A stretch of DNA of 64,000 bases from an uncultured virus (IMG/VR IMGVR_UViG_3300030106_005234) (taxonomy: Duplodnaviria > Heunggongvirae > Uroviricota > Caudoviricetes). The DNA is taken from the IMG/VR virus record IMGVR_UViG_3300030106_005234, one strand, 5' to 3'. The position numbers and the translations under genes were made by a program. This document shows, one piece after another, positions 1 to 64,000 of the stretch. How positions within the stretch are numbered: position 1 is the stretch's first letter; every line of letters starts with the position of its first letter. The notes below the pieces were generated by a model. That model worked only from the letters and a program-made list of their open reading frames with translations. It searched no databases and was not told the origin of the DNA.

Positions 1-3000
1 GTCTCTATCACCGTACCTGCTACGCCTATCCCAATAGTAGGTAACTGGCTCTAACGCTTTTACAAAGTCTAGACCAATAGATAATTCTTGAAAGTCTGTT
101 TTGTCTCGCTCGTCAGAAGTTGAAATTGAAGTATCTTGACAAAAAAGAGCATTAACATTCTCATCGCCCAGAATTATATTATTATTTCCTGTTGTGATAT
201 TACCGCCAGGAGAACCTGTTATTCCTGCGGCATGTCCTATAAATGTGTTGTTGGTTCCAGAAGTTAAATTCTTTCCAGACTCGACTCCAATTCCAGTATT
301 GTTATCTCCTGTAACAACCCCCGCTCCCGCAGACGTGTATCCAACAAACGTGTTGGTACTGCCCGTTGTCATTTCGTCGCCAGCATTTCCACCTATGCAG
401 GTGTTGCCAGTACCAGTGCTGATGTCGTTACCAGCTTGGTATCCCACAGCAGTGTTGTAAGAACTTGTTGCAGTTGTAAAATTTTGGTTAGTAAGCGCAG
501 CGTACCCAATAGCTACATTACGCTCTCCCAAGGTATCAGCATCTAAAGCAGCATACCCAACGGCTACATTACGGTCAGAATCAGTGAGCTTGTGTCCTGC
601 TAGACCACCTACGAATACGTTATGAACCCCAGTGGTTATATCACCGCCAGAGTCATAGCCAATAGCTACATTGTAATTATTGGTTGCTGTCGTAAAGTTT
701 TGTGTGCCAAGAGCAACGTACCCCAACGCTACGGCTGTGCCGCCTTTAGTATCTGCGCCTAAAGCACCGTATCCCGTTGCAACATTGTAAAGCGGAGTAG
801 TTAGGTTATCCCCAGCAAACGTGCCTACGAGAGTATTTCTAGTCCCCGTAGTAATGTCGTTACCAGCGGCGTAGCCAATGGCTACATTAGCGGCGGTTGT
901 TGCTGTGGCGGTGCTTTGATTTTCAAGAGCAGCATAGCCTACTGCTGTACTTGCGTTGCCAGCAACTTCTGCGGCTAACGCAGCGTGTCCAATGGCAATG
1001 TTGTAATTCGCAGTGGTTGAAACGTGAGCAGCTTTATTGCCAAGAGAAATGTTATATCGGCCCGTTGTGTTATTGTGATTAGCTTCCCACCCAATAGCGA
1101 CATTGTTACTGTCAGTTGCAGTAGTGAAGTTCTGAGCAAGAAGAGCGTTGTATCCAATAGCAATTGAACGACTACCTAACGTATCAGCGCCTAAAGCGAA
1201 TGCCCCTAACGCAACGTTGTAGTCTGCATCTGTAAGTTCATCACCTGTGGAAGCGCCAATTAAGGTATTATTCGTTCCCGTCGAAACGTTATAGCCAGAA
1301 ATGTGTCCAACGGCGACATTATAAACATTTGTTGCCGTCGTAAAGTTCTGTACCCTCAATGCATCGCTACCAATTGCAACGGACCTAGTACCTAAAGTGT
1401 CTGAACCTAACGTGTTATAGCCAAGTCCAACATTAAAACCGCCCTCAGTAAAAGAATCTCCAGAAATAGAACCAATTAAGGTAGATTTAGATGCTGTAGT
1501 AATGCTGTCGCCAGCTTGAAACCCCACAGCGACGTTATTGCTAAGGATTGCGGTTGTGAAATTTTGGCTTCCAAGCGCATTGTAGCCAACAGCGGTTGAA
1601 CGACTTCCTAACGTGTCAGCGGATAAAGCTAAATATCCAACTGCTACGTTAGCATCTGCATCAGTTAAAGCATCACCGGCAAGCGCCCCTAAGATGGTGT
1701 TGCCAGTTCCTGTAGTAATGTCGTTAGCAGCCTGAGAGCCAACGGCTGTGTTGTAACTAGTTGTTGCAGTAGTAAAGTTTTGATTTACTAAAGTTGCATA
1801 ACCAATTGCTGTAGATTGGCTACCTAATGTATCGCTAGATAAAGAATTTATACCCATTGCGACGTTGTAGTCAGCATCCGTAAGAGAGTCTCCTGTAAGA
1901 CCGCCGACTAAAGTGTTTTGAACCCCTGTCGTTATGTTGGTGCCAGATTGATAGCCCACCGCTGTATTGTAAGAGTCTGTTGCGGTAGTGAAGTTTTGCA
2001 TCACCAAGGTTGCATAACCCAAAGCAACTGAACGGCTTCCCAGCGTATCTGACGTTAAAGCTGTTGCTCCTAACGCAACGTTGTAGTCAGCATCGGTAAG
2101 TGCGTCACCTGCGATATTTCCAATTAAAGTATTAGAAACACCAGAAGTAACAGCCCCACCAGCAACATAGCCCACCGCTGTATTGCTGTCGCCAGTTGCT
2201 GCATCAAGAACATTAGACCCCACTGCTGTGTTGTATTGACCAGTTTGGTTAGACAGTAGGGCGTATCTACCTATTGCGGTGTTGTAATCCCCAGTTGTTA
2301 CATTTGATCCTGCAAAAGCTCCCACAAAAGTTGAATACTGTGCGGTAGTAACATCAAGTCCAGCTTCGTACCCAACAGCAACATTTTCACTATTTGTTGC
2401 TGTCGTAAAGTTTTGAACCTTTAACGCATTGTAGCCAATAGCAGTTGAACGACTTCCCAGTGTATCGCTAGTTAAAGCCTGTGCCCCTAACGCAGTATTA
2501 TAATCAGCATCAGTTAAAGCATCGCCAGCAATACTGCCCACTAAAGTGTTGTATCGCCCCGTTGTGATGTCGTTACCAACTTGGTATCCAACAGCGGTAT
2601 TGTGGCTGTTTGTCGCGGTAGTGAAATTTTGATTTTCAAGAGTAGACCAACCTATTGCGGTAGAAAGAGAGCCTTGCGTATCTGATCCTAAAGCACGGTT
2701 GCCCACTGCTGTGTTGTAATCAGCATCAGTTAAAGCATCACCAGCAATACCACCTACGATGGTGTTTTGAGCTCCTGTGGTAATGTCATTGCCCGCATGA
2801 TATCCAACCGCTACGTTGTAATTGTTAGTCGAGGTCGTGAAATTTTGGTTTTCCAACGCCGCATAACCTACAGCAACTGTGCGAGTTCCTAATGTGTCTG
2901 AGGATAATGCCTGTGCCCCTACCGCTACGTTGTTATCTGAATCTGTAAGGGCATCACCAGCCAAACTGCCTAGTAATGTATTTTTAATTCCGGTGGTTAC

Positions 3001-4626
3001 TTGGTTGCCAGCGTTGTACCCAACACCTACGTTATAACTGTCTGTTGCGGTCGTAAAATTTTGAGTATGAAGAGCAGCGTAACCCACAGCAGTTGAACGA
3101 CCTCCTAATGTGTCATCATTTAGTGCTGTTGATCCTAACGCTGTGTTAAAATCTGTATCAGTAAGTTTTGCGCCTGTTCCACTACCTAAAAGAGTATTAT
3201 GCTGCCCCGTAGTAATGTCGTTACCAGATGCATAGCCCACTGCTACGTTGTGAACGGTTGTGTTCGTTGTAAAATTTTGAGCTTGAAGGGTGCCGTACCC
3301 TACCGCCGTGCTGTAATTTCCCTCAGTATCTGCGGTTAAAGAGTTGTACCCCATTACTGTATTGCCGTGAGCGTCTACTAAAGCGTCAGCCGCTTGGGAA
3401 CCCAAAATACTGTTCTGTATACCTGTTGTGATACTTCCACCAGCACCCCTACCCACAGCAGTATTATGACTAGTCGTTGCTGTCGTAAAATTCTGAGCAT
3501 CAAGAGCGGCATACCCTATTGCAACTGAACCTGAACCCATTGTGTCAGCACTTAGCGCAGCATGGCCTATTGCCACGTTGTAATCTGCATCAGTAAGGGC
3601 ATCACCTGCCGTGGACCCAATTAAAATATTAGCAACACCAGACGTGATAGATAGGCCAGCATCCTTGCCCACGCCTATGTTGTTATTTCCGATTGAATTT
3701 TGGAGGGCGTTATGGCCTACCGCTACATTTTGTATTGCAGTTTGGTTGGACTCTAAAGCATTTATGCCAATCGCGATATTGCTGTCACCAGTCGTAATTG
3801 CCGTGCCAGCATCCTTGCCAATGGTAACGTTATTATTTCCGCCACTCGTAATACTGTCGCCAGCATTTTCACCAATACGCGTGTTATCTGTACCGGCTGT
3901 TGCGGTGATCAGGTCTGCACCGGCCTCAATCGTAGTGTTGCCGCTAATCGCAACAGTGCCGTTGAAATCGAGCGCGGTTGCCGTCAAGTCAATCTCATCC
4001 GTCGCGCCTAACGATAAGACTGTGGCGCTTGATCCTTGTATAAATTGGCTCGCATCGTTGAACATGATCTTGTTGGTGCTGTTCAACGTCAGGCCAGAGC
4101 CGTCTGTGTGGGTTAGCGTGGTATCGGCATCCGCGCCAAAACTAATGACTGCACTGTCGGAAGTGAACGTCAGATCGTCATCGATGAACAGATCAGGAAC
4201 TGACAAATCTTGGAACGCATCGAGCATCGCTGCGCCAGATCCTGCACCGTCCGAATAGATCGCCTTAGTTTGGCCGTTAGCAATCGTAACGTTTGCGCCA
4301 GATCCTTGGCTGATGATGATGCTCTGTGACCCGCTTGTTGCATTCTCTATAAACCACAACTTACTGACGGTATTGGGACCGATGGTTATGGTGCAAGTCG
4401 AGTCTAGGGTGCCAGTATATTTGAGAAAAATGGCGCGTCCAGCATCTGCCGATCCATCAGCAATAGTGGTTGTGTGCGTGTCCGCGTTTGTCGTGATCGC
4501 CTCAGTGCCGTAGCCAAAAGCATCTGCCAAGAGACTGAGGTTGGTATTCGTTGTCGTACCCCAGGTTCCGGAACCTTCTCCGGTGGCCAACTCGGTTAGC
4601 CGCAAGTCGTTGGTGTAAACTGCCAT
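1..4626 (-). CDS. Long tail fibre (>1540 aa, 3' end outside window) with ~15 copies of a 72-aa repeat and a C-terminal peptidase-S74-like chaperone domain
   Basis: ATG at 4626 (MAVYTNDLR...), homologous to the start of 53719..56790. The same frame at positions 1-130 reads SDERDKTDFQELSIGLDFVKALEPVTYYW (S74 motif). QNFTTAT recurs every 216 nt. Absent from the ORF track because it has no stop in the window. Confidence 0.88.
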   Translation of the reverse strand, partial: MAVYTNDLRLTELATGEGSGTWGTTTNTNLSLLADAFGYGTEAITTNADTHTTTIADGSADAGRAIFLKYTGTLDSTCTITIGPNTVSKLWFIENATSGSQSIIISQGSGANVTIANGQTKAIYSDGAGSGAAMLDAFQDLSVPDLFIDDDLTFTSDSAVISFGADADTTLTHTDGSGLTLNSTNKIMFNDASQFIQGSSATVLSLGATDEIDLTATALDFNGTVAISGNTTIEAGADLITATAGTDNTRIGENAGDSITSGGNNNVTIGKDAGTAITTGDSNIAIGINALESNQTAIQNVAVGHNALQNSIGNNNIGVGKDAGLSITSGVANILIGSTAGDALTDADYNVAIGHAALSADTMGSGSVAIGYAALDAQNFTTATTSHNTAVGRGAGGSITTGIQNSILGSQAADALVDAHGNTVMGYNSLTADTEGNYSTAVGYGTLQAQNFTTNTTVHNVAVGYASGNDITTGQHNTLLGSGTGAKLTDTDFNTALGSTALNDDTLGGRSTAVGYAALHTQNFTTATDSYNVGVGYNAGNQVTTGIKNTLLGSLAGDALTDSDNNVAVGAQALSSDTLGTRTVAVGYAALENQNFTTSTNNYNVAVGYHAGNDITTGAQNTIVGGIAGDALTDADYNTAVGNRALGSDTQGSLSTAIGWSTLENQNFTTATNSHNTAVGYQVGNDITTGRYNTLVGSIAGDALTDADYNTALGAQALTSDTLGSRSTAIGYNALKVQNFTTATNSENVAVGYEAGLDVTTAQYSTFVGAFAGSNVTTGDYNTAIGRYALLSNQTGQYNTAVGSNVLDAATGDSNTAVGYVAGGAVTSGVSNTLIGNIAGDALTDADYNVALGATALTSDTLGSRSVALGYATLVMQNFTTATDSYNTAVGYQSGTNITTGVQNTLVGGLTGDSLTDADYNVAMGINSLSSDTLGSQSTAIGYATLVNQNFTTATTSYNTAVGSQAANDITTGTGNTILGALAGDALTDADANVAVGYLALSADTLGSRSTAVGYNALGSQNFTTAILSNNVAVGFQAGDSITTASKSTLIGSISGDSFTEGGFNVGLGYNTLGSDTLGTRSVAIGSDALRVQNFTTATNVYNVAVGHISGYNVSTGTNNTLIGASTGDELTDADYNVALGAFALGADTLGSRSIAIGYNALLAQNFTTATDSNNVAIGWEANHNNTTGRYNISLGNKAAHVSTTANYNIAIGHAALAAEVAGNASTAVGYAALENQSTATATTAANVAIGYAAGNDITTGTRNTLVGTFAGDNLTTPLYNVATGYGALGADTKGGTAVALGYVALGTQNFTTATNNYNVAIGYDSGGDITTGVHNVFVGGLAGHKLTDSDRNVAVGYAALDADTLGERNVAIGYAALTNQNFTTATSSYNTAVGYQAGNDISTGTGNTCIGGNAGDEMTTGSTNTFVGYTSAGAGVVTGDNNTGIGVESGKNLTSGTNNTFIGHAAGITGSPGGNITTGNNNIILGDENVNALFCQDTSISTSDERDKTDFQELSIGLDFVKALEPVTYYWDRRSRYGDRD

Positions 4627-4641
4627 GAATAAATCCTCTAA

Positions 4642-5292
4642 TTATGCCGCTGATCTTCCAGCGTCGATTGCCTCGTAGTTTGGCGACTGACTGGTGCTGA
4701 TTCCCGAAAAACTCGCAGTTTGGCTATCATCTACCAACGAAAAGCTCGGCGACTGACTGGTGCTGATTCCCGAAAAACTCGCAGTTTGGCTGTTATCGAT
4801 GACAGTGTAATTCGGGGTTTGCGAAGTGTCTATGATTCCATAGACGTTCAACCGGCCGACTGACGCAGTCAGGCTAACACCTGACAATTCGACAATCGCA
4901 CCAGCATTAGTTTCCACTGCGCCCACAGCCGACGTGGTCTGTTGTCCATCAACGGATATATTGCCTATACCGGTGATGGTGACCGCGCCAACTCCAGAGG
5001 TGGCGGCAACGCCCGTGGGAGATGCAGTAGCTTCTGCTACGGGGGTAACAGATCCGACTGCTGAGGTTGCTTGAACCCCTGCGCTAATCTCTGTGATAGC
5101 TTGCGCAACAACCTGGATGGATCCAGTAGATGCGGTAGCGGCTTGCCCCGTAGGTACAACATTGGCTGTTAGAGTGATTGAAACGGAGCCAACCGACAGT
5201 GTGGCGCCAAGACCCGCGGGTTCAACCGGTAGGGCAGTACCCCAGGCACCATCGTTCCATGCGCCTCGACCCCACCCGGTGAGATCTGTCAT
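4642..5292 (-). CDS. Putative virion/tail-associated protein (GWGRGxW N-terminus, Ser/Thr/Val-rich)
   Basis: 216-aa ORF directly upstream of the tail fibre; homologue at 56805..57461. Confidence 0.7.
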   Translation of the reverse strand: MTDLTGWGRGAWNDGAWGTALPVEPAGLGATLSVGSVSITLTANVVPTGQAATASTGSIQVVAQAITEISAGVQATSAVGSVTPVAEATASPTGVAATSGVGAVTITGIGNISVDGQQTTSAVGAVETNAGAIVELSGVSLTASVGRLNVYGIIDTSQTPNYTVIDNSQTASFSGISTSQSPSFSLVDDSQTASFSGISTSQSPNYEAIDAGRSAA

Positions 5293-5432
5293 TAGCTAAG
5301 GTCCGTTTTTGCGCTTTCGAGATACGCTTTGATGCTCGTTAATTCTTCGCGCACGGAACCCGTGATAAAGTCGAGCAGCAATATCGAATTTATTTTCGCA
5401 ATTGCAGCTTCTATGTTTTCCAGCGTGGTCAT
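5292..5432 (-). CDS. Small hypothetical protein (46 aa)
   Basis: Manual translation MTTLENIEAAIAKINSILLLDFITGSVREELTSIKAYLESAKTDLS; syntenic homologue at 57462..57596. Confidence 0.65.
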   Translation of the reverse strand: MTTLENIEAAIAKINSILLLDFITGSVREELTSIKAYLESAKTDLS

Positions 5433-5476
5433 TATGCTAGCCCTATGTTCCTAGCATTATAACCTATAAAGCGCAA

Positions 5477-6274
5477 CTAGGAAGCTAACCCTTGAAACTT
5501 GCGGTTAAGGATTTTCACAACCTTGTTTGGCGAAAAATTTTCATAGCCTGGGTGCGTATTGGCAACCTGTTTCGCAATACGTCTAGCGCCAAGACCCCGC
5601 TTCTTACACTTTTGTATCGTATTGATGACAGCTTGCTCATCTGGGACTTCCACCAGCTTCTTGCGCGTTTTCATGCGATTGCCTTGCGGCAAGCGCTCTT
5701 CTTCAAACTCAAAGCCAAATGGTGCAGATCCACCGATCGAGTAGCCACGCTGCGCCCAAGCGATTTTGCCTTCCGCAAATTTCTTCTTGGTGTTCTCAAA
5801 CTCCATCTCAGCGACGGCAGACAAAACCATCAACATAATCTGGTTAACCAGGGAGTTCATATCGTACTTAGAATCTAAACCTTTCGCGGCCATCTCTTTC
5901 GGATAGACCACCGGCATGTCGTTGAATTGTTCGCACAGATACAAGGTCACGCCGCTTTCTTCGAGATGCGGAATCGTTTGCAGTAGATCGTTGCAGCTAC
6001 GAGACAATCTGTCGATCCTGGTAGCGATAACAATGTCATACTCATCAATTACATCGGTCATGGCCCGACACTGTTCACGCTCCATGATTGGTACGGTCCC
6101 GGATACGCCGGCATCCACGAACCACTCAGAGATGTCCCGATTAAATTTATCGCGCACAAACTCTGAAATTAGCTCTTGCTGAGTATCGATAGAGATCCCG
6201 TTCTCAGCTTGCTCCGTGGTGGACACTCGGCAGTAGCCGTAGATGTTGCGGATTTGTTTTTTAGGATTACTCAT
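5477..6274 (-). CDS. Serine recombinase (resolvase family) with C-terminal DNA-binding extension
   Basis: YGYCRVST catalytic motif, DAGVSG, RIDRLSRS, GGSAPFGF. Confidence 0.92.
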   Translation of the reverse strand: MSNPKKQIRNIYGYCRVSTTEQAENGISIDTQQELISEFVRDKFNRDISEWFVDAGVSGTVPIMEREQCRAMTDVIDEYDIVIATRIDRLSRSCNDLLQTIPHLEESGVTLYLCEQFNDMPVVYPKEMAAKGLDSKYDMNSLVNQIMLMVLSAVAEMEFENTKKKFAEGKIAWAQRGYSIGGSAPFGFEFEEERLPQGNRMKTRKKLVEVPDEQAVINTIQKCKKRGLGARRIAKQVANTHPGYENFSPNKVVKILNRKFQGLAS

Positions 6275-6524
6275 AAAACTCTCCAGACAATAATAAATGC
6301 TCCCGCTCTTTATCTAAAAAGTCGTGTAGGTCTTGCGGGTCTTGAGATTCGTTGGCTAAAAATTGTTCGACATAACTAGCGACAGTGATGTCTTTTGGTT
6401 TGATCTTTTCAATCACTTCAACTTCTAACTCACTGAGTTCCATAAGGCGATACCGTATACCGCTGCCATGCCCCCTAATTAATGGGGGGCTTCCTGGCTC
6501 ATAGTCATGAACTAAAAGTTTCAT
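6267..6524 (-). CDS. Hypothetical protein
   Basis: 85-aa ORF overlapping both neighbours in an operon-like arrangement. Confidence 0.55.
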   Translation of the reverse strand: MKLLVHDYEPGSPPLIRGHGSGIRYRLMELSELEVEVIEKIKPKDITVASYVEQFLANESQDPQDLHDFLDKEREHLLLSGEFYE

Positions 6525-6751
6525 TTATTACCCCCCACGAATCCATACTTGGTCAGCTCTTCATGAATTCGCTGCCAGTTAATGTCAAGAGGAAGACGAC
6601 CCTCAGCATAATCGCCCAGTAACAGCTGCCCGTCTTTGAGCAGCTGCACTGAGCGCCAGTTGCGTGGCGCACCGTCAAACTCAATATCAATATCATGCTT
6701 GAGGCAGGTACGTCTGACCCTGTTATAAAAACGCTTCTTTTCGGTAACCAT
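6521..6751 (-). CDS. Hypothetical protein
   Basis: Homologue at 58693..58926 (FYNRVRRTCLKHDIDI conserved). Confidence 0.8.
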   Translation of the reverse strand: MVTEKKRFYNRVRRTCLKHDIDIEFDGAPRNWRSVQLLKDGQLLLGDYAEGRLPLDINWQRIHEELTKYGFVGGNK

Positions 6752-6981
6752 TAGGCCACCTTCCTTCTGTAACTTTCCAAGCGCCCCTGCCTACACTCCC
6801 AAGCCATCAGCCTGACGCTGTAACGATCAAGAGCATCACCCTCCAGCTCGCAACGACCATTCTTTATCTGCCAAGCAAGACCAGCCAAAACTTCCGTCTT
6901 TGTAAAGTCGATTGGGTACTGGTCGCTTTTTTTGGATGCCATGCATCGGGCTACAAAATTTTGGGTTTCAACATTGTTCAT
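6751..6981 (-). CDS. Hypothetical early-type protein
   Basis: ATG at 6981 preceded by AACCGGAGA RBS and a promoter. Confidence 0.65.
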   Translation of the reverse strand: MNNVETQNFVARCMASKKSDQYPIDFTKTEVLAGLAWQIKNGRCELEGDALDRYSVRLMAWECRQGRLESYRRKVA

Positions 6982-7013
6982 TTTTTTCTCCGGTTTCGTG
7001 AATGACAATTACC

Positions 7014-7094
7014 ATTATACGCATAGCGTGTCGTAGCACAAGTCTATGTGCATATATATACGAAATGGTAATTAGACACGGAATGTGGTAAGAT
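7014..7094. promoter_or_regulatory. Divergent pair of sigma70-like promoters with GACACG spacer motif
   Basis: Minus: TTGTGC-16-TATAAT (7041-7014). Plus: TGGTAA-17-TAAGAT (7066-7094). Both spacers contain GACACG. Confidence 0.65.
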
Positions 7095-7120
7095 ATGTAT
7101 ACAACACGGAGGAGAATGCC

Positions 7121-7318
7121 ATGAAGACCGAAATCCAAAACCCCACCAAGCGCAAAGTTCGCAACCGCGGCTTTACGCCCGTGCGCTACCACCATGACTC
7201 TGGCATACACTACGGGTGGATCTACAAATTCGGCACCAAATGGAACCACGCACGGTTCCCGAGTTTGGGCAACGTTCGCATCAGCAAAGCTGACATGCGT
7301 TTTGTGAGGGAGCTGTGA
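7121..7318 (+). CDS. Small basic hypothetical protein
   Basis: GGAGGAG RBS, MKTEIQNPTKRK...; close homologue at 59352..59549. Confidence 0.8.
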   Translation: MKTEIQNPTKRKVRNRGFTPVRYHHDSGIHYGWIYKFGTKWNHARFPSLGNVRISKADMRFVREL

Positions 7319-7474
7319 TGACGATGGATTAAATTAAAAGCCTCACCGCCGATTATTTGGGAACTAACTGGTTGTGCGGCCAGCCAGGGGATTTTCGGCG
7401 GGTGAGGCACCTCGGAGCTACAGAGGCGAAGACAGTATACCAGAGGGTTGCAGTGCGTGTGAAGCGCGGCAGAT

Positions 7475-10330
7475 TTAAACAGTAAGGGATAAGACGCCAG
7501 ACCGATCGTAATCAAAAGGGATCCCGGCGTTCATGAGCGCGACCTCTCTTTCATCGTTTTCATCAAAACCAATCTGACGACTTATTCGAGGGTCTTCAAC
7601 TTCACCACCCTGCGCGAAGTTTGTGCCCTCAGTTCTGTTGAGGTACTGCGCTAAATTTTCAATGAGTTCATCAGTGACTGGCTCAACCATCGGTTCCATC
7701 GCCAGGGATCCAAGCTGTTGTTGTCGAGTGAGCGGCTTTCCTGCGACGTTAGTTTTTTCTGCCATACGCGCAAAATTTTGCGGGAACATAATTTCTGGTG
7801 GAACGCCTCTGCCTGGCAGCCCTCCTAGATAGTCTCCCGGTATCACTGTGTCATAACTCAAATGATAGGGATCCTGAAACGTCGGCTTCGATGGGACGCC
7901 CTCAAATATACTGTATCCAGTTTCCGCGGGATTCAGAGTTCCTTTTGGTCCTCTGGGTATTCTGAGCGCCGGGTCTGTAACAACTTCTACGACATCTTCA
8001 TACACCGGGAAGCCGAGATTTTGCCATCTTGGCTTTTTCATTTCTTCAACGACAGCTTTACGAATGTTGCCAGAGCTAACACTGCTCGCCATCTCGCCCG
8101 TGAGCTGTGATACCAAGTCAGGACTATTCAGCCCGACAAAATCTTTGATACCCGGATTGGCTGGTGTACCTTTCTTCACGGCACTGTTAAACGCTGCAAT
8201 CTGTTTTTTGGGAATTTTCAGGTAGTCGAGCTGACCCACCATCGACAACACTACCGGCGTCGAGAAGTTGATACCCTCACGGCCCATTGCTGTGTAGACG
8301 CCTAACGGCGCCATACCAGTTTCATCCATAGCTTGGATAATGTTCATTTGTTTTTGATTCGCTGCACCTTGCATCGATGCCCAGCCTTTGCCTTTGCCAG
8401 ACATGTATAAGGGATATCCGGGGCCGCCTTGTACAGCAACAGGAAAACTTAAAGGCACACCCCGAATATCCGTTAACGCTCCAATACCCGATCGATCACC
8501 CGCGACAGGAACAAGGCTATAACCATACAGGTCGTTCGGATCTAAAATTGTACGTTCAGCAGATACAAGATCTTGTATCTCACCCGCAGCCCTGGCTTCT
8601 TCTCGACGCCTGAAAGCCGGCTTCGACAAATTTTCTGTGTATCTTTTTGCCCTAGAACGATTGAGTGACTCTGTGACAGGCTTCGACGTGTCGGGATCGA
8701 TCGTTCCCACTGGCGCTTGGTTCGCTTTGAAATTTTCTACCAGCTCATCTTTGCTTCTTGTTTTCGGCGGTTCAGGCGGACCATCGATAGAAAACACCGG
8801 CCTCACATTGTCTGGATCGAAAATATTCGTTTCGACAAGTTTACCTTCCTCAAAACGCCTCACGCCATCATAGCCTTGAGCTTTGAGATCAGATACGTCT
8901 ATCTTCGTGCGCGGGTCATAATCAATATCGAGGTAGTTCAAGTCTCTCTTGATATACACCGGCATGATGTTGGCGCCAGCTGTGCGGTTGGGTTTCACGC
9001 TCGATACGATTGCGCGGTTACCCGCCATCTCTGGATCCGGGGTGGAATACACACCTTCTCCCAAGTTCCCGGTTTTAGATGGCTTGAACCGGCTGAAGGT
9101 ATCAGACGTGCCGTGGTACATGATCTCATTTGTTTCAAAACCGGCCCTGTTAGCATCGACCACTGGGTCCAACGCTTCAATGCCGCGCTTGATAGCTTTG
9201 CCTCCTATACTGGCGCCTTTAAAAAGCGTCCCGAGTGTCGGCCCCAGAAAAGTACCCGCCACAGGCACCGCATACATGGTGTCGCCCAGAGCGCCCAGCC
9301 CCTGCATCGATGCATCAAAGTATTCTCCACCCTCAATATTCTCAGCCAAGCTCGGCATTTTTTCGCCCGAAAAGGCATCGATTAGATCCACATCTCCCGC
9401 TGGCATTGCCGGCATTTCACCGCTTGCGTCTATGTAACCCGCGCCCGGCGCAAACATAGAGCCGAAGTAAGCAAGTTGCGCCAGCGACGGCGTGGGAAGA
9501 GGACTGGTAGCGCGAGAACCCCTGACGCGGCGAGGTTCAGGCTCAAAAATATCAACGTCACCACCCTCAAAGAAATCTCTAGGCGGCGGGGTGTGGGTGT
9601 ATTCGCCAACCTGAACCGGCACGGACTTCGTGGTGCCGTCGATATCAGTCACCTCACGCATTTCTAATATTTTAACTTTCGTGCCAGCCGGAACAACTTT
9701 TGGGCTTACGTTGGGGTTAATCTCTACCGTTTCATAATTTTCTCTATGAATCCTGCCCGGTTGATCTTTGAAACTAAAATATTCATCACCTTTTTTATGC
9801 GGAATTATTTGCAATCGCGTTTGCCCGGTAGAGCGTTGCAATTCAGTTTCTTTCGGCAAGACATAAGTCAAATTTGAGCCTTCTTCCTTGGCAGCTAAAT
9901 ATCTTCTAGCCACATCACGCCACTGCTCTTCCTCTGAAAGATTAGGGTTACGATTGAACCCGGCCACCTCTTGACCTGTATAGCCACTGCCCGGTTGGTA
10001 CGCTCTTCCCAAATACAGATTTTCTTCCTTGAAAGGAATCTTTTTGACGGCCCTGCTACCGTATTTTTTTGCTATATCACCAATAACAGGAATCAACCCA
10101 ACTGCCGCGAGTGCGGTAAGAATCGCCGGGGCCGCAGCCTCACCATACCGTCCTTCAATCAGGTTGCGAACTGCGTCTCTACCGTATTTTGCAGCCGTTG
10201 CCACGTCAGCAGCCAAACCTGCCGGAGTAAATCCGGCTGCTATCTGTGCAGTGATGGGCAATTCTTCGTATGCCTCAACGCCCTTGTCCAGCATATCAGG
10301 CTCGAAGATATCGATGTTCTCGGTCGTCAT
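7475..10330 (-). CDS. Polyvalent-type protein with ADP-ribosyltransferase-like domain (probable internal virion protein)
   Basis: MYHGT...GEGVYST...IMPVYI...GYDGV...IFDPDNVR pattern typical of phage polyvalent-protein ART domains; shares a second domain with 60681..64000. Confidence 0.7.
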   Translation of the reverse strand: MTTENIDIFEPDMLDKGVEAYEELPITAQIAAGFTPAGLAADVATAAKYGRDAVRNLIEGRYGEAAAPAILTALAAVGLIPVIGDIAKKYGSRAVKKIPFKEENLYLGRAYQPGSGYTGQEVAGFNRNPNLSEEEQWRDVARRYLAAKEEGSNLTYVLPKETELQRSTGQTRLQIIPHKKGDEYFSFKDQPGRIHRENYETVEINPNVSPKVVPAGTKVKILEMREVTDIDGTTKSVPVQVGEYTHTPPPRDFFEGGDVDIFEPEPRRVRGSRATSPLPTPSLAQLAYFGSMFAPGAGYIDASGEMPAMPAGDVDLIDAFSGEKMPSLAENIEGGEYFDASMQGLGALGDTMYAVPVAGTFLGPTLGTLFKGASIGGKAIKRGIEALDPVVDANRAGFETNEIMYHGTSDTFSRFKPSKTGNLGEGVYSTPDPEMAGNRAIVSSVKPNRTAGANIMPVYIKRDLNYLDIDYDPRTKIDVSDLKAQGYDGVRRFEEGKLVETNIFDPDNVRPVFSIDGPPEPPKTRSKDELVENFKANQAPVGTIDPDTSKPVTESLNRSRAKRYTENLSKPAFRRREEARAAGEIQDLVSAERTILDPNDLYGYSLVPVAGDRSGIGALTDIRGVPLSFPVAVQGGPGYPLYMSGKGKGWASMQGAANQKQMNIIQAMDETGMAPLGVYTAMGREGINFSTPVVLSMVGQLDYLKIPKKQIAAFNSAVKKGTPANPGIKDFVGLNSPDLVSQLTGEMASSVSSGNIRKAVVEEMKKPRWQNLGFPVYEDVVEVVTDPALRIPRGPKGTLNPAETGYSIFEGVPSKPTFQDPYHLSYDTVIPGDYLGGLPGRGVPPEIMFPQNFARMAEKTNVAGKPLTRQQQLGSLAMEPMVEPVTDELIENLAQYLNRTEGTNFAQGGEVEDPRISRQIGFDENDEREVALMNAGIPFDYDRSGVLSLTV

Positions 10331-10455
10331 GCCAGGATCTTAGCAAAAATAAATTTCCTTGGACAAAAAAGATGTGTGCAAAAGTTTGCACATTTATGCA
10401 AATGCAGCGTATTATTTGTTTGTGGCAATCAAGCTACATCAAACCGGAGATTAAC

Positions 10456-10650
10456 ATGGACAATTATTTAGCTGTTGGGATTGCGGAGGGTTTTGAAGAA
10501 GCCGAAAGCGAAGAGCAAGTTATCGATGCGTGGCAACATTTGGTCGATACGGGCCTCGCATGGACGTTGCAGGGCCACTTTGGAAGAATGGCCGCCCAGC
10601 TCATTGAAGAAGGGATTATTCTCCCCCCACATCAATCGTTGGAAGATTAA
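10456..10650 (+). CDS. Hypothetical phage protein
   Basis: AACCGGAGA RBS; MDNYLAVGIAEGFEEA...AWQHLVDTGLAWTLQGHFGR. Confidence 0.75.
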   Translation: MDNYLAVGIAEGFEEAESEEQVIDAWQHLVDTGLAWTLQGHFGRMAAQLIEEGIILPPHQSLED

Positions 10651-10651
10651 T

Positions 10652-10975
10652 ATGAGTATCAAGATAGCTGCAACAAAGGTCGGAAATCGTATGTTCATAG
10701 ACCATGACGTACCAATTCCCGCATCATCAGGCAGAAGCTTTATCAGCGACAGCACTCGTAAATTTCGCGGTTTCTGCGATCAAAGAAGCGACAGCACTCG
10801 GGAATTTTTTGAAGCGCTGCAAATTATGGCGGTCGGAGACAGCGTAAAATTTTTGTCATCTGATGAAATAAAAGGTGAGCAGTTCAGAGTGATTGCGAAG
10901 AGACATTTCGGCTATAAAATGACTCGCAGAAAGTCATCCGACAAAAAGACAATTCGGTATTGGAGAATAGAGTGA
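10652..10975 (+). CDS. Hypothetical protein, possibly DNA-binding
   Basis: IDHDVPIP...MAVGDSVKF...IRYWRIE; similar to 58421..58696. Confidence 0.7.
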   Translation: MSIKIAATKVGNRMFIDHDVPIPASSGRSFISDSTRKFRGFCDQRSDSTREFFEALQIMAVGDSVKFLSSDEIKGEQFRVIAKRHFGYKMTRRKSSDKKTIRYWRIE

Positions 10976-11006
10976 TATGGATCAACTATCTTCGGTCGTC
11001 ATGCCA

Positions 11007-11300
11007 TCACCAGTTTTTACATGACCAATAGGACGCTTTAAACACGTCTTTCTTCTTCTCTACCGCGTCGCAATTGTGTCTGGCACGAAAGTTGCGCCGA
11101 CGACCTGGATTGTCACGCCGAATCTCCATTTTCGGATCTCCAAAACGTACAATCCTTACCTGATCACCCTTTTTTGCCAATACAGCGAATTTTTTATTCT
11201 TTCCTGGCGTCCTTTTCTGCTTGTTGTAACCAGGGAAGGACTCGCCCCGATAGATCAGTCTTCCCGATTCCGTTCTTCTCACATCAGACGTGTCAGCCAT
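11007..11300 (-). CDS. Conserved basic phage protein
   Basis: 97-aa K/R-rich ORF (VRFGDP, FRARHNC, YWSC) coupled to the upstream gene. Confidence 0.75.
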   Translation of the reverse strand: MADTSDVRRTESGRLIYRGESFPGYNKQKRTPGKNKKFAVLAKKGDQVRIVRFGDPKMEIRRDNPGRRRNFRARHNCDAVEKKKDVFKASYWSCKNW

Positions 11301-11715
11301 TCCTTTCCATCCTCTCGTAGTGACGCCAGTTACGGTCCATCACCGTAAACCAGTCCTTCATGGTCATTACGCACACTAAATCGTTTGACGCAGGCCACTC
11401 AGTATTCACGGCGTGCATCGGCAAACAGACCTGTGTCGGCTTCCTGTTGTATTTATATATCAAAACCGGGATCTTGTCTCCCGCGGCCTCACGCACCTGT
11501 GCAAGCCACTCAGGCTTATAGGTCCAGCCATTGGCATAATGCTTACACTCCACGGCATGATAGGGAATATCGATGTCCGCGAGGTCTTTTTGCTGATATT
11601 GGTCTAAATTTCGTTTGCAATTAAAATTTATGCCCTGGGACTCAAGCCACTCATTTATTTGCGCGACCACAGATCTCTCGAATGTGGCGCCTTTCCTCCT
11701 AGAATCCGCGCCCAT
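11293..11715 (-). CDS. Holliday junction resolvase-like PD-(D/E)XK nuclease
   Basis: SRRKGATFER N-terminus, ADI...AVECK catalytic motif, PVLIYK; start taken at MGADS. Confidence 0.8.
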   Translation of the reverse strand: MGADSRRKGATFERSVVAQINEWLESQGINFNCKRNLDQYQQKDLADIDIPYHAVECKHYANGWTYKPEWLAQVREAAGDKIPVLIYKYNRKPTQVCLPMHAVNTEWPASNDLVCVMTMKDWFTVMDRNWRHYERMERNG

Positions 11716-11730
11716 AGGGTCCCTTGCGAA

Positions 11731-11759
11731 TTGATATAGCCATATCGCCAGTATACCAT
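11731..11759 (+). promoter_or_regulatory. Sigma70-like promoter of the candidate sRNA
   Basis: TTGATA-17 nt-TACCAT. Confidence 0.6.
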
Positions 11760-11765
11760 TAGATC

Positions 11766-11904
11766 GCTTGCACGCCGCAATCAACAGATTGCTGGAAAGC
11801 AGGCCCTGATGCCCTCTATTGCAACCACAGCGTCCTATGGGCAGCAGGCGGCCGCCCTCACTTCCCTCTCTCCGGTTGAACTGAATGGTGGGGGCGGCCT
11901 TTTT
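11766..11904 (+). ncRNA. Candidate structured small RNA (~140 nt) with anti-RBS loop
   Basis: Bounded by the promoter and a 12-bp GC stem (11850-11861/11888-11899) followed by TTTTT. Further hairpins GCAATC/GATTGC and TGCCC/GGGCA. Loop contains TCTCCGGTT. Confidence 0.55.
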
Positions 11905-12015
11905 CCATGTATTTTTTTGAGTTTTGACTGTACCAAACTCAGCTATAGCAACTCGCGTCGCGCCGATCTGCACCAGGGGGGTGCAGGGGTCCTAATATGC
12001 CCAAATCTCCTTAAA

Positions 12016-12137
12016 AATCAAGCACTTAGGGGTCCCAGCAGACCTGAAACGTATTCCCTCTGCTCACTGCACGCACATTCTTGCACAGTTTTGCACATGC
12101 TTGCACATCCCAAAAGTCCTTTAATATCAATGACTTA
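12016..12137 (+). promoter_or_regulatory. Two IHF-consensus sites flanking phased TTGCACA repeats (candidate packaging/terminus region)
   Basis: AATCAAGCACTTA (12016-12028) and TATCAATGACTTA (12125-12137) match WATCAANNNNTTR; TTGCACA at 12081, 12091, 12101; lies next to terS. Confidence 0.5.
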
Positions 12138-12205
12138 GGGGATTCGATCGATTTTCCGGGATTTTAGGGCGTAAACGGGGCGCGGGCCGGGACGTAGTTT
12201 TTTTT

Positions 12206-12718
12206 CTAATGGTCAGATAGATCTGGGTCGATGTTTTCTGCGCCCAGGAGCTTGGCTAGCCGGTCCTTGATATCGTCGCTCGACATTGAGTCAATGTTCG
12301 CGTTGATGTTGAGGTTCTGAGACCTGCTGATGTTAAGGCCGGCCAGCTGGTTCAGTTCTTTGATGGCAGAAACCGCGGCGTTGTGATGTCCATCCTCGAA
12401 TGCCACCTCCGCAATCTTCCACAACATCGTGCCAGTCTTCTGTGGAGTGATCGCGTATTTTTCTCTCAGCTCTTCCTGCTTGAGTCGAACCGCTTTAGTC
12501 ACCTTCGGGTAAGCTTTGCCGTTGAGCATCTTGTTCGCGGCTGATGATGGAAACTCGAACCCAGCCCGTCGAGCTGCTTCAGTCTGACTGCAAGCACCTT
12601 CGGTGTAATGCCACACGAATGCATTCTGCATCGCAGTAATGCCTAATTCTTCATCCTTATCAAACTGACTAGGTACTGAGACTAACTGCGGCTTCTCTTT
12701 TTTTGGTCGTCCTGCCAT
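12206..12718 (-). CDS. terS: Terminase small subunit
   Basis: TAMQNAFVWHY...SQTEAARRAGF...SAANKML HTH-like N-terminus; AVSAIKELNQLAGL C-terminal motif. Confidence 0.8.
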   Translation of the reverse strand: MAGRPKKEKPQLVSVPSQFDKDEELGITAMQNAFVWHYTEGACSQTEAARRAGFEFPSSAANKMLNGKAYPKVTKAVRLKQEELREKYAITPQKTGTMLWKIAEVAFEDGHHNAAVSAIKELNQLAGLNISRSQNLNINANIDSMSSDDIKDRLAKLLGAENIDPDLSDH

Positions 12719-12870
12719 TCGCCCTTCACGTAATTCCTGAACACCATCCACGCTTCTTCGCGCTCGTATGGCCGTAGATTGTAATTGTTGCGCTCATCGC
12801 TGTTAAGCAAAAACCATCGCTCGAAGTTGGATTCAAAACTCTGGCTGTCATTGTATTGAAACTCAACCAT
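12682..12870 (-). CDS. Hypothetical protein
   Basis: 62-aa ORF with GGAG RBS, upstream of terS. Confidence 0.6.
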   Translation of the reverse strand: MVEFQYNDSQSFESNFERWFLLNSDERNNYNLRPYEREEAWMVFRNYVKGEWQDDQKKRSRS

Positions 12871-13182
12871 CCTGTGTCTCCATGCTTGCTAGGTAGTGTA
12901 GGGTACATATAACCGCGTTAGTACCTGTTTGCACCGTGCATAAATGCTTTTACCCCTATTTATGCGCTTATAAAATATATATATATATAGTGTACCTAAC
13001 ACTACCTATAGGACTAACACCAGTAAAAATGGGGCTTTCAGCACAGGGTACAGTCCAGTGCATAGTGTGTCTTTTCACCCTTCCCGATCGACCTTAAATT
13101 TGCGAGTCCAGTTATGAAAGACAATACAGCGACCCGCGGCCACCATCGGCAGGGTCGCATTCCCTGCCCCCGCACCTGATTA

Positions 13183-13422
13183 TCAAGCGTCATTTTCGCC
13201 CCAAATCTCTTGCAGCTCTGCCAGCCACCAGTCGAGATCTCCAGATTTTTGTTCCTCGAACGCCTGCGCAAACAGCTCTGGTCTGCCAATCTTTGCGGAC
13301 GCTTTTTGGATTGCCTTCGCGCTGACATGGCCCCGGCGCCAGGCACCAGGATCGTCGGAATACTCATACGTCCAATCGTGATGGCGCAGCATCTCAATCA
13401 GTTTTTCCAGGTCACCGCTCAT
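13183..13422 (-). CDS. Hypothetical protein
   Basis: HDWTYEYSDD motif; homologue at 60156..60371. Confidence 0.8.
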   Translation of the reverse strand: MSGDLEKLIEMLRHHDWTYEYSDDPGAWRRGHVSAKAIQKASAKIGRPELFAQAFEEQKSGDLDWWLAELQEIWGENDA

Positions 13423-13772
13423 GCTCCATCCTTGATTGTGTTCAGCTTCATCGTAATGGTGTTGTAGATATCCTTTCCGCCGTGCTTGTCGGGATGCATA
13501 TGATTGACCATCAGCCGCACCTCTTCCTTGGTGAACCCGGAGTAAGTGACGGCAGCTCGTTTTCCTTTTCGCCTGAGATACTGGTTGGTTTCAAGCAGCG
13601 CGTTGTATCGCGCCTGGCAGTTCTTATTCTCGTTTTCCAGCTTCTGGATCTCTTCGAGCATCCCTTCGATTACTGATTTTTCTATAACCAGTGAATCTGG
13701 TTCAGCCCGACTAGCCAGGCCAGTCATTTCATTAAGAAGGCCATTACTGTTGTCAATATCCTCACCGCTCAT
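13419..13772 (-). CDS. Coiled-coil hypothetical protein with HPDKHGG motif
   Basis: AGGAGG RBS; ATGA overlaps with neighbours. Confidence 0.65.
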   Translation of the reverse strand: MSGEDIDNSNGLLNEMTGLASRAEPDSLVIEKSVIEGMLEEIQKLENENKNCQARYNALLETNQYLRRKGKRAAVTYSGFTKEEVRLMVNHMHPDKHGGKDIYNTITMKLNTIKDGA

Positions 13773-14101
13773 CGAGCAACCTCCTGGCTACCAGATTGTC
13801 CATCTTTGAAATTCAGTTCGTATTTCTGCATCCAATTTGCAATCTCTTCAAAAGTTTTGACACCCACATTAGTGGTGCAACGCAGCTCGCGAGTAGTAAC
13901 TTCTTCTATGTCGCAGACCATAAAAACCTTGCATCGTCTAAGTCCGCGCCTTGCTCTAGTCGATAACTCATACAAAGCAGGATGCACGTCTGGCCTGCTT
14001 TTAAGATTTCCGGCGTTGGGGAGTTCAGCCGTAATAAAATCGATGCGCTCACCGTTGGTTTTCACTGAGCTTGCGAAGCGCTCTAACTGTTCATCTTTCA
14101 T
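13769..14101 (-). CDS. RNA polymerase alpha-CTD-like domain protein
   Basis: ELSTRARRGLRR...ELRCTTNVGVKTFEEI resembles alpha-CTD (ELTVRSANCLK...ELLKTPNLGKKSLTEI). Confidence 0.7.
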   Translation of the reverse strand: MKDEQLERFASSVKTNGERIDFITAELPNAGNLKSRPDVHPALYELSTRARRGLRRCKVFMVCDIEEVTTRELRCTTNVGVKTFEEIANWMQKYELNFKDGQSGSQEVAR

Positions 14102-14222
14102 CGAGCAACCTCCTGGCCAACTGTCCCGCGCTAAACCAAATGACTACAGGTATAAGCGCGATCGCGGCAGCCACGTAGCTGATGCCTAGCAACAGATAGC
14201 CCAGGACTACGCGAAACGTCAT
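14091..14222 (-). CDS. Small membrane protein
   Basis: Hydrophobic MTFRVVLGYLLLGISYVAAAIALIPVVIWF; follows the primase-helicase stop. Confidence 0.45.
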   Translation of the reverse strand: MTFRVVLGYLLLGISYVAAAIALIPVVIWFSAGQLARRLLDER

Positions 14223-14223
14223 G

Positions 14224-16410
14224 TCAGTCGTTATATCCTCCGCTAAATTTTGAGTAGCCTGCGCCACCCTCTTCAACTGCAGGGTCGTAATCAATGTCGT
14301 AAACCTTCTTCCCATTTGATCTCCTCGGCTCTACGCCACGTTCATGTAAAATTCGTGCCGCTTCTTTGAAGTCCGGCATCCTGGGATTTGAAATCCCCAA
14401 ATCTCTTAACAGCTTGGTCATCTGTACCGCGGTGGTTTTCTTGCTTCCGAAGCGCACATGTTCCAGCAACAGATCCTCGACACTCGATTGCGTGCGGTAG
14501 ATCTCGTTCGAGTCGTTCAACATCTCCCGCTCATCCGGGGACAAGAACCAATTCTTTTGTCCCGGCACATACATGGTTTCCTTCACCTCGGCCCAGAGCT
14601 GTTGCATATCGATACCGTGGTTGAAATTGATAGAACGCACCGGAATGACCCAGAATCTTCGATTGCCTGACGTATCCGTCAAGAATTCTCTGGCATTGAC
14701 GCTTGCGTAGAATGCTGTGCGTCTCTGGTATCGTGAGAAGCCGCGGTCATACGGTAGACGCAACTCATCGCTCCTAGCCGTCACGAACGCCTTCAGCTGG
14801 TCAATATCGGATTTCTTGAAGGTGGACTCTATCTCCCCAAGCTCCACTATCCAGTGGCTGACGGCGCGTTTCACACTGTCTTTGTCAGACGGGTTGAGTG
14901 TCGCGCCTTCAAGCAGCCAACCGCTCTCGTAATTGGCCAGCCGCTTGAACCAAAGGGTTTTTCCCAACCCCTGGGCGCCCTGAAAAACCAAAATTCCTTC
15001 GAGTTCAACGCCAGTCGGCTCACACGCCGCTGCGCAACAAGAGATCAGCCACTTCTTCATGAGCATCTCTTTCAGCGCCTCATTCTCTGGGGATCCGATC
15101 GTGTCGAGAAACTCTTGGATGCGACTGCGACCATCCCATGGCCGTGATTCCATCCACTCTTTGACGGGGTTGTATTCCCTAGCCAGGACCTTCAGATAGT
15201 CCGCCACCTTGCTGTGCGGTATGCCCATGTTGATACATCGGTTCTCGATCTCGATGAGGCTCGCGTCTTCCTTCAGGTCATCGATAAAGGTCATGTTGGG
15301 TATGTCGATTTCCATGACCTTTTTAATCACGTTGTACACCACACGGATGCCTTGCACGGTCAGTACGCCTTGGATGTTCTCTTTCGTGTTGAGATATCGT
15401 CCGGTTGCACTCTTACCAAATTTGTACTCAGCCGGGATGCTCACGCTTTTCAGCGTAGGCATCAGCTCGCCTTCCAGCGCCTTCGCTTGATTCTTATGAT
15501 CGTTATAGTCGCCAGGGGTCTCAGGCATCCATACATCGGCGCGTCCATTTTTGCCGCGTATGAGCTGACACGCCTTGACCGCCTCTTTTTCGCCCGTGTT
15601 CGAGCCTGGGTCGTTGTCAGCAATGAACACATGCCGGCGATCGCTGAAATGCTCGAACATCACCTCTGCCACGGCCGATAGGTTGTATGCGGTGAAACAC
15701 ACCACCACCGGCTCGCTGAAGTCCTGGTAATAGGATGCCGCGGTCGCATACCCTTCTGCGTAATTGACCACGTCACTCGACTTCAAGATCTCACTGCCGA
15801 GAATGAAGAAACTGCCTGTGGTTTTGGAGCCGACTTGGAATTTTTTGCTGCCATCTTCCTGAATGGTTTGGATCCCGACGATCGCCATCTGAGCGTCATG
15901 CATGGGGATCAGGAGAGCGCCACGGTCGTTTTGTCGTAGCCCATAAGACAGAACTTGCTTCTTTTCCAGGTAGGGGTGACGTTCGACGGGCTGGGCCTTA
16001 CGCCATGCACCCTGCGCTCGTTTCGCGCCCTTGTTGTATCCCTCTTCTTTTTTAATTTCCGCCTGCCTTTGCAGCTCCTTTGTTTCTTGGCGCTGGGCCT
16101 CTGTCATTTCACGCCCCTGCCCATTGACTGACCGAAACGTGGCCACAGGCTCAGTAGCAGATATCCGATAGTCGCCGATGCGGCCGAAAGGCCTACTCTG
16201 ATCGGCCCACAGCTGATACCAGCCCACCAACTTGCGAGCGTTGCCGACGTTGAGGTATGCTCGGCCGATACTGCCGTCATCGACAAGCCCTTTTTTTGGG
16301 TCGGGTTCCAGACCGTTCTCGCTCAAAAAATCAAGAAACTCTTGTCGCACGTCCCCAGAGAACGGTCGATCAAAGTCTTTCTGACTTGGTTTCTTGATTT
16401 CTAGTGACAT
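14224..16410 (-). CDS. DNA primase-helicase (TOPRIM + VirE/VapE-like ATPase)
   Basis: HPYLEKKQV, AEGYATAAS, IADND, GDYND (TOPRIM); QGAQGLGKT Walker A, WIVELGE, SGNRRFWVI. Confidence 0.9.
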   Translation of the reverse strand: MSLEIKKPSQKDFDRPFSGDVRQEFLDFLSENGLEPDPKKGLVDDGSIGRAYLNVGNARKLVGWYQLWADQSRPFGRIGDYRISATEPVATFRSVNGQGREMTEAQRQETKELQRQAEIKKEEGYNKGAKRAQGAWRKAQPVERHPYLEKKQVLSYGLRQNDRGALLIPMHDAQMAIVGIQTIQEDGSKKFQVGSKTTGSFFILGSEILKSSDVVNYAEGYATAASYYQDFSEPVVVCFTAYNLSAVAEVMFEHFSDRRHVFIADNDPGSNTGEKEAVKACQLIRGKNGRADVWMPETPGDYNDHKNQAKALEGELMPTLKSVSIPAEYKFGKSATGRYLNTKENIQGVLTVQGIRVVYNVIKKVMEIDIPNMTFIDDLKEDASLIEIENRCINMGIPHSKVADYLKVLAREYNPVKEWMESRPWDGRSRIQEFLDTIGSPENEALKEMLMKKWLISCCAAACEPTGVELEGILVFQGAQGLGKTLWFKRLANYESGWLLEGATLNPSDKDSVKRAVSHWIVELGEIESTFKKSDIDQLKAFVTARSDELRLPYDRGFSRYQRRTAFYASVNAREFLTDTSGNRRFWVIPVRSINFNHGIDMQQLWAEVKETMYVPGQKNWFLSPDEREMLNDSNEIYRTQSSVEDLLLEHVRFGSKKTTAVQMTKLLRDLGISNPRMPDFKEAARILHERGVEPRRSNGKKVYDIDYDPAVEEGGAGYSKFSGGYND

Positions 16411-16484
16411 CCCCTTGCCCCGTCAATGTTCTTTTTTGTACAATATCATACACTTTTATAAATGTGAAAACCGGAGGACAAGAG

Positions 16485-17247
16485 ATGGGATTAACAGTAT
16501 CAAGTGGTGGTGGCGATTATGAAAGTTTGCAGCCAGGCCGCTACAAGGCAACGTGCTATAAGATCATAGACGCCGGCACTCGGATGGAGTCCTATCAGGG
16601 TGGTGCTGAACGCAAGCGTACATTGGTGTATCTGTATTGGGAGGCCAGCCACATTCAAATGGGTGAAGACGGTGAGGAGTTCTGGGATGACATCGCAATG
16701 TCGGACGGCAGACCGTTCAGTATATCGAAAAAGTACACCGCCTCTCTCAATGACAACGCAACCTTACACCTCGATTTGAAATCTTGGCGTGGTAAACCAT
16801 TTTCGGCGGATGACTTGAAAGCTTTCGACATCGCGAATTTGCTCGGCAAGACTTGCGAGCTTGAAGTCANNNNNNNNNNNNNNNNNNNNNNNNNNNNNNN
16901 NNNNNNNNNNNNNNNNNNNNNNNNNNNNNNNNNNNNNNNNNNNNNNNNNNNNNNNNNNNNNNCCAGACGGTGGTGTCAAATCTGTGAAGACAGAGAACGA
17001 GCAGGTTGCGTTCGATCTTGACAAGTACGTGCTGGAGTTCACTGGCCAGTCTTGCGAAGAATCGAAGGCCATGTGTGATATCTATGAGGATATGCCGTCA
17101 TGGATGAAAGAGATGATCGAAGACTCGTTTGAGTTGAAAGCGGCCAAGGAACAAGGCAGCTCGCAACCAGCACCAGGTCCTAACAAGTCTGGGGGGTTGG
17201 CAGATTTTTCAAAAGACGACCCGGACGATGGAGACGTGCCTTTCTAA
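16485..17247 (+). CDS. Single-stranded DNA-binding/replication protein (interrupted by assembly gap)
   Basis: PGRYKATCYKIIDAGT, KKYTASL, LKSWRGKPF and an acidic tail ending DDGDVPF; frames differ across the N run. Confidence 0.7.
16870..16962. other. Assembly/scaffold gap (93 N)
   Basis: Run of N. Confidence 0.99.
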
Positions 17248-17293
17248 GCAACCAGGGCCGCGATTGCGGCCCTTTTCATCTATCACACAGGAA

Positions 17294-17455
17294 ATGATGG
17301 CTGTGAAAAAAATTACGATTGAATTTGACGATGAGGACGCTGAAGAGATCTTGGAGATCATTCGCCGGTTGCTGGAGCGTGCTGAAGAGCTAACGAGGAG
17401 AGATGAAGAGTTGCTGGCGGGTAACGAAGACCAATGGGATGAGGAGCTGGATTGA
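17294..17455 (+). CDS. Small acidic hypothetical protein
   Basis: ORF between SSB and exonuclease with AGGA RBS. Confidence 0.55.
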   Translation: MMAVKKITIEFDDEDAEEILEIIRRLLERAEELTRRDEELLAGNEDQWDEELD

Positions 17456-18228
17456 TGCAGTTCAAAGTCGGGATTTACGAGAATGTGCCATACCCGGAGT
17501 ATGCAGAGATTGAGGCGTACAGGTCTCACGATCTCACCTCTGTGATCAAGTGCCCATACACCTGGAAGCACCAAGGCGCAATGAAAGAAACCCCAGCGCT
17601 CATTGAGGGCCGGGTACAGCACACCGTGTTCTTGGAGCTGCACAAGTTTGATGAGGAGTTTGTGGTTGAGCCGAACGTCGATCGAAGGACCAAAGCCGGC
17701 AAAGAGGAATACGAGAACTTCAAGGCGAGCCTGGGCGATCGCACACCCATAAAGCGCGACATGTACGAGGTGTGCATGCAGCGGCGAGCGGTGGTTGAAC
17801 AATACGTTCCACATGAAACACACAAGGTCGAGCTGACGCTGTGCTTCCATTGGCACGGTCACCCGTTCAAGGCGCGGTTCGACTGGTACGATGGGGAGAA
17901 CGTTTGGGACCTAAAGACGGCGCGTGACGCATCACCCAGGGGTTTCAAGAGCGCGATCAACAGTTTCAATTACCACATGCAAGCAGCCCTGTACTTGGAT
18001 GCTGCGCGAGCCTCTAAGCTGCCGGCAAAACAATTCATGTTCCTGGCTCAAGAGAAGCTGCACCCTTACCCTTATGCCGTGTACACATTGTCGGATGAGG
18101 CGATCGAATACGGCAAGGCTAGGAACGAACAGGCACTGAAGACCATACTGAGGTGTGAGGCAGAGCAACAGTTCCGGCCGTATGGCGTCACAGGCACACA
18201 GGTGGTGGATCTTGGCGACCTCTGGTGA
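17452..18228 (+). CDS. RecE/exonuclease VIII-like PD-(D/E)XK nuclease
   Basis: GRVQHTVFLE, DRRTKAGK, KARFDW, DLKT, YHMQAALY, FLAQEK. Confidence 0.88.
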   Translation: MMQFKVGIYENVPYPEYAEIEAYRSHDLTSVIKCPYTWKHQGAMKETPALIEGRVQHTVFLELHKFDEEFVVEPNVDRRTKAGKEEYENFKASLGDRTPIKRDMYEVCMQRRAVVEQYVPHETHKVELTLCFHWHGHPFKARFDWYDGENVWDLKTARDASPRGFKSAINSFNYHMQAALYLDAARASKLPAKQFMFLAQEKLHPYPYAVYTLSDEAIEYGKARNEQALKTILRCEAEQQFRPYGVTGTQVVDLGDLW

Positions 18229-18424
18229 CGATCAGGAAACCATCTGGGCGGAGCAAAAAAAGTTAGCAGCCGCCCGATGGGTTTGGCTGCGGCGACGTGA
18301 TAAGACGCCCGCCAAAAAAACCACCTGGGAACGATGGTGGGAACAAATGTTCGAGGACAACTACGAGGACTACACATCGCGGCAGATCAGCGCCCAAACC
18401 AAGACCGGGCGCTCTGCAGATTAG
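18155..18424 (+). CDS. Hypothetical protein (start uncertain)
   Basis: Trp-rich ORF (TWERWWEQMF) downstream of the exonuclease. Confidence 0.45.
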   Translation: MRQSNSSGRMASQAHRWWILATSGDDQETIWAEQKKLAAARWVWLRRRDKTPAKKTTWERWWEQMFEDNYEDYTSRQISAQTKTGRSAD

Positions 18425-19106
18425 TTTTCTTGATGTGCGAGCATGGTTTGCCGTCTTCCTCGAAAACTTCCACGATGAACGGGTACAGCCTCGCCCTGGC
18501 GTTGTAGCCAAATAAGCGGATTTTTAAATTCCCGAACGTTTGCACTACGGTCGATGATAAGTTGTGTTTTTCGCACCCCAGAGGAAGGGCACGTTTTTGC
18601 CTGTCGAAATTAGCCGATCGCCTGTCCCGTGATATCGTTTCGTGCTGTTCTTTCCCAGACACATCGCCTTCAGGAATCTGTACGGGAGAGGTCACCACGT
18701 AAATCTTCTCTATAAAAGAACGACCTTTCGCCGCGGTCTCAACACGCTCACAATGCCACTGATCGATCAATCGACCCTTGTCGATAACTACCATGTGCGT
18801 TCTAAGGGCCACTAGGTATGTCACACTTGGGTCAGCGTACTTGATCCAAAACTTGCGCACAGTCAGGCGCCCTAATCCTATCAACTCCATTTCTTTCAAC
18901 CTCACGTCGAACTGACTGTGCAAAAGCCGCGTAAGCTTGCTGGTAACAGTGCTACCTCTCCAGCGCCCGTCCTTGTTGTTGGCCAGCTTATAGGCGTCGA
19001 ACACCTCTTGCGGTTCTACACCAGCAATCAGCGCTCCACAAAAAATGCCGCAACAAGGCAGGTTGCAGCAAAATTCGCCGTTGATTTTTTTCGGGTCCAT
19101 GATCAC
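18387..19106 (-). CDS. Hypothetical protein
   Basis: 239-aa ORF with AGGAGG RBS and its own GACACG-type promoter. Confidence 0.7.
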   Translation of the reverse strand: MIMDPKKINGEFCCNLPCCGIFCGALIAGVEPQEVFDAYKLANNKDGRWRGSTVTSKLTRLLHSQFDVRLKEMELIGLGRLTVRKFWIKYADPSVTYLVALRTHMVVIDKGRLIDQWHCERVETAAKGRSFIEKIYVVTSPVQIPEGDVSGKEQHETISRDRRSANFDRQKRALPLGCEKHNLSSTVVQTFGNLKIRLFGYNARARLYPFIVEVFEEDGKPCSHIKKTNLQSARSWFGR

Positions 19107-19126
19107 CTCCTACAAAGTTCGGCAGT

Positions 19127-19209
19127 ATTTTGCACATGTGCGTGTCAAAGTACAACAATAAATATATTTTTGTAAAAAGCTTTACATGGACACGGTAATT
19201 TGAGATACT
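19127..19209. promoter_or_regulatory. Divergent sigma70-like promoters with GACACG spacer motif
   Basis: Minus: TTGTAC-17-CAAAAT (19155-19127). Plus: TTTACA-17-GATACT with extended TG (19181-19209). Confidence 0.7.
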
Positions 19210-19248
19210 CTTTTTGTCGGGGGGATGCCCCTGCCTTAACCGGAGAAG

Positions 19249-19743
19249 ATGATGACGACTTTACTTGAACAAATTACAGCAGTGTTCGCCGAAGTAGATG
19301 CAAAGAGCATCGCTGCTATCCCAGAGGAAGTGAAAGAGAGCCGAAAGTGGTACAGAACTCAATATGCAAAATTGCGCGAAGAGTTTCCGGTAAGCATAGA
19401 TAATCATGGCAAGTTCTGGGGCGCACTGTACCGTATTGCAACTAAGCAAGAGATAGAGGACAACGATTGGAGTTTGGACAACCACGTTGAGAGAGTGATC
19501 AAGCGCACCAAGCGCACGCAAGAAAGCCGGAACAAAAGAATCGCACAAAAATTTGAGAAGGCTGGAATCGCAAACATCGAATCAAATGATCTGGTGGTTG
19601 TTTACGGCGAAGACTTTCGTGGCGAATGGATCATCGACGGCCACCTGGTCAAGCTCGATGTGATCTGGGCTGGTGGCCACAACATTCAATGCTTGCACTG
19701 TCGGGTGCTTTGCAAAATCAAAAAACTGAAAGAGGCCGCGTAA
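19249..19743 (+). CDS. Hypothetical early-type protein
   Basis: AACCGGAGA RBS; C-terminal IWAGGHNIQCLHCRVL. Confidence 0.75.
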   Translation: MMTTLLEQITAVFAEVDAKSIAAIPEEVKESRKWYRTQYAKLREEFPVSIDNHGKFWGALYRIATKQEIEDNDWSLDNHVERVIKRTKRTQESRNKRIAQKFEKAGIANIESNDLVVVYGEDFRGEWIIDGHLVKLDVIWAGGHNIQCLHCRVLCKIKKLKEAA

Positions 19744-19762
19744 GCGGCCTTGGAGAACGAAG

Positions 19763-20278
19763 ATGAGAAAGATTGAACTTAAAAACATCAAGCACTACGA
19801 AAACATGAGCGAAGAAACTTTTTGCTTCAACGCGAATCTTTACGTGGACGGAACGAAGGTGGGCGAAGTCTCTAACAGGGGGACCGGCGGCTGCCACGAA
19901 TACGGCTTTCATCACGAGACAGTTAATGAGCTGAACCTCTGGTGCAAACAGAACCTTCCTAAGTGTTCTATAGAGGATAAGGAGTACGAAACCGACCTAG
20001 AACAACACATCTCTAACCTAGTGGCTGATTTTCTAGATACAAAACACCTTAAGAGTCTCTTCAACAAAAGTGTTGTTGTCATGGACGACACCTGTAAGAA
20101 GGGCGAGTTCTGGGAATACAAATTCTCCAAGTACAAACAATTGCAGAGAGATGAGCTAATTAGCGCTGTTGTGGCAAGGGCTGCTGAACCTGACGCAAAC
20201 GGCGTGAGGCTGGTCAATCCTATCATTCTCAACACCTTGTCGTTGGACGAAGCTAGGCATATTTTTTACAAGTCATGA
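19763..20278 (+). CDS. Hypothetical early-type protein
   Basis: GGAG RBS; SEETFCFNANLYVDG...NRGTGG. Confidence 0.75.
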   Translation: MRKIELKNIKHYENMSEETFCFNANLYVDGTKVGEVSNRGTGGCHEYGFHHETVNELNLWCKQNLPKCSIEDKEYETDLEQHISNLVADFLDTKHLKSLFNKSVVVMDDTCKKGEFWEYKFSKYKQLQRDELISAVVARAAEPDANGVRLVNPIILNTLSLDEARHIFYKS

Positions 20279-20343
20279 AAGAGGAAACGGTCAAACTAGA
20301 CGGCTTTTTCTTGCACTTTTTTACACTTATATGTGCAAATGTG

Positions 20344-20372
20344 TAGACATGGACACGGTAATTTGAGATACT
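20344..20372 (+). promoter_or_regulatory. Sigma70-like promoter, copy of the one at 19181
   Basis: TAGACA-17-GATACT; 31 bp identical to 19184-19214. Confidence 0.7.
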
Positions 20373-20415
20373 CTTTTCGTCGGGGCAATAACGCCAAGGC
20401 AAACCGGAGAAGACG

Positions 20416-20814
20416 ATGAGCGAAGCACAACAACAGTGGACCGCAAAAGATGTTGAATGGTCAATTTATTACGACACCACCAGCGACGACATTGATGATT
20501 GGGTGGAAAACAATGAAGTTGGTGCCGATGACGACGGTTGGGTCGAAAACATTCCAGACGGCATTTACGAAGTTAACCAGCGCAATTGGAACACCAACCG
20601 CCGGATCTCCCTGCAAACGAAGGTCTTGGTATGGAACGGCAAGATTGATATCCAGTCTTCAAAAGAAGCGGTTGCAGAGTTCCTCAACAAAACTGGTGAC
20701 TGGCATTATTTTATCGAGGGCGTCATGTTTGGCAAAAAAGTTACGAAGGTGTTCGACAAGAACGGCAAGCACGTCGAAACGCAACGAACCCTTCAATTTG
20801 TTTTGGGGAGCTAA
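20416..20814 (+). CDS. Hypothetical early-type protein
   Basis: AACCGGAGA RBS; 132 aa. Confidence 0.7.
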   Translation: MSEAQQQWTAKDVEWSIYYDTTSDDIDDWVENNEVGADDDGWVENIPDGIYEVNQRNWNTNRRISLQTKVLVWNGKIDIQSSKEAVAEFLNKTGDWHYFIEGVMFGKKVTKVFDKNGKHVETQRTLQFVLGS

Positions 20815-20819
20815 AGATC

Positions 20820-21131
20820 ATGAAAGTTGAAATTTGGACAAAGCCGGATCTGAAAGACTGGTGGGGCATACGCCCTGCTGGGAACCACAGAAGGACCAGG
20901 CGAACAGGTTGGATACGGCGCCAACAAAACGCCCCGACACCGACTTATTTGATGAAAATATATGGTGCCCAGTTTGTAAGCGAGGGTGTAGTTCGTGGCG
21001 CAATAACCGATTGCAAAGCATTTTCATCTTTGAAGGATGCAAAAGAATTTATTCACGAATATTTTGAAACCCTCAGCAGTGAGGATGAGTGGATGTATTT
21101 GGGCCGCCGAAAAAAAGAGTCAACGGCCTAG
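20820..21131 (+). CDS. Hypothetical protein
   Basis: GGAG RBS; follows the previous ORF. Confidence 0.55.
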   Translation: MKVEIWTKPDLKDWWGIRPAGNHRRTRRTGWIRRQQNAPTPTYLMKIYGAQFVSEGVVRGAITDCKAFSSLKDAKEFIHEYFETLSSEDEWMYLGRRKKESTA

Positions 21132-21335
21132 CTGATCCTTCAGAGCGTCCAGGTGTTCAGAAATCACACAGCTTACGTCCGTGATTTCTGCCACCAGCTT
21201 TTCGGAATCGCGGATGAACCGCATGATTTCTTCCCTTTCCCAATGATCGACTGAGACGGTCATGTGCCTAATTTCCTCGTTTAATTTGAGGAGCTGGCCA
21301 GCTAGCGGTCTCAGTTGTCCTTGGAGAGGCGTCAT
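21120..21335 (-). CDS. Hypothetical protein
   Basis: 71-aa ORF with ATGA overlap. Confidence 0.5.
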   Translation of the reverse strand: MTPLQGQLRPLAGQLLKLNEEIRHMTVSVDHWEREEIMRFIRDSEKLVAEITDVSCVISEHLDALKDQLGR

Positions 21336-21457
21336 GAAACTGACCCAACCAGGACGGTTAACGCTAGCAGTATGATCGATAAAATGATCGCCTCGGACAG
21401 CTTGTATTCGCGGTCAGGCAACCAGCCAAACTCTTCGACTTCATCTTCTTTGTGCAT
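21332..21457 (-). CDS. Small membrane protein
   Basis: MHKEDEVEEF... with one C-terminal hydrophobic helix; GAGG RBS. Confidence 0.5.
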   Translation of the reverse strand: MHKEDEVEEFGWLPDREYKLSEAIILSIILLALTVLVGSVS

Positions 21458-21479
21458 GACTACATTACCTCGGCTCCAC

Positions 21480-22193
21480 TCACGGAGCATTTTGCAGCAG
21501 CTCAATCGCCCGGTTTTTGTTGCATAGCCAAAAAACCAACAGGTATCGATCGCCATGACCAACCGGGAGACCTCTGTGATTGTGCGTGAACGATGGGAAT
21601 ATCAACGCATGTCCGTTCGGTAATGGCTTGAGCTTGCCGAGATTGTGAAATTCGGTGCCGCCACCAGTGTAATCTCCCGTATTTAGCGGCACAACAACGC
21701 TGACATCGGCGCTTTCATCATGGTGCCAATTGCCTTGCTCGCGCTCTTTCAGATTGTAGTTGGCTATCTGGATGCTAGCGGGATCCGGGCAGCTGCGTTG
21801 CCAGATAGACATGATGATGGGATCCAGGACGTTACGAACGACAAACCACATGTTCTGATAGAGCTGAGGGCATCGCTCCCTCAAAACAATTTCAGGGATT
21901 TGCCGAAGATCATCTTCATCCTCATTGCCCTCAAAGCCGAACTCTTTTTTCATCAGCTCGATCTCTTCGCACATCATCTTGCACCAGCTGCGCCTGAAGA
22001 TCGGCATGGTGTACACGTCAGGAAACGGGTTGCTCAACATCTTGTGGATCGGCGTCTTCTTCATCTTGCCAACACCCTGTTGAGATGCATACCTAGTGAT
22101 GATAGGTAGAGAGTCCTGAACGGCTCGATAGGTGTTCTGGTTGATCATCCAATGCGACTGCATGGACAGCATGTAATTTTTCAGTCGATACAT
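21480..22193 (-). CDS. 2OG-Fe(II) oxygenase (prolyl/lysyl hydroxylase-like)
   Basis: WHHDES (HxD), YTGGGTEF, HNHRGLPV (distal His), RYLLVFW. Confidence 0.88.
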   Translation of the reverse strand: MYRLKNYMLSMQSHWMINQNTYRAVQDSLPIITRYASQQGVGKMKKTPIHKMLSNPFPDVYTMPIFRRSWCKMMCEEIELMKKEFGFEGNEDEDDLRQIPEIVLRERCPQLYQNMWFVVRNVLDPIIMSIWQRSCPDPASIQIANYNLKEREQGNWHHDESADVSVVVPLNTGDYTGGGTEFHNLGKLKPLPNGHALIFPSFTHNHRGLPVGHGDRYLLVFWLCNKNRAIELLQNAP

Positions 22194-22258
22194 AAGTTTG
22201 CATGTTAGCACAAAGATTTATACAATGGTCCACACCATTGACTCATTGAATTTTGACC

Positions 22259-22438
22259 ATGGCCGACATACCACCAGAAATAAATACGAAGACGCGGAAG
22301 TCTCTGGCTCTCGATGTTCGTACTTACAATATGCTCCAAGACATCTGCAACAGTGAACGCAGGACCAAGATCGACCAGTTGAAGGTGTTGATCGAGCGCG
22401 AACACGAAGCTCTTTTTGGGGAGCATGTTGAGGCATGA
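22259..22438 (+). CDS. Small ribbon-helix-helix-like DNA-binding protein
   Basis: RKSLALDVRTYNMLQDICNSERRTKIDQLKVLIE pattern. Confidence 0.55.
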   Translation: MADIPPEINTKTRKSLALDVRTYNMLQDICNSERRTKIDQLKVLIEREHEALFGEHVEA

Positions 22439-22689
22439 AGTTGTTTAGGCGTGCAAGGCCTGTGCCGCAAAGCTATCAGCCGGTGCTGGAAGCGCAGGAA
22501 GTCATTGACCTTTTTTCGCGGTTAACTCTGCACCACCAGGCTGCGCTTATACGATTGATTTCGCGCAACCTGGTTATCCAGGTGGGCGGCGAACAATACA
22601 TGGGCTATGAGTTCAGCTATGACGTTGATAACGCTGTGATCGTCGTTCACGAATCTGAGCCTCAAGGAGAGCTAGACCTAGAGAGTTAA
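22435..22689 (+). CDS. Hypothetical protein
   Basis: 84-aa ORF with ATGA overlap. Confidence 0.6.
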   Translation: MKLFRRARPVPQSYQPVLEAQEVIDLFSRLTLHHQAALIRLISRNLVIQVGGEQYMGYEFSYDVDNAVIVVHESEPQGELDLES

Positions 22690-25283
22690 ACCAGACTGCC
22701 GATACCAGATTGTCTGGTCCTCATCCGCATGGCCAGCTCTCTGTCGTCGTCCCGCGGCAGGATAGTCGGAGACATTGCAGGATCGAATGCGGGTCCAAAT
22801 GAAGGGGCTTCCTCATCTTCAAACAAATCCACATTCAATGAAGGCACTTGTACGGCGTCGATCATAGCGCTCAAGTCAGGTTCAGTTGGCGTTGCGGGAG
22901 TTTCCGGCAATTGCTCTTCCTGCACCCTTTCCTCTAACCTCTCCTCTGAGGCCTCCCGCAAAGCCTGGTTCCTGTTTTCAATACTGGTAAAGAGTTCGGT
23001 AACACCTTCTGTGCCGCCCCGCATAAACGTCTGACCTGTCAGGTACGCAAGCGGCTTTGTCACCTCCAGAGTGGCCGCCAGGTCAGCCGCCTTTCTTGGG
23101 TCAACAATGTGACTGATTAACAGATCACGGTAAGCCTCTTTCTGTGCGTTCACGGTGCCTGAGACAACGTCCTCGAAACCTCTTGCTGTCAACCTAGATG
23201 GAAAACTCATGATTGCGGACATCAAGCCGCCAGCGGCTCTTCCCGTTTGTTTTGCGGCACCCGCGGCTGTCTGGCCCTTGCCAAGAATTTGCTTCGCCTC
23301 ATTTGAAAACACGGCGTTCATACTGAAATTGCCAAACGTATCTGAGCCTGCTTGGGTTTGGATCCTGCCAACCATCTGCATCATGCTGGTCAAATCGATG
23401 AAATTTCTCAGTTCATCCGGTTCCAAAATTGCCTGCCACAATTTAGCCCTCGCACCTTTGGCGCGATACTCCGCTAGTTCTCCGCCAATTTTTGCAAGGT
23501 CATCCGCGGACTGAGGCAACGGTTGCCCAAATTTGTCCAGTTGTGTCGGTTGTCGCGGGAACGCCCTCTCTGGGTTCTTAATGCCGATCGCTCTCAAATA
23601 GGCGCTAGGCTCGCTCAACGGGTTCGTTTGTGACGCTACGACATCATCAAACTGAGTGCTTAACCAAGTGCCTTTCAGGTTCTGCCAAGCTTGAGCGCCT
23701 TCCTCCGTGGACTGCAAAACTCTTTTTAGTTCGGTGACCTCATCAGGCTTGATGGCTCCCGTAAACAATTTTTTGGTGAGACTTGCGGCCTTCGTGCCAC
23801 CTTGCTCAACAGCTTTTGCGAACAAACCAACGATGCTGCGATCCAACGTTTGGGCCGTCCCGATCGCATCATCGTAAATTTTGGTGACTTGTTCATATAG
23901 CGGGTTTTCCGCTTTCATTCGCTTGGAGATCTTGTCTCTTATGATCGAGACTTCTCGCTTCAACGGTGAGTCGGCATCCTTTGTGAGCTTAGAAATTAAT
24001 CGATTGAAGTTGTCTTTCAACCCGTCGTGTAAAAGCTCTGTCGTGGCTCTTGCAACATTTTCATCTTCAAACCGTCTGTCTGTTAGGGCCAGCCTCATGT
24101 CTTGGTATGCGGACAGCCTGGCTGGCGAGGTGTTTGGATTTGCAATGACTGAATCTATTTCTTTGAGTATGTCGCTTACATCAATAGAGACATCAAGATC
24201 ATAGGCTTCCCGGTACATGGGTCGAGTGATCTCGGCCAGCTTATCTTTCTCTGCCTGAATGTAGTCTGCTGCCGCCTGGGCCACATCCATTTCTGCGTCT
24301 ACCGCCGGCTTGCCCGTCAGTTTGTTTTTCGCATCACCCCTAACATATTTTCCTTGAAGGATAGCGTCAAAGAAACGTTCAGCATGATAACCAACGCGAG
24401 CATTCCTATCGTTGTAGTGATCGACCAGCTCTTGTGTTCGTGCGTTTTTGGATAGGAAGACTTCGGCCTTATACCCGGCGCTACCTACCAGTCCGCTTGC
24501 CTCAGCGCGTGAAATCGGGATGTCAGGATATTTTTCAGCCATGTAGGCCAATTTGTCATCTACTGTTTTTCCTCCGTTCTGAACAATGTCGGCAAGAATT
24601 GATCTGCCGTCCGAACCAGGAAACTTCTCCATGATCTGTTTGATACCAATAGGAGCTTCTCTTGTTGGCACGCCAAAAGGCACTCCGCCAAACACAGTTG
24701 ATAACGTCAAATCTTTCGCGGCCTGGCCAACCGCCAAAGGCGGACCACCCAAGGCTTCCGATATGCCGGCTCTCACACCATAAGCGAACGCACCACCAGC
24801 TGCCGTGCCTGCAGATCCTCCTACCATGGCTCCAGGGTATCCGCCAATGACAAAACCTTTGCCCATGCCAATGGTTCCTGGAATCACCTCTGCCAAAAAC
24901 TGTCCTGCCGGACCAATGTTGTCAAGGTAGTCAATGTCATAACCAAAAGGGTCGTCAGCAAACTCTTTTTTATATTCCCCGGTATACGGGTCGCGGTAGT
25001 ACAGATCGCCGTCTTCATCAAACGCATAGTAGACAGAAGGATCGCCGCCTTGTTCGTAAATCTCGGGGAACCTTTTTGTGGCCAACCAAAAAACTTTGTT
25101 CGTTTCATCGTTAGTCATGCCAGAAAGCATAGCTGTGCCAATGCCGCTGGCATCAACTGGATCCTCCTGAATGACGGGGCCTACAGTGCGCGTATCCTCA
25201 AGCAGAGGCTGATCTTCAACGAATGTTCCGCCGAATCGACTGGCTGGCCTGCGTCCCCCAAACTGACTTTCTGTTTCTGCCAT
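22686..25283 (-). CDS. Putative internal virion (ejection) protein, 865 aa
   Basis: Large helical ORF with a Gly-rich hydrophobic segment at the end of the structural operon; function inferred from position. Confidence 0.6.
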   Translation of the reverse strand: MAETESQFGGRRPASRFGGTFVEDQPLLEDTRTVGPVIQEDPVDASGIGTAMLSGMTNDETNKVFWLATKRFPEIYEQGGDPSVYYAFDEDGDLYYRDPYTGEYKKEFADDPFGYDIDYLDNIGPAGQFLAEVIPGTIGMGKGFVIGGYPGAMVGGSAGTAAGGAFAYGVRAGISEALGGPPLAVGQAAKDLTLSTVFGGVPFGVPTREAPIGIKQIMEKFPGSDGRSILADIVQNGGKTVDDKLAYMAEKYPDIPISRAEASGLVGSAGYKAEVFLSKNARTQELVDHYNDRNARVGYHAERFFDAILQGKYVRGDAKNKLTGKPAVDAEMDVAQAAADYIQAEKDKLAEITRPMYREAYDLDVSIDVSDILKEIDSVIANPNTSPARLSAYQDMRLALTDRRFEDENVARATTELLHDGLKDNFNRLISKLTKDADSPLKREVSIIRDKISKRMKAENPLYEQVTKIYDDAIGTAQTLDRSIVGLFAKAVEQGGTKAASLTKKLFTGAIKPDEVTELKRVLQSTEEGAQAWQNLKGTWLSTQFDDVVASQTNPLSEPSAYLRAIGIKNPERAFPRQPTQLDKFGQPLPQSADDLAKIGGELAEYRAKGARAKLWQAILEPDELRNFIDLTSMMQMVGRIQTQAGSDTFGNFSMNAVFSNEAKQILGKGQTAAGAAKQTGRAAGGLMSAIMSFPSRLTARGFEDVVSGTVNAQKEAYRDLLISHIVDPRKAADLAATLEVTKPLAYLTGQTFMRGGTEGVTELFTSIENRNQALREASEERLEERVQEEQLPETPATPTEPDLSAMIDAVQVPSLNVDLFEDEEAPSFGPAFDPAMSPTILPRDDDRELAMRMRTRQSGIGSLV

Positions 25284-25288
25284 AAAAT

Positions 25289-26710
25289 TTACTTCTGGAA
25301 CAAAACACCGTTTTCGTAATAGTAGTCGCCTTTATTTAGACGATCATACTCAGCTTGAGTATTGACGGTTGGGTAGCCTGCAAGTTCGCGTTTCTTTTCA
25401 TCAAACACTTTTTTAAAGTCTCCGGGCACGAACACGTCGGGTTCGTTCGCGGATTTTTGTGCCTCTCTTCGTAAGAGTTCCTCATCCTCTTTGGTCAAAA
25501 AAGGATTTTCTCTGCGCCAACTGTTCTCAAATTTTTGTAGCTCCACCTCCATTTTTTGGCCGCGAACACCCTTCTCAATTAACTCAGATTTTTTATCCAG
25601 GTAATCGTCGTAAAATTCTCGGTCTCTACCGGCTAACTTTTCGAGCAAGCGCAACTGCGACATAAAGCCATCGTAGGTAGATCCTAGTGTTGGTGAAGCA
25701 TTGATAAAAAGTTGCATTTCTTTGTTAGAGATGGCGCCTTTGGTCTGTGAAATAATCGCCATCGTGAATGACATGGCGAGCTGTCGCAAAGCCTTTTGTG
25801 GAGCGACTGCGCCCGGAGCATCTAACAAATCGCCAAATCCCAACTCGATGACTAATTCTCTTGGTCTCAATAACATATCCGACATCGGGCCGAATGTGCC
25901 GCCTGCCTCCTTCACTCTATTCGCTAGCAGATAGGCTTCGTTGACTTGATCGATAACCGCCCCAGCTGCATTAGCCTTCGCCGCGTAATCTTTCCCCGAC
26001 GCATCTATCGACTCTAACGCGATCAGATCGGCTTTACCCTTGTTGGGGTCGGGCATATTAATTTGCGTGTCCGCGAGTTTTATTTCTCTGGCGTTCGGTT
26101 TCGCCATGAATTCTGCAACCTGGTCTCGATATGCCCCCGTGCGCGGTAGGTTGACGTACTTCGTTTCCGTTTCACCATCTTCGTTGGTCTCATCGTACTC
26201 AATGCGGATGTAGTCCACTTCTTTGTTGGCCTGATCAATCAGCTTGATGCCCAACTGATTCAAATAATCCTGCGCTCTTTGTTCTGACTGCATCGCCAGC
26301 TGTGCAGCTTGCATACCCATTTGCTGTTGCGCTTTCTGATTGTCGGCCCGTTCTTTTTTCAACTGCTGGGAAAAATTGGTCAAGCCCATGCCTAAACCGA
26401 CATACGGATTTCGCACACCCTGTTGCTGCGCAGATAAAATGCCAGCTCCAAGCGTGCTGGCTAAATCGAAGATGTCTCGCTCAGGCGCTTGATACGCAAA
26501 CGGAGCCAACTTCTGTTGATATTCCTCTACCCGAGTACCAAACGGTTTCGACGCATCTTGAACGGCGCGACCGTAGTTTGTCATCATCATTAAAGCGCTG
26601 GGGTCAATACCAGAGAGATCCACCTCGCCTGAAAACGGATCCTCATCGGCAACACCGCCAGTTGCAAAACTGGTTATCTGTTCATCCATTTGTGGTCTAC
26701 CAATTGCCAT
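25289..26710 (-). CDS. Putative internal virion protein, 473 aa
   Basis: Position; FATGGV motif; KGAISNKEM motif. Confidence 0.6.
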   Translation of the reverse strand: MAIGRPQMDEQITSFATGGVADEDPFSGEVDLSGIDPSALMMMTNYGRAVQDASKPFGTRVEEYQQKLAPFAYQAPERDIFDLASTLGAGILSAQQQGVRNPYVGLGMGLTNFSQQLKKERADNQKAQQQMGMQAAQLAMQSEQRAQDYLNQLGIKLIDQANKEVDYIRIEYDETNEDGETETKYVNLPRTGAYRDQVAEFMAKPNAREIKLADTQINMPDPNKGKADLIALESIDASGKDYAAKANAAGAVIDQVNEAYLLANRVKEAGGTFGPMSDMLLRPRELVIELGFGDLLDAPGAVAPQKALRQLAMSFTMAIISQTKGAISNKEMQLFINASPTLGSTYDGFMSQLRLLEKLAGRDREFYDDYLDKKSELIEKGVRGQKMEVELQKFENSWRRENPFLTKEDEELLRREAQKSANEPDVFVPGDFKKVFDEKKRELAGYPTVNTQAEYDRLNKGDYYYENGVLFQK

Positions 26711-26728
26711 TAGCCCCTACCTCTTATA

Positions 26729-28663
26729 TCAGAACAGCCCTGACTGTCTGCGCCCTCGCCCTTGGTTAAGGATGCTGCCTATGCCTCCGAACGCCGACAG
26801 ACCGACACCTAAGCCAGCCCCTAATGGGCTTGGGCGCGGCGCAAATTGTTGCACGTTGCTCTGTTGGCCACCTGATGAAACTGCTGTACCGATGAATGGC
26901 AGAAGCGATTGATATTGTTGTAGCGGAGCCTGCTGCGCTTGCAGCGCGTTCGCCCTTTGTGCATCAAGAATTTGTTGCTGAAGCGCCTGTTGTTGGCCGC
27001 CAATACCCTGAAGCATATTGATGCCTGACATACCCGCTTGCTGGGCCTGACCGCCTAATCCTTGCAAGAATCCGCCCAATCCCTGTTGTGCCTGGAATCT
27101 TTGCTGACCAATCTGACCCTCAAGTCCACCCATCTGTCCTAACGCGCCTGACAACGCTTGTCCCGCACCTAAAGCCGCTTGGCCAGCACCCGCTTGTGCC
27201 TGCTGCCCGGTTTGACCGAAGCCGACAAGTGTCTGGCCTAAGCCTGTACCTGCGCCGTAAAGCTGTTGCGCGGCTTGCCCCAAACCACTAGCAAGTTGTT
27301 GTTGAGATCCTAGTCTTGATGCGCCAAGGGACCCCAAGCCAGAGGCCAAGCCTTGCTCTGCCCCTAACACGTCACCCGCAACACCACGTAACGTGCCAGT
27401 CAATGCCTGCTCTGAGCCTAGCCTTTGTCCGGCTAAACCAGACAATCCGCTTGCAGCTGATCTTGCCGCCTCTTGCTGTCTAGCAAACTCGCCCATGCCT
27501 GCTCTCTGAGCCTCAGAGAACCCCCGAGAGCGTATTCCTGCGAGTTCTTTTGCCAAACCCCTGCCCAGAGCTTCTGTACGTTCATCGGCCGATAAACGCG
27601 CTCTTGATCCGAATGCTGACTCACCACCAGAACGTATATCTCTAGCGGTTTGCGAAATATCCGCTAAGTTTGCCTGCTTGACCGCATCTTCCACGGTTTG
27701 CTGGACTACAGCATCCTCAAAAGGATCCATAAATTGTTGTGTCAAATCTTGATCGTAAGCGCCAGTGGTTCCCCGCAATAACTGCTCAGACTCACCCAGA
27801 GCGCCACCAAAGCCCTCTGTAGCGCCAATTTGTCGTTGAGCTATATCACCAACGGCTGCACCGAATCGCCCTGCAGCGCCTCGCTGTATGTCCTCAGCCT
27901 CGCCCAAACGTCTACCAAATTCATCTACAGCGCCACGCTGAATGCCTGTCGTTTCAAAAAGCCTTTCTCCTAAATCTTCTGTCGCCGCAGCACTTAACCT
28001 GCGCCCCTCGCCCAGAGATCCAAGCAATCCTTCCAGCCCTGATTGTCGTAATCTTTCCTCTTCACCTATACCTCTCTGCACGGCGTCTAAGCCACGCATG
28101 CCGAATTCTCTAGAAGCCTCTTGTCCCGCCCCTAATTGGGCGATACCGGCCTTGTAAGCGCTCTCTGCGTCACCTAAATATCTATCTTGGACGCCAATAA
28201 GATCTCTTGCTTGCTGTGCCGCTGCGAGCTGGTCATCAGTGAAACCTGCGACCTCCTGCGGAACAATGACAGGGCGGCCCTGCTCATCAAAAAAAGTCCT
28301 CTCCGCGGCTTGCATCGCGCCAGGGATGAAACCGCCCTCGCCGCCCAAACCAAACAACAATTGTTGCAGCGCTGGATCTCGGCTGATTGTTGAACTGGTC
28401 GCAGACTGAACATACGGATCATCCGACGCCGGCACCTGGGCTTCAGGCGGGGTCTCAGGCAGGGCACCAATACCAGCTTGCTGCTGCCTGAAATTTCTTA
28501 ATTCATCGACAGAAACCCCATAATATTCTGCTTCCTGTTGGTCGTACTCCTCCTGCGTGAGAGGTTCGTACTCCTCGGGATCGAAACCGTAATACGCGGC
28601 GTCTAACGCCCCGCCGGTTTGGAATGCGTTAATTGGTTGCATCTGCATATCTTCCGAAAACAT
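26729..28663 (-). CDS. Putative DNA ejection/pilot protein, Gln/Gly/Ala-rich
   Basis: Composition; FMDPFEDAVV, AFGSRA; C-terminal GLGVGLSAFGG; position. Confidence 0.6.
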   Translation of the reverse strand: MFSEDMQMQPINAFQTGGALDAAYYGFDPEEYEPLTQEEYDQQEAEYYGVSVDELRNFRQQQAGIGALPETPPEAQVPASDDPYVQSATSSTISRDPALQQLLFGLGGEGGFIPGAMQAAERTFFDEQGRPVIVPQEVAGFTDDQLAAAQQARDLIGVQDRYLGDAESAYKAGIAQLGAGQEASREFGMRGLDAVQRGIGEEERLRQSGLEGLLGSLGEGRRLSAAATEDLGERLFETTGIQRGAVDEFGRRLGEAEDIQRGAAGRFGAAVGDIAQRQIGATEGFGGALGESEQLLRGTTGAYDQDLTQQFMDPFEDAVVQQTVEDAVKQANLADISQTARDIRSGGESAFGSRARLSADERTEALGRGLAKELAGIRSRGFSEAQRAGMGEFARQQEAARSAASGLSGLAGQRLGSEQALTGTLRGVAGDVLGAEQGLASGLGSLGASRLGSQQQLASGLGQAAQQLYGAGTGLGQTLVGFGQTGQQAQAGAGQAALGAGQALSGALGQMGGLEGQIGQQRFQAQQGLGGFLQGLGGQAQQAGMSGINMLQGIGGQQQALQQQILDAQRANALQAQQAPLQQYQSLLPFIGTAVSSGGQQSNVQQFAPRPSPLGAGLGVGLSAFGGIGSILNQGRGRRQSGLF

Positions 28664-30593
28664 CCATCATTTGGTACATGAGCTGGGTTCCTCTCTCTCT
28701 GCTCTGTGAAGCAGAAGGCACCAGCGTCAATATGCCATTGGGATCCTCATCCAGCTCGAATGAACCAGCACCTCTGACCGCTCTGCCGGTCATGACAAAT
28801 TCGCCATCGGACAACATCGCAGGGATGTCATCGCTGGTTTCTGTCCCAGGACCGTCTATCTCGCCGTTCATTCGCTCAAAATCTTCCATGGCCACATCAC
28901 CGCCATCGGCATATGCCATGGGATACATAGGTTGCATGGCGCCACCCATGGCGGCCTCCTGCACATATTGAGAGGTCACAGCCTCTCCCCTCGGTCCTGC
29001 CATGCCACCGCTCAGTGTTGGGAACCGGGGCTGCAGTCCAAACTCGACGGGATCTGGCGCTTCTCTACCCATCCTGCGAGCTATTTCTGCCTCAATATTG
29101 TAGCGGCCGCCAGCATCCATCGTCGTCAACGGGGTCATGGGTACGCCTCGATCTTTTCTCGCTTCCTCCATCGCCAGCCGCCCCAATCCAAGGGCCGCTC
29201 CTCCAGCCAAGCCTAATGTGCCCAAGCTACCAAGTCCGCCGCCAAATAAGCCACCAAGGAATCCTCGGCCGCCGCCAGCACCACCAGCACCACCAGCGCC
29301 AGCACCACCACCGCCATACACGTCTCGCAAGCCGCTACGGCCACCAAACCCAAATCGGTCACCGAATGCTTTCAAGAATGCTGGGGTCTGGCCGCCACCG
29401 CCGCCAGGACCAGCTCCAGTTAAATCAATATTTGGCGGAAGATTACCCGCTAGCTCTCCATCAACAAAATAAGGGTCATATTGGTCGGCCCCTGTACCAC
29501 CTGGATACATAGCATCGCCTAAAAATTCAAAAGGGGTGCCACTGAGCATGTACCTGTCTGCTTTTTGAATGTTGCCGAAAAGACCAACGTCATCAGCGCC
29601 AGGCATAATGAATTCTTGTGCTTTGCCAAAAAATCCTTGTCCTGGCAGCGAGGCCAAACCAGACCCTGCAGCTTTGAGCTTGCCAAACACGCCTTTCTTG
29701 GCGAATTCTGCCGCTGTACCGCCGCCCAACGTGCCGATACCGGTCAGGGCCTTACCGAAGCCATAACCGCCTAAGCCGCCCGATATGGCGCCTTTAAGTC
29801 CTTTGCCGGCCGCAACATTCGTTGCAGCGCCAATCGCGCCAGCGACCAACGGCCCTACACCCGGTATGAAATTGGCGAGCGGCCCCGCGATAGGTGCTAT
29901 TTTTTTGGCGACCTTTTTGAGCGATTTGCCAATTTTTTTGAAGAACCCAAATTCTTCTAGGCCAGTCATTTCGTTGAGACTTGCAATGCCGACACCAGCA
30001 ACCGCTTCTGCCGGATCTATGCCAGCCTCCATGAATTTTTGTTCTATCATGGATTCGAGTTCAGGATCTTCCATGAACTGTGCCGGCAAAATGACTTCGC
30101 CTGGCGTGAGGTGAGCCAGCACAGTGTCTTCACCCGTGCCAGCCTCTTGAATCGCAAGAGCCTCCTGCCCCAGCGGGGCGTTCGATCCAAGGATCATACG
30201 ATCAATGGTTTGCCCTAACGTTTTGATCTCATCGGGGTCATCAGTCTCATTTACCTCTTGCAACAACTGATTGATGCTTTCTTCGAGACTTGGTTCTTCG
30301 CGTTGAAAGTACTGGTCTCCGATGGATTGAAGCAGTTCTTCATAACTTGGGCGTTCGCCTTCAAACGGATCCGGCAGCGGGACGGGTTTGGCTTCCCTAA
30401 GCATTTTTAAAAACTCTGAATCAGAGGCAGCGCCAGCGCTTGGCCCATCTCCAAGTAAATCGAACGGATCCCGCAACGGTACAGGCGTGAAAGGACTCTT
30501 CCCCTCTTCAAGCTTTAAAAGAAGTTGGGATTGCCGACCGGAAAATCGATCGATCCGCTCTTGCATCTCTGGTGAAATCGAATTCTCTGCCAT
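28629..30593 (-). CDS. Putative internal virion protein, 654 aa
   Basis: EDTVLAHLTPGEV, TGLEEFGFFKKI, GPGTETSDDIPAMLSDGEFV motifs. Confidence 0.6.
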   Translation of the reverse strand: MAENSISPEMQERIDRFSGRQSQLLLKLEEGKSPFTPVPLRDPFDLLGDGPSAGAASDSEFLKMLREAKPVPLPDPFEGERPSYEELLQSIGDQYFQREEPSLEESINQLLQEVNETDDPDEIKTLGQTIDRMILGSNAPLGQEALAIQEAGTGEDTVLAHLTPGEVILPAQFMEDPELESMIEQKFMEAGIDPAEAVAGVGIASLNEMTGLEEFGFFKKIGKSLKKVAKKIAPIAGPLANFIPGVGPLVAGAIGAATNVAAGKGLKGAISGGLGGYGFGKALTGIGTLGGGTAAEFAKKGVFGKLKAAGSGLASLPGQGFFGKAQEFIMPGADDVGLFGNIQKADRYMLSGTPFEFLGDAMYPGGTGADQYDPYFVDGELAGNLPPNIDLTGAGPGGGGGQTPAFLKAFGDRFGFGGRSGLRDVYGGGGAGAGGAGGAGGGRGFLGGLFGGGLGSLGTLGLAGGAALGLGRLAMEEARKDRGVPMTPLTTMDAGGRYNIEAEIARRMGREAPDPVEFGLQPRFPTLSGGMAGPRGEAVTSQYVQEAAMGGAMQPMYPMAYADGGDVAMEDFERMNGEIDGPGTETSDDIPAMLSDGEFVMTGRAVRGAGSFELDEDPNGILTLVPSASQSRERGTQLMYQMMDVFGRYADATN

Positions 30594-30596
30594 ATC

Positions 30597-30908
30597 CTAA
30601 CTCGTTGTGACAGTGACACTACCCAGGCTCAAGGTGCCTCCCAGGCCCGTGGGGTAGGTTTGATGTTCATACAAATTTCTAAATTGAGTACCATCAAAAG
30701 CCTGATGCACTTGCACCGTGCTATTAAATATTATAGCACCAGTTGCAAATTGTAACTCCGAAATTTCCCCTGCGTTGAAGACGGGAGTTTGGTCCACATC
30801 GGTCGCGCCCAGGTTGATTTCGAGTATTCTGACCAATCGGTTAAAGGTGTCGGCCCTCACCTCGCCATCAGACGCAAGCGGCAATCTCGTTTCAAGAATT
30901 TTCGCCAC
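30597..30908 (-). CDS. Hypothetical virion protein
   Basis: In structural operon; C-terminus LSLGSVTVTTS resembles that of 34917..35231. Confidence 0.6.
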   Translation of the reverse strand: MAKILETRLPLASDGEVRADTFNRLVRILEINLGATDVDQTPVFNAGEISELQFATGAIIFNSTVQVHQAFDGTQFRNLYEHQTYPTGLGGTLSLGSVTVTTS

Positions 30909-32818
30909 TATCCTCGACGCCCAGACGGTTGAACGTCCAACCTGGTGTCGCCTACCCTAAATTTGTAGCCTTTCTTGTTGGCTTCAACGCTGTTGTCATC
31001 GTCTGATTCAAAACGCAAGACGACTTGCCTTGCCCTTGTGCGCAAATTTGTAAACCGGGTGGAGTTGGTTATCTGACTCGTACTATCCGTGGACAACGTG
31101 TCCACGTTGTAATCGCGCCGTTTTAGCACGATGTTCATCGCTGGCGTGTTGTCCACGCCGGGAGTTGTTGAAAACTTGATGTCGGGTATCAACTTTTTTA
31201 CGAACATAAAATTTTCACCATCAGCTAAATCGATATCAGCTGACTCAATGTAAACGTTAGACATGGCCTCATCGTTATCGTTGAACCCGGTTTCGTGCAT
31301 GTAGATCACGCCCGAATCAGAAACCTTACCTGCCGCCAACGGTGTGTCCTCTATGCCTGCATCCAACCAACTGTACCTGACCAGTTTGCCAATACTCCAG
31401 GTTGATTCTTCGTAGTTGTAAATTACATATCGTGATATTTCTTGAGTGCTGTCTTCTGTTGAGACGTACCAAAACCATGCCTCAGAATGTTCTGCGTGCA
31501 ACGAGGCATAGCATTTGAATGCCTGGCCCAAATCGAGATCGGAAAAAACGTAGTCTTGGACGCTACACGGAAGTTTTTTTACAGAGCCGTTGTAGTAATA
31601 AAACCCGTTTTTAGACATAAAAAATACACCAACGGGACTGTTTACCGCAGCCTTGGGCGCAATCAAACCTGCCCCTTCGTTGATTAGGTTAAGGGCAAAA
31701 GTTAAGGGTGGCCCGATAAAGGTCATCGAGTAGAGAGAGGTGTCAGTCCAAATCAAGGTTTCCTGACGACTTTTTAATCCGCCAACGATAAGCGACCCTG
31801 ATGAAAGCCTCACTGACCCTGCTGTATTGGTCGCCGTAGGGTTGAAATCCAACTCGTTCTCGGTGTCGCTAAAAGCGACCAACATTGGATCCGATACGCC
31901 CGATCGATTACCGCTACTGCTGTCAATTGGATCTGCACCAAGCACGATGAGGTGCCTGTCCACCTCGCTGGTAATGACTTGCAAGCCGATTGTCGGCACC
32001 TTGCTCGCTCCAGTGATTCCCTGAAGTTCAGCCGCTCTGACCGACAAACCACTGTTCTCAACCCAACGGAAGATGCCACCACCCCGCGGATTGATGATGA
32101 GGTTTTCGCCGAAGTTGTCATGTGTCCAGATGCGCAGTTGACCGTCTTCTGAAATGGCAGACGCCGAACCCCAAGTGCCAGCGCCCCAAGTTCCAACACC
32201 ATAACCAGTGCTGGTAACGTACACGTCTAGGCCAGTGTTAACTTGGTACGCGCCTACGACACTACTTCCGCCATTACCTGTGTCGCTAGCGTTTGCAGTA
32301 ACTGTCGCTCCATCTGAATCTTTCGCCGTCACGGTGTACGTGTTGGTGTCAGTCACCAACAGTATTTGATATTCCTGGTTGATGACCGCGGCGGTGATCA
32401 ATCCTCCTAAAGATGAGGCGCCAGAAAAAGTTACGAAATCGCCCGTGGCTGCTCCGTGCGAAGTATCAGTCACGGTTAGCGTCGAGGATCCATTGCTTGC
32501 GCTGAACGTCACATCTCCAGCGCTCGTCGTCACCCGGATCGGAGTAATATCGTTGTAGGCGGCGCCTTCCTCGATATAATATTTGAGGTGCGTGCCAATA
32601 CCTAAGTATCTGGCTCCGCCAAGAGATATCCAGCTGTGTAACGCCCGTGCAGAACCAAGGTATGTGTTGGTTTCTGACTGCTTTTCCCAACCGCCAATTT
32701 TTTCAGGGCGCCCTTTCCTGAACCTAATGAGGTTACCGTCTACCCATCCATTTTCGTTTGAGTAGTCCGTTTCTTCCTTATTGATACCAGGCTTGAAGTT
32801 GAACGTTGTCAGTGGCAT
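30908..32818 (-). CDS. Tail stabilisation/nozzle protein (P22 gp10-like)
   Basis: 636 aa, beta-rich; FKPGINKE, GWVDGNLIRF, LIWTDTSLY, EAWFWY, YNYEESTW; position. Confidence 0.65.
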   Translation of the reverse strand: MPLTTFNFKPGINKEETDYSNENGWVDGNLIRFRKGRPEKIGGWEKQSETNTYLGSARALHSWISLGGARYLGIGTHLKYYIEEGAAYNDITPIRVTTSAGDVTFSASNGSSTLTVTDTSHGAATGDFVTFSGASSLGGLITAAVINQEYQILLVTDTNTYTVTAKDSDGATVTANASDTGNGGSSVVGAYQVNTGLDVYVTSTGYGVGTWGAGTWGSASAISEDGQLRIWTHDNFGENLIINPRGGGIFRWVENSGLSVRAAELQGITGASKVPTIGLQVITSEVDRHLIVLGADPIDSSSGNRSGVSDPMLVAFSDTENELDFNPTATNTAGSVRLSSGSLIVGGLKSRQETLIWTDTSLYSMTFIGPPLTFALNLINEGAGLIAPKAAVNSPVGVFFMSKNGFYYYNGSVKKLPCSVQDYVFSDLDLGQAFKCYASLHAEHSEAWFWYVSTEDSTQEISRYVIYNYEESTWSIGKLVRYSWLDAGIEDTPLAAGKVSDSGVIYMHETGFNDNDEAMSNVYIESADIDLADGENFMFVKKLIPDIKFSTTPGVDNTPAMNIVLKRRDYNVDTLSTDSTSQITNSTRFTNLRTRARQVVLRFESDDDNSVEANKKGYKFRVGDTRLDVQPSGRRG

Positions 32819-32843
32819 CAGAATTCACCACGCAAGAATGAGT

Positions 32844-33269
32844 TTACGCCAGGCGTATGATTGCTGCCGTTGCGTTCGCTGCTGGAAACACGATCGTGAA
32901 ATTACCGGCAGTGCTGGTTTTGTCGCCGCCAAAATCAATCGCCGCAATCGCTTTATTGCTATTAGTGCTGTTGTAGAGCAAGCATCCTCTCGCTGTGACG
33001 GTCGCGGTCCCAAAGGTCAGGTCTGCAAAGTCACATATCGCCGTGGATCCAGACAGTGTCGGCGTAACGTTTGTTAGGGCGGCCCCACCCGCGGTGTAGT
33101 TAGTACCAGTGGCTTGACCCGTGGTCACATACGCCGTTGTGCCAGCGCCCAACGTTGCAGATGATGTGTAGAGGGCAAGCTTGATGCTGTCAGCACCATT
33201 GGTCAGGTTGTGACCCTCAACAAGAAGTTCTTGCTTGAACGAGTTCGCAATCGCTGATGTTATCGCCAT
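32844..33269 (-). CDS. Conserved virion protein
   Basis: SFKQELL, KLALYTSSA, DFGGDK; structural operon. Confidence 0.7.
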   Translation of the reverse strand: MAITSAIANSFKQELLVEGHNLTNGADSIKLALYTSSATLGAGTTAYVTTGQATGTNYTAGGAALTNVTPTLSGSTAICDFADLTFGTATVTARGCLLYNSTNSNKAIAAIDFGGDKTSTAGNFTIVFPAANATAAIIRLA

Positions 33270-33270
33270 G

Positions 33271-33564
33271 TCACAACTCCCTTATAATCTTAGCCATATC
33301 ATCATGGCCTTGGCTTTTCAACAAGTTTACCATGGTTGTCCTGTCCGACGTAATCGCATTCTTGATGCCGTACAAAACGATGGTGTATATATAATTTTGA
33401 AAGGCCTCTGCCTGCTGCCTAACGTGAGGTTCAGCATCTGCAGAGACATCGCATATTTTTTTTGTGATTTTTTCAGCCCAAAATTCTGGGTCATGTCCTT
33501 TGTTTTGCGTGGTTTCAACCATCACATTGCCTACGGACAAAAATACATTCGCCGCATCATCCAC
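33271..33564 (-). CDS. Hypothetical protein
   Basis: Coupled ORF in operon. Confidence 0.65.
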   Translation of the reverse strand: MDDAANVFLSVGNVMVETTQNKGHDPEFWAEKITKKICDVSADAEPHVRQQAEAFQNYIYTIVLYGIKNAITSDRTTMVNLLKSQGHDDMAKIIREL

Positions 33565-34273
33565 GATAAGGCTCCGGTGGTTTCAACTCTTCCTTGACCT
33601 CGATGTTTAATTTTTCAAGCTCATCAGCCATTTGTGATTTTTTGCAAACGATCCATTCTGGTTCATTGGGAACCGCCACCATTGGATCTTCAAGACGATG
33701 GAACCCATAAATGCGCTCATCCTCTGGCACGTTTTGATCTAGCAGCGTCGATCTTTGGGATACGCCCACTTGAATTTTTGCCTCCATGCATTTTGCCAAC
33801 CAAAACTCCACACACGCCCTGCCGGCTTCTGCAAAATGCAAATTGTTCGAGTAGCTGTAATCGACGCCGAAAAGATCAATTCTCCCCACCTTGTTCCAAT
33901 AGGCAAAGGCAATTGTCAGCGGGATGGTGTTGTTCAGATATGCGCATTTCGTATCTTGAACCACCTCTTCAATGGGGTATCGCACCGCGTTCGGGACCCT
34001 AGAATCCAGCTCAGAGGTGTAGCAAGGAATGTCACATTCCGGCAAAAACTTTTTCATCACGTCGGTTTGCGCACCCGCGTCATCGGTATCAAAAAACCGA
34101 CTCGCTGGATCCAGCATGAACATCCTATCGGACTTATAAACTGCGGCAGCTGAGTTGACCGTCCAGACCTCGTCCCACTCCACTCCATTTTCTCGACCAA
34201 TCGCGTAATCGACTTGCGAATTTCCCAAGGCGACGATCGCAATGTGAGCGCCCTGCAACGATACAATCGTCAC
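33557..34273 (-). CDS. Hypothetical enzyme, Rossmann-like (possible glycosyltransferase/MptE-like fold)
   Basis: IAIVALGNS, VWTVN, IDLFGVDY motifs. Confidence 0.5.
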   Translation of the reverse strand: MTIVSLQGAHIAIVALGNSQVDYAIGRENGVEWDEVWTVNSAAAVYKSDRMFMLDPASRFFDTDDAGAQTDVMKKFLPECDIPCYTSELDSRVPNAVRYPIEEVVQDTKCAYLNNTIPLTIAFAYWNKVGRIDLFGVDYSYSNNLHFAEAGRACVEFWLAKCMEAKIQVGVSQRSTLLDQNVPEDERIYGFHRLEDPMVAVPNEPEWIVCKKSQMADELEKLNIEVKEELKPPEPYRG

Positions 34274-34920
34274 TACCTAGTCCCTATCCGCGCCAGGTCA
34301 TACCGATACTCGTCTCTTGTTTCGCGGCCCTCTGCAATATTCTTCATCAAGGCAATGGCCTCTTTAAACCGTTGCTCCAACGTAGCCGTCACCTCGGGAG
34401 GCTCTTTCAAAAAAACTGCAGCCTCCGCAAGGGAGCCATAAAAAAGAGCGTCCGGGTAATCTGTCGATAAAAACGTGGTTCCACTTTCAGCGCCAGCTGT
34501 CAGAGATGCTGGCTTGTGCAGGTAATGAACTTCTACGTCGTAATTCGCATCGGGCACTGGCGCCAGTTCAAATGCGGTATCGTCAAACAACGAGTAATAT
34601 CTTGGCCTGCCAGTCGTTGTTGTATTGGGTGCAAACTCTTTGATGAACGACGTGTGCTTAAAATCGAGATAGTGGTAGGTGTTTGCTGATATCACCGCCA
34701 CACTGAATGGCGCATAAAAATCTGATGGCGTTGCTAGGAATCGATTGCTGGCAGTCATTGAGCCGGTGACGTTTTTACGCTGCTTTGGCAGTTCCACCAG
34801 TTTGAAAATACGTGCTTCAGACTCTTTGATGAAGGTCGGCAAATTGGTGACAAACGAACTTTCCGTACACTCCAGATAGTCTTGTATCGCCGTTTTTAAG
34901 GTTGCTAGGGTGAAACTCAT
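34273..34920 (-). CDS. Head-tail adaptor/tail tubular-like protein
   Basis: LKTAIQDY, GRPRYYS, LAPVPDANY, YPDALFYGSL. Confidence 0.65.
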   Translation of the reverse strand: MSFTLATLKTAIQDYLECTESSFVTNLPTFIKESEARIFKLVELPKQRKNVTGSMTASNRFLATPSDFYAPFSVAVISANTYHYLDFKHTSFIKEFAPNTTTTGRPRYYSLFDDTAFELAPVPDANYDVEVHYLHKPASLTAGAESGTTFLSTDYPDALFYGSLAEAAVFLKEPPEVTATLEQRFKEAIALMKNIAEGRETRDEYRYDLARIGTR

Positions 34921-35231
34921 GATGTCGTTATGGTTACCTCGCCAACACTCAACGTAAGCTCATAAGTATCGAGCTTCGTGCCAAGTATACCTTTGTCCAC
35001 ATTTGTGTATACCAAAAATTCTGTGTTGAATTCTGAATTTTCAGGTCTCGCGTTGCGAATCGCTTGTGGATCAGCTGGCTTTGGCTTGGGATCCAATTGT
35101 GGGTGTTTGGGTGACCACTGGTCTGGACCCACGATAAGACCATCCCACGTTTTTTTCATTTCGCGGCGTTTGTATCGGAACCCTGTGATGTCACAGATTC
35201 CGTAAGATTCTTTTCCAGACGCAAAAGCCAT
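34917..35231 (-). CDS. Conserved hypothetical phage protein
   Basis: GICDITGFRY...WDGLIV...KHPQL. Confidence 0.7.
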   Translation of the reverse strand: MAFASGKESYGICDITGFRYKRREMKKTWDGLIVGPDQWSPKHPQLDPKPKPADPQAIRNARPENSEFNTEFLVYTNVDKGILGTKLDTYELTLSVGEVTITTS

Positions 35232-35926
35232 TATGCTGAGTTATACCTGCCTAGATTCGGCGCGAGCCTAAGTGATGTGCGAGGCTCATCTTGCGATAAG
35301 GCTCTTTGAAATTCTTCCTCATAAACTTGCTTGAGCATGCCAGTTCTCTCTGGTGCTTTTTTCATACTAATGTAATAAGCGAGACCCGCAACAAAGCATG
35401 GGAAAAACCGAAACGGCATATCTACAGTATCGACAGCACCATCAGCATCATCCATGCGCGTGAGGACATTGAGCCTGACCGTGTAAGTGCTGTTTTTGTC
35501 TGGCACCGGCCAAACCGTAATTGTTGGTGTGGTCTGTTTGTTTATGAAAACTTGATTCGGCTTTCCGCTTGTTGTTTTTACGCTTAAATTCGCATACTCC
35601 GCCCGACTTATTTTGTTGAGCGGAAAGTCAGTTGTTTCACTATTGATTGTTTCTCGCACGTAAGCATCGAGGACATCAATAGGAGCTGTGGCGTTTGTGG
35701 AGTCGATGTTATAGGTCGAAGTGTCCTTAACCATAGTTATGTCTACTTCTTTGATCGTCCACTGATTCAGACCACGATTAGCCCACTCAGCCAACATGAG
35801 ATTGACGCTTCTTTTCGCAGTGCGCAAATCGTAGCCCGTGCGAAGCTCTAGGCCGCAACGCTCGAAAGCCTCTTCGATGTACTCTGCTACGTCTGGTTCA
35901 AAATTCTTGCTGCCGGATAGTGCCAT
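35231..35926 (-). CDS. Head-tail adaptor-like protein
   Basis: IEEAFERCG, EWANRGLNQW, VWPVPD, AGLAYY. Confidence 0.65.
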   Translation of the reverse strand: MALSGSKNFEPDVAEYIEEAFERCGLELRTGYDLRTAKRSVNLMLAEWANRGLNQWTIKEVDITMVKDTSTYNIDSTNATAPIDVLDAYVRETINSETTDFPLNKISRAEYANLSVKTTSGKPNQVFINKQTTPTITVWPVPDKNSTYTVRLNVLTRMDDADGAVDTVDMPFRFFPCFVAGLAYYISMKKAPERTGMLKQVYEEEFQRALSQDEPRTSLRLAPNLGRYNSA

Positions 35927-36601
35927 CTAATCCTCGTACAAGTTATTGAAAGTTATTGCCGGATCTAAATAACTTTCATGTCCTTCTGCGCTATGCGCCC
36001 ACTGCGACGGTTTAAAATCTGGAGCGCCTTCGCCTGTGACCCAAAGCGCCGGGCTTGTCGCCCTCACTCTGTTGTTAGGTAGCGCAACCAAGTTGCCTTT
36101 CCACTCACAGTCCTCAGTGATATATAGTACATGAGATTGTTTATGCTGGGCAGGATCATCGGCAATGTCAGAGTCCGTGTAGTCAACCGTAAACAAATAT
36201 CTAGATTTGTAAAACTCTCCATCAATTTTGGAAATCCACGGGGAAGAGCTGACTCGGTCCATCACCGTGACCGTGTGGTTTCTTGACTCACAATCCCACG
36301 GTTGGGCTAGATGGTCCTCCATCGGGCGAGGAAATTCATCTAAGGGCATGTCGAACACCAAACCTTGAATCGGCATCCTTGCCCACATGGCACCTCCATG
36401 AATATTGCCCTCATCCCAATCATCACAATCAGCCTCACACCCGGTAAAAACAACCTGAAAGCTCAGACTTCGATCGGGGATCGTGTTGACCGCAATGGCT
36501 AAGGCGTGCAGGTATTCATCATGATACTGTTCATGATTGAAAGTAAATTCTCTTCTTACCCAGCATTTGAAATGTGGGACGTTACTAAGAAGGTAAGCCA
36601 C
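35927..36601 (-). CDS. Conserved hypothetical phage protein
   Basis: 224-aa ORF (GAMWARMPI, QPWDC, YLFTVDY, PNNRVR). Confidence 0.7.
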   Translation of the reverse strand: MAYLLSNVPHFKCWVRREFTFNHEQYHDEYLHALAIAVNTIPDRSLSFQVVFTGCEADCDDWDEGNIHGGAMWARMPIQGLVFDMPLDEFPRPMEDHLAQPWDCESRNHTVTVMDRVSSSPWISKIDGEFYKSRYLFTVDYTDSDIADDPAQHKQSHVLYITEDCEWKGNLVALPNNRVRATSPALWVTGEGAPDFKPSQWAHSAEGHESYLDPAITFNNLYED

Positions 36602-36604
36602 AAA

Positions 36605-36820
36605 TTACGATTTGGATTTCTTCATCATCGCTCCGCCCTTCGACTTGCGCATGAGGGCACCACCTTTTGATTTCTTCATCAGGGCGCCACCTTTTGATTT
36701 CTTCATCAATGAGCCGCCTTTCGATTTCTTCATCATGGCACCGCCCTTGGACTTACGCATCATCGCTCCGCCCTTGGACTTTTTGTTTACCGAATAGCCT
36801 TTCGTTTTTTTGTAGGTCAT
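36605..36820 (-). CDS. Lys-rich repeat peptide, 6x KSKGG (27-bp tandem repeat)
   Basis: 9-aa repeat with synonymous variation between copies; in the operon direction. Confidence 0.7.
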   Translation of the reverse strand: MTYKKTKGYSVNKKSKGGAMMRKSKGGAMMKKSKGGSLMKKSKGGALMKKSKGGALMRKSKGGAMMKKSKS

Positions 36821-36828
36821 CTTTTTTC

Positions 36829-37152
36829 CTATGTTCTGCCAAACAATCCCATGTTCGGTCGCTTTGCTATGCCGCCACTACGTGCAACCATGGTTTTCAC
36901 ATTCGTCGGTTTACCACCAACCCCCTGCGGCTTGCTTCGCTTGCGCCGTACAGCAGAGGCGATTTGTGACTTGGACATTTGGTTAGCTTTTGATCGAGGA
37001 ACGCACTTAGGATATTTGCGTTTTGATTCTTGTGCTGAGGCCCTTCCACAAGACTGAAACTTGCCATCTTTTTTTGGGGCGCCAATGTCTACCCAGTCGC
37101 CCTTGCTACCCTTCCCAAACCACTCTGTCAAACCACCTTTGGGCTTGCCCAT
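36829..37152 (-). CDS. Basic hypothetical protein
   Basis: GGLTEWF, WVDI, CGR, YPKCVP. Confidence 0.7.
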   Translation of the reverse strand: MGKPKGGLTEWFGKGSKGDWVDIGAPKKDGKFQSCGRASAQESKRKYPKCVPRSKANQMSKSQIASAVRRKRSKPQGVGGKPTNVKTMVARSGGIAKRPNMGLFGRT

Positions 37153-37156
37153 CAGA

Positions 37157-37615
37157 TCAACTCCTGGGCACCCTGGTCTTTTTACGCTTGCTGTCCATCA
37201 TGGCGCCACATCCGCGACCTTGGACCATTACAGAACCACCGTTCATCATGAATCCCATTTTATTGCGCACCTTTGCTGGCAGTTTTCCAAGGCCTTTGTT
37301 GTCTTTTGGTATCGGTTTGAGAGACACGTCACCTCCGCCGTTCTTTCTGATCGCTCCGCCTTGAGCCGCGTATGTGCCACCCATTTTCTTATATTCGCGC
37401 ACCATGTAGCTATTCGCATATGCTGAGGGGTACACATCAAACTTGGCTTTTGCCTTCTGCTTCGCCTTTGCATAAAGGGACGGATTTTTTACGTTATCAG
37501 GTATGCTGCCGCCCCCGCTCATCTTGATTGCGCTTAGAGTTTTGGCTTGCTGGGCGTGTGTCTTGCTTGCCTTTTTTAAACCCTTGATCACTTTGTTTAA
37601 TTTTTTTTGTGTCAT
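37157..37615 (-). CDS. Basic hypothetical protein with several xxGG motifs
   Basis: KFDVYPSAYAN, GRGCGA; K-rich. Confidence 0.7.
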   Translation of the reverse strand: MTQKKLNKVIKGLKKASKTHAQQAKTLSAIKMSGGGSIPDNVKNPSLYAKAKQKAKAKFDVYPSAYANSYMVREYKKMGGTYAAQGGAIRKNGGGDVSLKPIPKDNKGLGKLPAKVRNKMGFMMNGGSVMVQGRGCGAMMDSKRKKTRVPRS

Positions 37616-38862
37616 CGCCCTCGACCGCCTCTGCCTCGCCGTCCACCGCTAGGCCCACCCCTAGCAGGCGTGCCTCTACTGGACCTACCCCTAGTAGGTG
37701 GCGTGCCCATAGCAGGCCTGCCTCTACCAGGCGGTGCATAAGTCGGTCGAACAGGCCTTGGCGGCAACCCTGGCATTTTTGGCGGCAACCCTGGCAGTAT
37801 TGGCCTTGCTGGCGTGCCATAATCAACTAGTCCCCCTGGGCCACCAGCCTGCACCGTCCCAACCTGTCTGGGATCCTGCTGTTGCTGTTGCTGTTGTTGT
37901 CTCAGCAATGCTTCTTGCCGCCCCCGCATCAATTGTTCTCGGCCAGTTACCGCTTTTGGCCTGGGGGGTCGGACTGGCAGTTGACCGACGATTTCAGGCA
38001 CTATCATTTGCCCTCCTCTGCCCGCACCTCTCTGAGTGGGATCAGGGGGTTGTACATTTCCCCTGCCTCCTCTGCCAGGACCTCTCTGAGCGGGAACAGG
38101 TCGCCGTAGACCTCCTCTACCAGGACCTCTCTGAGCGGGAGGTTGTACACCGCCCATACCAGGACCTATTTCAGCTAAAGAGGGGGGTTGTTGTAGACCT
38201 CCTCTGCCAGGACCTCTCTGAGCGGGAACAGGTGGCCGTACACCTCCTCTACCAGGACCTCTCTGAGCGGGAGGTTGTACACCTGGCCGAAAACCCCCTC
38301 TTTGTACTGGGCCTTCAGGAATAAATGACGCTGGGGGCGCACCAACTGGTTCCCCTGGCCCGCCAGCCTGCGGCGGTGCAGAGCGACCCGCTAGTTGTTT
38401 TTGCAACTCCGCTATCCGTGATTCAAGCGTGGAAAATTGTTGTGCATAGTCCGGCATTTGCTGTCGCGGCCGGCGCTTAAACCTTGGTCGAAACCCGCCA
38501 AAAAAACCACCGCCGCCCATGAAACCACCACCCCGCCGTGGGAAGCCACCACCCATGCCAGGGAAAGCACCACCCATACTTGCAAGGCCGCCGCCCATTC
38601 GTGGGACCATGCCGCCCATTCGAGGAAAGCCACCACCCATACCAGGGAAACCGCCGCCCATACCAGGGAAACGACCACCCATACCAGGGAAACGACCACC
38701 CATACCAGGGAAACCGCCACCCATACCAGGGGGGAGATTGAATGAGGGTTGTTGGCCAGGCTGTTGGCCAGGCTGTTGGCCAGGCTGTTGGCCAGGCTGT
38801 TGAGCCATCAACCTATTTCTCAATCGATCAAATAGGCTCGCACTCCCGTATGGTCTGATCAT
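37612..38862 (-). CDS. Low-complexity Gly/Pro/Arg/Gln-rich protein
   Basis: 416-aa ORF fills the operon gap; QQPG, GMGGxFP and QRGPGRGG repeats. Confidence 0.65.
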   Translation of the reverse strand: MIRPYGSASLFDRLRNRLMAQQPGQQPGQQPGQQPGQQPSFNLPPGMGGGFPGMGGRFPGMGGRFPGMGGGFPGMGGGFPRMGGMVPRMGGGLASMGGAFPGMGGGFPRRGGGFMGGGGFFGGFRPRFKRRPRQQMPDYAQQFSTLESRIAELQKQLAGRSAPPQAGGPGEPVGAPPASFIPEGPVQRGGFRPGVQPPAQRGPGRGGVRPPVPAQRGPGRGGLQQPPSLAEIGPGMGGVQPPAQRGPGRGGLRRPVPAQRGPGRGGRGNVQPPDPTQRGAGRGGQMIVPEIVGQLPVRPPRPKAVTGREQLMRGRQEALLRQQQQQQQQDPRQVGTVQAGGPGGLVDYGTPARPILPGLPPKMPGLPPRPVRPTYAPPGRGRPAMGTPPTRGRSSRGTPARGGPSGGRRGRGGRGR

Positions 38863-38876
38863 AAAACGGCCCCTAA

Positions 38877-39281
38877 CTAGTCGTACTTCTTGATCATTTC
38901 TAAAATAATCATATAACTGTCGCCACTGGAGTGACCCACAGTAGTGAAGTCAATGTCTCCGGTTTTGCCAGATCCAGCGTTATTTGGAATGGCGGTGAAG
39001 TTGTCATAATACTCATCGCCCGTCGCATCCGCCGGGATATGGGTGAGCAGCACGCTCGATGTCGCATCGAATTCCAGCTTGACGCTCATGCCCACCGTCA
39101 TCCAGTAAATTCTTTGGATGTGGACTTCCGTGCAGGCTTGCCCAGCCGAGTTTGCAGCCAAGGCAGACACGTCCACCTTTTTGACTGCTGACTCGCCCGT
39201 GCCGTCAGACACGTTGGTGAACCGCATTACTGCGGTTCTCTCGCCGTCCTGAATAGTTTGCGAAGCTACAGCATCAGCCAT
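38877..39281 (-). CDS. Conserved virion-associated protein
   Basis: AGGAGG RBS; MADAVASQTI...SDGTGESAVKKVDVS. Confidence 0.7.
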   Translation of the reverse strand: MADAVASQTIQDGERTAVMRFTNVSDGTGESAVKKVDVSALAANSAGQACTEVHIQRIYWMTVGMSVKLEFDATSSVLLTHIPADATGDEYYDNFTAIPNNAGSGKTGDIDFTTVGHSSGDSYMIILEMIKKYD

Positions 39282-39289
39282 ATCGCCTC

Positions 39290-40000
39290 CTACAATTCGG
39301 TTACTGCGGTACGTTCTTTATACGCGCCGATGTAATCGACGGTCAAAGTTTTGGCCGCGGCAGCACCATTTTGAATCCCGAATGACAGAGCTAACTCTTC
39401 ATCGTCCGGTGCGTTTGTGGAGACCACCGTGCCAGCTAACACGTTGTTTTGAAAAACGTGAAACTTCTGGTCTTTCGGATCGTAAAGAAATCCTACGGTC
39501 ATAAAGGTGTCGTCAGCCAAAGCATTAGGCAAATCTAAAGTAGATTGTGTGCTATCTTTTTCGACAATAAACGTGACAGTTGTCGCGCCATCAGATTTCA
39601 AAAAGAAAATCCCATCGGTCACGTCCAGGGGGGTCGTGTCTGTCAGCTGCAACCCGGCAACGATATCAGATTGAGTCGCATCGCTGGTTTTGAACCGGAT
39701 GTTGAACGCTAGCTGCTTGCCAGCTTCATAGCTGTAGCCTTCTTTGACCAGCTGGAAAAAATCGTGATCATCGTCAGCGTCGTCATTGGTGACCAATAAC
39801 AACCCGCCGTCGCCGTCAGTAAGAGCTTCGCTGGCGTTACCAGATCCACCTTCAGTCGTTGTAATTGTCCAATCGGACGCTAGATAGGTATCAAAATCAT
39901 TGAAGTAATAGTGATACTTGTGGGGTGCCGGCATTTTCAATTTGCCCAACGTTCCATCTGCAGAAACGTTGGTAACGCCGCTCGTAAAGTGTGTCGTCAT
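39290..40000 (-). CDS. Putative capsid-associated beta-rich protein
   Basis: GGAGG RBS; MTTHFTSGVTNV; position downstream of the capsid gene. Confidence 0.65.
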   Translation of the reverse strand: MTTHFTSGVTNVSADGTLGKLKMPAPHKYHYYFNDFDTYLASDWTITTTEGGSGNASEALTDGDGGLLLVTNDDADDDHDFFQLVKEGYSYEAGKQLAFNIRFKTSDATQSDIVAGLQLTDTTPLDVTDGIFFLKSDGATTVTFIVEKDSTQSTLDLPNALADDTFMTVGFLYDPKDQKFHVFQNNVLAGTVVSTNAPDDEELALSFGIQNGAAAAKTLTVDYIGAYKERTAVTEL

Positions 40001-40087
40001 ACAGTCCTCCAAAAAAAGACCAGCAACCGGCCAATCCGGGTGCCATAGAGACACTTCGAGTATACCACCTTGAGAACTAAAACAAAT

Positions 40088-40107
40088 AAAAAGGGCCGAA
40101 GCCCTTT
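40088..40107 (-). terminator. Intrinsic terminator after the helicase
   Basis: GGGC-TTCG-GCCC followed by TTTTT on minus. Confidence 0.75.
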
Positions 40108-40108
40108 C

Positions 40109-41944
40109 TTATCCGAACACTTTTTGGTAAGCCTCGGCTAAACCTGCGCTCACGATTTGGGCTTTGTATTTCCGTATCATGGTTTTTGCGGCATGCTGTT
40201 GCGCTGGCGTCCATTGGTCTTGGCTGAAAAGGCTTTTGCCGAAGCGCGTATCCGCTCCGTTAAAACCAACCCCGTCTTCGGCAGCTGCACCGTCACACGC
40301 TCCAGCGACAACACCAACAAAATCCTGTAAAGCATCTACCACTTTTGCAGGTAAGGCCTTCACCGATTTCTTGTTTTTTGCGGAAAATACTTTCTCTACA
40401 GTTTCCACATCGATTGCAATGTCCTCGATGCTGACGTTGTTTTCGACCACGTTGTCGAGCGCTTTATCGAGAACTTTCTGCTTATTGACTAGGACTTCCG
40501 CCAACCTCGCATCGATTGACCCGTCAACAACCAAGTGTTGTACCAGCACTGAATTGTCCTGGCCAATTCTGTGGCAGCGATCCTCAGCCTGTGACACGTT
40601 ACCAGGCACCCAGTCAAGCTCTGCAAACACAACGTGACTGGCAGAGGTCAAGGTAATTCCTACACCGGCAGCTCCGATGGTGCCGATAAAAACGTCAGCG
40701 TTACCGGCTTGGAATGTGTCAACAGAGTTTTGACGATGAGCTTGTGTGCAATCGCCTGTGAGGGTGACCACGGTCTTGCCAGCGACTTCAAGGCCTTGCT
40801 TGATGCCCTCGACGACATCTTTGTGGTGGGCCATAACGACCACTTGATGATCGATATCCGCGACGTGAGCAACCACATCAGCAACCTTCGCAAGCGCTGT
40901 ATCGTGCCGCACACCTGACATCTGCTCAAACTCTACCTCTTGTGAGGATGTTTCTGTGACTGCATCTGCAAGAGTTTCAAACTCTTTTTTGACCTCATCG
41001 CTGTAATTGGCGTTTGGCAGAACAATGATCTGTCGCACTTTCTCAGGCAGCTCCTTCAAGACCTGGTCTTTTTTTCTGCGGATCATAAATGACTGGCGCA
41101 GCAATCTTTGCAGCTCATCTAGGTTAGAAGCGCCATCAAAGTGCCAGCCGAATCGATCCCGATATGCAGCTGCGTAACGACGACCAAACTGGAAGAAATT
41201 ACCAAAGGTTGCCGGATCCAAGTAACCAGCGATTGGCTGCAGCTCGATCGGACGGTTCGTGATGGGTGTCCCGGTCAATACAACCTTGCGGTTTGCTTTG
41301 ATGCCTACAGCTACGCCAGTGCGCTTCGCTTTTGGGTTCTTGATGTAATGGGCCTCATCCATGATAACGAGATCCCAAGTACGTGCGTTGATCGCGTCTT
41401 TGTGCTTAGTCAGCACGTCGTAGTTGATGATAACCACGTCAGGTGTCCCAGGGATCTGCTCACCACCACCGTTGACGATCTGAATGTCACGCTCAGCGAC
41501 CAACCATTTGGTCATTTCGTTTTTCCAGTTGATCTTGAGAGACGCTGGGCATACAACCAACACGGTTTGAGGAGCTGTAGCATTAATCACGCCGATAGCT
41601 TGTATGGTTTTACCTAGACCCATTTCATCGCCAATCAGTGTAGATTGGCGCTGTGTCGCATACGCGATACCCGCCCTTTGATACGGAAGGTACGCCAGGC
41701 CAGCTGGCACTGGGATTTCAATGTCTGCATCAACAGCTTGAGAGTCGGCGATCGCCTGATCGTTATCTCTGAGGCGGGTGACCACCCATTGATCAGAGAC
41801 TTTGCGAACAGAATAACCGGCAGCTTTCACTGCTGCCTTACGCTCGCGCCACACTTGCCAAAAGTCTGCATTTGGCGTAGCAGTGCTTTTCAAGCGGCCA
41901 TCGGTGTGGACGGTTTCTTCTGACCAATTTAATTCCAAGTTCAT
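40109..41944 (-). CDS. SNF2-family (HARP/SMARCAL1-like) helicase
   Basis: PYQ, DEMGLGKT, VCPASL, DEAH, LTGTP, GVGITL, QAEDRCHRIGQ; start at MNLELNW after GGAG RBS and promoter. Confidence 0.9.
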   Translation of the reverse strand: MNLELNWSEETVHTDGRLKSTATPNADFWQVWRERKAAVKAAGYSVRKVSDQWVVTRLRDNDQAIADSQAVDADIEIPVPAGLAYLPYQRAGIAYATQRQSTLIGDEMGLGKTIQAIGVINATAPQTVLVVCPASLKINWKNEMTKWLVAERDIQIVNGGGEQIPGTPDVVIINYDVLTKHKDAINARTWDLVIMDEAHYIKNPKAKRTGVAVGIKANRKVVLTGTPITNRPIELQPIAGYLDPATFGNFFQFGRRYAAAYRDRFGWHFDGASNLDELQRLLRQSFMIRRKKDQVLKELPEKVRQIIVLPNANYSDEVKKEFETLADAVTETSSQEVEFEQMSGVRHDTALAKVADVVAHVADIDHQVVVMAHHKDVVEGIKQGLEVAGKTVVTLTGDCTQAHRQNSVDTFQAGNADVFIGTIGAAGVGITLTSASHVVFAELDWVPGNVSQAEDRCHRIGQDNSVLVQHLVVDGSIDARLAEVLVNKQKVLDKALDNVVENNVSIEDIAIDVETVEKVFSAKNKKSVKALPAKVVDALQDFVGVVAGACDGAAAEDGVGFNGADTRFGKSLFSQDQWTPAQQHAAKTMIRKYKAQIVSAGLAEAYQKVFG

Positions 41945-41969
41945 GTTCATGCTCCGTTGCAATGGGTAC

Positions 41970-41997
41970 ATTATACACTTACCGTGTCCTTGTGCAA
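41970..41997 (-). promoter_or_regulatory. Sigma70-like promoter with GACACG
   Basis: TTGCAC-16-TATAAT. Confidence 0.7.
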
Positions 41998-42018
41998 CAA
42001 TTTGCATAAAGTTATGAA

Positions 42019-42435
42019 GGACATAAAACACAGCTATAGGAGCTGTTACAGGAGGTAACTTCAACACACCAATAGGAGTGTTTTGAAGCGACAAGTACTT
42101 AAAACACACCAATAGGTGTATTTAAAAACGACAAGTACTTAAAACACAGCTATAGGAGCTGTTACAGGAGGTAACTTCAACACACCAATAGGAGTGTTTT
42201 GAAGCGACCGGGACATAAAACACAGCTATAGGAGCGGTCACCGGAGATAACTTCAACACGCCAATAGGAGTGTTTGAAAACCACTGGTACACAGAACACA
42301 CCAATAGGAGTGTTTGAAAACCACTGGTACACAGAACACACCAATAGGAGTGTTTGAAAACGACAGGTATCTACAACACACCAATAGGAGTGTTTGAAAA
42401 CGACGGGTATACAAAATACTGCTATAGGAGCTTAA
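42019..42435 (+). repeat. Array of 11 hairpin units (36-nt type A, 40-nt type B) with ATAGGAG core; candidate CsrB/RsmZ-like ncRNA
   Basis: Core starts at 42036, 42072, 42112 (ATAGGTG), 42152, 42188, 42228, 42264, 42304, 42344, 42384, 42424. Confidence 0.9.
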
Positions 42436-42446
42436 AACTCAGGCAC

Positions 42447-42474
42447 AAAAAAAGGGGCTTTCGCCCCTATCTTT
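42447..42474. terminator. Intrinsic terminator, strong on minus, possibly bidirectional
   Basis: A7-GGGGC-TTTC-GCCCC-TATCTTT. Confidence 0.75.
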
Positions 42475-42487
42475 GCCCAGTTAAGGA

Positions 42488-42688
42488 TCACAAATTATCG
42501 CTATCAGCACTCATTAGCTGTTTGTGTATTTCCGCCACTGTATCGAAACTCGCGTTCAAAACTCTTGCTGCGGTGTCTGATATTTGCACTTGCTCCGATC
42601 CGCTCAAATCCTCCAGCAAATTCTGCCGCTCTTCATTCATCAGGCCAACAAGGTAATCCCGTTGCTTGATTGTTAACTCTATTCGCAT
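42488..42688 (-). CDS. Small hypothetical protein
   Basis: CAACCGGAGA RBS, MRIELTIKQR..., own promoter. Confidence 0.65.
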   Translation of the reverse strand: MRIELTIKQRDYLVGLMNEERQNLLEDLSGSEQVQISDTAARVLNASFDTVAEIHKQLMSADSDNL

Positions 42689-42719
42689 TTCTGTCTCCGG
42701 TTGTTCCACTGATTTGCAG

Positions 42720-42748
42720 AATATACCCCGCTGCGTGTCGTAGTGCAA
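42720..42748 (-). promoter_or_regulatory. Sigma70-like promoter with GACACG
   Basis: TTGCAC-17-TATATT. Confidence 0.7.
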
Positions 42749-42774
42749 TATTTTGTACAAAGTTATTTGGGCAT

Positions 42775-42804
42775 AAAAAAAGAGGGCCGAAACCCTCTAA
42801 TTTT
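42775..42804 (-). terminator. Intrinsic terminator downstream of the capsid gene
   Basis: AGAGGG stem with a T run on minus. Confidence 0.7.
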
Positions 42805-42892
42805 ATTTTGCTTTAATTTGGTCAGACCAAAAAAAAGCTTAGGTCTTATGAAAACAAGGGCCTAGCAGGCCCTCATTTTGCTTGTAAGAGGC

Positions 42893-43813
42893 TTACGCCC
42901 CTTGCGAACCATAAATGCCACGCCAGTCGGAGAAACCGAAAGAGTAGCGTTCTCTTGCCTTGTAACGGATATTGCCAGTCGTAAAGTCTGGCTCCATGCT
43001 CGTTTCCATGGCTGTTCTTTGGAACATTTTCAGGCCTTCACCTGACTCAGTGACCGTCGTCATCAAGAAGAAAGCGTCAGGGTCATTGAGATAGTGGTTT
43101 ACTGTGTAACCGCCCGGAATGACTCCTGTATTCCTGATTGCGTTCAGGTCATTGTCAGCTGTCCCTACCCGACCTGGCGAGTTGAGGATACGATCAGCCA
43201 CGAACGTGAGCTGCGGCGGAACCACCAGCTTCGTTGCTTGAACTGAAATCGTGAGACCTCTGTCATCAGTGAAAGTAGAAATATCAATCAGAGCATCTTC
43301 GAGACTGGTCTCGTTAAGATCTGCCATGGTTGTTGCCCTGTTCGCAGCAGTTCCACCACCCGCAAGTGGGTGAGCTGTGTTAATCAGAGAAACGCCATCG
43401 CCACCTGTGAATGATGAGCTGAATGCGTTGTTGAGTACATCTGCGCCCTTGACCTCTTTGGTGTGAGCCATAGATTGTGCAAGTGCTTTTACATACCGTT
43501 TACCAAGAGAATCATAGAGATTGTCTTCGATCGCTTCCTCGGTCAGAGCAAAAGCTAACGCGACAGTATCGTGCGTATATCTTGCTGTGAAACCTTCGTT
43601 TGCATTATCGAAAGCAACTCCTGCTCCCTCTGTTTTTGTCGGTGCGCTGCCGAAGCCAGTGATCAAAACTTCTTCCTCAAACGCCCTCTGGCTGTCCTCG
43701 ACAGTGAAGATGTCAGCATACTCCTGACCCCCGTAACTGTCGTATGACATTCCAAACAGGCTGTTGAGTCCGGGTTCCAGCTCCTTGGCTAATTGCGCTC
43801 TTGAAATCGCCAT
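42893..43813 (-). CDS. Major capsid protein
   Basis: MAISRAQLAKELEPGLN..., LVVPPQL, NHYLNDPDAFF, YKARERYSFGFSDWRG; GGAGG RBS; terminator follows. Confidence 0.88.
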   Translation of the reverse strand: MAISRAQLAKELEPGLNSLFGMSYDSYGGQEYADIFTVEDSQRAFEEEVLITGFGSAPTKTEGAGVAFDNANEGFTARYTHDTVALAFALTEEAIEDNLYDSLGKRYVKALAQSMAHTKEVKGADVLNNAFSSSFTGGDGVSLINTAHPLAGGGTAANRATTMADLNETSLEDALIDISTFTDDRGLTISVQATKLVVPPQLTFVADRILNSPGRVGTADNDLNAIRNTGVIPGGYTVNHYLNDPDAFFLMTTVTESGEGLKMFQRTAMETSMEPDFTTGNIRYKARERYSFGFSDWRGIYGSQGA

Positions 43814-43825
43814 TTAATTAACCTC

Positions 43826-44410
43826 CTAAGCTAGCCCGGCGCCTTTCACGCCGAATATATGGTTTTGAATTACAACATATACGTTTGTTGCATCCGATGA
43901 GACATCGTCGTTGTCAGGATCTTCTGAAATGTCGATTGCCTTCACAGACAAGGTCGTTCCAGTGCCACCGTCAGAGACGTTAAGTTCAGCACCTGAAATA
44001 CCAGTTACGGTGCTTCCAGATGATGTATATACAATGTCGAAATTGCCAAACAGGTCAGCTACGGGGAAAGCCGCGTTGCACTGGATCTCAAAAACAACAT
44101 TCGGATCATCAATAACGAAAGCGATAATGTCGCTCGCATTTGTTGATGCGGGATAAAAATTGCTGAACACTTGCTCACTTGTCGTGGGATCTGTGTACAT
44201 ACAACCGTTGAAAACTCCCACGATTGGAACAGTGCCACCATCGGCGTGTACCTCTACACCACCTCCAGTTACCTGTGCAACCATGTCTCCCTGGAAGATA
44301 CTGGTGCCATAATTCGCGGCTATGCGATATCGACTCGTACCACCAGTGTACGGCGCTCCACCAATCATTTTGACTGGTTTCATGCCAAAAGCGGCATCTT
44401 TATTTGCCAT
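43826..44410 (-). CDS. Capsid decoration/minor capsid protein
   Basis: MANKDAAFGMKPV, IFQGD, VGVFNGC, DDPNVVFEIQ; just upstream of the capsid gene. Confidence 0.65.
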   Translation of the reverse strand: MANKDAAFGMKPVKMIGGAPYTGGTSRYRIAANYGTSIFQGDMVAQVTGGGVEVHADGGTVPIVGVFNGCMYTDPTTSEQVFSNFYPASTNASDIIAFVIDDPNVVFEIQCNAAFPVADLFGNFDIVYTSSGSTVTGISGAELNVSDGGTGTTLSVKAIDISEDPDNDDVSSDATNVYVVIQNHIFGVKGAGLA

Positions 44411-44419
44411 GATACACCT

Positions 44420-44899
44420 CTATTGTTTACCGAAGGTTACCTTGGTATCCCTCTGAGGGTCGTATTTGACGTAACGTCCATCTTTCCGTGAATCATTGAA
44501 AACCGTATTGTCTAAGGCTTCCACCTGATCTACGTTTTTCTGTTGATAGTAAGCGTTGCGTTGTTCGACCATCTCGGTGGGAATTTTTCCCAAAATCAAA
44601 CCTTCATTATTTACGATGCCGGTGTCTCTACCTACCTCTGTCGTTGACATGTGTTGCCACTCGGCAGGAAGCTCATCCAATCTTACAAACTCCCAGCCTT
44701 CGCGAGATCGTCTGGAAACATTGGATCTGTCATCTTGCCCCAACATAGCGGTCCTGATCCATCGGTATGTAATACCAGGCGGAGCAGGAGGCGCCTCTAG
44801 GTTTCGTACCGGCCTCCATGGTTTGCTACGAAGTTGATTATCGTGAGCTTCGGATTCACGCGAGTTTCGATTCGCCACTTTTTTTTCGCCAGTTGTCAC
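44420..44899 (-). CDS. Conserved head-module protein
   Basis: PPGITYRWIR, REGWEFV, GLILGKIP. Confidence 0.7.
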   Translation of the reverse strand: MTTGEKKVANRNSRESEAHDNQLRSKPWRPVRNLEAPPAPPGITYRWIRTAMLGQDDRSNVSRRSREGWEFVRLDELPAEWQHMSTTEVGRDTGIVNNEGLILGKIPTEMVEQRNAYYQQKNVDQVEALDNTVFNDSRKDGRYVKYDPQRDTKVTFGKQ

Positions 44900-45831
44900 A
44901 TTGCCTCCCTTTGAGCAATTTTTTGCTTTTCTTGAGCCACCCGCTTTAACCAGTCTTGTTCGGACATGTTGTGCGGTTTAAGCCCTCGAAGGCGCTCGAC
45001 TTCTGACTTTGAAAAAGTCACGCCGTTCTTTTTGCTACGTGTTTGTTGACGACTTCCAACGGAAGCGGAGGCGACTCTTTGCACGGCGGGTCTGCCATCC
45101 CTCTGATCGTCATCCTCACCCACGGACTGCAAGTGCGGGTAAATTTTATAAATTCTATTGTTTAGCTCCCCATAATACTCTTCTGAGTCTGGCTCAAAAC
45201 CCTCGTTGATCAACATGTTATGTTGAAAAAAAGCGTATTGGGTCGCTTCCAAATTAGTGGGATCTTCTTGATCACCATACCACTTGTTATTTTCATACCA
45301 GCCCAAGGCTTCTTGCGTGGGCTGAACCGGCTGTTGTTGAGCTGCAGGTTGATCATAATACGCCTGATCAACAGGTTGAGATTGGGCTTCTTGTTCTCGA
45401 CGGCGCTTGGCCACTTTAATTTTTTCTTTTTGAATACGCAGATCACCTTTCAGGTCATCAGCTTTACTCAATAAATCGGCATCGCCAGCTTCTACGGCAC
45501 GTTTGTACAGGTCAGCGGCTTCACGCTCTTTACCCTCCAGCGCCTCTTCCTCTTTTTGCAAGACGGTGTCTTCTTGCGCTTGATAGTTTTGTTGATAGAG
45601 GTTGAGCTGCTCTTGTTGCTGCCTAGCTATCTGTTCAAAATACGCAGCTCGCTCCTCAGCGGCCTTTACTTGCGCATTTTTTTTGTTGATTCGTTTGCTG
45701 ACGCTGCGCGTATAGTTGTCCAACTCTTCATCAGTATTTGCAGATGACTCGGGTTCGACAGTGCTATCTTCTGCTATATCGATTTCAACGTCGTCGATTT
45801 GGCTCTCTAAGTTTTCGGTGTTTTCTACCAC
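44896..45831 (-). CDS. Capsid scaffolding protein
   Basis: Acidic coiled-coil protein between portal and capsid. Confidence 0.7.
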   Translation of the reverse strand: MVENTENLESQIDDVEIDIAEDSTVEPESSANTDEELDNYTRSVSKRINKKNAQVKAAEERAAYFEQIARQQQEQLNLYQQNYQAQEDTVLQKEEEALEGKEREAADLYKRAVEAGDADLLSKADDLKGDLRIQKEKIKVAKRRREQEAQSQPVDQAYYDQPAAQQQPVQPTQEALGWYENNKWYGDQEDPTNLEATQYAFFQHNMLINEGFEPDSEEYYGELNNRIYKIYPHLQSVGEDDDQRDGRPAVQRVASASVGSRQQTRSKKNGVTFSKSEVERLRGLKPHNMSEQDWLKRVAQEKQKIAQREAM

Positions 45832-45833
45832 GA

Positions 45834-46256
45834 TTACAGGCTCACAATGTCGTCAGGGTTAAGGATTGTTGCTATCACTTCATCATCATTGATTATTCTG
45901 CATTCCGCGTCGTCTTCTAGTTTGAAACGCGAGCCGGCGTAGCGACCAATCATCACCCACTGTTTTTCTTCACACCACGGGGTGGCGCCAAACCGGCTGT
46001 GGTCTTTGTAGCATTCGGGTCCCATTTTGACGACGTAGGCCACAACTGTAGCTAATGCCTCTCGCTCTCTCGTCTCGTTAGTCAGCACAATGCCGCCCTT
46101 ACTGGTTTTTTTTCCCGCATATGGCAAAACCAGCATGCGCCAACCTGTTGGCTGAGGCATACGTTCAATCAAAGATTTATCAAGGATCGTGGGATCTAAG
46201 AATTTGTCGTCGGAATCGACGTAGGCGTCCACAATTTTTGCTGATTCAGGCATCAA
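45834..46256 (-). CDS. groES: Co-chaperonin GroES-like protein
   Basis: PQPTGWRMLV, TSKGGIVL, VVKMGP, RYAG, IINDDEVIA. Confidence 0.88.
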   Translation of the reverse strand: MMPESAKIVDAYVDSDDKFLDPTILDKSLIERMPQPTGWRMLVLPYAGKKTSKGGIVLTNETREREALATVVAYVVKMGPECYKDHSRFGATPWCEEKQWVMIGRYAGSRFKLEDDAECRIINDDEVIATILNPDDIVSL

Positions 46257-46442
46257 TCACAGTTCCTTATTAAACTCCTTCATTTCTTCCTCAATATGAT
46301 ACAACGAAGAAAGTTCGCCTTGCAAAAATTTGTAATGTTCTATACTTTCCAATGCGCCAGACATCAACGTTTCGCTTATCTGAGCTTCTCTTTCCTTGAT
46401 CACTCTCTTGATCTTGTCGTAAAGAATCAGATCATCCATCAA
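46257..46442 (-). CDS. Hypothetical protein
   Basis: 61-aa helical ORF upstream of groES. Confidence 0.65.
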   Translation of the reverse strand: MMDDLILYDKIKRVIKEREAQISETLMSGALESIEHYKFLQGELSSLYHIEEEMKEFNKEL

Positions 46443-46588
46443 GATCGGACTTTAAATTTCAGTCCCTTCGTAGCGGCACCTTTGCCTCGAACGTTGACTA
46501 TCTTTTCCACGCCGGCATTTTTTATTTCGCCATTAACCACTTTAGTTATGGTTTTCTTTTTGAGCTGGTATTTCGTGTATCCTTCCAT
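46439..46588 (-). CDS. Small basic protein
   Basis: VRGKGAATKGLKF motif. Confidence 0.55.
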   Translation of the reverse strand: MEGYTKYQLKKKTITKVVNGEIKNAGVEKIVNVRGKGAATKGLKFKVRS

Positions 46589-46589
46589 A

Positions 46590-46886
46590 TCAAACCCCTT
46601 TCTTAGATGGTCGTCCGCGCTTTTTCGCCGCGGTTTTTTTGGCAACAGGCTTATCTTCCTTTGCGGCCGGTTTTGCCGCTGGTGTAGGCTCCGGGTCAGA
46701 CTCTACAGGCGCAGCCTCGCCTTTTGCGATACGCGCTAACTTCTTCGCTATACGCGCAGCATTTTCAGCCTCAGCTTTTCCTTGTTCCGCTCGTTCCGCG
46801 GACAAAGCCGCGGCCTCAGCTTCGCGCTCAAGTTTTTTCTGAGCCTTGAGTTCTTTAATTGCTTCTCGCTTGTAACTTGTCGTCAT
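46590..46886 (-). CDS. Lys/Ala-rich hypothetical protein
   Basis: GGAG RBS; histone-like C-terminus KKRGRPSKK. Confidence 0.65.
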   Translation of the reverse strand: MTTSYKREAIKELKAQKKLEREAEAAALSAERAEQGKAEAENAARIAKKLARIAKGEAAPVESDPEPTPAAKPAAKEDKPVAKKTAAKKRGRPSKKGV

Positions 46887-46904
46887 GTTGTCTCCGTGGA
46901 CTCC

Positions 46905-49391
46905 CTACCTCATCTTTTGTTCTAATTCGATGAGCTTGAGATCAGCTTGCTGTTGCAGCCGTTGTAATGCGACATCCAGCTTATCATCGGCTACATTTTT
47001 TTGCACTTTTATACGCGCTCGCTGAATCTCATTTTCCAATAACTTTTCTTCGGCACGTTGATTTTGCTTCGCTTCAAACTGCGCCTGCTCTTGGTCAAGC
47101 TCTTGTCCCTTTAAGTCAACTTCTGCTTTTCTAATCTCAACCAACGGGTCTTCAGATCCTTGCCCTATTGATTGTAAAAACTCTGCACTTAACTGAGCCA
47201 TGATTGGTGCCGCAAATTGATCTAGCAGCATTTGAATTTGTTGTGCAGCTTGCTGTTGTTGATCAACAGGCATTTGCTGCAGTCCTTGCTGCGCTTGCGT
47301 GATCCTTTCCATCGTTTCGGGCGGCATTTGTTCTTGCGCCATTTGAGAGGCTAAAAATTGAAGATGCTGCATTACATGACTGATAACCATCGCCTGTATT
47401 TGCGGGTTTTCTTTGACTACCTGCGTCAAAAAAACAGCCCGATGCGTCTCAACATGTGCGGTATGATTTTGACCTTCAAAGGCTTGAGCTGGCTGACCCA
47501 TGAAAAACCCACTGTTTTCTAAACCAGCATCAATGGGCTGCGGGGTCATGTCTGGAGGCGGTTGTAACAAACTTTCGACGTTGTCTATGCCCAAGGCGCC
47601 GTACATCCGCCGGTAAGCCTCGTAAATTCCGTTTGGCCCATGAACCTCTGGGTTCGACTGAACCATCTGCAGAAGTTCTTGAGCCAGCGTGATACGTTGA
47701 CTTTGGGAAAAAATATTTGGATCTGAAACAGGAATAACGTCGATGCGATCGTCAAAGTCCGCTTGTTTGATTTGCCTGGGGCCAGTGCCTGTCTCGTAGG
47801 CGTATTCCGGTGGCAGGTACTCACCAAATAACTTTGACAGCAATTGAAACTCAATTCGCTGCGCGTAGTGCAATCTTTTGTGGATTGCGCTCATAACTTT
47901 CGTGCCACGCTCCAGAAGCGCAACAGTCGTCCCAACGGGCATCGCTTGATTCATGTCGCCAACGTTCATGTCGGCAATCGAGGCAAACCGCTTGCCGGAC
48001 TCAACGAGTATGCCTAGTAGGCTCATCAGGACATTGCTTGGCTCTTTGATGGGCAGCGGTATTAAGTTTTCTCGCAGGGATCCGCCCGTAGTGTCTATGT
48101 CCCTAAACTCACCAGGCTGTAGCGGCTCATCTTCATCACGTATTCGCATGCCCCTGGCCTTAAAACCAGCTGGCAAATTGGCCAATGTCCCTGCATCAAT
48201 CAGCTGCCGCAATATCGAGGTCGATGCCTTTGAAAGACCGCCGATCATGTGACTCAAGCCTAATCCGTAAAATCCAAGACCTGGCAGGAACTTGTATTGC
48301 ACGAAATAGTTGATTTTATTTTTGTACGGGTCAGCCTCCACATAGTTGCGCCGGATTGCCAGCACGGTTTGAGATGACTCATCTATCGTAACGATGTAGG
48401 GGAGTTTAAGGCCAGTTTCTTTGCCTTCACCGTCTTTATCCTCGAAGCCTGCCAGATCCAAAATCGTATGTACTTCGTAGACAGTGTGATCCCTATCTTC
48501 GGCGTAAGAAGGGGCCAGCCCTTCTATCTCATCTATTTCTTTTTGAACATCATCATCGTCGGGATCATAAGAGCTAGATTTAAGATCTACATCAGCGTAG
48601 AAGCCAGAAAGCTGTTGTTTCTTTATCTCGTTGCGCGACATGTTTATCGCATGCGTTACTCTTTCCGCGCTGCTAATGTCGGTCGCCTCGTAGGGCACGA
48701 TTAAATCTTCTGGCGATACAAACTTGGAAACAGCTCGATTTAGTACGTTGTCGTAGTAAATCTTTTTGAAGGCAGAACCTGCTAGCGGCAGGTAAAACAA
48801 CAACATATCCAGTTCGGGGTCGTATTCCTGCATAACATTCAAGATGTAGAAGTTCATGAACTCCTGCACCCGATCAGCTTGCGCCTCTGTTTCTGCGGTT
48901 CTTTGCCCAACCAGTTGTGTTTTTACAGGCCCTTTGGCTGGCAGCATTTCCTTATAGGCTTGCGCTTGAAACTGTGTGACAGCTTCCGCAAGTATGGGGT
49001 GGATCACCCCGCTAGATCCTTCAAAAGGTTCGGATCTAGACTCATCAAATTTCATACCCAGATATTTGAGGCCCTCGACATAAGTCTTCTCCCACTCACT
49101 GCGAGACTCTTTGTCGTGTCGAATGCTAGATAAAATATCGCCAGATAAACTTTGTAGCTCGCTATCGTCCACAAACTCTACAAGATTAGCGTCGAAAGCC
49201 GCCCGGTCAGCTTGTGGCTCTTCTGCGTCGATTTCATCATCAACCAGGATGCCCTCTTCGGTAACCAGTATCTCGGCAGCTTCGCGGATCTGGTCTTGTC
49301 TCGTAGGCTCCGGAAAAACCTCGATCGCATTACCTCCCACTTGAATGTCTGGGTTGTCTTGCGTGCCTAATTGTCGTTTTTCGATAGCCAT
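46905..49391 (-). CDS. Portal protein
   Basis: Follows terL; HPILAEAVTQFQA, LAGSAFKKIYYD, GFYGLGL, QLIDAGTLAN; Gln-rich barrel-like C-terminus. Confidence 0.88.
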   Translation of the reverse strand: MAIEKRQLGTQDNPDIQVGGNAIEVFPEPTRQDQIREAAEILVTEEGILVDDEIDAEEPQADRAAFDANLVEFVDDSELQSLSGDILSSIRHDKESRSEWEKTYVEGLKYLGMKFDESRSEPFEGSSGVIHPILAEAVTQFQAQAYKEMLPAKGPVKTQLVGQRTAETEAQADRVQEFMNFYILNVMQEYDPELDMLLFYLPLAGSAFKKIYYDNVLNRAVSKFVSPEDLIVPYEATDISSAERVTHAINMSRNEIKKQQLSGFYADVDLKSSSYDPDDDDVQKEIDEIEGLAPSYAEDRDHTVYEVHTILDLAGFEDKDGEGKETGLKLPYIVTIDESSQTVLAIRRNYVEADPYKNKINYFVQYKFLPGLGFYGLGLSHMIGGLSKASTSILRQLIDAGTLANLPAGFKARGMRIRDEDEPLQPGEFRDIDTTGGSLRENLIPLPIKEPSNVLMSLLGILVESGKRFASIADMNVGDMNQAMPVGTTVALLERGTKVMSAIHKRLHYAQRIEFQLLSKLFGEYLPPEYAYETGTGPRQIKQADFDDRIDVIPVSDPNIFSQSQRITLAQELLQMVQSNPEVHGPNGIYEAYRRMYGALGIDNVESLLQPPPDMTPQPIDAGLENSGFFMGQPAQAFEGQNHTAHVETHRAVFLTQVVKENPQIQAMVISHVMQHLQFLASQMAQEQMPPETMERITQAQQGLQQMPVDQQQQAAQQIQMLLDQFAAPIMAQLSAEFLQSIGQGSEDPLVEIRKAEVDLKGQELDQEQAQFEAKQNQRAEEKLLENEIQRARIKVQKNVADDKLDVALQRLQQQADLKLIELEQKMR

Positions 49392-49421
49392 ATTTTGCAA
49401 TACTATCACTTACGCCCCGAT

Positions 49422-50903
49422 TTAATAATAAACGGAACGTTTCCGTGGCAGTAAATCCGCCTCCATTTGGTAGTCCTGGTCAAGCGATACGAACCCGCCT
49501 TGTCTAAATCTCATCAGCGCCATGGTCGCAGAGTCGCAATAGTCGTCGTGATCTCCATACGGGAAAGATGCCATTTCTTCAATCACCTCTCCTGCAAAAT
49601 TATCCTCAGTCGCCCAAACCATGCCTGATTCAAATATTGGCGCGACAGAGTTCATCCGGGCTATCTTATCTTGACCCCGACTAGGCGTGTAAGATGTAAC
49701 AGGTATTCCCATGCGACGTAGTTCTTGAGTAAGCGGTGTACCACTCGCTTTCGCCTCAATCAGGATACAATCAGGCTCCCAGTATTTATATTCTTCCCAC
49801 GCCAATTTTTTAAGTTCTGGAAAGTCAACTCGTACCCGCTTGGCATCGAGCAGAATGATTTGGTCGGCCTCGCCATCAGATGGGCTAAATATGGCCCAGG
49901 TAGTAATTGCGGAGTAGTCAGCTGTTTCTTTTTTGCTGAAAGCCGTATCGTAACTTTGAATGACGTAACTATATGCTGGCACCTCGCCTTCCCACGTCTG
50001 CCACCACTCTCGCTTGACGATCGATCCTTCTTCCGCGGTTGGGTTTTGCAGCCATTGCGAGTTCCATTTTGAAACCGGAAGAGAAGCCTTGACTGACAAT
50101 AGCTCTTCTTTTTTCCAAAACTCTGGCCACAAGGGCGTATCGGTTTCCGGCATGATCGCAGGGAATTCTACTACCTCCCACTGATCAGCGTTTTCCTCGC
50201 CCTGTTTTTTCAAAACCTTGCCCACCAGATCTTTGGTAGACCATCGCGTCATGACAATGATGATGATGCCGCCAGGTTGAAGCCGTTGTCGTGGACCGGA
50301 GGTATACCACTCGTAAGCACTCTCCAGGGCGGTGGGTGACATGGCATCTTGCTCAGAATGCGGATCGTCAATGATCAATAGATCAGCGCCTCGCCCAGTT
50401 ATAGCGCCTCCGACACCAGCTGCAAAGAATTCACCATCTTGGTTGCTGGTCCACCTACCAGCAGATTTGTTGTCGGCCTGCAACTTGAGATCCGGGAATA
50501 TGGTGTTGTACTCTTGGCTGTCAATTATGTTTCTGACTTTACGGCCGAACCGAACCGCAAGTTCTGCGGTGTGGGTTGTTTGGATGATTTTGAGATTTCC
50601 GCGAAGACCCATCATCCAACTTGGAAAATACGTAGAGGCAAATTCGCTTTTGGAGTGCCGCGGCGGCAAACAAACAATAAGTCTTTTTAGCTTGCCTTGC
50701 GCAATGCGATTGAATTTCTGCCCGATAATCTTGTGGTGACGCCCCTCTACAAAATCAGGCCAGAGATGTTTTATGTAAGCGATAAAATCTTTCTGGCAGT
50801 CCTCTTGCTTCTTGAGCTGCTCGAATCTGTTGAGTAACGCAATCGCTTCTGCCTGGTCCTGCTGCGACAGAATGTCGAAGTCCTTGATGGACAGCTCAGA
50901 CAT
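49422..50903 (-). CDS. terL: Terminase large subunit
   Basis: PPRHSKS Walker A, LLIIDDPH Walker B, MTRW, SYDTA, IEAKASG, HDDYCDS. Confidence 0.95.
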   Translation of the reverse strand: MSELSIKDFDILSQQDQAEAIALLNRFEQLKKQEDCQKDFIAYIKHLWPDFVEGRHHKIIGQKFNRIAQGKLKRLIVCLPPRHSKSEFASTYFPSWMMGLRGNLKIIQTTHTAELAVRFGRKVRNIIDSQEYNTIFPDLKLQADNKSAGRWTSNQDGEFFAAGVGGAITGRGADLLIIDDPHSEQDAMSPTALESAYEWYTSGPRQRLQPGGIIIIVMTRWSTKDLVGKVLKKQGEENADQWEVVEFPAIMPETDTPLWPEFWKKEELLSVKASLPVSKWNSQWLQNPTAEEGSIVKREWWQTWEGEVPAYSYVIQSYDTAFSKKETADYSAITTWAIFSPSDGEADQIILLDAKRVRVDFPELKKLAWEEYKYWEPDCILIEAKASGTPLTQELRRMGIPVTSYTPSRGQDKIARMNSVAPIFESGMVWATEDNFAGEVIEEMASFPYGDHDDYCDSATMALMRFRQGGFVSLDQDYQMEADLLPRKRSVYY

Positions 50904-50904
50904 T

Positions 50905-51324
50905 TTATTGATATTCGCCCGTGCGAATCATCTCGGTGACTTCAACGGCCCGGTTACCAACCTGCTGGCTCCACCGACTGTCCATGAACTCATTGGCAGC
51001 AACGTCGTATTGTCCGTGCGCCATCGCCTCTAGGGCGTTCACAAAACTCCGCAGTCTGGTCAAGCCAAGATTAAAGGCAATATCAATCATCGCATCACGT
51101 CGGGCTTCATCAAGATCCGAAAACCAAGGGAAGCTTCTGCCTAACTCGTTTTGCACGCGCTCGATGTCGTTAATCAAAAGAAAATCGACCTCATCTTTTG
51201 ACAGGCCAAGCCCACCCTCGCTTATGTTTCTGCCAACCCCAATGGTTTCGTAACCCTCGCTGCACATGTACACCTTATAGCGAACGCCTTCATGCAGTCT
51301 CAGCATTTCGATCAGTTTACTCAT
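50905..51324 (-). CDS. Endolysin, GH24 lysozyme
   Basis: LHEGVRYKVY...TIGVGRN, FNLG, DSRWSQQVGNRA. Confidence 0.9.
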   Translation of the reverse strand: MSKLIEMLRLHEGVRYKVYMCSEGYETIGVGRNISEGGLGLSKDEVDFLLINDIERVQNELGRSFPWFSDLDEARRDAMIDIAFNLGLTRLRSFVNALEAMAHGQYDVAANEFMDSRWSQQVGNRAVEVTEMIRTGEYQ

Positions 51325-51704
51325 TTCTCCCTCGACACATGATTGACCTTCTCATATGAGCGCATCGCGCCAAGACCCAACATGCCCATCATCACGGGCA
51401 CTAGCAGCGTTGTGTCAACCTCTGGAACCTCGATCCAAATAGAGAGGACATTGGCAATGATCGTGTTGTATAGCAGCCCGAGCATACACACCCACCCGAT
51501 AGCGGGTCGCCATCCAGCCACAAATAGCGACTTGTGAGCAGCCTCAACTTTGTTGATCTCCAACTGGCCTTTTAGTGCTTCGTGAGCATGTCGCTCCGAC
51601 ATCGTCGCGATCTCATGGGCCAAAGCATTTTTCTGATCTTTATCCTCGATAAATTTATCGAGCAAGCCAGACACCGGGCCTATCAATGCGTTGACAATGC
51701 TCAT
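51321..51704 (-). CDS. Holin (3TM, GTA-holin-like)
   Basis: FVAGWRPAIGWVC, GMLGLGAMRSYEK. Confidence 0.82.
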   Translation of the reverse strand: MSIVNALIGPVSGLLDKFIEDKDQKNALAHEIATMSERHAHEALKGQLEINKVEAAHKSLFVAGWRPAIGWVCMLGLLYNTIIANVLSIWIEVPEVDTTLLVPVMMGMLGLGAMRSYEKVNHVSREK

Positions 51705-52036
51705 TTACCATTACCTCTATTTGACCATGCTTGCGCCCCGAAGAACGCCGCCAAAATACCAGCGACACTTACAAAGTAGACTGATGCCATATCACCTAAA
51801 ATGCTTGCTGCCTGCACAAGACCAGCCCAACTGCTTGCCACCACCAACGATGGATATAAGAGCATTCCCCACAAAGCAAACCAACTCATGCTACGCTGAG
51901 CCTGCGCTCTTTCATTGCTAATTTTTAGCTCTTGTAGTTCTTTGCTTGTCTCAAGCTCTTCATCAGACACTACGCCATCGCCATCAGCATCGTAGTCAGC
52001 GTAGTCAGAATTCGGTTCTAGTTTTTTTGCATTCAT
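51701..52036 (-). CDS. Two-TM membrane protein with EF-hand-like loop (holin-like)
   Basis: DADGDGVVSDEE plus two hydrophobic helices. Confidence 0.6.
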   Translation of the reverse strand: MNAKKLEPNSDYADYDADGDGVVSDEELETSKELQELKISNERAQAQRSMSWFALWGMLLYPSLVVASSWAGLVQAASILGDMASVYFVSVAGILAAFFGAQAWSNRGNGK

Positions 52037-52506
52037 AATTTTATGTAGACGTAAATTACGGCCATCACTAAACACCATGTCACAAAAGCAATAAATGTAT
52101 ATAACCCAAACTCTTTGAGTTGCTTTCTGCGCTTTTGTTTCGCCAACTTCAGCTCCCTGACAGCACGTTCGTGTGCCGCTTTAGAATCCTCGATGCGCTT
52201 CATGATCTCGTTGAACTGATGCGCTTGCCCACTCATTAGGCAAGCATCCCTCAATTGTTGGATCAGGGTCTCACTTTGGCGCTTCGCCACTTGGAGCTGC
52301 ATGGAATCGCGCACACTCAGAATGCCAGCTTTAGATTTTTCAACCTCCTGAATCTTTTGCTGAACCTCGTCATACTGACCTAACAAGTTTGCTAAGCTGC
52401 CAGCATTCGCTCCTGATTCTCTGATCGTTGCCAGCGACTCGTTTAGGCTACGAAGGGTGCTTAACACACCTGTGACTACTGCGACCGATTCTCCTAAACC
52501 GAACAT
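52033..52506 (-). CDS. Coiled-coil protein with C-terminal TM helix
   Basis: 157-aa ORF in the lysis region. Confidence 0.6.
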   Translation of the reverse strand: MFGLGESVAVVTGVLSTLRSLNESLATIRESGANAGSLANLLGQYDEVQQKIQEVEKSKAGILSVRDSMQLQVAKRQSETLIQQLRDACLMSGQAHQFNEIMKRIEDSKAAHERAVRELKLAKQKRRKQLKEFGLYTFIAFVTWCLVMAVIYVYIKL

Positions 52507-52508
52507 TG

Positions 52509-52718
52509 TTACTTCCAGATCAACGGTGTGTCACTCGCAACCTTTCGAGGTTCACACCATGCGGTTATTTCGACTTGGCTTTTTCTGTTTTTGTGGGGCT
52601 GTGCCACCTCCTTAGCGTAATCGTTACATATCTTTACGGATGCGAATAACGGCTCATCGCCTCGGTTGACGATAAGCACGCCATCGACCATGACCATCAA
52701 TGCAAATGCGAGTGTCAT
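52509..52718 (-). CDS. Hypothetical protein
   Basis: Coupled ORF, hydrophobic N-terminus, two Cys. Confidence 0.55.
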   Translation of the reverse strand: MTLAFALMVMVDGVLIVNRGDEPLFASVKICNDYAKEVAQPHKNRKSQVEITAWCEPRKVASDTPLIWK

Positions 52719-52927
52719 ACATAGACATCGTGGGTACTTTGTGACAATCCAATGTTGCTGACCTTCAATTGAGAGCCTTGCAACTCGTACAGCGTAGCTT
52801 CTTGCACCTGGGTAACGCGCTTAACTGGCTTGCCACTAGATGCAGAAATTAGTTCTTCAATTTTATTATTGGCCACCTGCTTCCATGCGACGGCAGGAGG
52901 TTGAGACACGGGATCAATCGTAGCCAT
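52715..52927 (-). CDS. Hypothetical protein
   Basis: Coupled ORF. Confidence 0.55.
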   Translation of the reverse strand: MATIDPVSQPPAVAWKQVANNKIEELISASSGKPVKRVTQVQEATLYELQGSQLKVSNIGLSQSTHDVYV

Positions 52928-52930
52928 ACC

Positions 52931-53140
52931 TCACTCCATAAATCGTAGTGCCTGGGGAACTAACACCGTGAAAAACAATGCAATGTAAATGCCCCACAAC
53001 ATATGTTCAATTTTATCGAATCGCTTAGAACCACGTTCCAGACTGTTTTCAATAGCTTTGTAACGCAGAACACATTCTCGCTCATGCGCTCTAATTTCAG
53101 TTAGCGCCTCTTGGCCTGTGTCACTCATACTGTCAGCCAT
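52931..53140 (-). CDS. Small coiled-coil + TM protein
   Basis: AHERECVLRY...C-terminal hydrophobic helix. Confidence 0.6.
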   Translation of the reverse strand: MADSMSDTGQEALTEIRAHERECVLRYKAIENSLERGSKRFDKIEHMLWGIYIALFFTVLVPQALRFME

Positions 53141-53336
53141 TTACGACTTCAACAATATTTTCTTTGTCTTCCTCAACAGTTTCTTTTTTAACGGCAGCTT
53201 CTTCAGGCTCAACTATTTGGGCATCAGCTTGCGCCTTGATTTTGAGAATCACAGACCAAGCGCCGGTCTTACTAGGTAGCTCGCCCAGTACGTTAAGAAT
53301 AAAATTTAACTCTTCTTTCTCAAGATTGATGTTCAT
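53133..53336 (-). CDS. Hypothetical protein
   Basis: AGGAG RBS. Confidence 0.6.
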   Translation of the reverse strand: MNINLEKEELNFILNVLGELPSKTGAWSVILKIKAQADAQIVEPEEAAVKKETVEEDKENIVEVVNG

Positions 53337-53361
53337 ATTTTTTCTCTCCTATGGTTTTGCT

Positions 53362-53709
53362 TTAAGTCCAAGGTACGCCTTTTGCATTTGACCCTGCGCT
53401 GTCAATTTGTCCTTGCACCTTTGCTGTTCTGTCAGTCTCAATGCGAGCCTTTGCCTCATTAGCTGTTTCATCATCCTCAACAAGACTGGCATAAACCCAG
53501 CCAAGTACGTCAGACTCTTTTAAGTCCTTGTAAGCGATGAAATCTGAAGCTGAAGGATCAGGTGTAACCCACAACTTACCGCTTTCTTGGGCGCTAAACG
53601 TGGGGTTGCCATCATTTTTAGCGGTCAGGCTCCAATATATTAAGGTAACGCCACCATCAGCGGTGTTACGCATCATGTCGTCAACTGACCACGTTGTGTT
53701 TATTGCCAT
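53362..53709 (-). CDS. Tail fibre-associated protein
   Basis: Directly downstream of the fibre; DFIAYKDLKESDVLGWV...GVPW. Confidence 0.6.
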   Translation of the reverse strand: MAINTTWSVDDMMRNTADGGVTLIYWSLTAKNDGNPTFSAQESGKLWVTPDPSASDFIAYKDLKESDVLGWVYASLVEDDETANEAKARIETDRTAKVQGQIDSAGSNAKGVPWT

Positions 53710-53718
53710 TTTTATCTC

Positions 53719-56700
53719 CTAATTTTCTAAAGTTGCAATTCTGGATTCTAAGTTTTCAATTTTTGCAATTGACTCTTGAAGCGCAGCCGTTAGCAACGGT
53801 ACATATTTGGCATATTCAATTTGCTGATACACAGGATTGCCTTCATCGTCTACCGCATTGGCCTCTCCTTTTACGGCTTCTGGCACAATTCCGTCTGCTT
53901 CATCAGCAATAAATCCTTCAGCGGCAAAACTTGTTCCAACCCATTTATAACTTCGTGGCTTTAGTTGTTTTAGTCGAGTAATTCCATCGTCAATGTCAAC
54001 AATGTTGTCTTTTAGCCTTCGGTCTGACGACGTGTTGTATTCGACTTGCGTACCAGCCGCGTTTAATTGCAGCGTTGCTAAAGCTCCACCATTAACGTAC
54101 CACGCAATGTAACGGCGGTCGTCGCCGGACGTGTATGCGTATTTGTTCGCGTACATCATTGACCAGCCGTTGTCCGCATTATTACTTAGCATGAAGGTGC
54201 CATATGCCGACCCGTCATCTATTCGATACGCCAGTTGCCCAGCACCTGACGTCTGCGTGTAAGGCGTTGCGCTAGTTCCGCCGGAATGCAAAACACCGGC
54301 ATTCTGACCTGCATCTACGAAAAAAGCGTGCGTGGTTGATCCGCTTTCGACCCTAAAATCTACTCCAGTCGCTGATGATTCGTTGACAACAATCTCAGCA
54401 CGTTTCACTTGAAAAATTGAAGAGTTATCGTCGCGCACACTCAGGATGTAATTCGGCGGTGTTCCATCGGCATCGATGATGCAGACGTTACCGTCTGTAT
54501 GACCAACTACGTGAAGTGGCACACCGGGGGTTGTCGTGCCTATTCCCACATCACCACCAGAATCAATACGCATATGCTCCGCATTATTAGTGCGGAAGGA
54601 CATAAAGTTATCTGTGTGATCGTAAATCAAAAGACCTATGTTTGAGTCACCCTCATCTTGAAAGTTTATTGCCGACAGTCCTGATGAGTTTCCAATCAGC
54701 CTCAACCTTGCGTCACCGCCAGAATTAGTCGACTCAAGACTTATTTCTGCATCGGCCGAGGTTGATTTTATGTGTAATAAGTCGTTAGGTGCCGTAGTGC
54801 CTATGCCAACGTTTCCAGTCGGCCCATCAATTGTAAACAACCCGAGCGTGTAATTAGACGTAGACTCTGCGTGTGAAGTAGTTGATTGACGGCTTATCGT
54901 GAAATGATCCGAATCGTTGTAGGGATTTCCGGCGAACCACTCCAAATCTGTATCTTGGTTAAAGTAAAACGAACCAATACCGCGACCATTGCCGTTGCTC
55001 TCAAAAATCAAGCGGCTATGCGTAAAGCCAGATCCCCCGTCTGCACCAATGTGGATGGTACTGTCCACGTCCAACACATAAGCAGGTGCTGTCGTGCCTA
55101 TTCCCACAGTTCCGTTGTCAGCAAGTGTCAATCTCGTACCAGTGCCACCGCCTTCATCCCAATTATCAATAAACTCAAGTTTTCCACCGTCAGCTTTGAT
55201 GTCCCAATAATTATTGAGCGTGTCACTTGAACCAGATTCTGCAAGACGTAGCGTTGCGTTGCCGCTTGCGCTAGATGTCTCTGTGTCTCTTATGGTTAGT
55301 ACTGGGTCGGCATCGCGGATTTCAAAAACAGTGTCTGGCGTACTGGTATTAATGCCGACACGGTTAGTGGAAGCATCAACGAAGAACATATTGGCTTGAC
55401 CATCCGATTCGACACGGAAATCAACACTTTTGGAATCCTCATTGATAACAGTTTCAGTACTATCTATTCCAATACGCTCAACCATATTGCCATCGAGTTT
55501 AGTTTCTATCCGTAGTTGACCGTCTTCTGAACCGTCAGTTGGGTCACTAATTATCGAATCAATATGAGCATATGCTGTTTCGGTACCACCAGCATCTTCT
55601 GCTAAGAATCTAATTCTTCCAGTGAAATCACCCGCAGTGGGGCTTGCTGAGTTTCTAAACAAATCAAGACGCGGCCCAATGGAGCCGTCATCATCTGTAG
55701 ATATAAGCCTGACTTGGGTTAAATTATCCGCAGTGGTAAATGTTGCTGTTGTTCCAATAATTCCTGCGTTAAAAGTAGCTTCACCTGCTGCACTTGTATC
55801 CAGCGTGAGCATGTTGACACTTGAACCCCCATCGTTTCCGCGCAGGATAATGTCGCTATCTTGTTTGGCGGCTTGAATGTAGTTGGCCGAACCATCGTGG
55901 TAGATAAGAAAGTCTGCATCTGCACCCAACTGAACTTGTTTAGAATCTCCAAGTGCTATGTGACTATTGAAAATAGCCTTACCTTCTGCTGACATATCTA
56001 AGGTAAGAGCGGTAATAGTTGAACCACCATCATTACCTTTGAAGACAATATCACCGTTTGAAATACTTGAGTGAATGTTCAGACTATTGCTTAATAAATT
56101 AAATTTTCCATACTCCGAACCTGAAACTTGTAAACTTATATCAGCGCCACCTGCGTCTAAATTGATATCACCAGCAACATCCAGCGTTAAATCGCCAGAG
56201 GATAGATCAATCTCCGTGCCATCAATCGTGATGTTGTCTACTACCACGCCAGCATTAGCAGTTAAAACACCAGTCACTCCTAGTGTCTCGCCTATGGTGG
56301 CTAAACCAGAAACTGTAAGATCATCGCCAACTGTCAGATCGTCATCGATAAACAGATCAGGAACTGACAAATCTTGGAACGCATCGACCATCGCTGCGCC
56401 AGATCCTGCACCGTCACTGTAGATGGCTTTGGTCTGACCATTGGCAATAGTGACACTCGCACCAGAGCCTTGGCTGATGATGATGCTCTGTGAACCGCTA
56501 GTTGCATTCTCTATGAACCACAACTTACTGACGGTATTAGGACCGATGGTTATGGTGCAAGTCGAGTCTAGGGTGCCTGTGTATTTCAGAAACAAAGAAC
56601 GACCGGGATCGGTGAGACCCTCGGCAATCGTAGTGCCATGAGTGTCTGCGTTTGTGGCAATCGCTTCGGTGCCAAAGGAAAATGCCTCACCTATCAACTC

Positions 56701-56790
56701 AAGGTTCGTGTTCGTAGTGGTTCCCCACGTGCCGGAACCTTCTCCGGTGGCCAACTCGGTCAAAACGAGATCGTTTGTGTAAACTGCCAT
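53719..56790 (-). CDS. Tail fibre with VGIGTTxP repeats and C-terminal peptidase-S74-like chaperone
   Basis: Repeated VGIGTT motifs; SSDRRLKDNI...LKPRSYKW...GFIADE. Confidence 0.88.
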   Translation of the reverse strand: MAVYTNDLVLTELATGEGSGTWGTTTNTNLELIGEAFSFGTEAIATNADTHGTTIAEGLTDPGRSLFLKYTGTLDSTCTITIGPNTVSKLWFIENATSGSQSIIISQGSGASVTIANGQTKAIYSDGAGSGAAMVDAFQDLSVPDLFIDDDLTVGDDLTVSGLATIGETLGVTGVLTANAGVVVDNITIDGTEIDLSSGDLTLDVAGDINLDAGGADISLQVSGSEYGKFNLLSNSLNIHSSISNGDIVFKGNDGGSTITALTLDMSAEGKAIFNSHIALGDSKQVQLGADADFLIYHDGSANYIQAAKQDSDIILRGNDGGSSVNMLTLDTSAAGEATFNAGIIGTTATFTTADNLTQVRLISTDDDGSIGPRLDLFRNSASPTAGDFTGRIRFLAEDAGGTETAYAHIDSIISDPTDGSEDGQLRIETKLDGNMVERIGIDSTETVINEDSKSVDFRVESDGQANMFFVDASTNRVGINTSTPDTVFEIRDADPVLTIRDTETSSASGNATLRLAESGSSDTLNNYWDIKADGGKLEFIDNWDEGGGTGTRLTLADNGTVGIGTTAPAYVLDVDSTIHIGADGGSGFTHSRLIFESNGNGRGIGSFYFNQDTDLEWFAGNPYNDSDHFTISRQSTTSHAESTSNYTLGLFTIDGPTGNVGIGTTAPNDLLHIKSTSADAEISLESTNSGGDARLRLIGNSSGLSAINFQDEGDSNIGLLIYDHTDNFMSFRTNNAEHMRIDSGGDVGIGTTTPGVPLHVVGHTDGNVCIIDADGTPPNYILSVRDDNSSIFQVKRAEIVVNESSATGVDFRVESGSTTHAFFVDAGQNAGVLHSGGTSATPYTQTSGAGQLAYRIDDGSAYGTFMLSNNADNGWSMMYANKYAYTSGDDRRYIAWYVNGGALATLQLNAAGTQVEYNTSSDRRLKDNIVDIDDGITRLKQLKPRSYKWVGTSFAAEGFIADEADGIVPEAVKGEANAVDDEGNPVYQQIEYAKYVPLLTAALQESIAKIENLESRIATLEN

Positions 56791-56804
56791 TTTTTGTCCT
56801 CGCG

Positions 56805-57461
56805 TTACGCGGCTGAGCGCCCTGCATCAAGTTCGGTATAGCCGGGCGACTGACTGGTGCTGATTTCCGAGAAACTGGGCGTCTGACTGTCATTCACAGT
56901 TGAAAAACTTGGCGACTGACTGGTGCTCACCGCAGAAAAGCTCGGGGTCTGGCTATCGTTAATCGTAGCATAGTCTGGAGTTTGCCCTGTATCAATCTGG
57001 CCGTAGACGTTCGTTGTGCCGACCGCAGCGGTGATTTCGACCCCTGGCAGTTGCACAACTGCGCCAGCAACCGCTTGCGCTGCGCCGATATCCGTTGTGA
57101 TCTGTTGTCCATCGACCGCAATGTTGTTGAAACCGCGTGTGGTGACAGAGCCAACGCCTGCCGAGGCTGCAACGCCTGCGGGAGACGCAGTAGCCTTGGC
57201 CACCGTGGTGACAGATCCAACCGCAGCCGTTGCGCTGACGCCTGTGCTGATTTGCGTGATCGCTTTTGCAACGATCTGGATGGCGCCGGTAGATGCGGTA
57301 GCTGCCTGCCCCGTAGGTACGACATTGGCTTTGGCAACAACCGATACTGAGCCAACTGATAGGGTGGCGCCGAGACCTGTAGGCTCGACGGGCAGAGAGG
57401 TGCCCCATGCGCCCTCACCCCATGTGCCTCGGCCCCATCCTGTAAGCGTTTCGTCGGACAT
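56805..57461 (-). CDS. Putative virion/tail-associated protein
   Basis: Homologue of 4642..5292. Confidence 0.7.
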   Translation of the reverse strand: MSDETLTGWGRGTWGEGAWGTSLPVEPTGLGATLSVGSVSVVAKANVVPTGQAATASTGAIQIVAKAITQISTGVSATAAVGSVTTVAKATASPAGVAASAGVGSVTTRGFNNIAVDGQQITTDIGAAQAVAGAVVQLPGVEITAAVGTTNVYGQIDTGQTPDYATINDSQTPSFSAVSTSQSPSFSTVNDSQTPSFSEISTSQSPGYTELDAGRSAA

Positions 57462-57596
57462 TTAGTCGCTTTGGGCGCTTTTCAGATTTTGAACAGCGCG
57501 GGTCATGATGTCCCGTACCGAATCCGTCATGAAATCCGTGGCGAGTGAGTCCTCAAGGATGCGGATGGTTTCAGCAATTTTTTCTTTGGCCGTCAT
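57462..57596 (-). CDS. Small hypothetical protein (44 aa)
   Basis: MTAKEKIAETIRILEDSLATDFMTDSVRDIMTRAVQNLKSAQSD; AGGAG RBS; homologue of 5292..5432. Confidence 0.65.
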   Translation of the reverse strand: MTAKEKIAETIRILEDSLATDFMTDSVRDIMTRAVQNLKSAQSD

Positions 57597-57629
57597 CGGT
57601 GGCTCCTGTTGAAGCCACCATCATATCCG

Positions 57630-58421
57630 TCAGGCTGCGCTGGGCAAACCCTGAAATTTGCGCTTCAAGATTCGCTGCACTTTTGAGTGCGTGAGCGGCG
57701 GGATGTCGTGCAAGCTGTTGACTTGGTTTGCGATTTTGCGAGGGCCGAGACCGCGCTTGTTGAGACGGTAGATTGTTTTGAGCACCGCCTGCTCTTCTGG
57801 CACCTCTTCAAGATACTTGCGCGTCTTGCTGCCAGTCTTGTGCTCGACGTGGCGGTAGCCATACGGAGCTGAGCCACCAATGGCGTAGCCGCGAGATGCC
57901 CAGTCGAGTTTGCCGGCGGCAAAGCGATCCTTGATCGTCGCGTGCTCGATCTCGGCAACCGCCGACAACACCATCAGCATGATCTGGTTCGCCATGTGGT
58001 TCATATCAAATTTAGCATCCAAGCCCTTGGTGCGTGCGGCATCTGGATAGACAATCGGCATCTCGCCAAACTGCTCACAGAAAAACAGGGTGATCCCAAT
58101 CTCTTGCAACTTGGGAATCAAGGCAAGCAGGTCGGAGCTGGAGCGTGACAGTCGGTCGAGCCGGGTGCAAACCACCACATCGTGCTCGTCAATCACGTCA
58201 GTCATGTCTCGACTGGCAGGACGATCCAGCACCGCGTGAGTACCAGAGACGCCCTCGTCCGCGAAGAACTGATCAACCTCGCGATTGTATTTCTCATGCA
58301 CAAATTCGCTGATCTGCTGCATCTGCGTTTCGAGCGAGATGCCCGACTTTACCTGCTCGTCTGTGGACACACGCACATATCCGTAGATGTTGTTGATCTG
58401 CCGTAATGGGTTGCCGCTCAT
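57630..58421 (-). CDS. Serine recombinase (resolvase family)
   Basis: YGYVRVST, DEGVSG, RLDRLSRS; homologue of 5477..6274. Confidence 0.92.
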   Translation of the reverse strand: MSGNPLRQINNIYGYVRVSTDEQVKSGISLETQMQQISEFVHEKYNREVDQFFADEGVSGTHAVLDRPASRDMTDVIDEHDVVVCTRLDRLSRSSSDLLALIPKLQEIGITLFFCEQFGEMPIVYPDAARTKGLDAKFDMNHMANQIMLMVLSAVAEIEHATIKDRFAAGKLDWASRGYAIGGSAPYGYRHVEHKTGSKTRKYLEEVPEEQAVLKTIYRLNKRGLGPRKIANQVNSLHDIPPLTHSKVQRILKRKFQGLPSAA

Positions 58422-58696
58422 TACTCGACCCTCCACATACGAATTGCGCCTTTGTCCTCGCTTGTTCTTTGAGCTATCTTCACCCCTTGTTTTCTAGCCA
58501 TTGCCTTGAAAACATTGCCCTCTTTCGAGTATCGCTGTGCTTTGTTGCCCTCGCCCCATATTGTGTCCACAGCAAACTCGACGCTATCTCCAATCTCCAT
58601 AACATTCAAAACGTCCTGAAACTCTTGGTGTCTTGGGGTTCGCATGTGGCTTCGGTTTTCGGGCATCGGTATGCCTTTATCAATCTTCAACATCAC
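58421..58696 (-). CDS. Hypothetical protein
   Basis: IDKGIPMP...MEIGDSVEF...IRMWRVE; similar to 10652..10975. Confidence 0.7.
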   Translation of the reverse strand: MMLKIDKGIPMPENRSHMRTPRHQEFQDVLNVMEIGDSVEFAVDTIWGEGNKAQRYSKEGNVFKAMARKQGVKIAQRTSEDKGAIRMWRVE

Positions 58697-58926
58697 TTCA
58701 CTCCACCTTTGTAGCCGTAATCGGCCATCTCTTCGTGCAGCCGCTGCCAGTTGATATCCAGCGGCATGTTGTCGGTGCTGCGGTCAGCGAACATCACCTG
58801 ACCATCCTTGACCAGCTCCACGCCAAACACTGCCTTAGGCATCCCATCGTACCGAATGTCGATGTCGTGCTTGAGGCAGGTGCGGCGCACCCGGTTATAG
58901 AAAATCTTCTTTTCCTGTGCAGTCAT
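58693..58926 (-). CDS. Hypothetical protein
   Basis: Homologue of 6521..6751. Confidence 0.8.
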   Translation of the reverse strand: MTAQEKKIFYNRVRRTCLKHDIDIRYDGMPKAVFGVELVKDGQVMFADRSTDNMPLDINWQRLHEEMADYGYKGGVK

Positions 58927-59204
58927 TACCCTGCCTCCTTCTGTAAAAATTCGTCGTAGATCTCCTTCACCGCATCGGTTGCGCCAAGCTCGCGAGCTTG
59001 CTGTGCAAGATATTTGCCCACCTCTGTGATCTTGAAAGCCTTATAAGTGAAGCTCCACAGCTCCTCTTCCGTCATCACTGCGCCGCGCCGAAATAGCTCA
59101 GGCAAAACCATTGCCTCGATGGGGGTCAGGTTGTGTTTGAGGGCAAACTTGTTCAGGTCGGCCATGAATAATTGCTCGTTAGAAGTTTTTTCGTCTTTGG
59201 TCAT
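58926..59204 (-). CDS. Hypothetical protein
   Basis: Start MTKDEK downstream of the promoter. Confidence 0.6.
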   Translation of the reverse strand: MTKDEKTSNEQLFMADLNKFALKHNLTPIEAMVLPELFRRGAVMTEEELWSFTYKAFKITEVGKYLAQQARELGATDAVKEIYDEFLQKEAG

Positions 59205-59231
59205 CACTTGATCTCTCAACAGGAAAATCAA

Positions 59232-59322
59232 AGAATACCGCATCGCGTGTCGATGTGCAAGTGTTAATTCAACATGCACATAAATATGGAGCTTTGCATA
59301 TGGACACGGCATGTGTTAAAAT
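59232..59322. promoter_or_regulatory. Divergent sigma70-like promoters with GACACG
   Basis: Minus: TTGCAC-17-TATTCT (59260-59232). Plus: TTGCAT-17-TAAAAT (59294-59322). Confidence 0.7.
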
Positions 59323-59351
59323 GTTTGTGCGTCACCACAAAGGAGAACGTG

Positions 59352-59549
59352 ATGAAGACCGAAATAAAAAACCCCACCAAGCGCAAAATTCGCAAACGAG
59401 GGTTTACACCGATACGCTATTATCATGACTCTGGCATCCACCACGGGTGGATCTACAAAGTTGGCACAAAATACAGCCACGCTCGCTTCCCGAGTTTGGG
59501 CAACGTGCGAATTAGCAAAGATGACATGCGTTTTGTGAGGGAGCTGTAA
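59352..59549 (+). CDS. Small basic hypothetical protein
   Basis: AGGAG RBS; homologue of 7121..7318. Confidence 0.8.
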   Translation: MKTEIKNPTKRKIRKRGFTPIRYYHDSGIHHGWIYKVGTKYSHARFPSLGNVRISKDDMRFVREL

Positions 59550-60055
59550 TGACTATACGTTCAAAGCGCGGCCCCAACGTGACACCCGACGAGCACAAGC
59601 TCGTTGTGAAGTTTGCAAAGCAGTGCCTGAAAGAAATCTGCAAGAAACAATATGAGATCGAGTATCAAGGCAAGCCTGTCGTATACGCCGAGGCTCTCAA
59701 GCGGATTCACGTACGGACCAAGTATCGTAATCAACGCAGCTACGGCTCCTACGATCACATCTCTATCGATATGAAACGCTATCGACGGAGCCTTACCTCA
59801 TTCACTGAGTACCGCTCGTTTGCTGATGATCCTGTTATAGGCACCATCAGCAACTGCGATGACCGCGAGCTTCTGCTGAAGTGCTTGGTCGCTCATGAGG
59901 TGGCGCACCACATTCAAATGCGGTACGGCCTTTTTACTCGTTATCTCAAAAAGACATATCGCAAGCCGCATGGCGATGCGTTCAAGACGATCTATCGTGA
60001 GTTGCGGCGCACATTGGTCAACCCTTACATCGAACCAATGCAGGAGGTGGCGTGA
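59549..60055 (+). CDS. SprT-like zinc metallopeptidase
   Basis: LVAHEVAHH (HExxH) plus PHGDAFK. Confidence 0.75.
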   Translation: MTIRSKRGPNVTPDEHKLVVKFAKQCLKEICKKQYEIEYQGKPVVYAEALKRIHVRTKYRNQRSYGSYDHISIDMKRYRRSLTSFTEYRSFADDPVIGTISNCDDRELLLKCLVAHEVAHHIQMRYGLFTRYLKKTYRKPHGDAFKTIYRELRRTLVNPYIEPMQEVA

Positions 60056-60155
60056 TGACCCTGCTGAAAACACAATACGTTCAGTTCACCAACGAAGAGA
60101 TCGAGATGCTGTCTACGCTTATGCGTAGCAGCTCCGACGTTTATGGAGGATCAAG

Positions 60156-60371
60156 ATGGAAAAGCTGATTAAGCTGCTGCGAAACCACGACTGGTATTAC
60201 CAGTATTCAGATGACCCCGGCGTGTGGCAGCGTGGGACGAAACAACGGGCCGAGATCAACGCCGAGGCTAAGCGCCTTGGCAGGCCGGAGCTGGTCGAAC
60301 AAGCGTTCGAGGAATACAAGGCTGGGGATCTTGATTGGTGGCTGGCCGAGCTAGAAGAAATCCATGGATAA
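60156..60371 (+). CDS. Hypothetical protein
   Basis: GGAGG RBS; homologue of 13183..13422. Confidence 0.8.
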   Translation: MEKLIKLLRNHDWYYQYSDDPGVWQRGTKQRAEINAEAKRLGRPELVEQAFEEYKAGDLDWWLAELEEIHG

Positions 60372-60555
60372 GTATTTTTCATCGCTCGACCAAGCCGCTA
60401 TTCTCATGGTCCATGAAATTGACTCACCAAAGGCGCAGAAATTGTTTCGGCACGTTCTGCAACTAGAGCATGACGCTGGACCTGAAGCCGACCACATCAT
60501 CCGCACTTGGAAGCGAGAACGAGGGTTCGATGAAGAATCTAACGATCACGTTTGA
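60364..60555 (+). CDS. Hypothetical protein
   Basis: Overlapping coupled ORF. Confidence 0.55.
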   Translation: MDKYFSSLDQAAILMVHEIDSPKAQKLFRHVLQLEHDAGPEADHIIRTWKRERGFDEESNDHV

Positions 60556-60700
60556 GACTTATGTCCGCGACATTCACGACATGGATGAGCTGCATGACTT
60601 GATCCAAGATTTGATGGATCAATTTGTGTACGAGGACGACCAGGTTACGGTGAAGATTACTGCTGAAATTGCGGCCAACCTTACAGCGCCACATCCATAG
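60530..60700 (+). CDS. Small acidic hypothetical protein
   Basis: GAGG RBS; MKNLTITFET. Confidence 0.5.
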   Translation: MKNLTITFETYVRDIHDMDELHDLIQDLMDQFVYEDDQVTVKITAEIAANLTAPHP

Positions 60701-63700
60701 CACTTTTGATGGCCTCACGTTCCGACTCGCCAAAGATATCTTCGTATAGATACTTGCCGGCTTCATACCCCGGAAGCGTTCTTAAAAAAGCCCTTGCCAT
60801 GGGCAGTTGAGGCTGAACGGCCTCTACAATTGGCCTTGTTAGTTGCGCTATACCCTCTTGAGCCTTCCGGCTCATCTCCCTCCCCTCGGGTGTTGACGGC
60901 TCATAATCTAATGCTTCGGTCACTTTTTGCTTTACCGCTCTTGCCCTTGCCGCCGACAACTCATCCATCATGTCTAACGTATCACGATCTGCCCCGTACA
61001 GTTTAGCGGCCAATCTGCGCGGCAAATCTGTTGTGTACGACCCAAAACCTGCCGCACCTCCGACCGCCGGAGAATACATGGCTGAAAGCGCATCAAGCCC
61101 TGCTTCAACACCGGCAAGATTTTTTTTCATTTCTTTTACTTTGGCTTGAGTTTCCGGCGTCATTGTCGCTGCGCCAACACCTACGCCAGCCGGAATCAAT
61201 ACTGGTGGTGCGCTTGCGAGTATGTTGGCAGAGTCTTTTTGAGCAGGATCAAACTTCGCATTGATTGAGCGAATCAGATTCTCGTTACCGGGGAAGACGA
61301 TGGTGTGCATTTTCCCTGCACCCATACCTGCAAACTTTTCGCCCGCCGTATTGTCAACGACGCCCTTGTAGCCTAAATCAACCAGCACGTCCTGCATGAT
61401 CTGGCCGTTACTCAAATACTCACCAGTTTCAAAGTCTGGGTTCAAATAGCCGCGAACAATATCATTGATCGTAGTAAAATCTATTTGACCGTCTTCCATG
61501 ACGGACTCAATTACATCGTCAACCGCTTCCTCTCTTGCGCCTGCCTTTCTAAGGCTGTATGCAAGTTCTGCGGTTTGGCTTTCATAGTCAGTGTTTTCGA
61601 GTTCGTTAGCGTACTCGAATACAGCGTCCTCATAATCATTATCGCTTTCAAAGTCAGATCGGTTAATTTCCTCTCTGGCGGATTCGTAATACTGATCTCG
61701 ATCAATCTTAATAACGGTTTTGTTTTTGCCGCCTATCACTGCGAAATCTTTGTTATTTACAAAAACCGGGTAAATAACCCCATCATTCGGGCCTTTTAAG
61801 ATAGTTGTGGCCGCGAGTTCTACTGCTGTTGTAAGCGCGTTAAGGTCTCGCTTTTTATAAAACTTATCGACCAGCCCCTTAATCTTGGCAACTACTTTTG
61901 GATCTCCTATCTTGTCCCAAAATTCGGGATTAAGCTGCGCTTTCAGCATCGAATCGCCTTTCAAACTTTCTTCTATTTTTTCAGCAAGATCACTTATACG
62001 CACGGCCAAGTCTGGCCCCTTGCCTGCATAGTTTCTTGAAGCATCGCTTGGAGAAACTGTGAAATAAGTGCCTTTTCCAAAATCATTGTCTGCATAGAGG
62101 CTGGGGGCAAACTCTGTGATATTAAACGTGGAGCCATGGTACAAGATTTGATCGGTGTCCATATCCATTCGATCTGCCTTCAGCATTTGCTCGGCAAATT
62201 GTTTTAAGGCACCAGCCTCAACCTCTTGTGGGGTCACCAATCCAGCCGATAGCAACGTAAACGTCAAAGCACCGCCGGTCATTCCGGTGATTGAATTTAC
62301 GTCTACGCCGCGAGCCTCCATACGACGCAAGATGTCTTCAGTGATCGTGCCGCCATAAGGCTTCATCTGTAGCGCCCGAATCTCTTTCTTTGTTGGGCTG
62401 GCTGGGTCTTTTACTTTTTTCTGAGCTTTTCCAAACCGAGCTTCTGGCAACAAGTCAAAAGCCGTTGCCGCGCCTGCCTTCCTGAGCACGCCGAGACCAG
62501 TGCCGGGTACTGCATAAGGATACGAGGGGTGATCAGACTCAAATATATCGATGTCGGCAAAAATGCGGCCTACGTTCTGAATGCCTGCGTCTCTGGCCGT
62601 GAGCTGCGTGGGGTCAGCATTGATCAGTCGCGCCGCGCCGATGGACAAGCCGCCTTTATTGCGGAACTCCACGTCCATCATGTTCATGAGTTCTTTCCGA
62701 ACAGAGTCCGGGGTGTTACGCCAAACTTCCACCGAGCTTGGATCATCTATGCCCTTCCACCCTTCAATCTTTCGGCCAGCGCCAACCCGCTTACCTTTGA
62801 CCATTTTGCCTGTGGTTTCATAAGACCTTATAGCCTTGTCCAAAGCCTTCTTCGTCGTCTTGGTCATATTGGCTGCGGCATAACCGAGCATCAATTCACC
62901 TGTCGTTGTAGAAAAGTCTCCGCCTGTTGGGGCCATGCGCCACGGGATGTACAGCGGGTCTTTGCCAGACTTGGATTTTAAATCCCTGGCTAACTGTAAA
63001 ATTTCACGGGACGGTTTCTCTGCTGATGACCACACCGCGCTGGGGTTGTTGAACATAAAGTCCTGACCGCCCGGCAGGTAGATAGGATCGACTAGCTCAA
63101 CTCGATTGATGCTTTTCACGTCGCCACCGGCACGGGTTCTGTCGGTCATCGAGGTGACAAAGTCTTCACCCTCAAGTTCTGATAGCGCCAGCCGAGGCAT
63201 AGGCCGCGTGTAATTGCTGCCAATGATCTCAGCCTCAAGGTTGCGGAGCATTTCCTGCTCCCTTTTCCTTGGATCAAACCGTGGGTCGAAATCACCTTTG
63301 ATGATTAGGTCGGCAATACCGCCGCCTCTGGCAAATTTGCGTATCTGCCCACCTTCCGCTTTCAACAAATCTGGCGAATCAAGGTCTTCAAACTCAGCAT
63401 AGATTGAGCGAATATCGGAAGGCTCGAAAACGGCGAAGGTCGAGTATTCGGGCGATTCTATATCCGCCTTTGTCGCGGTGCTTTCTTTCAAAAACATTGA
63501 GTCATAGCCCTTGGTCTTTAGAAACCTTACGACCTCTGGGTTCTCATACAGCAAATAGTTTCCCGACTTGTAGCCATCTCTAAGTTGCGGAAGGTCTTGG
63601 CTAAACGGAGAATCCATTCTTTCTTTCCCAAACAGCTCTTCCAGCACCTCGTAATCTTTATGCGGCACAAATGGTTTTTTGGCTCTTGTGACCACGGGGT

Positions 63701-64000
63701 AGATGGCGCTGTCGGCCTCTCGCTCTTCTTGATATAGTTGTTGTCTCTTGGGCCTTAATACTTCTTCGTAATACTGGCTACGTTGATCTTCTGGCAGTGA
63801 TCTTAGTATCTCCTCTGCTTCTTCGTTGAGCTGTTCTATCTCTTTCCTCACGCCTTCAATGGCACCAGTGCCGCCTTGCCTTTCTTTAAATTTGCCCTTG
63901 CCAAGCCAGTTGTTTGCAAATTCTTTGTTTGGAGTCAGGAAAACAAGCCCGTCATCATAACCGGGCACGAACTCATCGATGTCTTGCTTGCTGGCGTGGT
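60681..64000 (-). CDS. Polyvalent-type protein with two ART-like domains (5' end outside window)
   Basis: Frame stays open to the window edge (HASKQDIDEFVPG); second domain LYHGST...GKGTYFT...IYPVFV...GYKGV...IRSINAKFDP. Confidence 0.72.
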   Translation of the reverse strand, partial: HASKQDIDEFVPGYDDGLVFLTPNKEFANNWLGKGKFKERQGGTGAIEGVRKEIEQLNEEAEEILRSLPEDQRSQYYEEVLRPKRQQLYQEEREADSAIYPVVTRAKKPFVPHKDYEVLEELFGKERMDSPFSQDLPQLRDGYKSGNYLLYENPEVVRFLKTKGYDSMFLKESTATKADIESPEYSTFAVFEPSDIRSIYAEFEDLDSPDLLKAEGGQIRKFARGGGIADLIIKGDFDPRFDPRKREQEMLRNLEAEIIGSNYTRPMPRLALSELEGEDFVTSMTDRTRAGGDVKSINRVELVDPIYLPGGQDFMFNNPSAVWSSAEKPSREILQLARDLKSKSGKDPLYIPWRMAPTGGDFSTTTGELMLGYAAANMTKTTKKALDKAIRSYETTGKMVKGKRVGAGRKIEGWKGIDDPSSVEVWRNTPDSVRKELMNMMDVEFRNKGGLSIGAARLINADPTQLTARDAGIQNVGRIFADIDIFESDHPSYPYAVPGTGLGVLRKAGAATAFDLLPEARFGKAQKKVKDPASPTKKEIRALQMKPYGGTITEDILRRMEARGVDVNSITGMTGGALTFTLLSAGLVTPQEVEAGALKQFAEQMLKADRMDMDTDQILYHGSTFNITEFAPSLYADNDFGKGTYFTVSPSDASRNYAGKGPDLAVRISDLAEKIEESLKGDSMLKAQLNPEFWDKIGDPKVVAKIKGLVDKFYKKRDLNALTTAVELAATTILKGPNDGVIYPVFVNNKDFAVIGGKNKTVIKIDRDQYYESAREEINRSDFESDNDYEDAVFEYANELENTDYESQTAELAYSLRKAGAREEAVDDVIESVMEDGQIDFTTINDIVRGYLNPDFETGEYLSNGQIMQDVLVDLGYKGVVDNTAGEKFAGMGAGKMHTIVFPGNENLIRSINAKFDPAQKDSANILASAPPVLIPAGVGVGAATMTPETQAKVKEMKKNLAGVEAGLDALSAMYSPAVGGAAGFGSYTTDLPRRLAAKLYGADRDTLDMMDELSAARARAVKQKVTEALDYEPSTPEGREMSRKAQEGIAQLTRPIVEAVQPQLPMARAFLRTLPGYEAGKYLYEDIFGESEREAIKSAMDVAL

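Follow-up and report, generated by a model that had tools for sequence, protein, structure and literature searches.

Does the gap between two minus-strand genes of an uncultured phage encode a plus-strand small RNA (sRNA), and is the loop of this RNA directed at the ribosome-binding sites of genes scattered over the same genome? The question was raised for IMG/VR record IMGVR_UViG_3300030106_005234, of which a stretch of 64,000 nucleotides, hereafter the window, was analysed. The window belongs to an uncultured phage with terminase, portal, head, tail-fibre, lysis, primase/helicase and exonuclease genes. Its terminase revealed 61% identity to that of the seawater phage 023Pt_psg01 and 56% to those of the Pelagibacter phages HTVC027P and HTVC023P; the source phage and about twenty relatives with the candidate RNA gene are uncultured marine phages. 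A blastn search of positions 11000-13000 against deposited phages gave a single match, to Roseobacter phage CRP-2 (126 nt, 73%), located outside the RNA.

The features of the locus and the proposed target sites are compiled in Table 1. The endonuclease gene on one side has its ATG at 11715-11713 (minus strand); the product of the gene on the other side, besides its PHROG assignment, matched Pfam Terminase_2 with E = 4e-4, which falls short of the cut-off for this family. Because both neighbours are on the minus strand and the loop word reads in their sense, the question of the strand is decisive.

Table 1. Positions of the candidate sRNA, its neighbourhood and its proposed target sites in the window.
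Feature	Position	Strand	Description	Basis
Endonuclease gene	11293..11715	-	PD-(D/E)XK endonuclease, flanking gene; PHROG name 'RusA-like Holliday junction resolvase'	PF24608, E = 3.9e-11; phrog_244, E = 6.9e-19
Putative sRNA promoter	11731..11759	+	TTGATA (11731-11736), 17-nt spacer, TACCAT (11754-11759)	Consensus scan
Divergent endonuclease promoter	11750..11758	-	Extended -10, TGGTATACT	TGnTATACT kept upstream of the endonuclease in relatives with and without the sRNA
Candidate sRNA	11766..11904	+	About 140 nt; 5' end placed ~7 nt past the -10, 3' end at the T-run	Fold, homologues
Hairpin 1	11766..11804	+		MFE structure; hairpin here in 16/16 homologues, stem sequences differ
Hairpin 2	11805..11848	+	C/U-rich loop	MFE structure; hairpin kept in homologues, stems differ
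Hairpin 3	11850..11899	+	Terminator-like; GC-rich 13-bp stem (11850-11862 with 11887-11899); 24-nt loop bearing the seed	Fold and covariation
Loop seed	11869..11877	+	TCTCCGGTT; core TCTCCGGT (11869-11876) invariant	16-sequence alignment
T5 run	11900..11904	+	3' of hairpin 3	Sequence
Terminase-small-subunit-like gene	12206..12751	-	Flanking gene	phrog_51, E = 2.3e-9
Proposed target 1	6987..6995	-	AACCGGAGA-N5-ATG; 76-aa gene 6751-6981; GACACG promoter	Exact match
Proposed target 2	10442..10450	+	AACCGGAGA-N5-ATG; 64-aa DUF7417 gene 10456-10650; without GACACG promoter	Exact match
Proposed target 3	19238..19246	+	Ribosome-binding site; gene 19249/19252-19743; GACACG promoter	Exact match
Proposed target 4	20402..20410	+	Ribosome-binding site; gene 20416-20814; GACACG promoter	Exact match
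Proposed target 5	42694..42702	-	10-nt match CAACCGGAGA; 66-aa gene 42488-42688; GACACG promoter	Exact match
Possible weaker target	16469..16477	+	AACCGGAGG before SSB-like gene starting at 16485	Near-match

Promoter, fold and strand of the candidate RNA

In the original prediction, a TTGATA-17-TACCAT promoter was followed by about 140 nt of hairpin-rich sequence without a convincing ORF. The coordinates of the promoter were confirmed, and it was the only sigma-70-like match in 11200-12400, where 1.2 matches are expected by chance; its -10 element, TACCAT, is weak. The pattern TTGnnn-17-TAnnAT, including the spacing, was kept in all relatives inspected, with TTGATA, TTGCAG, TTGTCT or TTGCTA as the -35 and TACCAT, TAACAT or TAGCAT as the -10 element. 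The extended -10 of the endonuclease gene overlaps the -10 of the sRNA on the opposite strand, and the two promoters stand back-to-back.

Folding of the plus strand from 11761 to 11904 gave three hairpins with -64 kcal/mol and z = -3.87, a value equalled by 0 of 200 shuffles, in agreement with the hairpin-rich character described before. A plus-strand ORF of 109 codons (11809-12138), which overlaps the RNA, was considered as a gene and rejected, as it was not kept in the 11 relatives checked. For the last hairpin, a 12-bp stem, a 26-nt loop and a T5 run had been given; the T5 run stood, whereas the stem and loop sizes had to be corrected to 13 pairs and 24 nt. Hairpin 3 has the GC-rich stem and the U-run of a Rho-independent terminator. 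In 12 of the 16 homologues described below, the stem is followed within 3 nt by an uninterrupted run of four or more T; in L026, L027, L034 and L037 the tract was interrupted. Across these homologues the loop comprises 12-24 nt, which is bigger than usual. Intrinsic terminators do not typically have a loop of 24 nt, and hairpin 3 was unlisted in a terminator scan allowing loops of up to 8 nt.

No Rfam family was found for 11300-12400 at E values up to 10, and at gathering scores neither the whole window nor the loci of six relatives gave a match. A search for sequencing runs listed no RNA run with this stretch, and three metatranscriptome runs compared at 80% likeness yielded two diverged contigs only, both on endonuclease and terminase-like coding regions; 11483-12483 was uncovered, making these runs uninformative for the RNA.

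Searches with the two flanking proteins led to 87 IMG/VR loci, 76 of which also had the endonuclease gene. A module of ~150 nt containing ACCGGAGA was present in 26 of these 76 loci (21 contigs, 17 distinct sequences; a 22nd contig was found later), where it is bordered by a conserved block (TATAGCTGAGTT...) on one side and by the endonuclease promoter on the other. In relatives without the module, TGnTATACT (or nnGTATACT) was retained, the endonuclease gene was almost leaderless and the plus-strand -35 was absent.

The window and 15 distinct IMG/VR relatives, together 16 distinct homologues, were aligned with MAFFT. The alignment showed 55% mean column identity and 14 invariant columns, eight consecutive ones of which spell TCTCCGGT; the loop bases flanking this core vary among the homologues. 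With a mean unpaired probability of 0.60-0.82 for the seed, compared with 0.32-0.48 for the whole RNA, and with TCTCCGGT invariant in 16/16 sequences, the loop carries a conserved, predicted single-stranded seed. A flank pattern that was independent of the loop gave 67 matches with 14 family members; all 14 had TCTCCGGT, and no loop variant was found among them.

RNAalifold on the MAFFT alignment recovered hairpin 3 only, with 11 consensus pairs, five of which were changed on both sides; hairpins 1 and 2 rest on single-sequence folds. Pair counting for hairpin 3 showed 96.0% of 174 cells to be paired, compared with 34-64% in slid controls, and the covariation score of 0.464 (0.294 when shuffled) was reached by 0 of 500 shuffles. 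An unpaired loop, a covarying stem and a conserved loop had been named as checks on the original prediction, and each came out in its favour.

Regarding the strand, 34 of the 174 stem cells are G.U or U.G pairs, which equal A.C mismatches on the minus strand, the minus-strand stem then being ~78% paired. The MFE of the plus strand was below that of the minus strand in 16/16 homologues; z values ranged from -2.4 to -6.5 on the plus versus +0.8 to -3.3 on the minus strand and were more negative on the plus strand in 15/16, the exception being L018. The three-hairpin architecture was found in 16/16 homologues despite differing stem sequences, which for hairpin 2 were UGCCC/GGGCA, CCGCGC/GCGCGG, CCGCCC/GGGCGG and AGCCUCUU/AAGGGGCU. 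Because of the stem pairing and covariation, the G.U asymmetry and the better folding of the plus strand, we conclude from the aligned sequences that selection acts on the structure in the form of a plus-strand RNA, which is antisense to both neighbours.

The complementary word at ribosome-binding sites

The loop was found to hold TCTCCGGTT where it had been reported, and the complement of this seed is present at five ribosome-binding sites, including the 10-nt match at 42694. Over-representation of the 9-mer, for which an expectation of about 0.5 had been given, was likewise reproduced: AACCGGAGA had seven exact matches on both strands of the window versus 0.44 expected, and 0 of 100 shuffles reached seven. 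Five of the copies are ribosome-binding sites, one is coding (38956, minus strand), corresponding to the additional copy noticed earlier, and one is the antisense copy in the loop of hairpin 3. Each of the five sites lies 5 nt ahead of an ATG, with an extra ATG 2 nt past the motif at 19238. Located 1.3 to 31 kb from the RNA and on both strands, they provide exact 9-nt complementarity to the initiation regions of unlinked genes. The five leaders have only the 9-mer in common, and one-mismatch versions of AACCGGAGA were not enriched in the window (16 versus 11.8 expected). Orthologues of target 5 in G001 and G002 also carry the word. The near-match reported before the SSB-like gene is real, and the orthologue of this gene in G012 has an exact ACCGGAGA.

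The GACACG promoter was verified for four of the five targets, as had been claimed. Nine promoters of this type were found in the window, four leading to the exact word and five not; four lead to other Shine-Dalgarno sequences. The SNF2 helicase gene (start at 41944), which has a GACACG promoter, carries a decayed AACGGAGCA in the window and the exact word in G001, G002, G004 and G011. Gene 18387-19106 has a perfect canonical AGGAGGTGATC at 19141 (minus strand) in the window, and its G002 orthologue uses the word. These differences imply that membership in the set changes between orthologues and support the earlier idea that genes join by adopting the motif. We take AGGAGGTGATC to be complementary to a 16S 3' end of canonical sequence. 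Evidently, the anti-Shine-Dalgarno sequence of the host is of the canonical type, which is unable to pair with the ACC part of the word. Since the phage also uses AGGAGGTGATC and ACC cannot extend the pairing with 16S, this part of the word is left unexplained by the ribosome.

In nine module-carrying records, ACCGGAGA occurred 11, 10, 4, 4, 7, 6, 2, 2 and 3 times, i.e., 49 times versus 8 for the reversed control word, these counts not being independent because some records are near-duplicates (G003/G015, G004/G013). With ribosome-binding sites defined by a start codon at a distance of 4-7 nt on the downstream side and by an ORF length of 45 codons or more, the 49 copies were divided into 31 ribosome-binding sites, 9 RNA loops and 9 others, mostly coding. 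The bases beside the word vary at the ribosome-binding sites and in the loops, so that conservation is confined to the same 8 nt in either partner. Compensatory changes of loop and site were looked for among the relatives and none were found, because neither the loop word nor its counterpart at the ribosome-binding sites shows any variation.

Most tagged genes are the first after a TTGCAC-nn-GACACGG-...-TATAAT promoter. In the window they encode small proteins of unknown function, and in relatives an SNF2 helicase, an SSB-like protein and others. Word-bearing leaders are duplicated within relatives with extended similarity (e.g., ...ataactaACCGGAGAtaaaaATG several times in G001). Some tagged genes in relatives follow a hammerhead-like element instead of the promoter.

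Records of six relatives without the module (153 kb) had 0 (in a complete 60-kb genome), 1, 0, 0, 0 and 0 copies of ACCGGAGA and no GACACGG promoters, a co-occurrence that is phylogenetically confounded because it is largely one clade against the rest. The deposited genomes nearest by terminase (023Pt_psg01, DSL-LC04 and HTVC027P) had 0, 1 and 0 copies. A sister clade (L029-L038) has GACACGG promoters and, at the same place, a hairpin with a T-run and a different loop; the loops of the sister clades, CUAUCCUGC and ACUCCUUUU, are pyrimidine-rich. Five fragments of L029-L038 contained one copy of ACCGGAGA, in coding sequence, and none at the three promoter-proximal ribosome-binding sites, which use AGGA or AGGAG. 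In this small sample, the presence of GACACGG together with another loop and without the word implies that the word tracks the loop and not the promoter type. No private word for the sister clade's own loop was found, only the 4-5-nt core AGGA/CAGGA being common to the three ribosome-binding sites, and its loop words were not enriched at gene starts in these 7-13 kb fragments. More speculatively, the sister-clade hairpins with other pyrimidine-rich loops might point to an anti-Shine-Dalgarno RNA family of phages that is older and in which the loops can be exchanged.

Predicted pairing and competing explanations

The duplex of loop and site was calculated at -13.0 (8-mer) to -13.9 kcal/mol (9-mer), with opening costs of 1.0-4.1 kcal/mol for the sRNA loop and 1.7-2.9 kcal/mol for the mRNA sites, resulting in a modest net predicted binding of about -6 to -10 kcal/mol. 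When 1980 candidate start regions were scanned with RNAduplex, the targets did not stand out; among the regions listed, the motif sites ranked 3rd, 10th and 15th. The real loop gave fewer low-energy matches than the shuffled loops (30/30), and hybridisation energy alone is therefore not evidence here. Of the proposed anti-Shine-Dalgarno sRNA, the conserved, structured plus-strand RNA and the invariant loop mirroring the ribosome-binding word were upheld, whereas the duplex-energy scan did not bear it out.

Comparison strongly supports a conserved plus-strand structure, an invariant loop word predicted to be accessible, and an invariant complementary word at ribosome-binding sites. With a probability of roughly 55%, judged on these comparative grounds, the locus encodes a new family of phage sRNAs, which most likely mask a private ribosome-binding tag. 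A non-coding RNA of ~140 nt would be made from the plus strand, antisense to the two minus-strand neighbours, starting at a sigma-70-type promoter back-to-back with that of the endonuclease and ending at the GC-rich hairpin and U-run. The large loop of hairpin 3 would present UCUCCGGU(U) unpaired and pair with ACCGGAGA, in which the Shine-Dalgarno core GGAG is extended by private bases and which lies 5 nt before the start codon; the targets would be a scattered subset of promoter-proximal genes. Since the pairing covers the GGAG, the most likely effect is lower translation: 30S binding would most likely be blocked, and translation would fall as the RNA accumulates. The RNA thus probably lowers translation of the tagged genes; its transcription, pairing in vivo, repression and timing are what we infer from the above data. 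More tentatively, and with the odds rather against it, the whole clade might run an RNA-addressed translational regulon by way of the private 8-nt tag, possibly doubling as a weapon in cross-immunity or competition; as tag and loop are identical clade-wide, any related phage entering the same cell would have its tagged genes silenced by this RNA, too.

The overlap of the two promoters on a palindromic -10 also fits an RNA acting in cis only. Divergent transcription from the symmetric GTATAC -10 would give a plus-strand RNA whose loop word has no trans target and whose terminator insulates the terminase-like gene from antisense transcription, or which pairs with minus-strand read-through to control both genes. 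The RNA is fully complementary to any terminase-like/endonuclease read-through transcript, and a scan found no minus-strand terminator-like site between the two genes; such a read-through transcript is the only one that the sRNA could overlap, because the predicted 5' ends of sRNA and endonuclease mRNA diverge. This explanation is unlikely in our view, since it accounts neither for eight loop bases being invariant in an RNA that otherwise varies over most of its length, the remaining loop included, nor for their exact complementarity to the most conserved ribosome-binding word of dispersed genes. A protein site could account for the latter word: ACCGGAGA would be recognised by an endoribonuclease or repressor like T4 RegB or RegA, and the RNA loop would modulate, protect or compete. 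The word is conserved beyond the needs of pairing with the 16S end, taken here in its canonical form. There is precedent for this in T4, where RegB cleaves early mRNAs at GGAG and requires a more extended conserved context (PMC1702504). A protein site alone, however, predicts no invariant complementary loop, and no RegA, RegB or Hfq-like domain was detected in 57 proteins with Pfam or 71 with PHROGs, a weak argument given that most of the proteins are of unknown function; we regard this possibility as less probable still.

A role on the minus strand, on which the word reads in the direction of the flanking genes, would make the loop the ribosome-binding site of a tiny ORF (GTG at 11861, 8 codons) or a standby or decoy site before the endonuclease. 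A start codon does follow 1-7 nt past the word in most variants, but the real targets have N5-ATG, the G.U pairs of the stem become A.C mismatches in 34/174 cells, and the minus strand folds worse in 16/16 homologues. The mini-ORF itself was rejected: its starts and spacing vary (GTG +7, ATG +2, TTG +3, ATG +1/+4), there is no start in L002, L006 and L008, its length lies anywhere between 2 and 26 codons and the encoded peptides lack conservation. The 8-codon ORF, named in the original prediction as the alternative, did not hold and is unlikely, and we give a minus-strand role as a whole a very low probability. Least credible is chance or hitch-hiking, with the loop copy as a relic of a promoter-leader cassette captured in the terminator hairpin. 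Although word-bearing leaders are duplicated in the genomes of relatives, decay would be expected of a relic, but no change of the word was found in 16 diverged homologues whose other loop bases differ, and the five leaders of the window are alike in the 9-mer only.

Comparison with known regulators

The c4 antisense RNA acts on the linked icd-ant operon with an immunity function and is cut from a longer precursor. In the excerpts of PMC12197685 considered here, c4 of P1 and P7 (RF01695) is described as pairing through its loops around a ribosome-binding site and thereby blocking expression; an excerpt of PMC2864571 lists c4 as an RNA family. The candidate sRNA resembles c4 in being a phage small RNA with a loop complementary to a ribosome-binding-site region. 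Unlike c4, its word occurs on at least five dispersed genes, not downstream in one operon, and the candidate has its own putative promoter and terminator-like hairpin and no match to the c4 Rfam model. The P4 CI immunity RNA, too, is a small stable phage RNA, pairing with short repeated targets on phage transcripts. In contrast to the candidate, P4 CI causes premature termination in one operon and is processed from its leader.

Pairing of C/U-rich loops with the Shine-Dalgarno sequences of several unlinked mRNAs, which are thereby repressed, is a property of S. aureus RsaE and RNAIII and of B. subtilis RoxS. Those RNAs are host-encoded and have ordinary G-rich targets, whereas here the phage would encode both the RNA and a private 8-nt tag. 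As to T4, RegB recognises GGAG within a longer conserved context (excerpts of PMC1702504 and PMC3014915). The likeness to RegA and RegB lies in phage post-transcriptional control at the Shine-Dalgarno or initiation regions of dispersed early messages. In the present case an RNA is proposed in place of these proteins, and the scanned ORFs included no RegA or RegB homologue; the candidate is not a member of that system.

Temporal programmes of phages are explained mostly by transcription factors, modification of RNA polymerase and a few protein translational regulators. To our knowledge, the phage sRNAs described so far have either one linked operon or host genes as their targets. A phage sRNA addressing dispersed genes of its own phage via a shared ribosome-binding tag was not found in the literature searched, including the excerpts of the 2025 review on phage sRNAs (PMC12197685). 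The turnover of the tag between orthologues makes the evolution of the regulon readable from genomes. If the proposed masking of the tag is true, it would explain the odd, hyper-conserved Shine-Dalgarno contexts of some phage genes and provide a tag and an RNA that, as a compact and portable pair, could be used to control translation. It would then add a new layer to the control of phage genes, as a counterpart of T4 RegA and RegB made of RNA only.

GACACG promoters and other features of the window

In nine sigma-70-like promoters of the window, the spacer separating a TTGCAC-like -35 element from the -10 element contains GACACG(G); three divergent pairs are found among them. The GACACG hexamer itself was not enriched over the window as a whole (28 observed versus 29.6 expected), and its promoter context was seen again in relatives. 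The spacer word may be the site for a phage transcription factor. A 110-aa protein is a candidate phage transcription regulator; it has a domain similar to the alpha-subunit C-terminal domain of RNA polymerase (PF03118, E = 2.9e-6, above cut-off).

The window has two diverged copies of one module. Each combines an invertase-like small serine recombinase (PF00239) with divergent GACACG promoters and encodes a small basic protein whose N-terminus reads MKTEI(Q/K)NPTKRK. Each copy adjoins a large tail-fibre or tail-spike gene, and the modules may constitute a tail-fibre switching system. Two very large proteins of 951 and 1095 aa showed weak, sub-cut-off matches to the polyvalent-protein ADP-ribosyltransferase domain. 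The SSB-like gene contains 93 consecutive N.

Features of the window and of related IMG/VR records
Feature	Record	Position (strand)
GACACG(G) promoters	window	7027(-), 7075(+), 19141(-), 19189(+), 20352(+), 41983(-), 42734(-), 59246(-), 59303(+)
110-aa PF03118-like protein	window	13769-14101 (-)
Recombinase modules	window	5477-7200; 57630-59400
951-aa protein	window	7475-10330 (-)
1095-aa protein	window	60681-63968 (-)
N run in SSB-like gene	window	16870-16962
AACCGGAGA in coding sequence	window	38956-38964 (-)
Conserved intergenic block	window	11905-11949
Remainder of intergenic region	window	11950-12205
CCAATAGGAGTG / CACTCCTATTGG-type words	window	42010-42130 (-) and elsewhere
Hammerhead-like element	L115 (G001)	1411-1508 (~41180-41258)
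Hammerhead-like elements	G002	near 34123 and 34390
Hammerhead-like elements	G011 (L132, L137)	

Intergenic DNA and repeated words

Within the intergenic region adjoining the terminase-like gene, the DNA sequence of one block (minus sense TATAGCTGAGTTTGGTACAGTCAAAACTCAAAAAAA) is conserved across nearly all relatives, whether or not they have the RNA; the remainder of the region contains repeated TTGCACA and ACTTAGGGG(T/A) words. The region may represent a packaging or replication site. Words of the CCAATAGGAGTG / CACTCCTATTGG type occur eight times in the window; they look like iterons or operators, because several stand in tandem just 5' of the helicase promoter. TTAGGGGC occurs seven times.

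The copy of the ribosome-binding word AACCGGAGA inside a coding sequence is also present in the relatives G004 and G011, where the protein context is the same. Coding constraint accounts for its retention, and it does not serve as a ribosome-binding site.

Hairpins and hammerhead-like elements in relatives

At the position of the sRNA, other clades have a different GC-rich hairpin, found in the relatives' loci L076 and L077 (~150 nt 5' of the endonuclease gene), L029-L038 and L232. Read in the sense of the sRNA strand, the loops of these hairpins are likewise rich in pyrimidines and resemble anti-Shine-Dalgarno sequences (ACUCCUUUU with CCUCAAC; UCUCUCUU; CUAUCCUGC); examination of the T-run beside the hairpin on this strand was confined to the L029-L038 clade.

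Directly 5' of leaders carrying ACCGGAGA, relatives contain elements resembling hammerhead ribozymes, with the layout CUGAUGAG, stem, CGAAAC, short stem, GUC. No such element was found in a search of the window. Comparison with Rfam gave weak matches to RAGATH-1-hammerhead (E = 0.19) and HH9 (E = 0.1), far below gathering. If these hammerhead-like elements cleave, the tagged leader would begin at the new 5' end.
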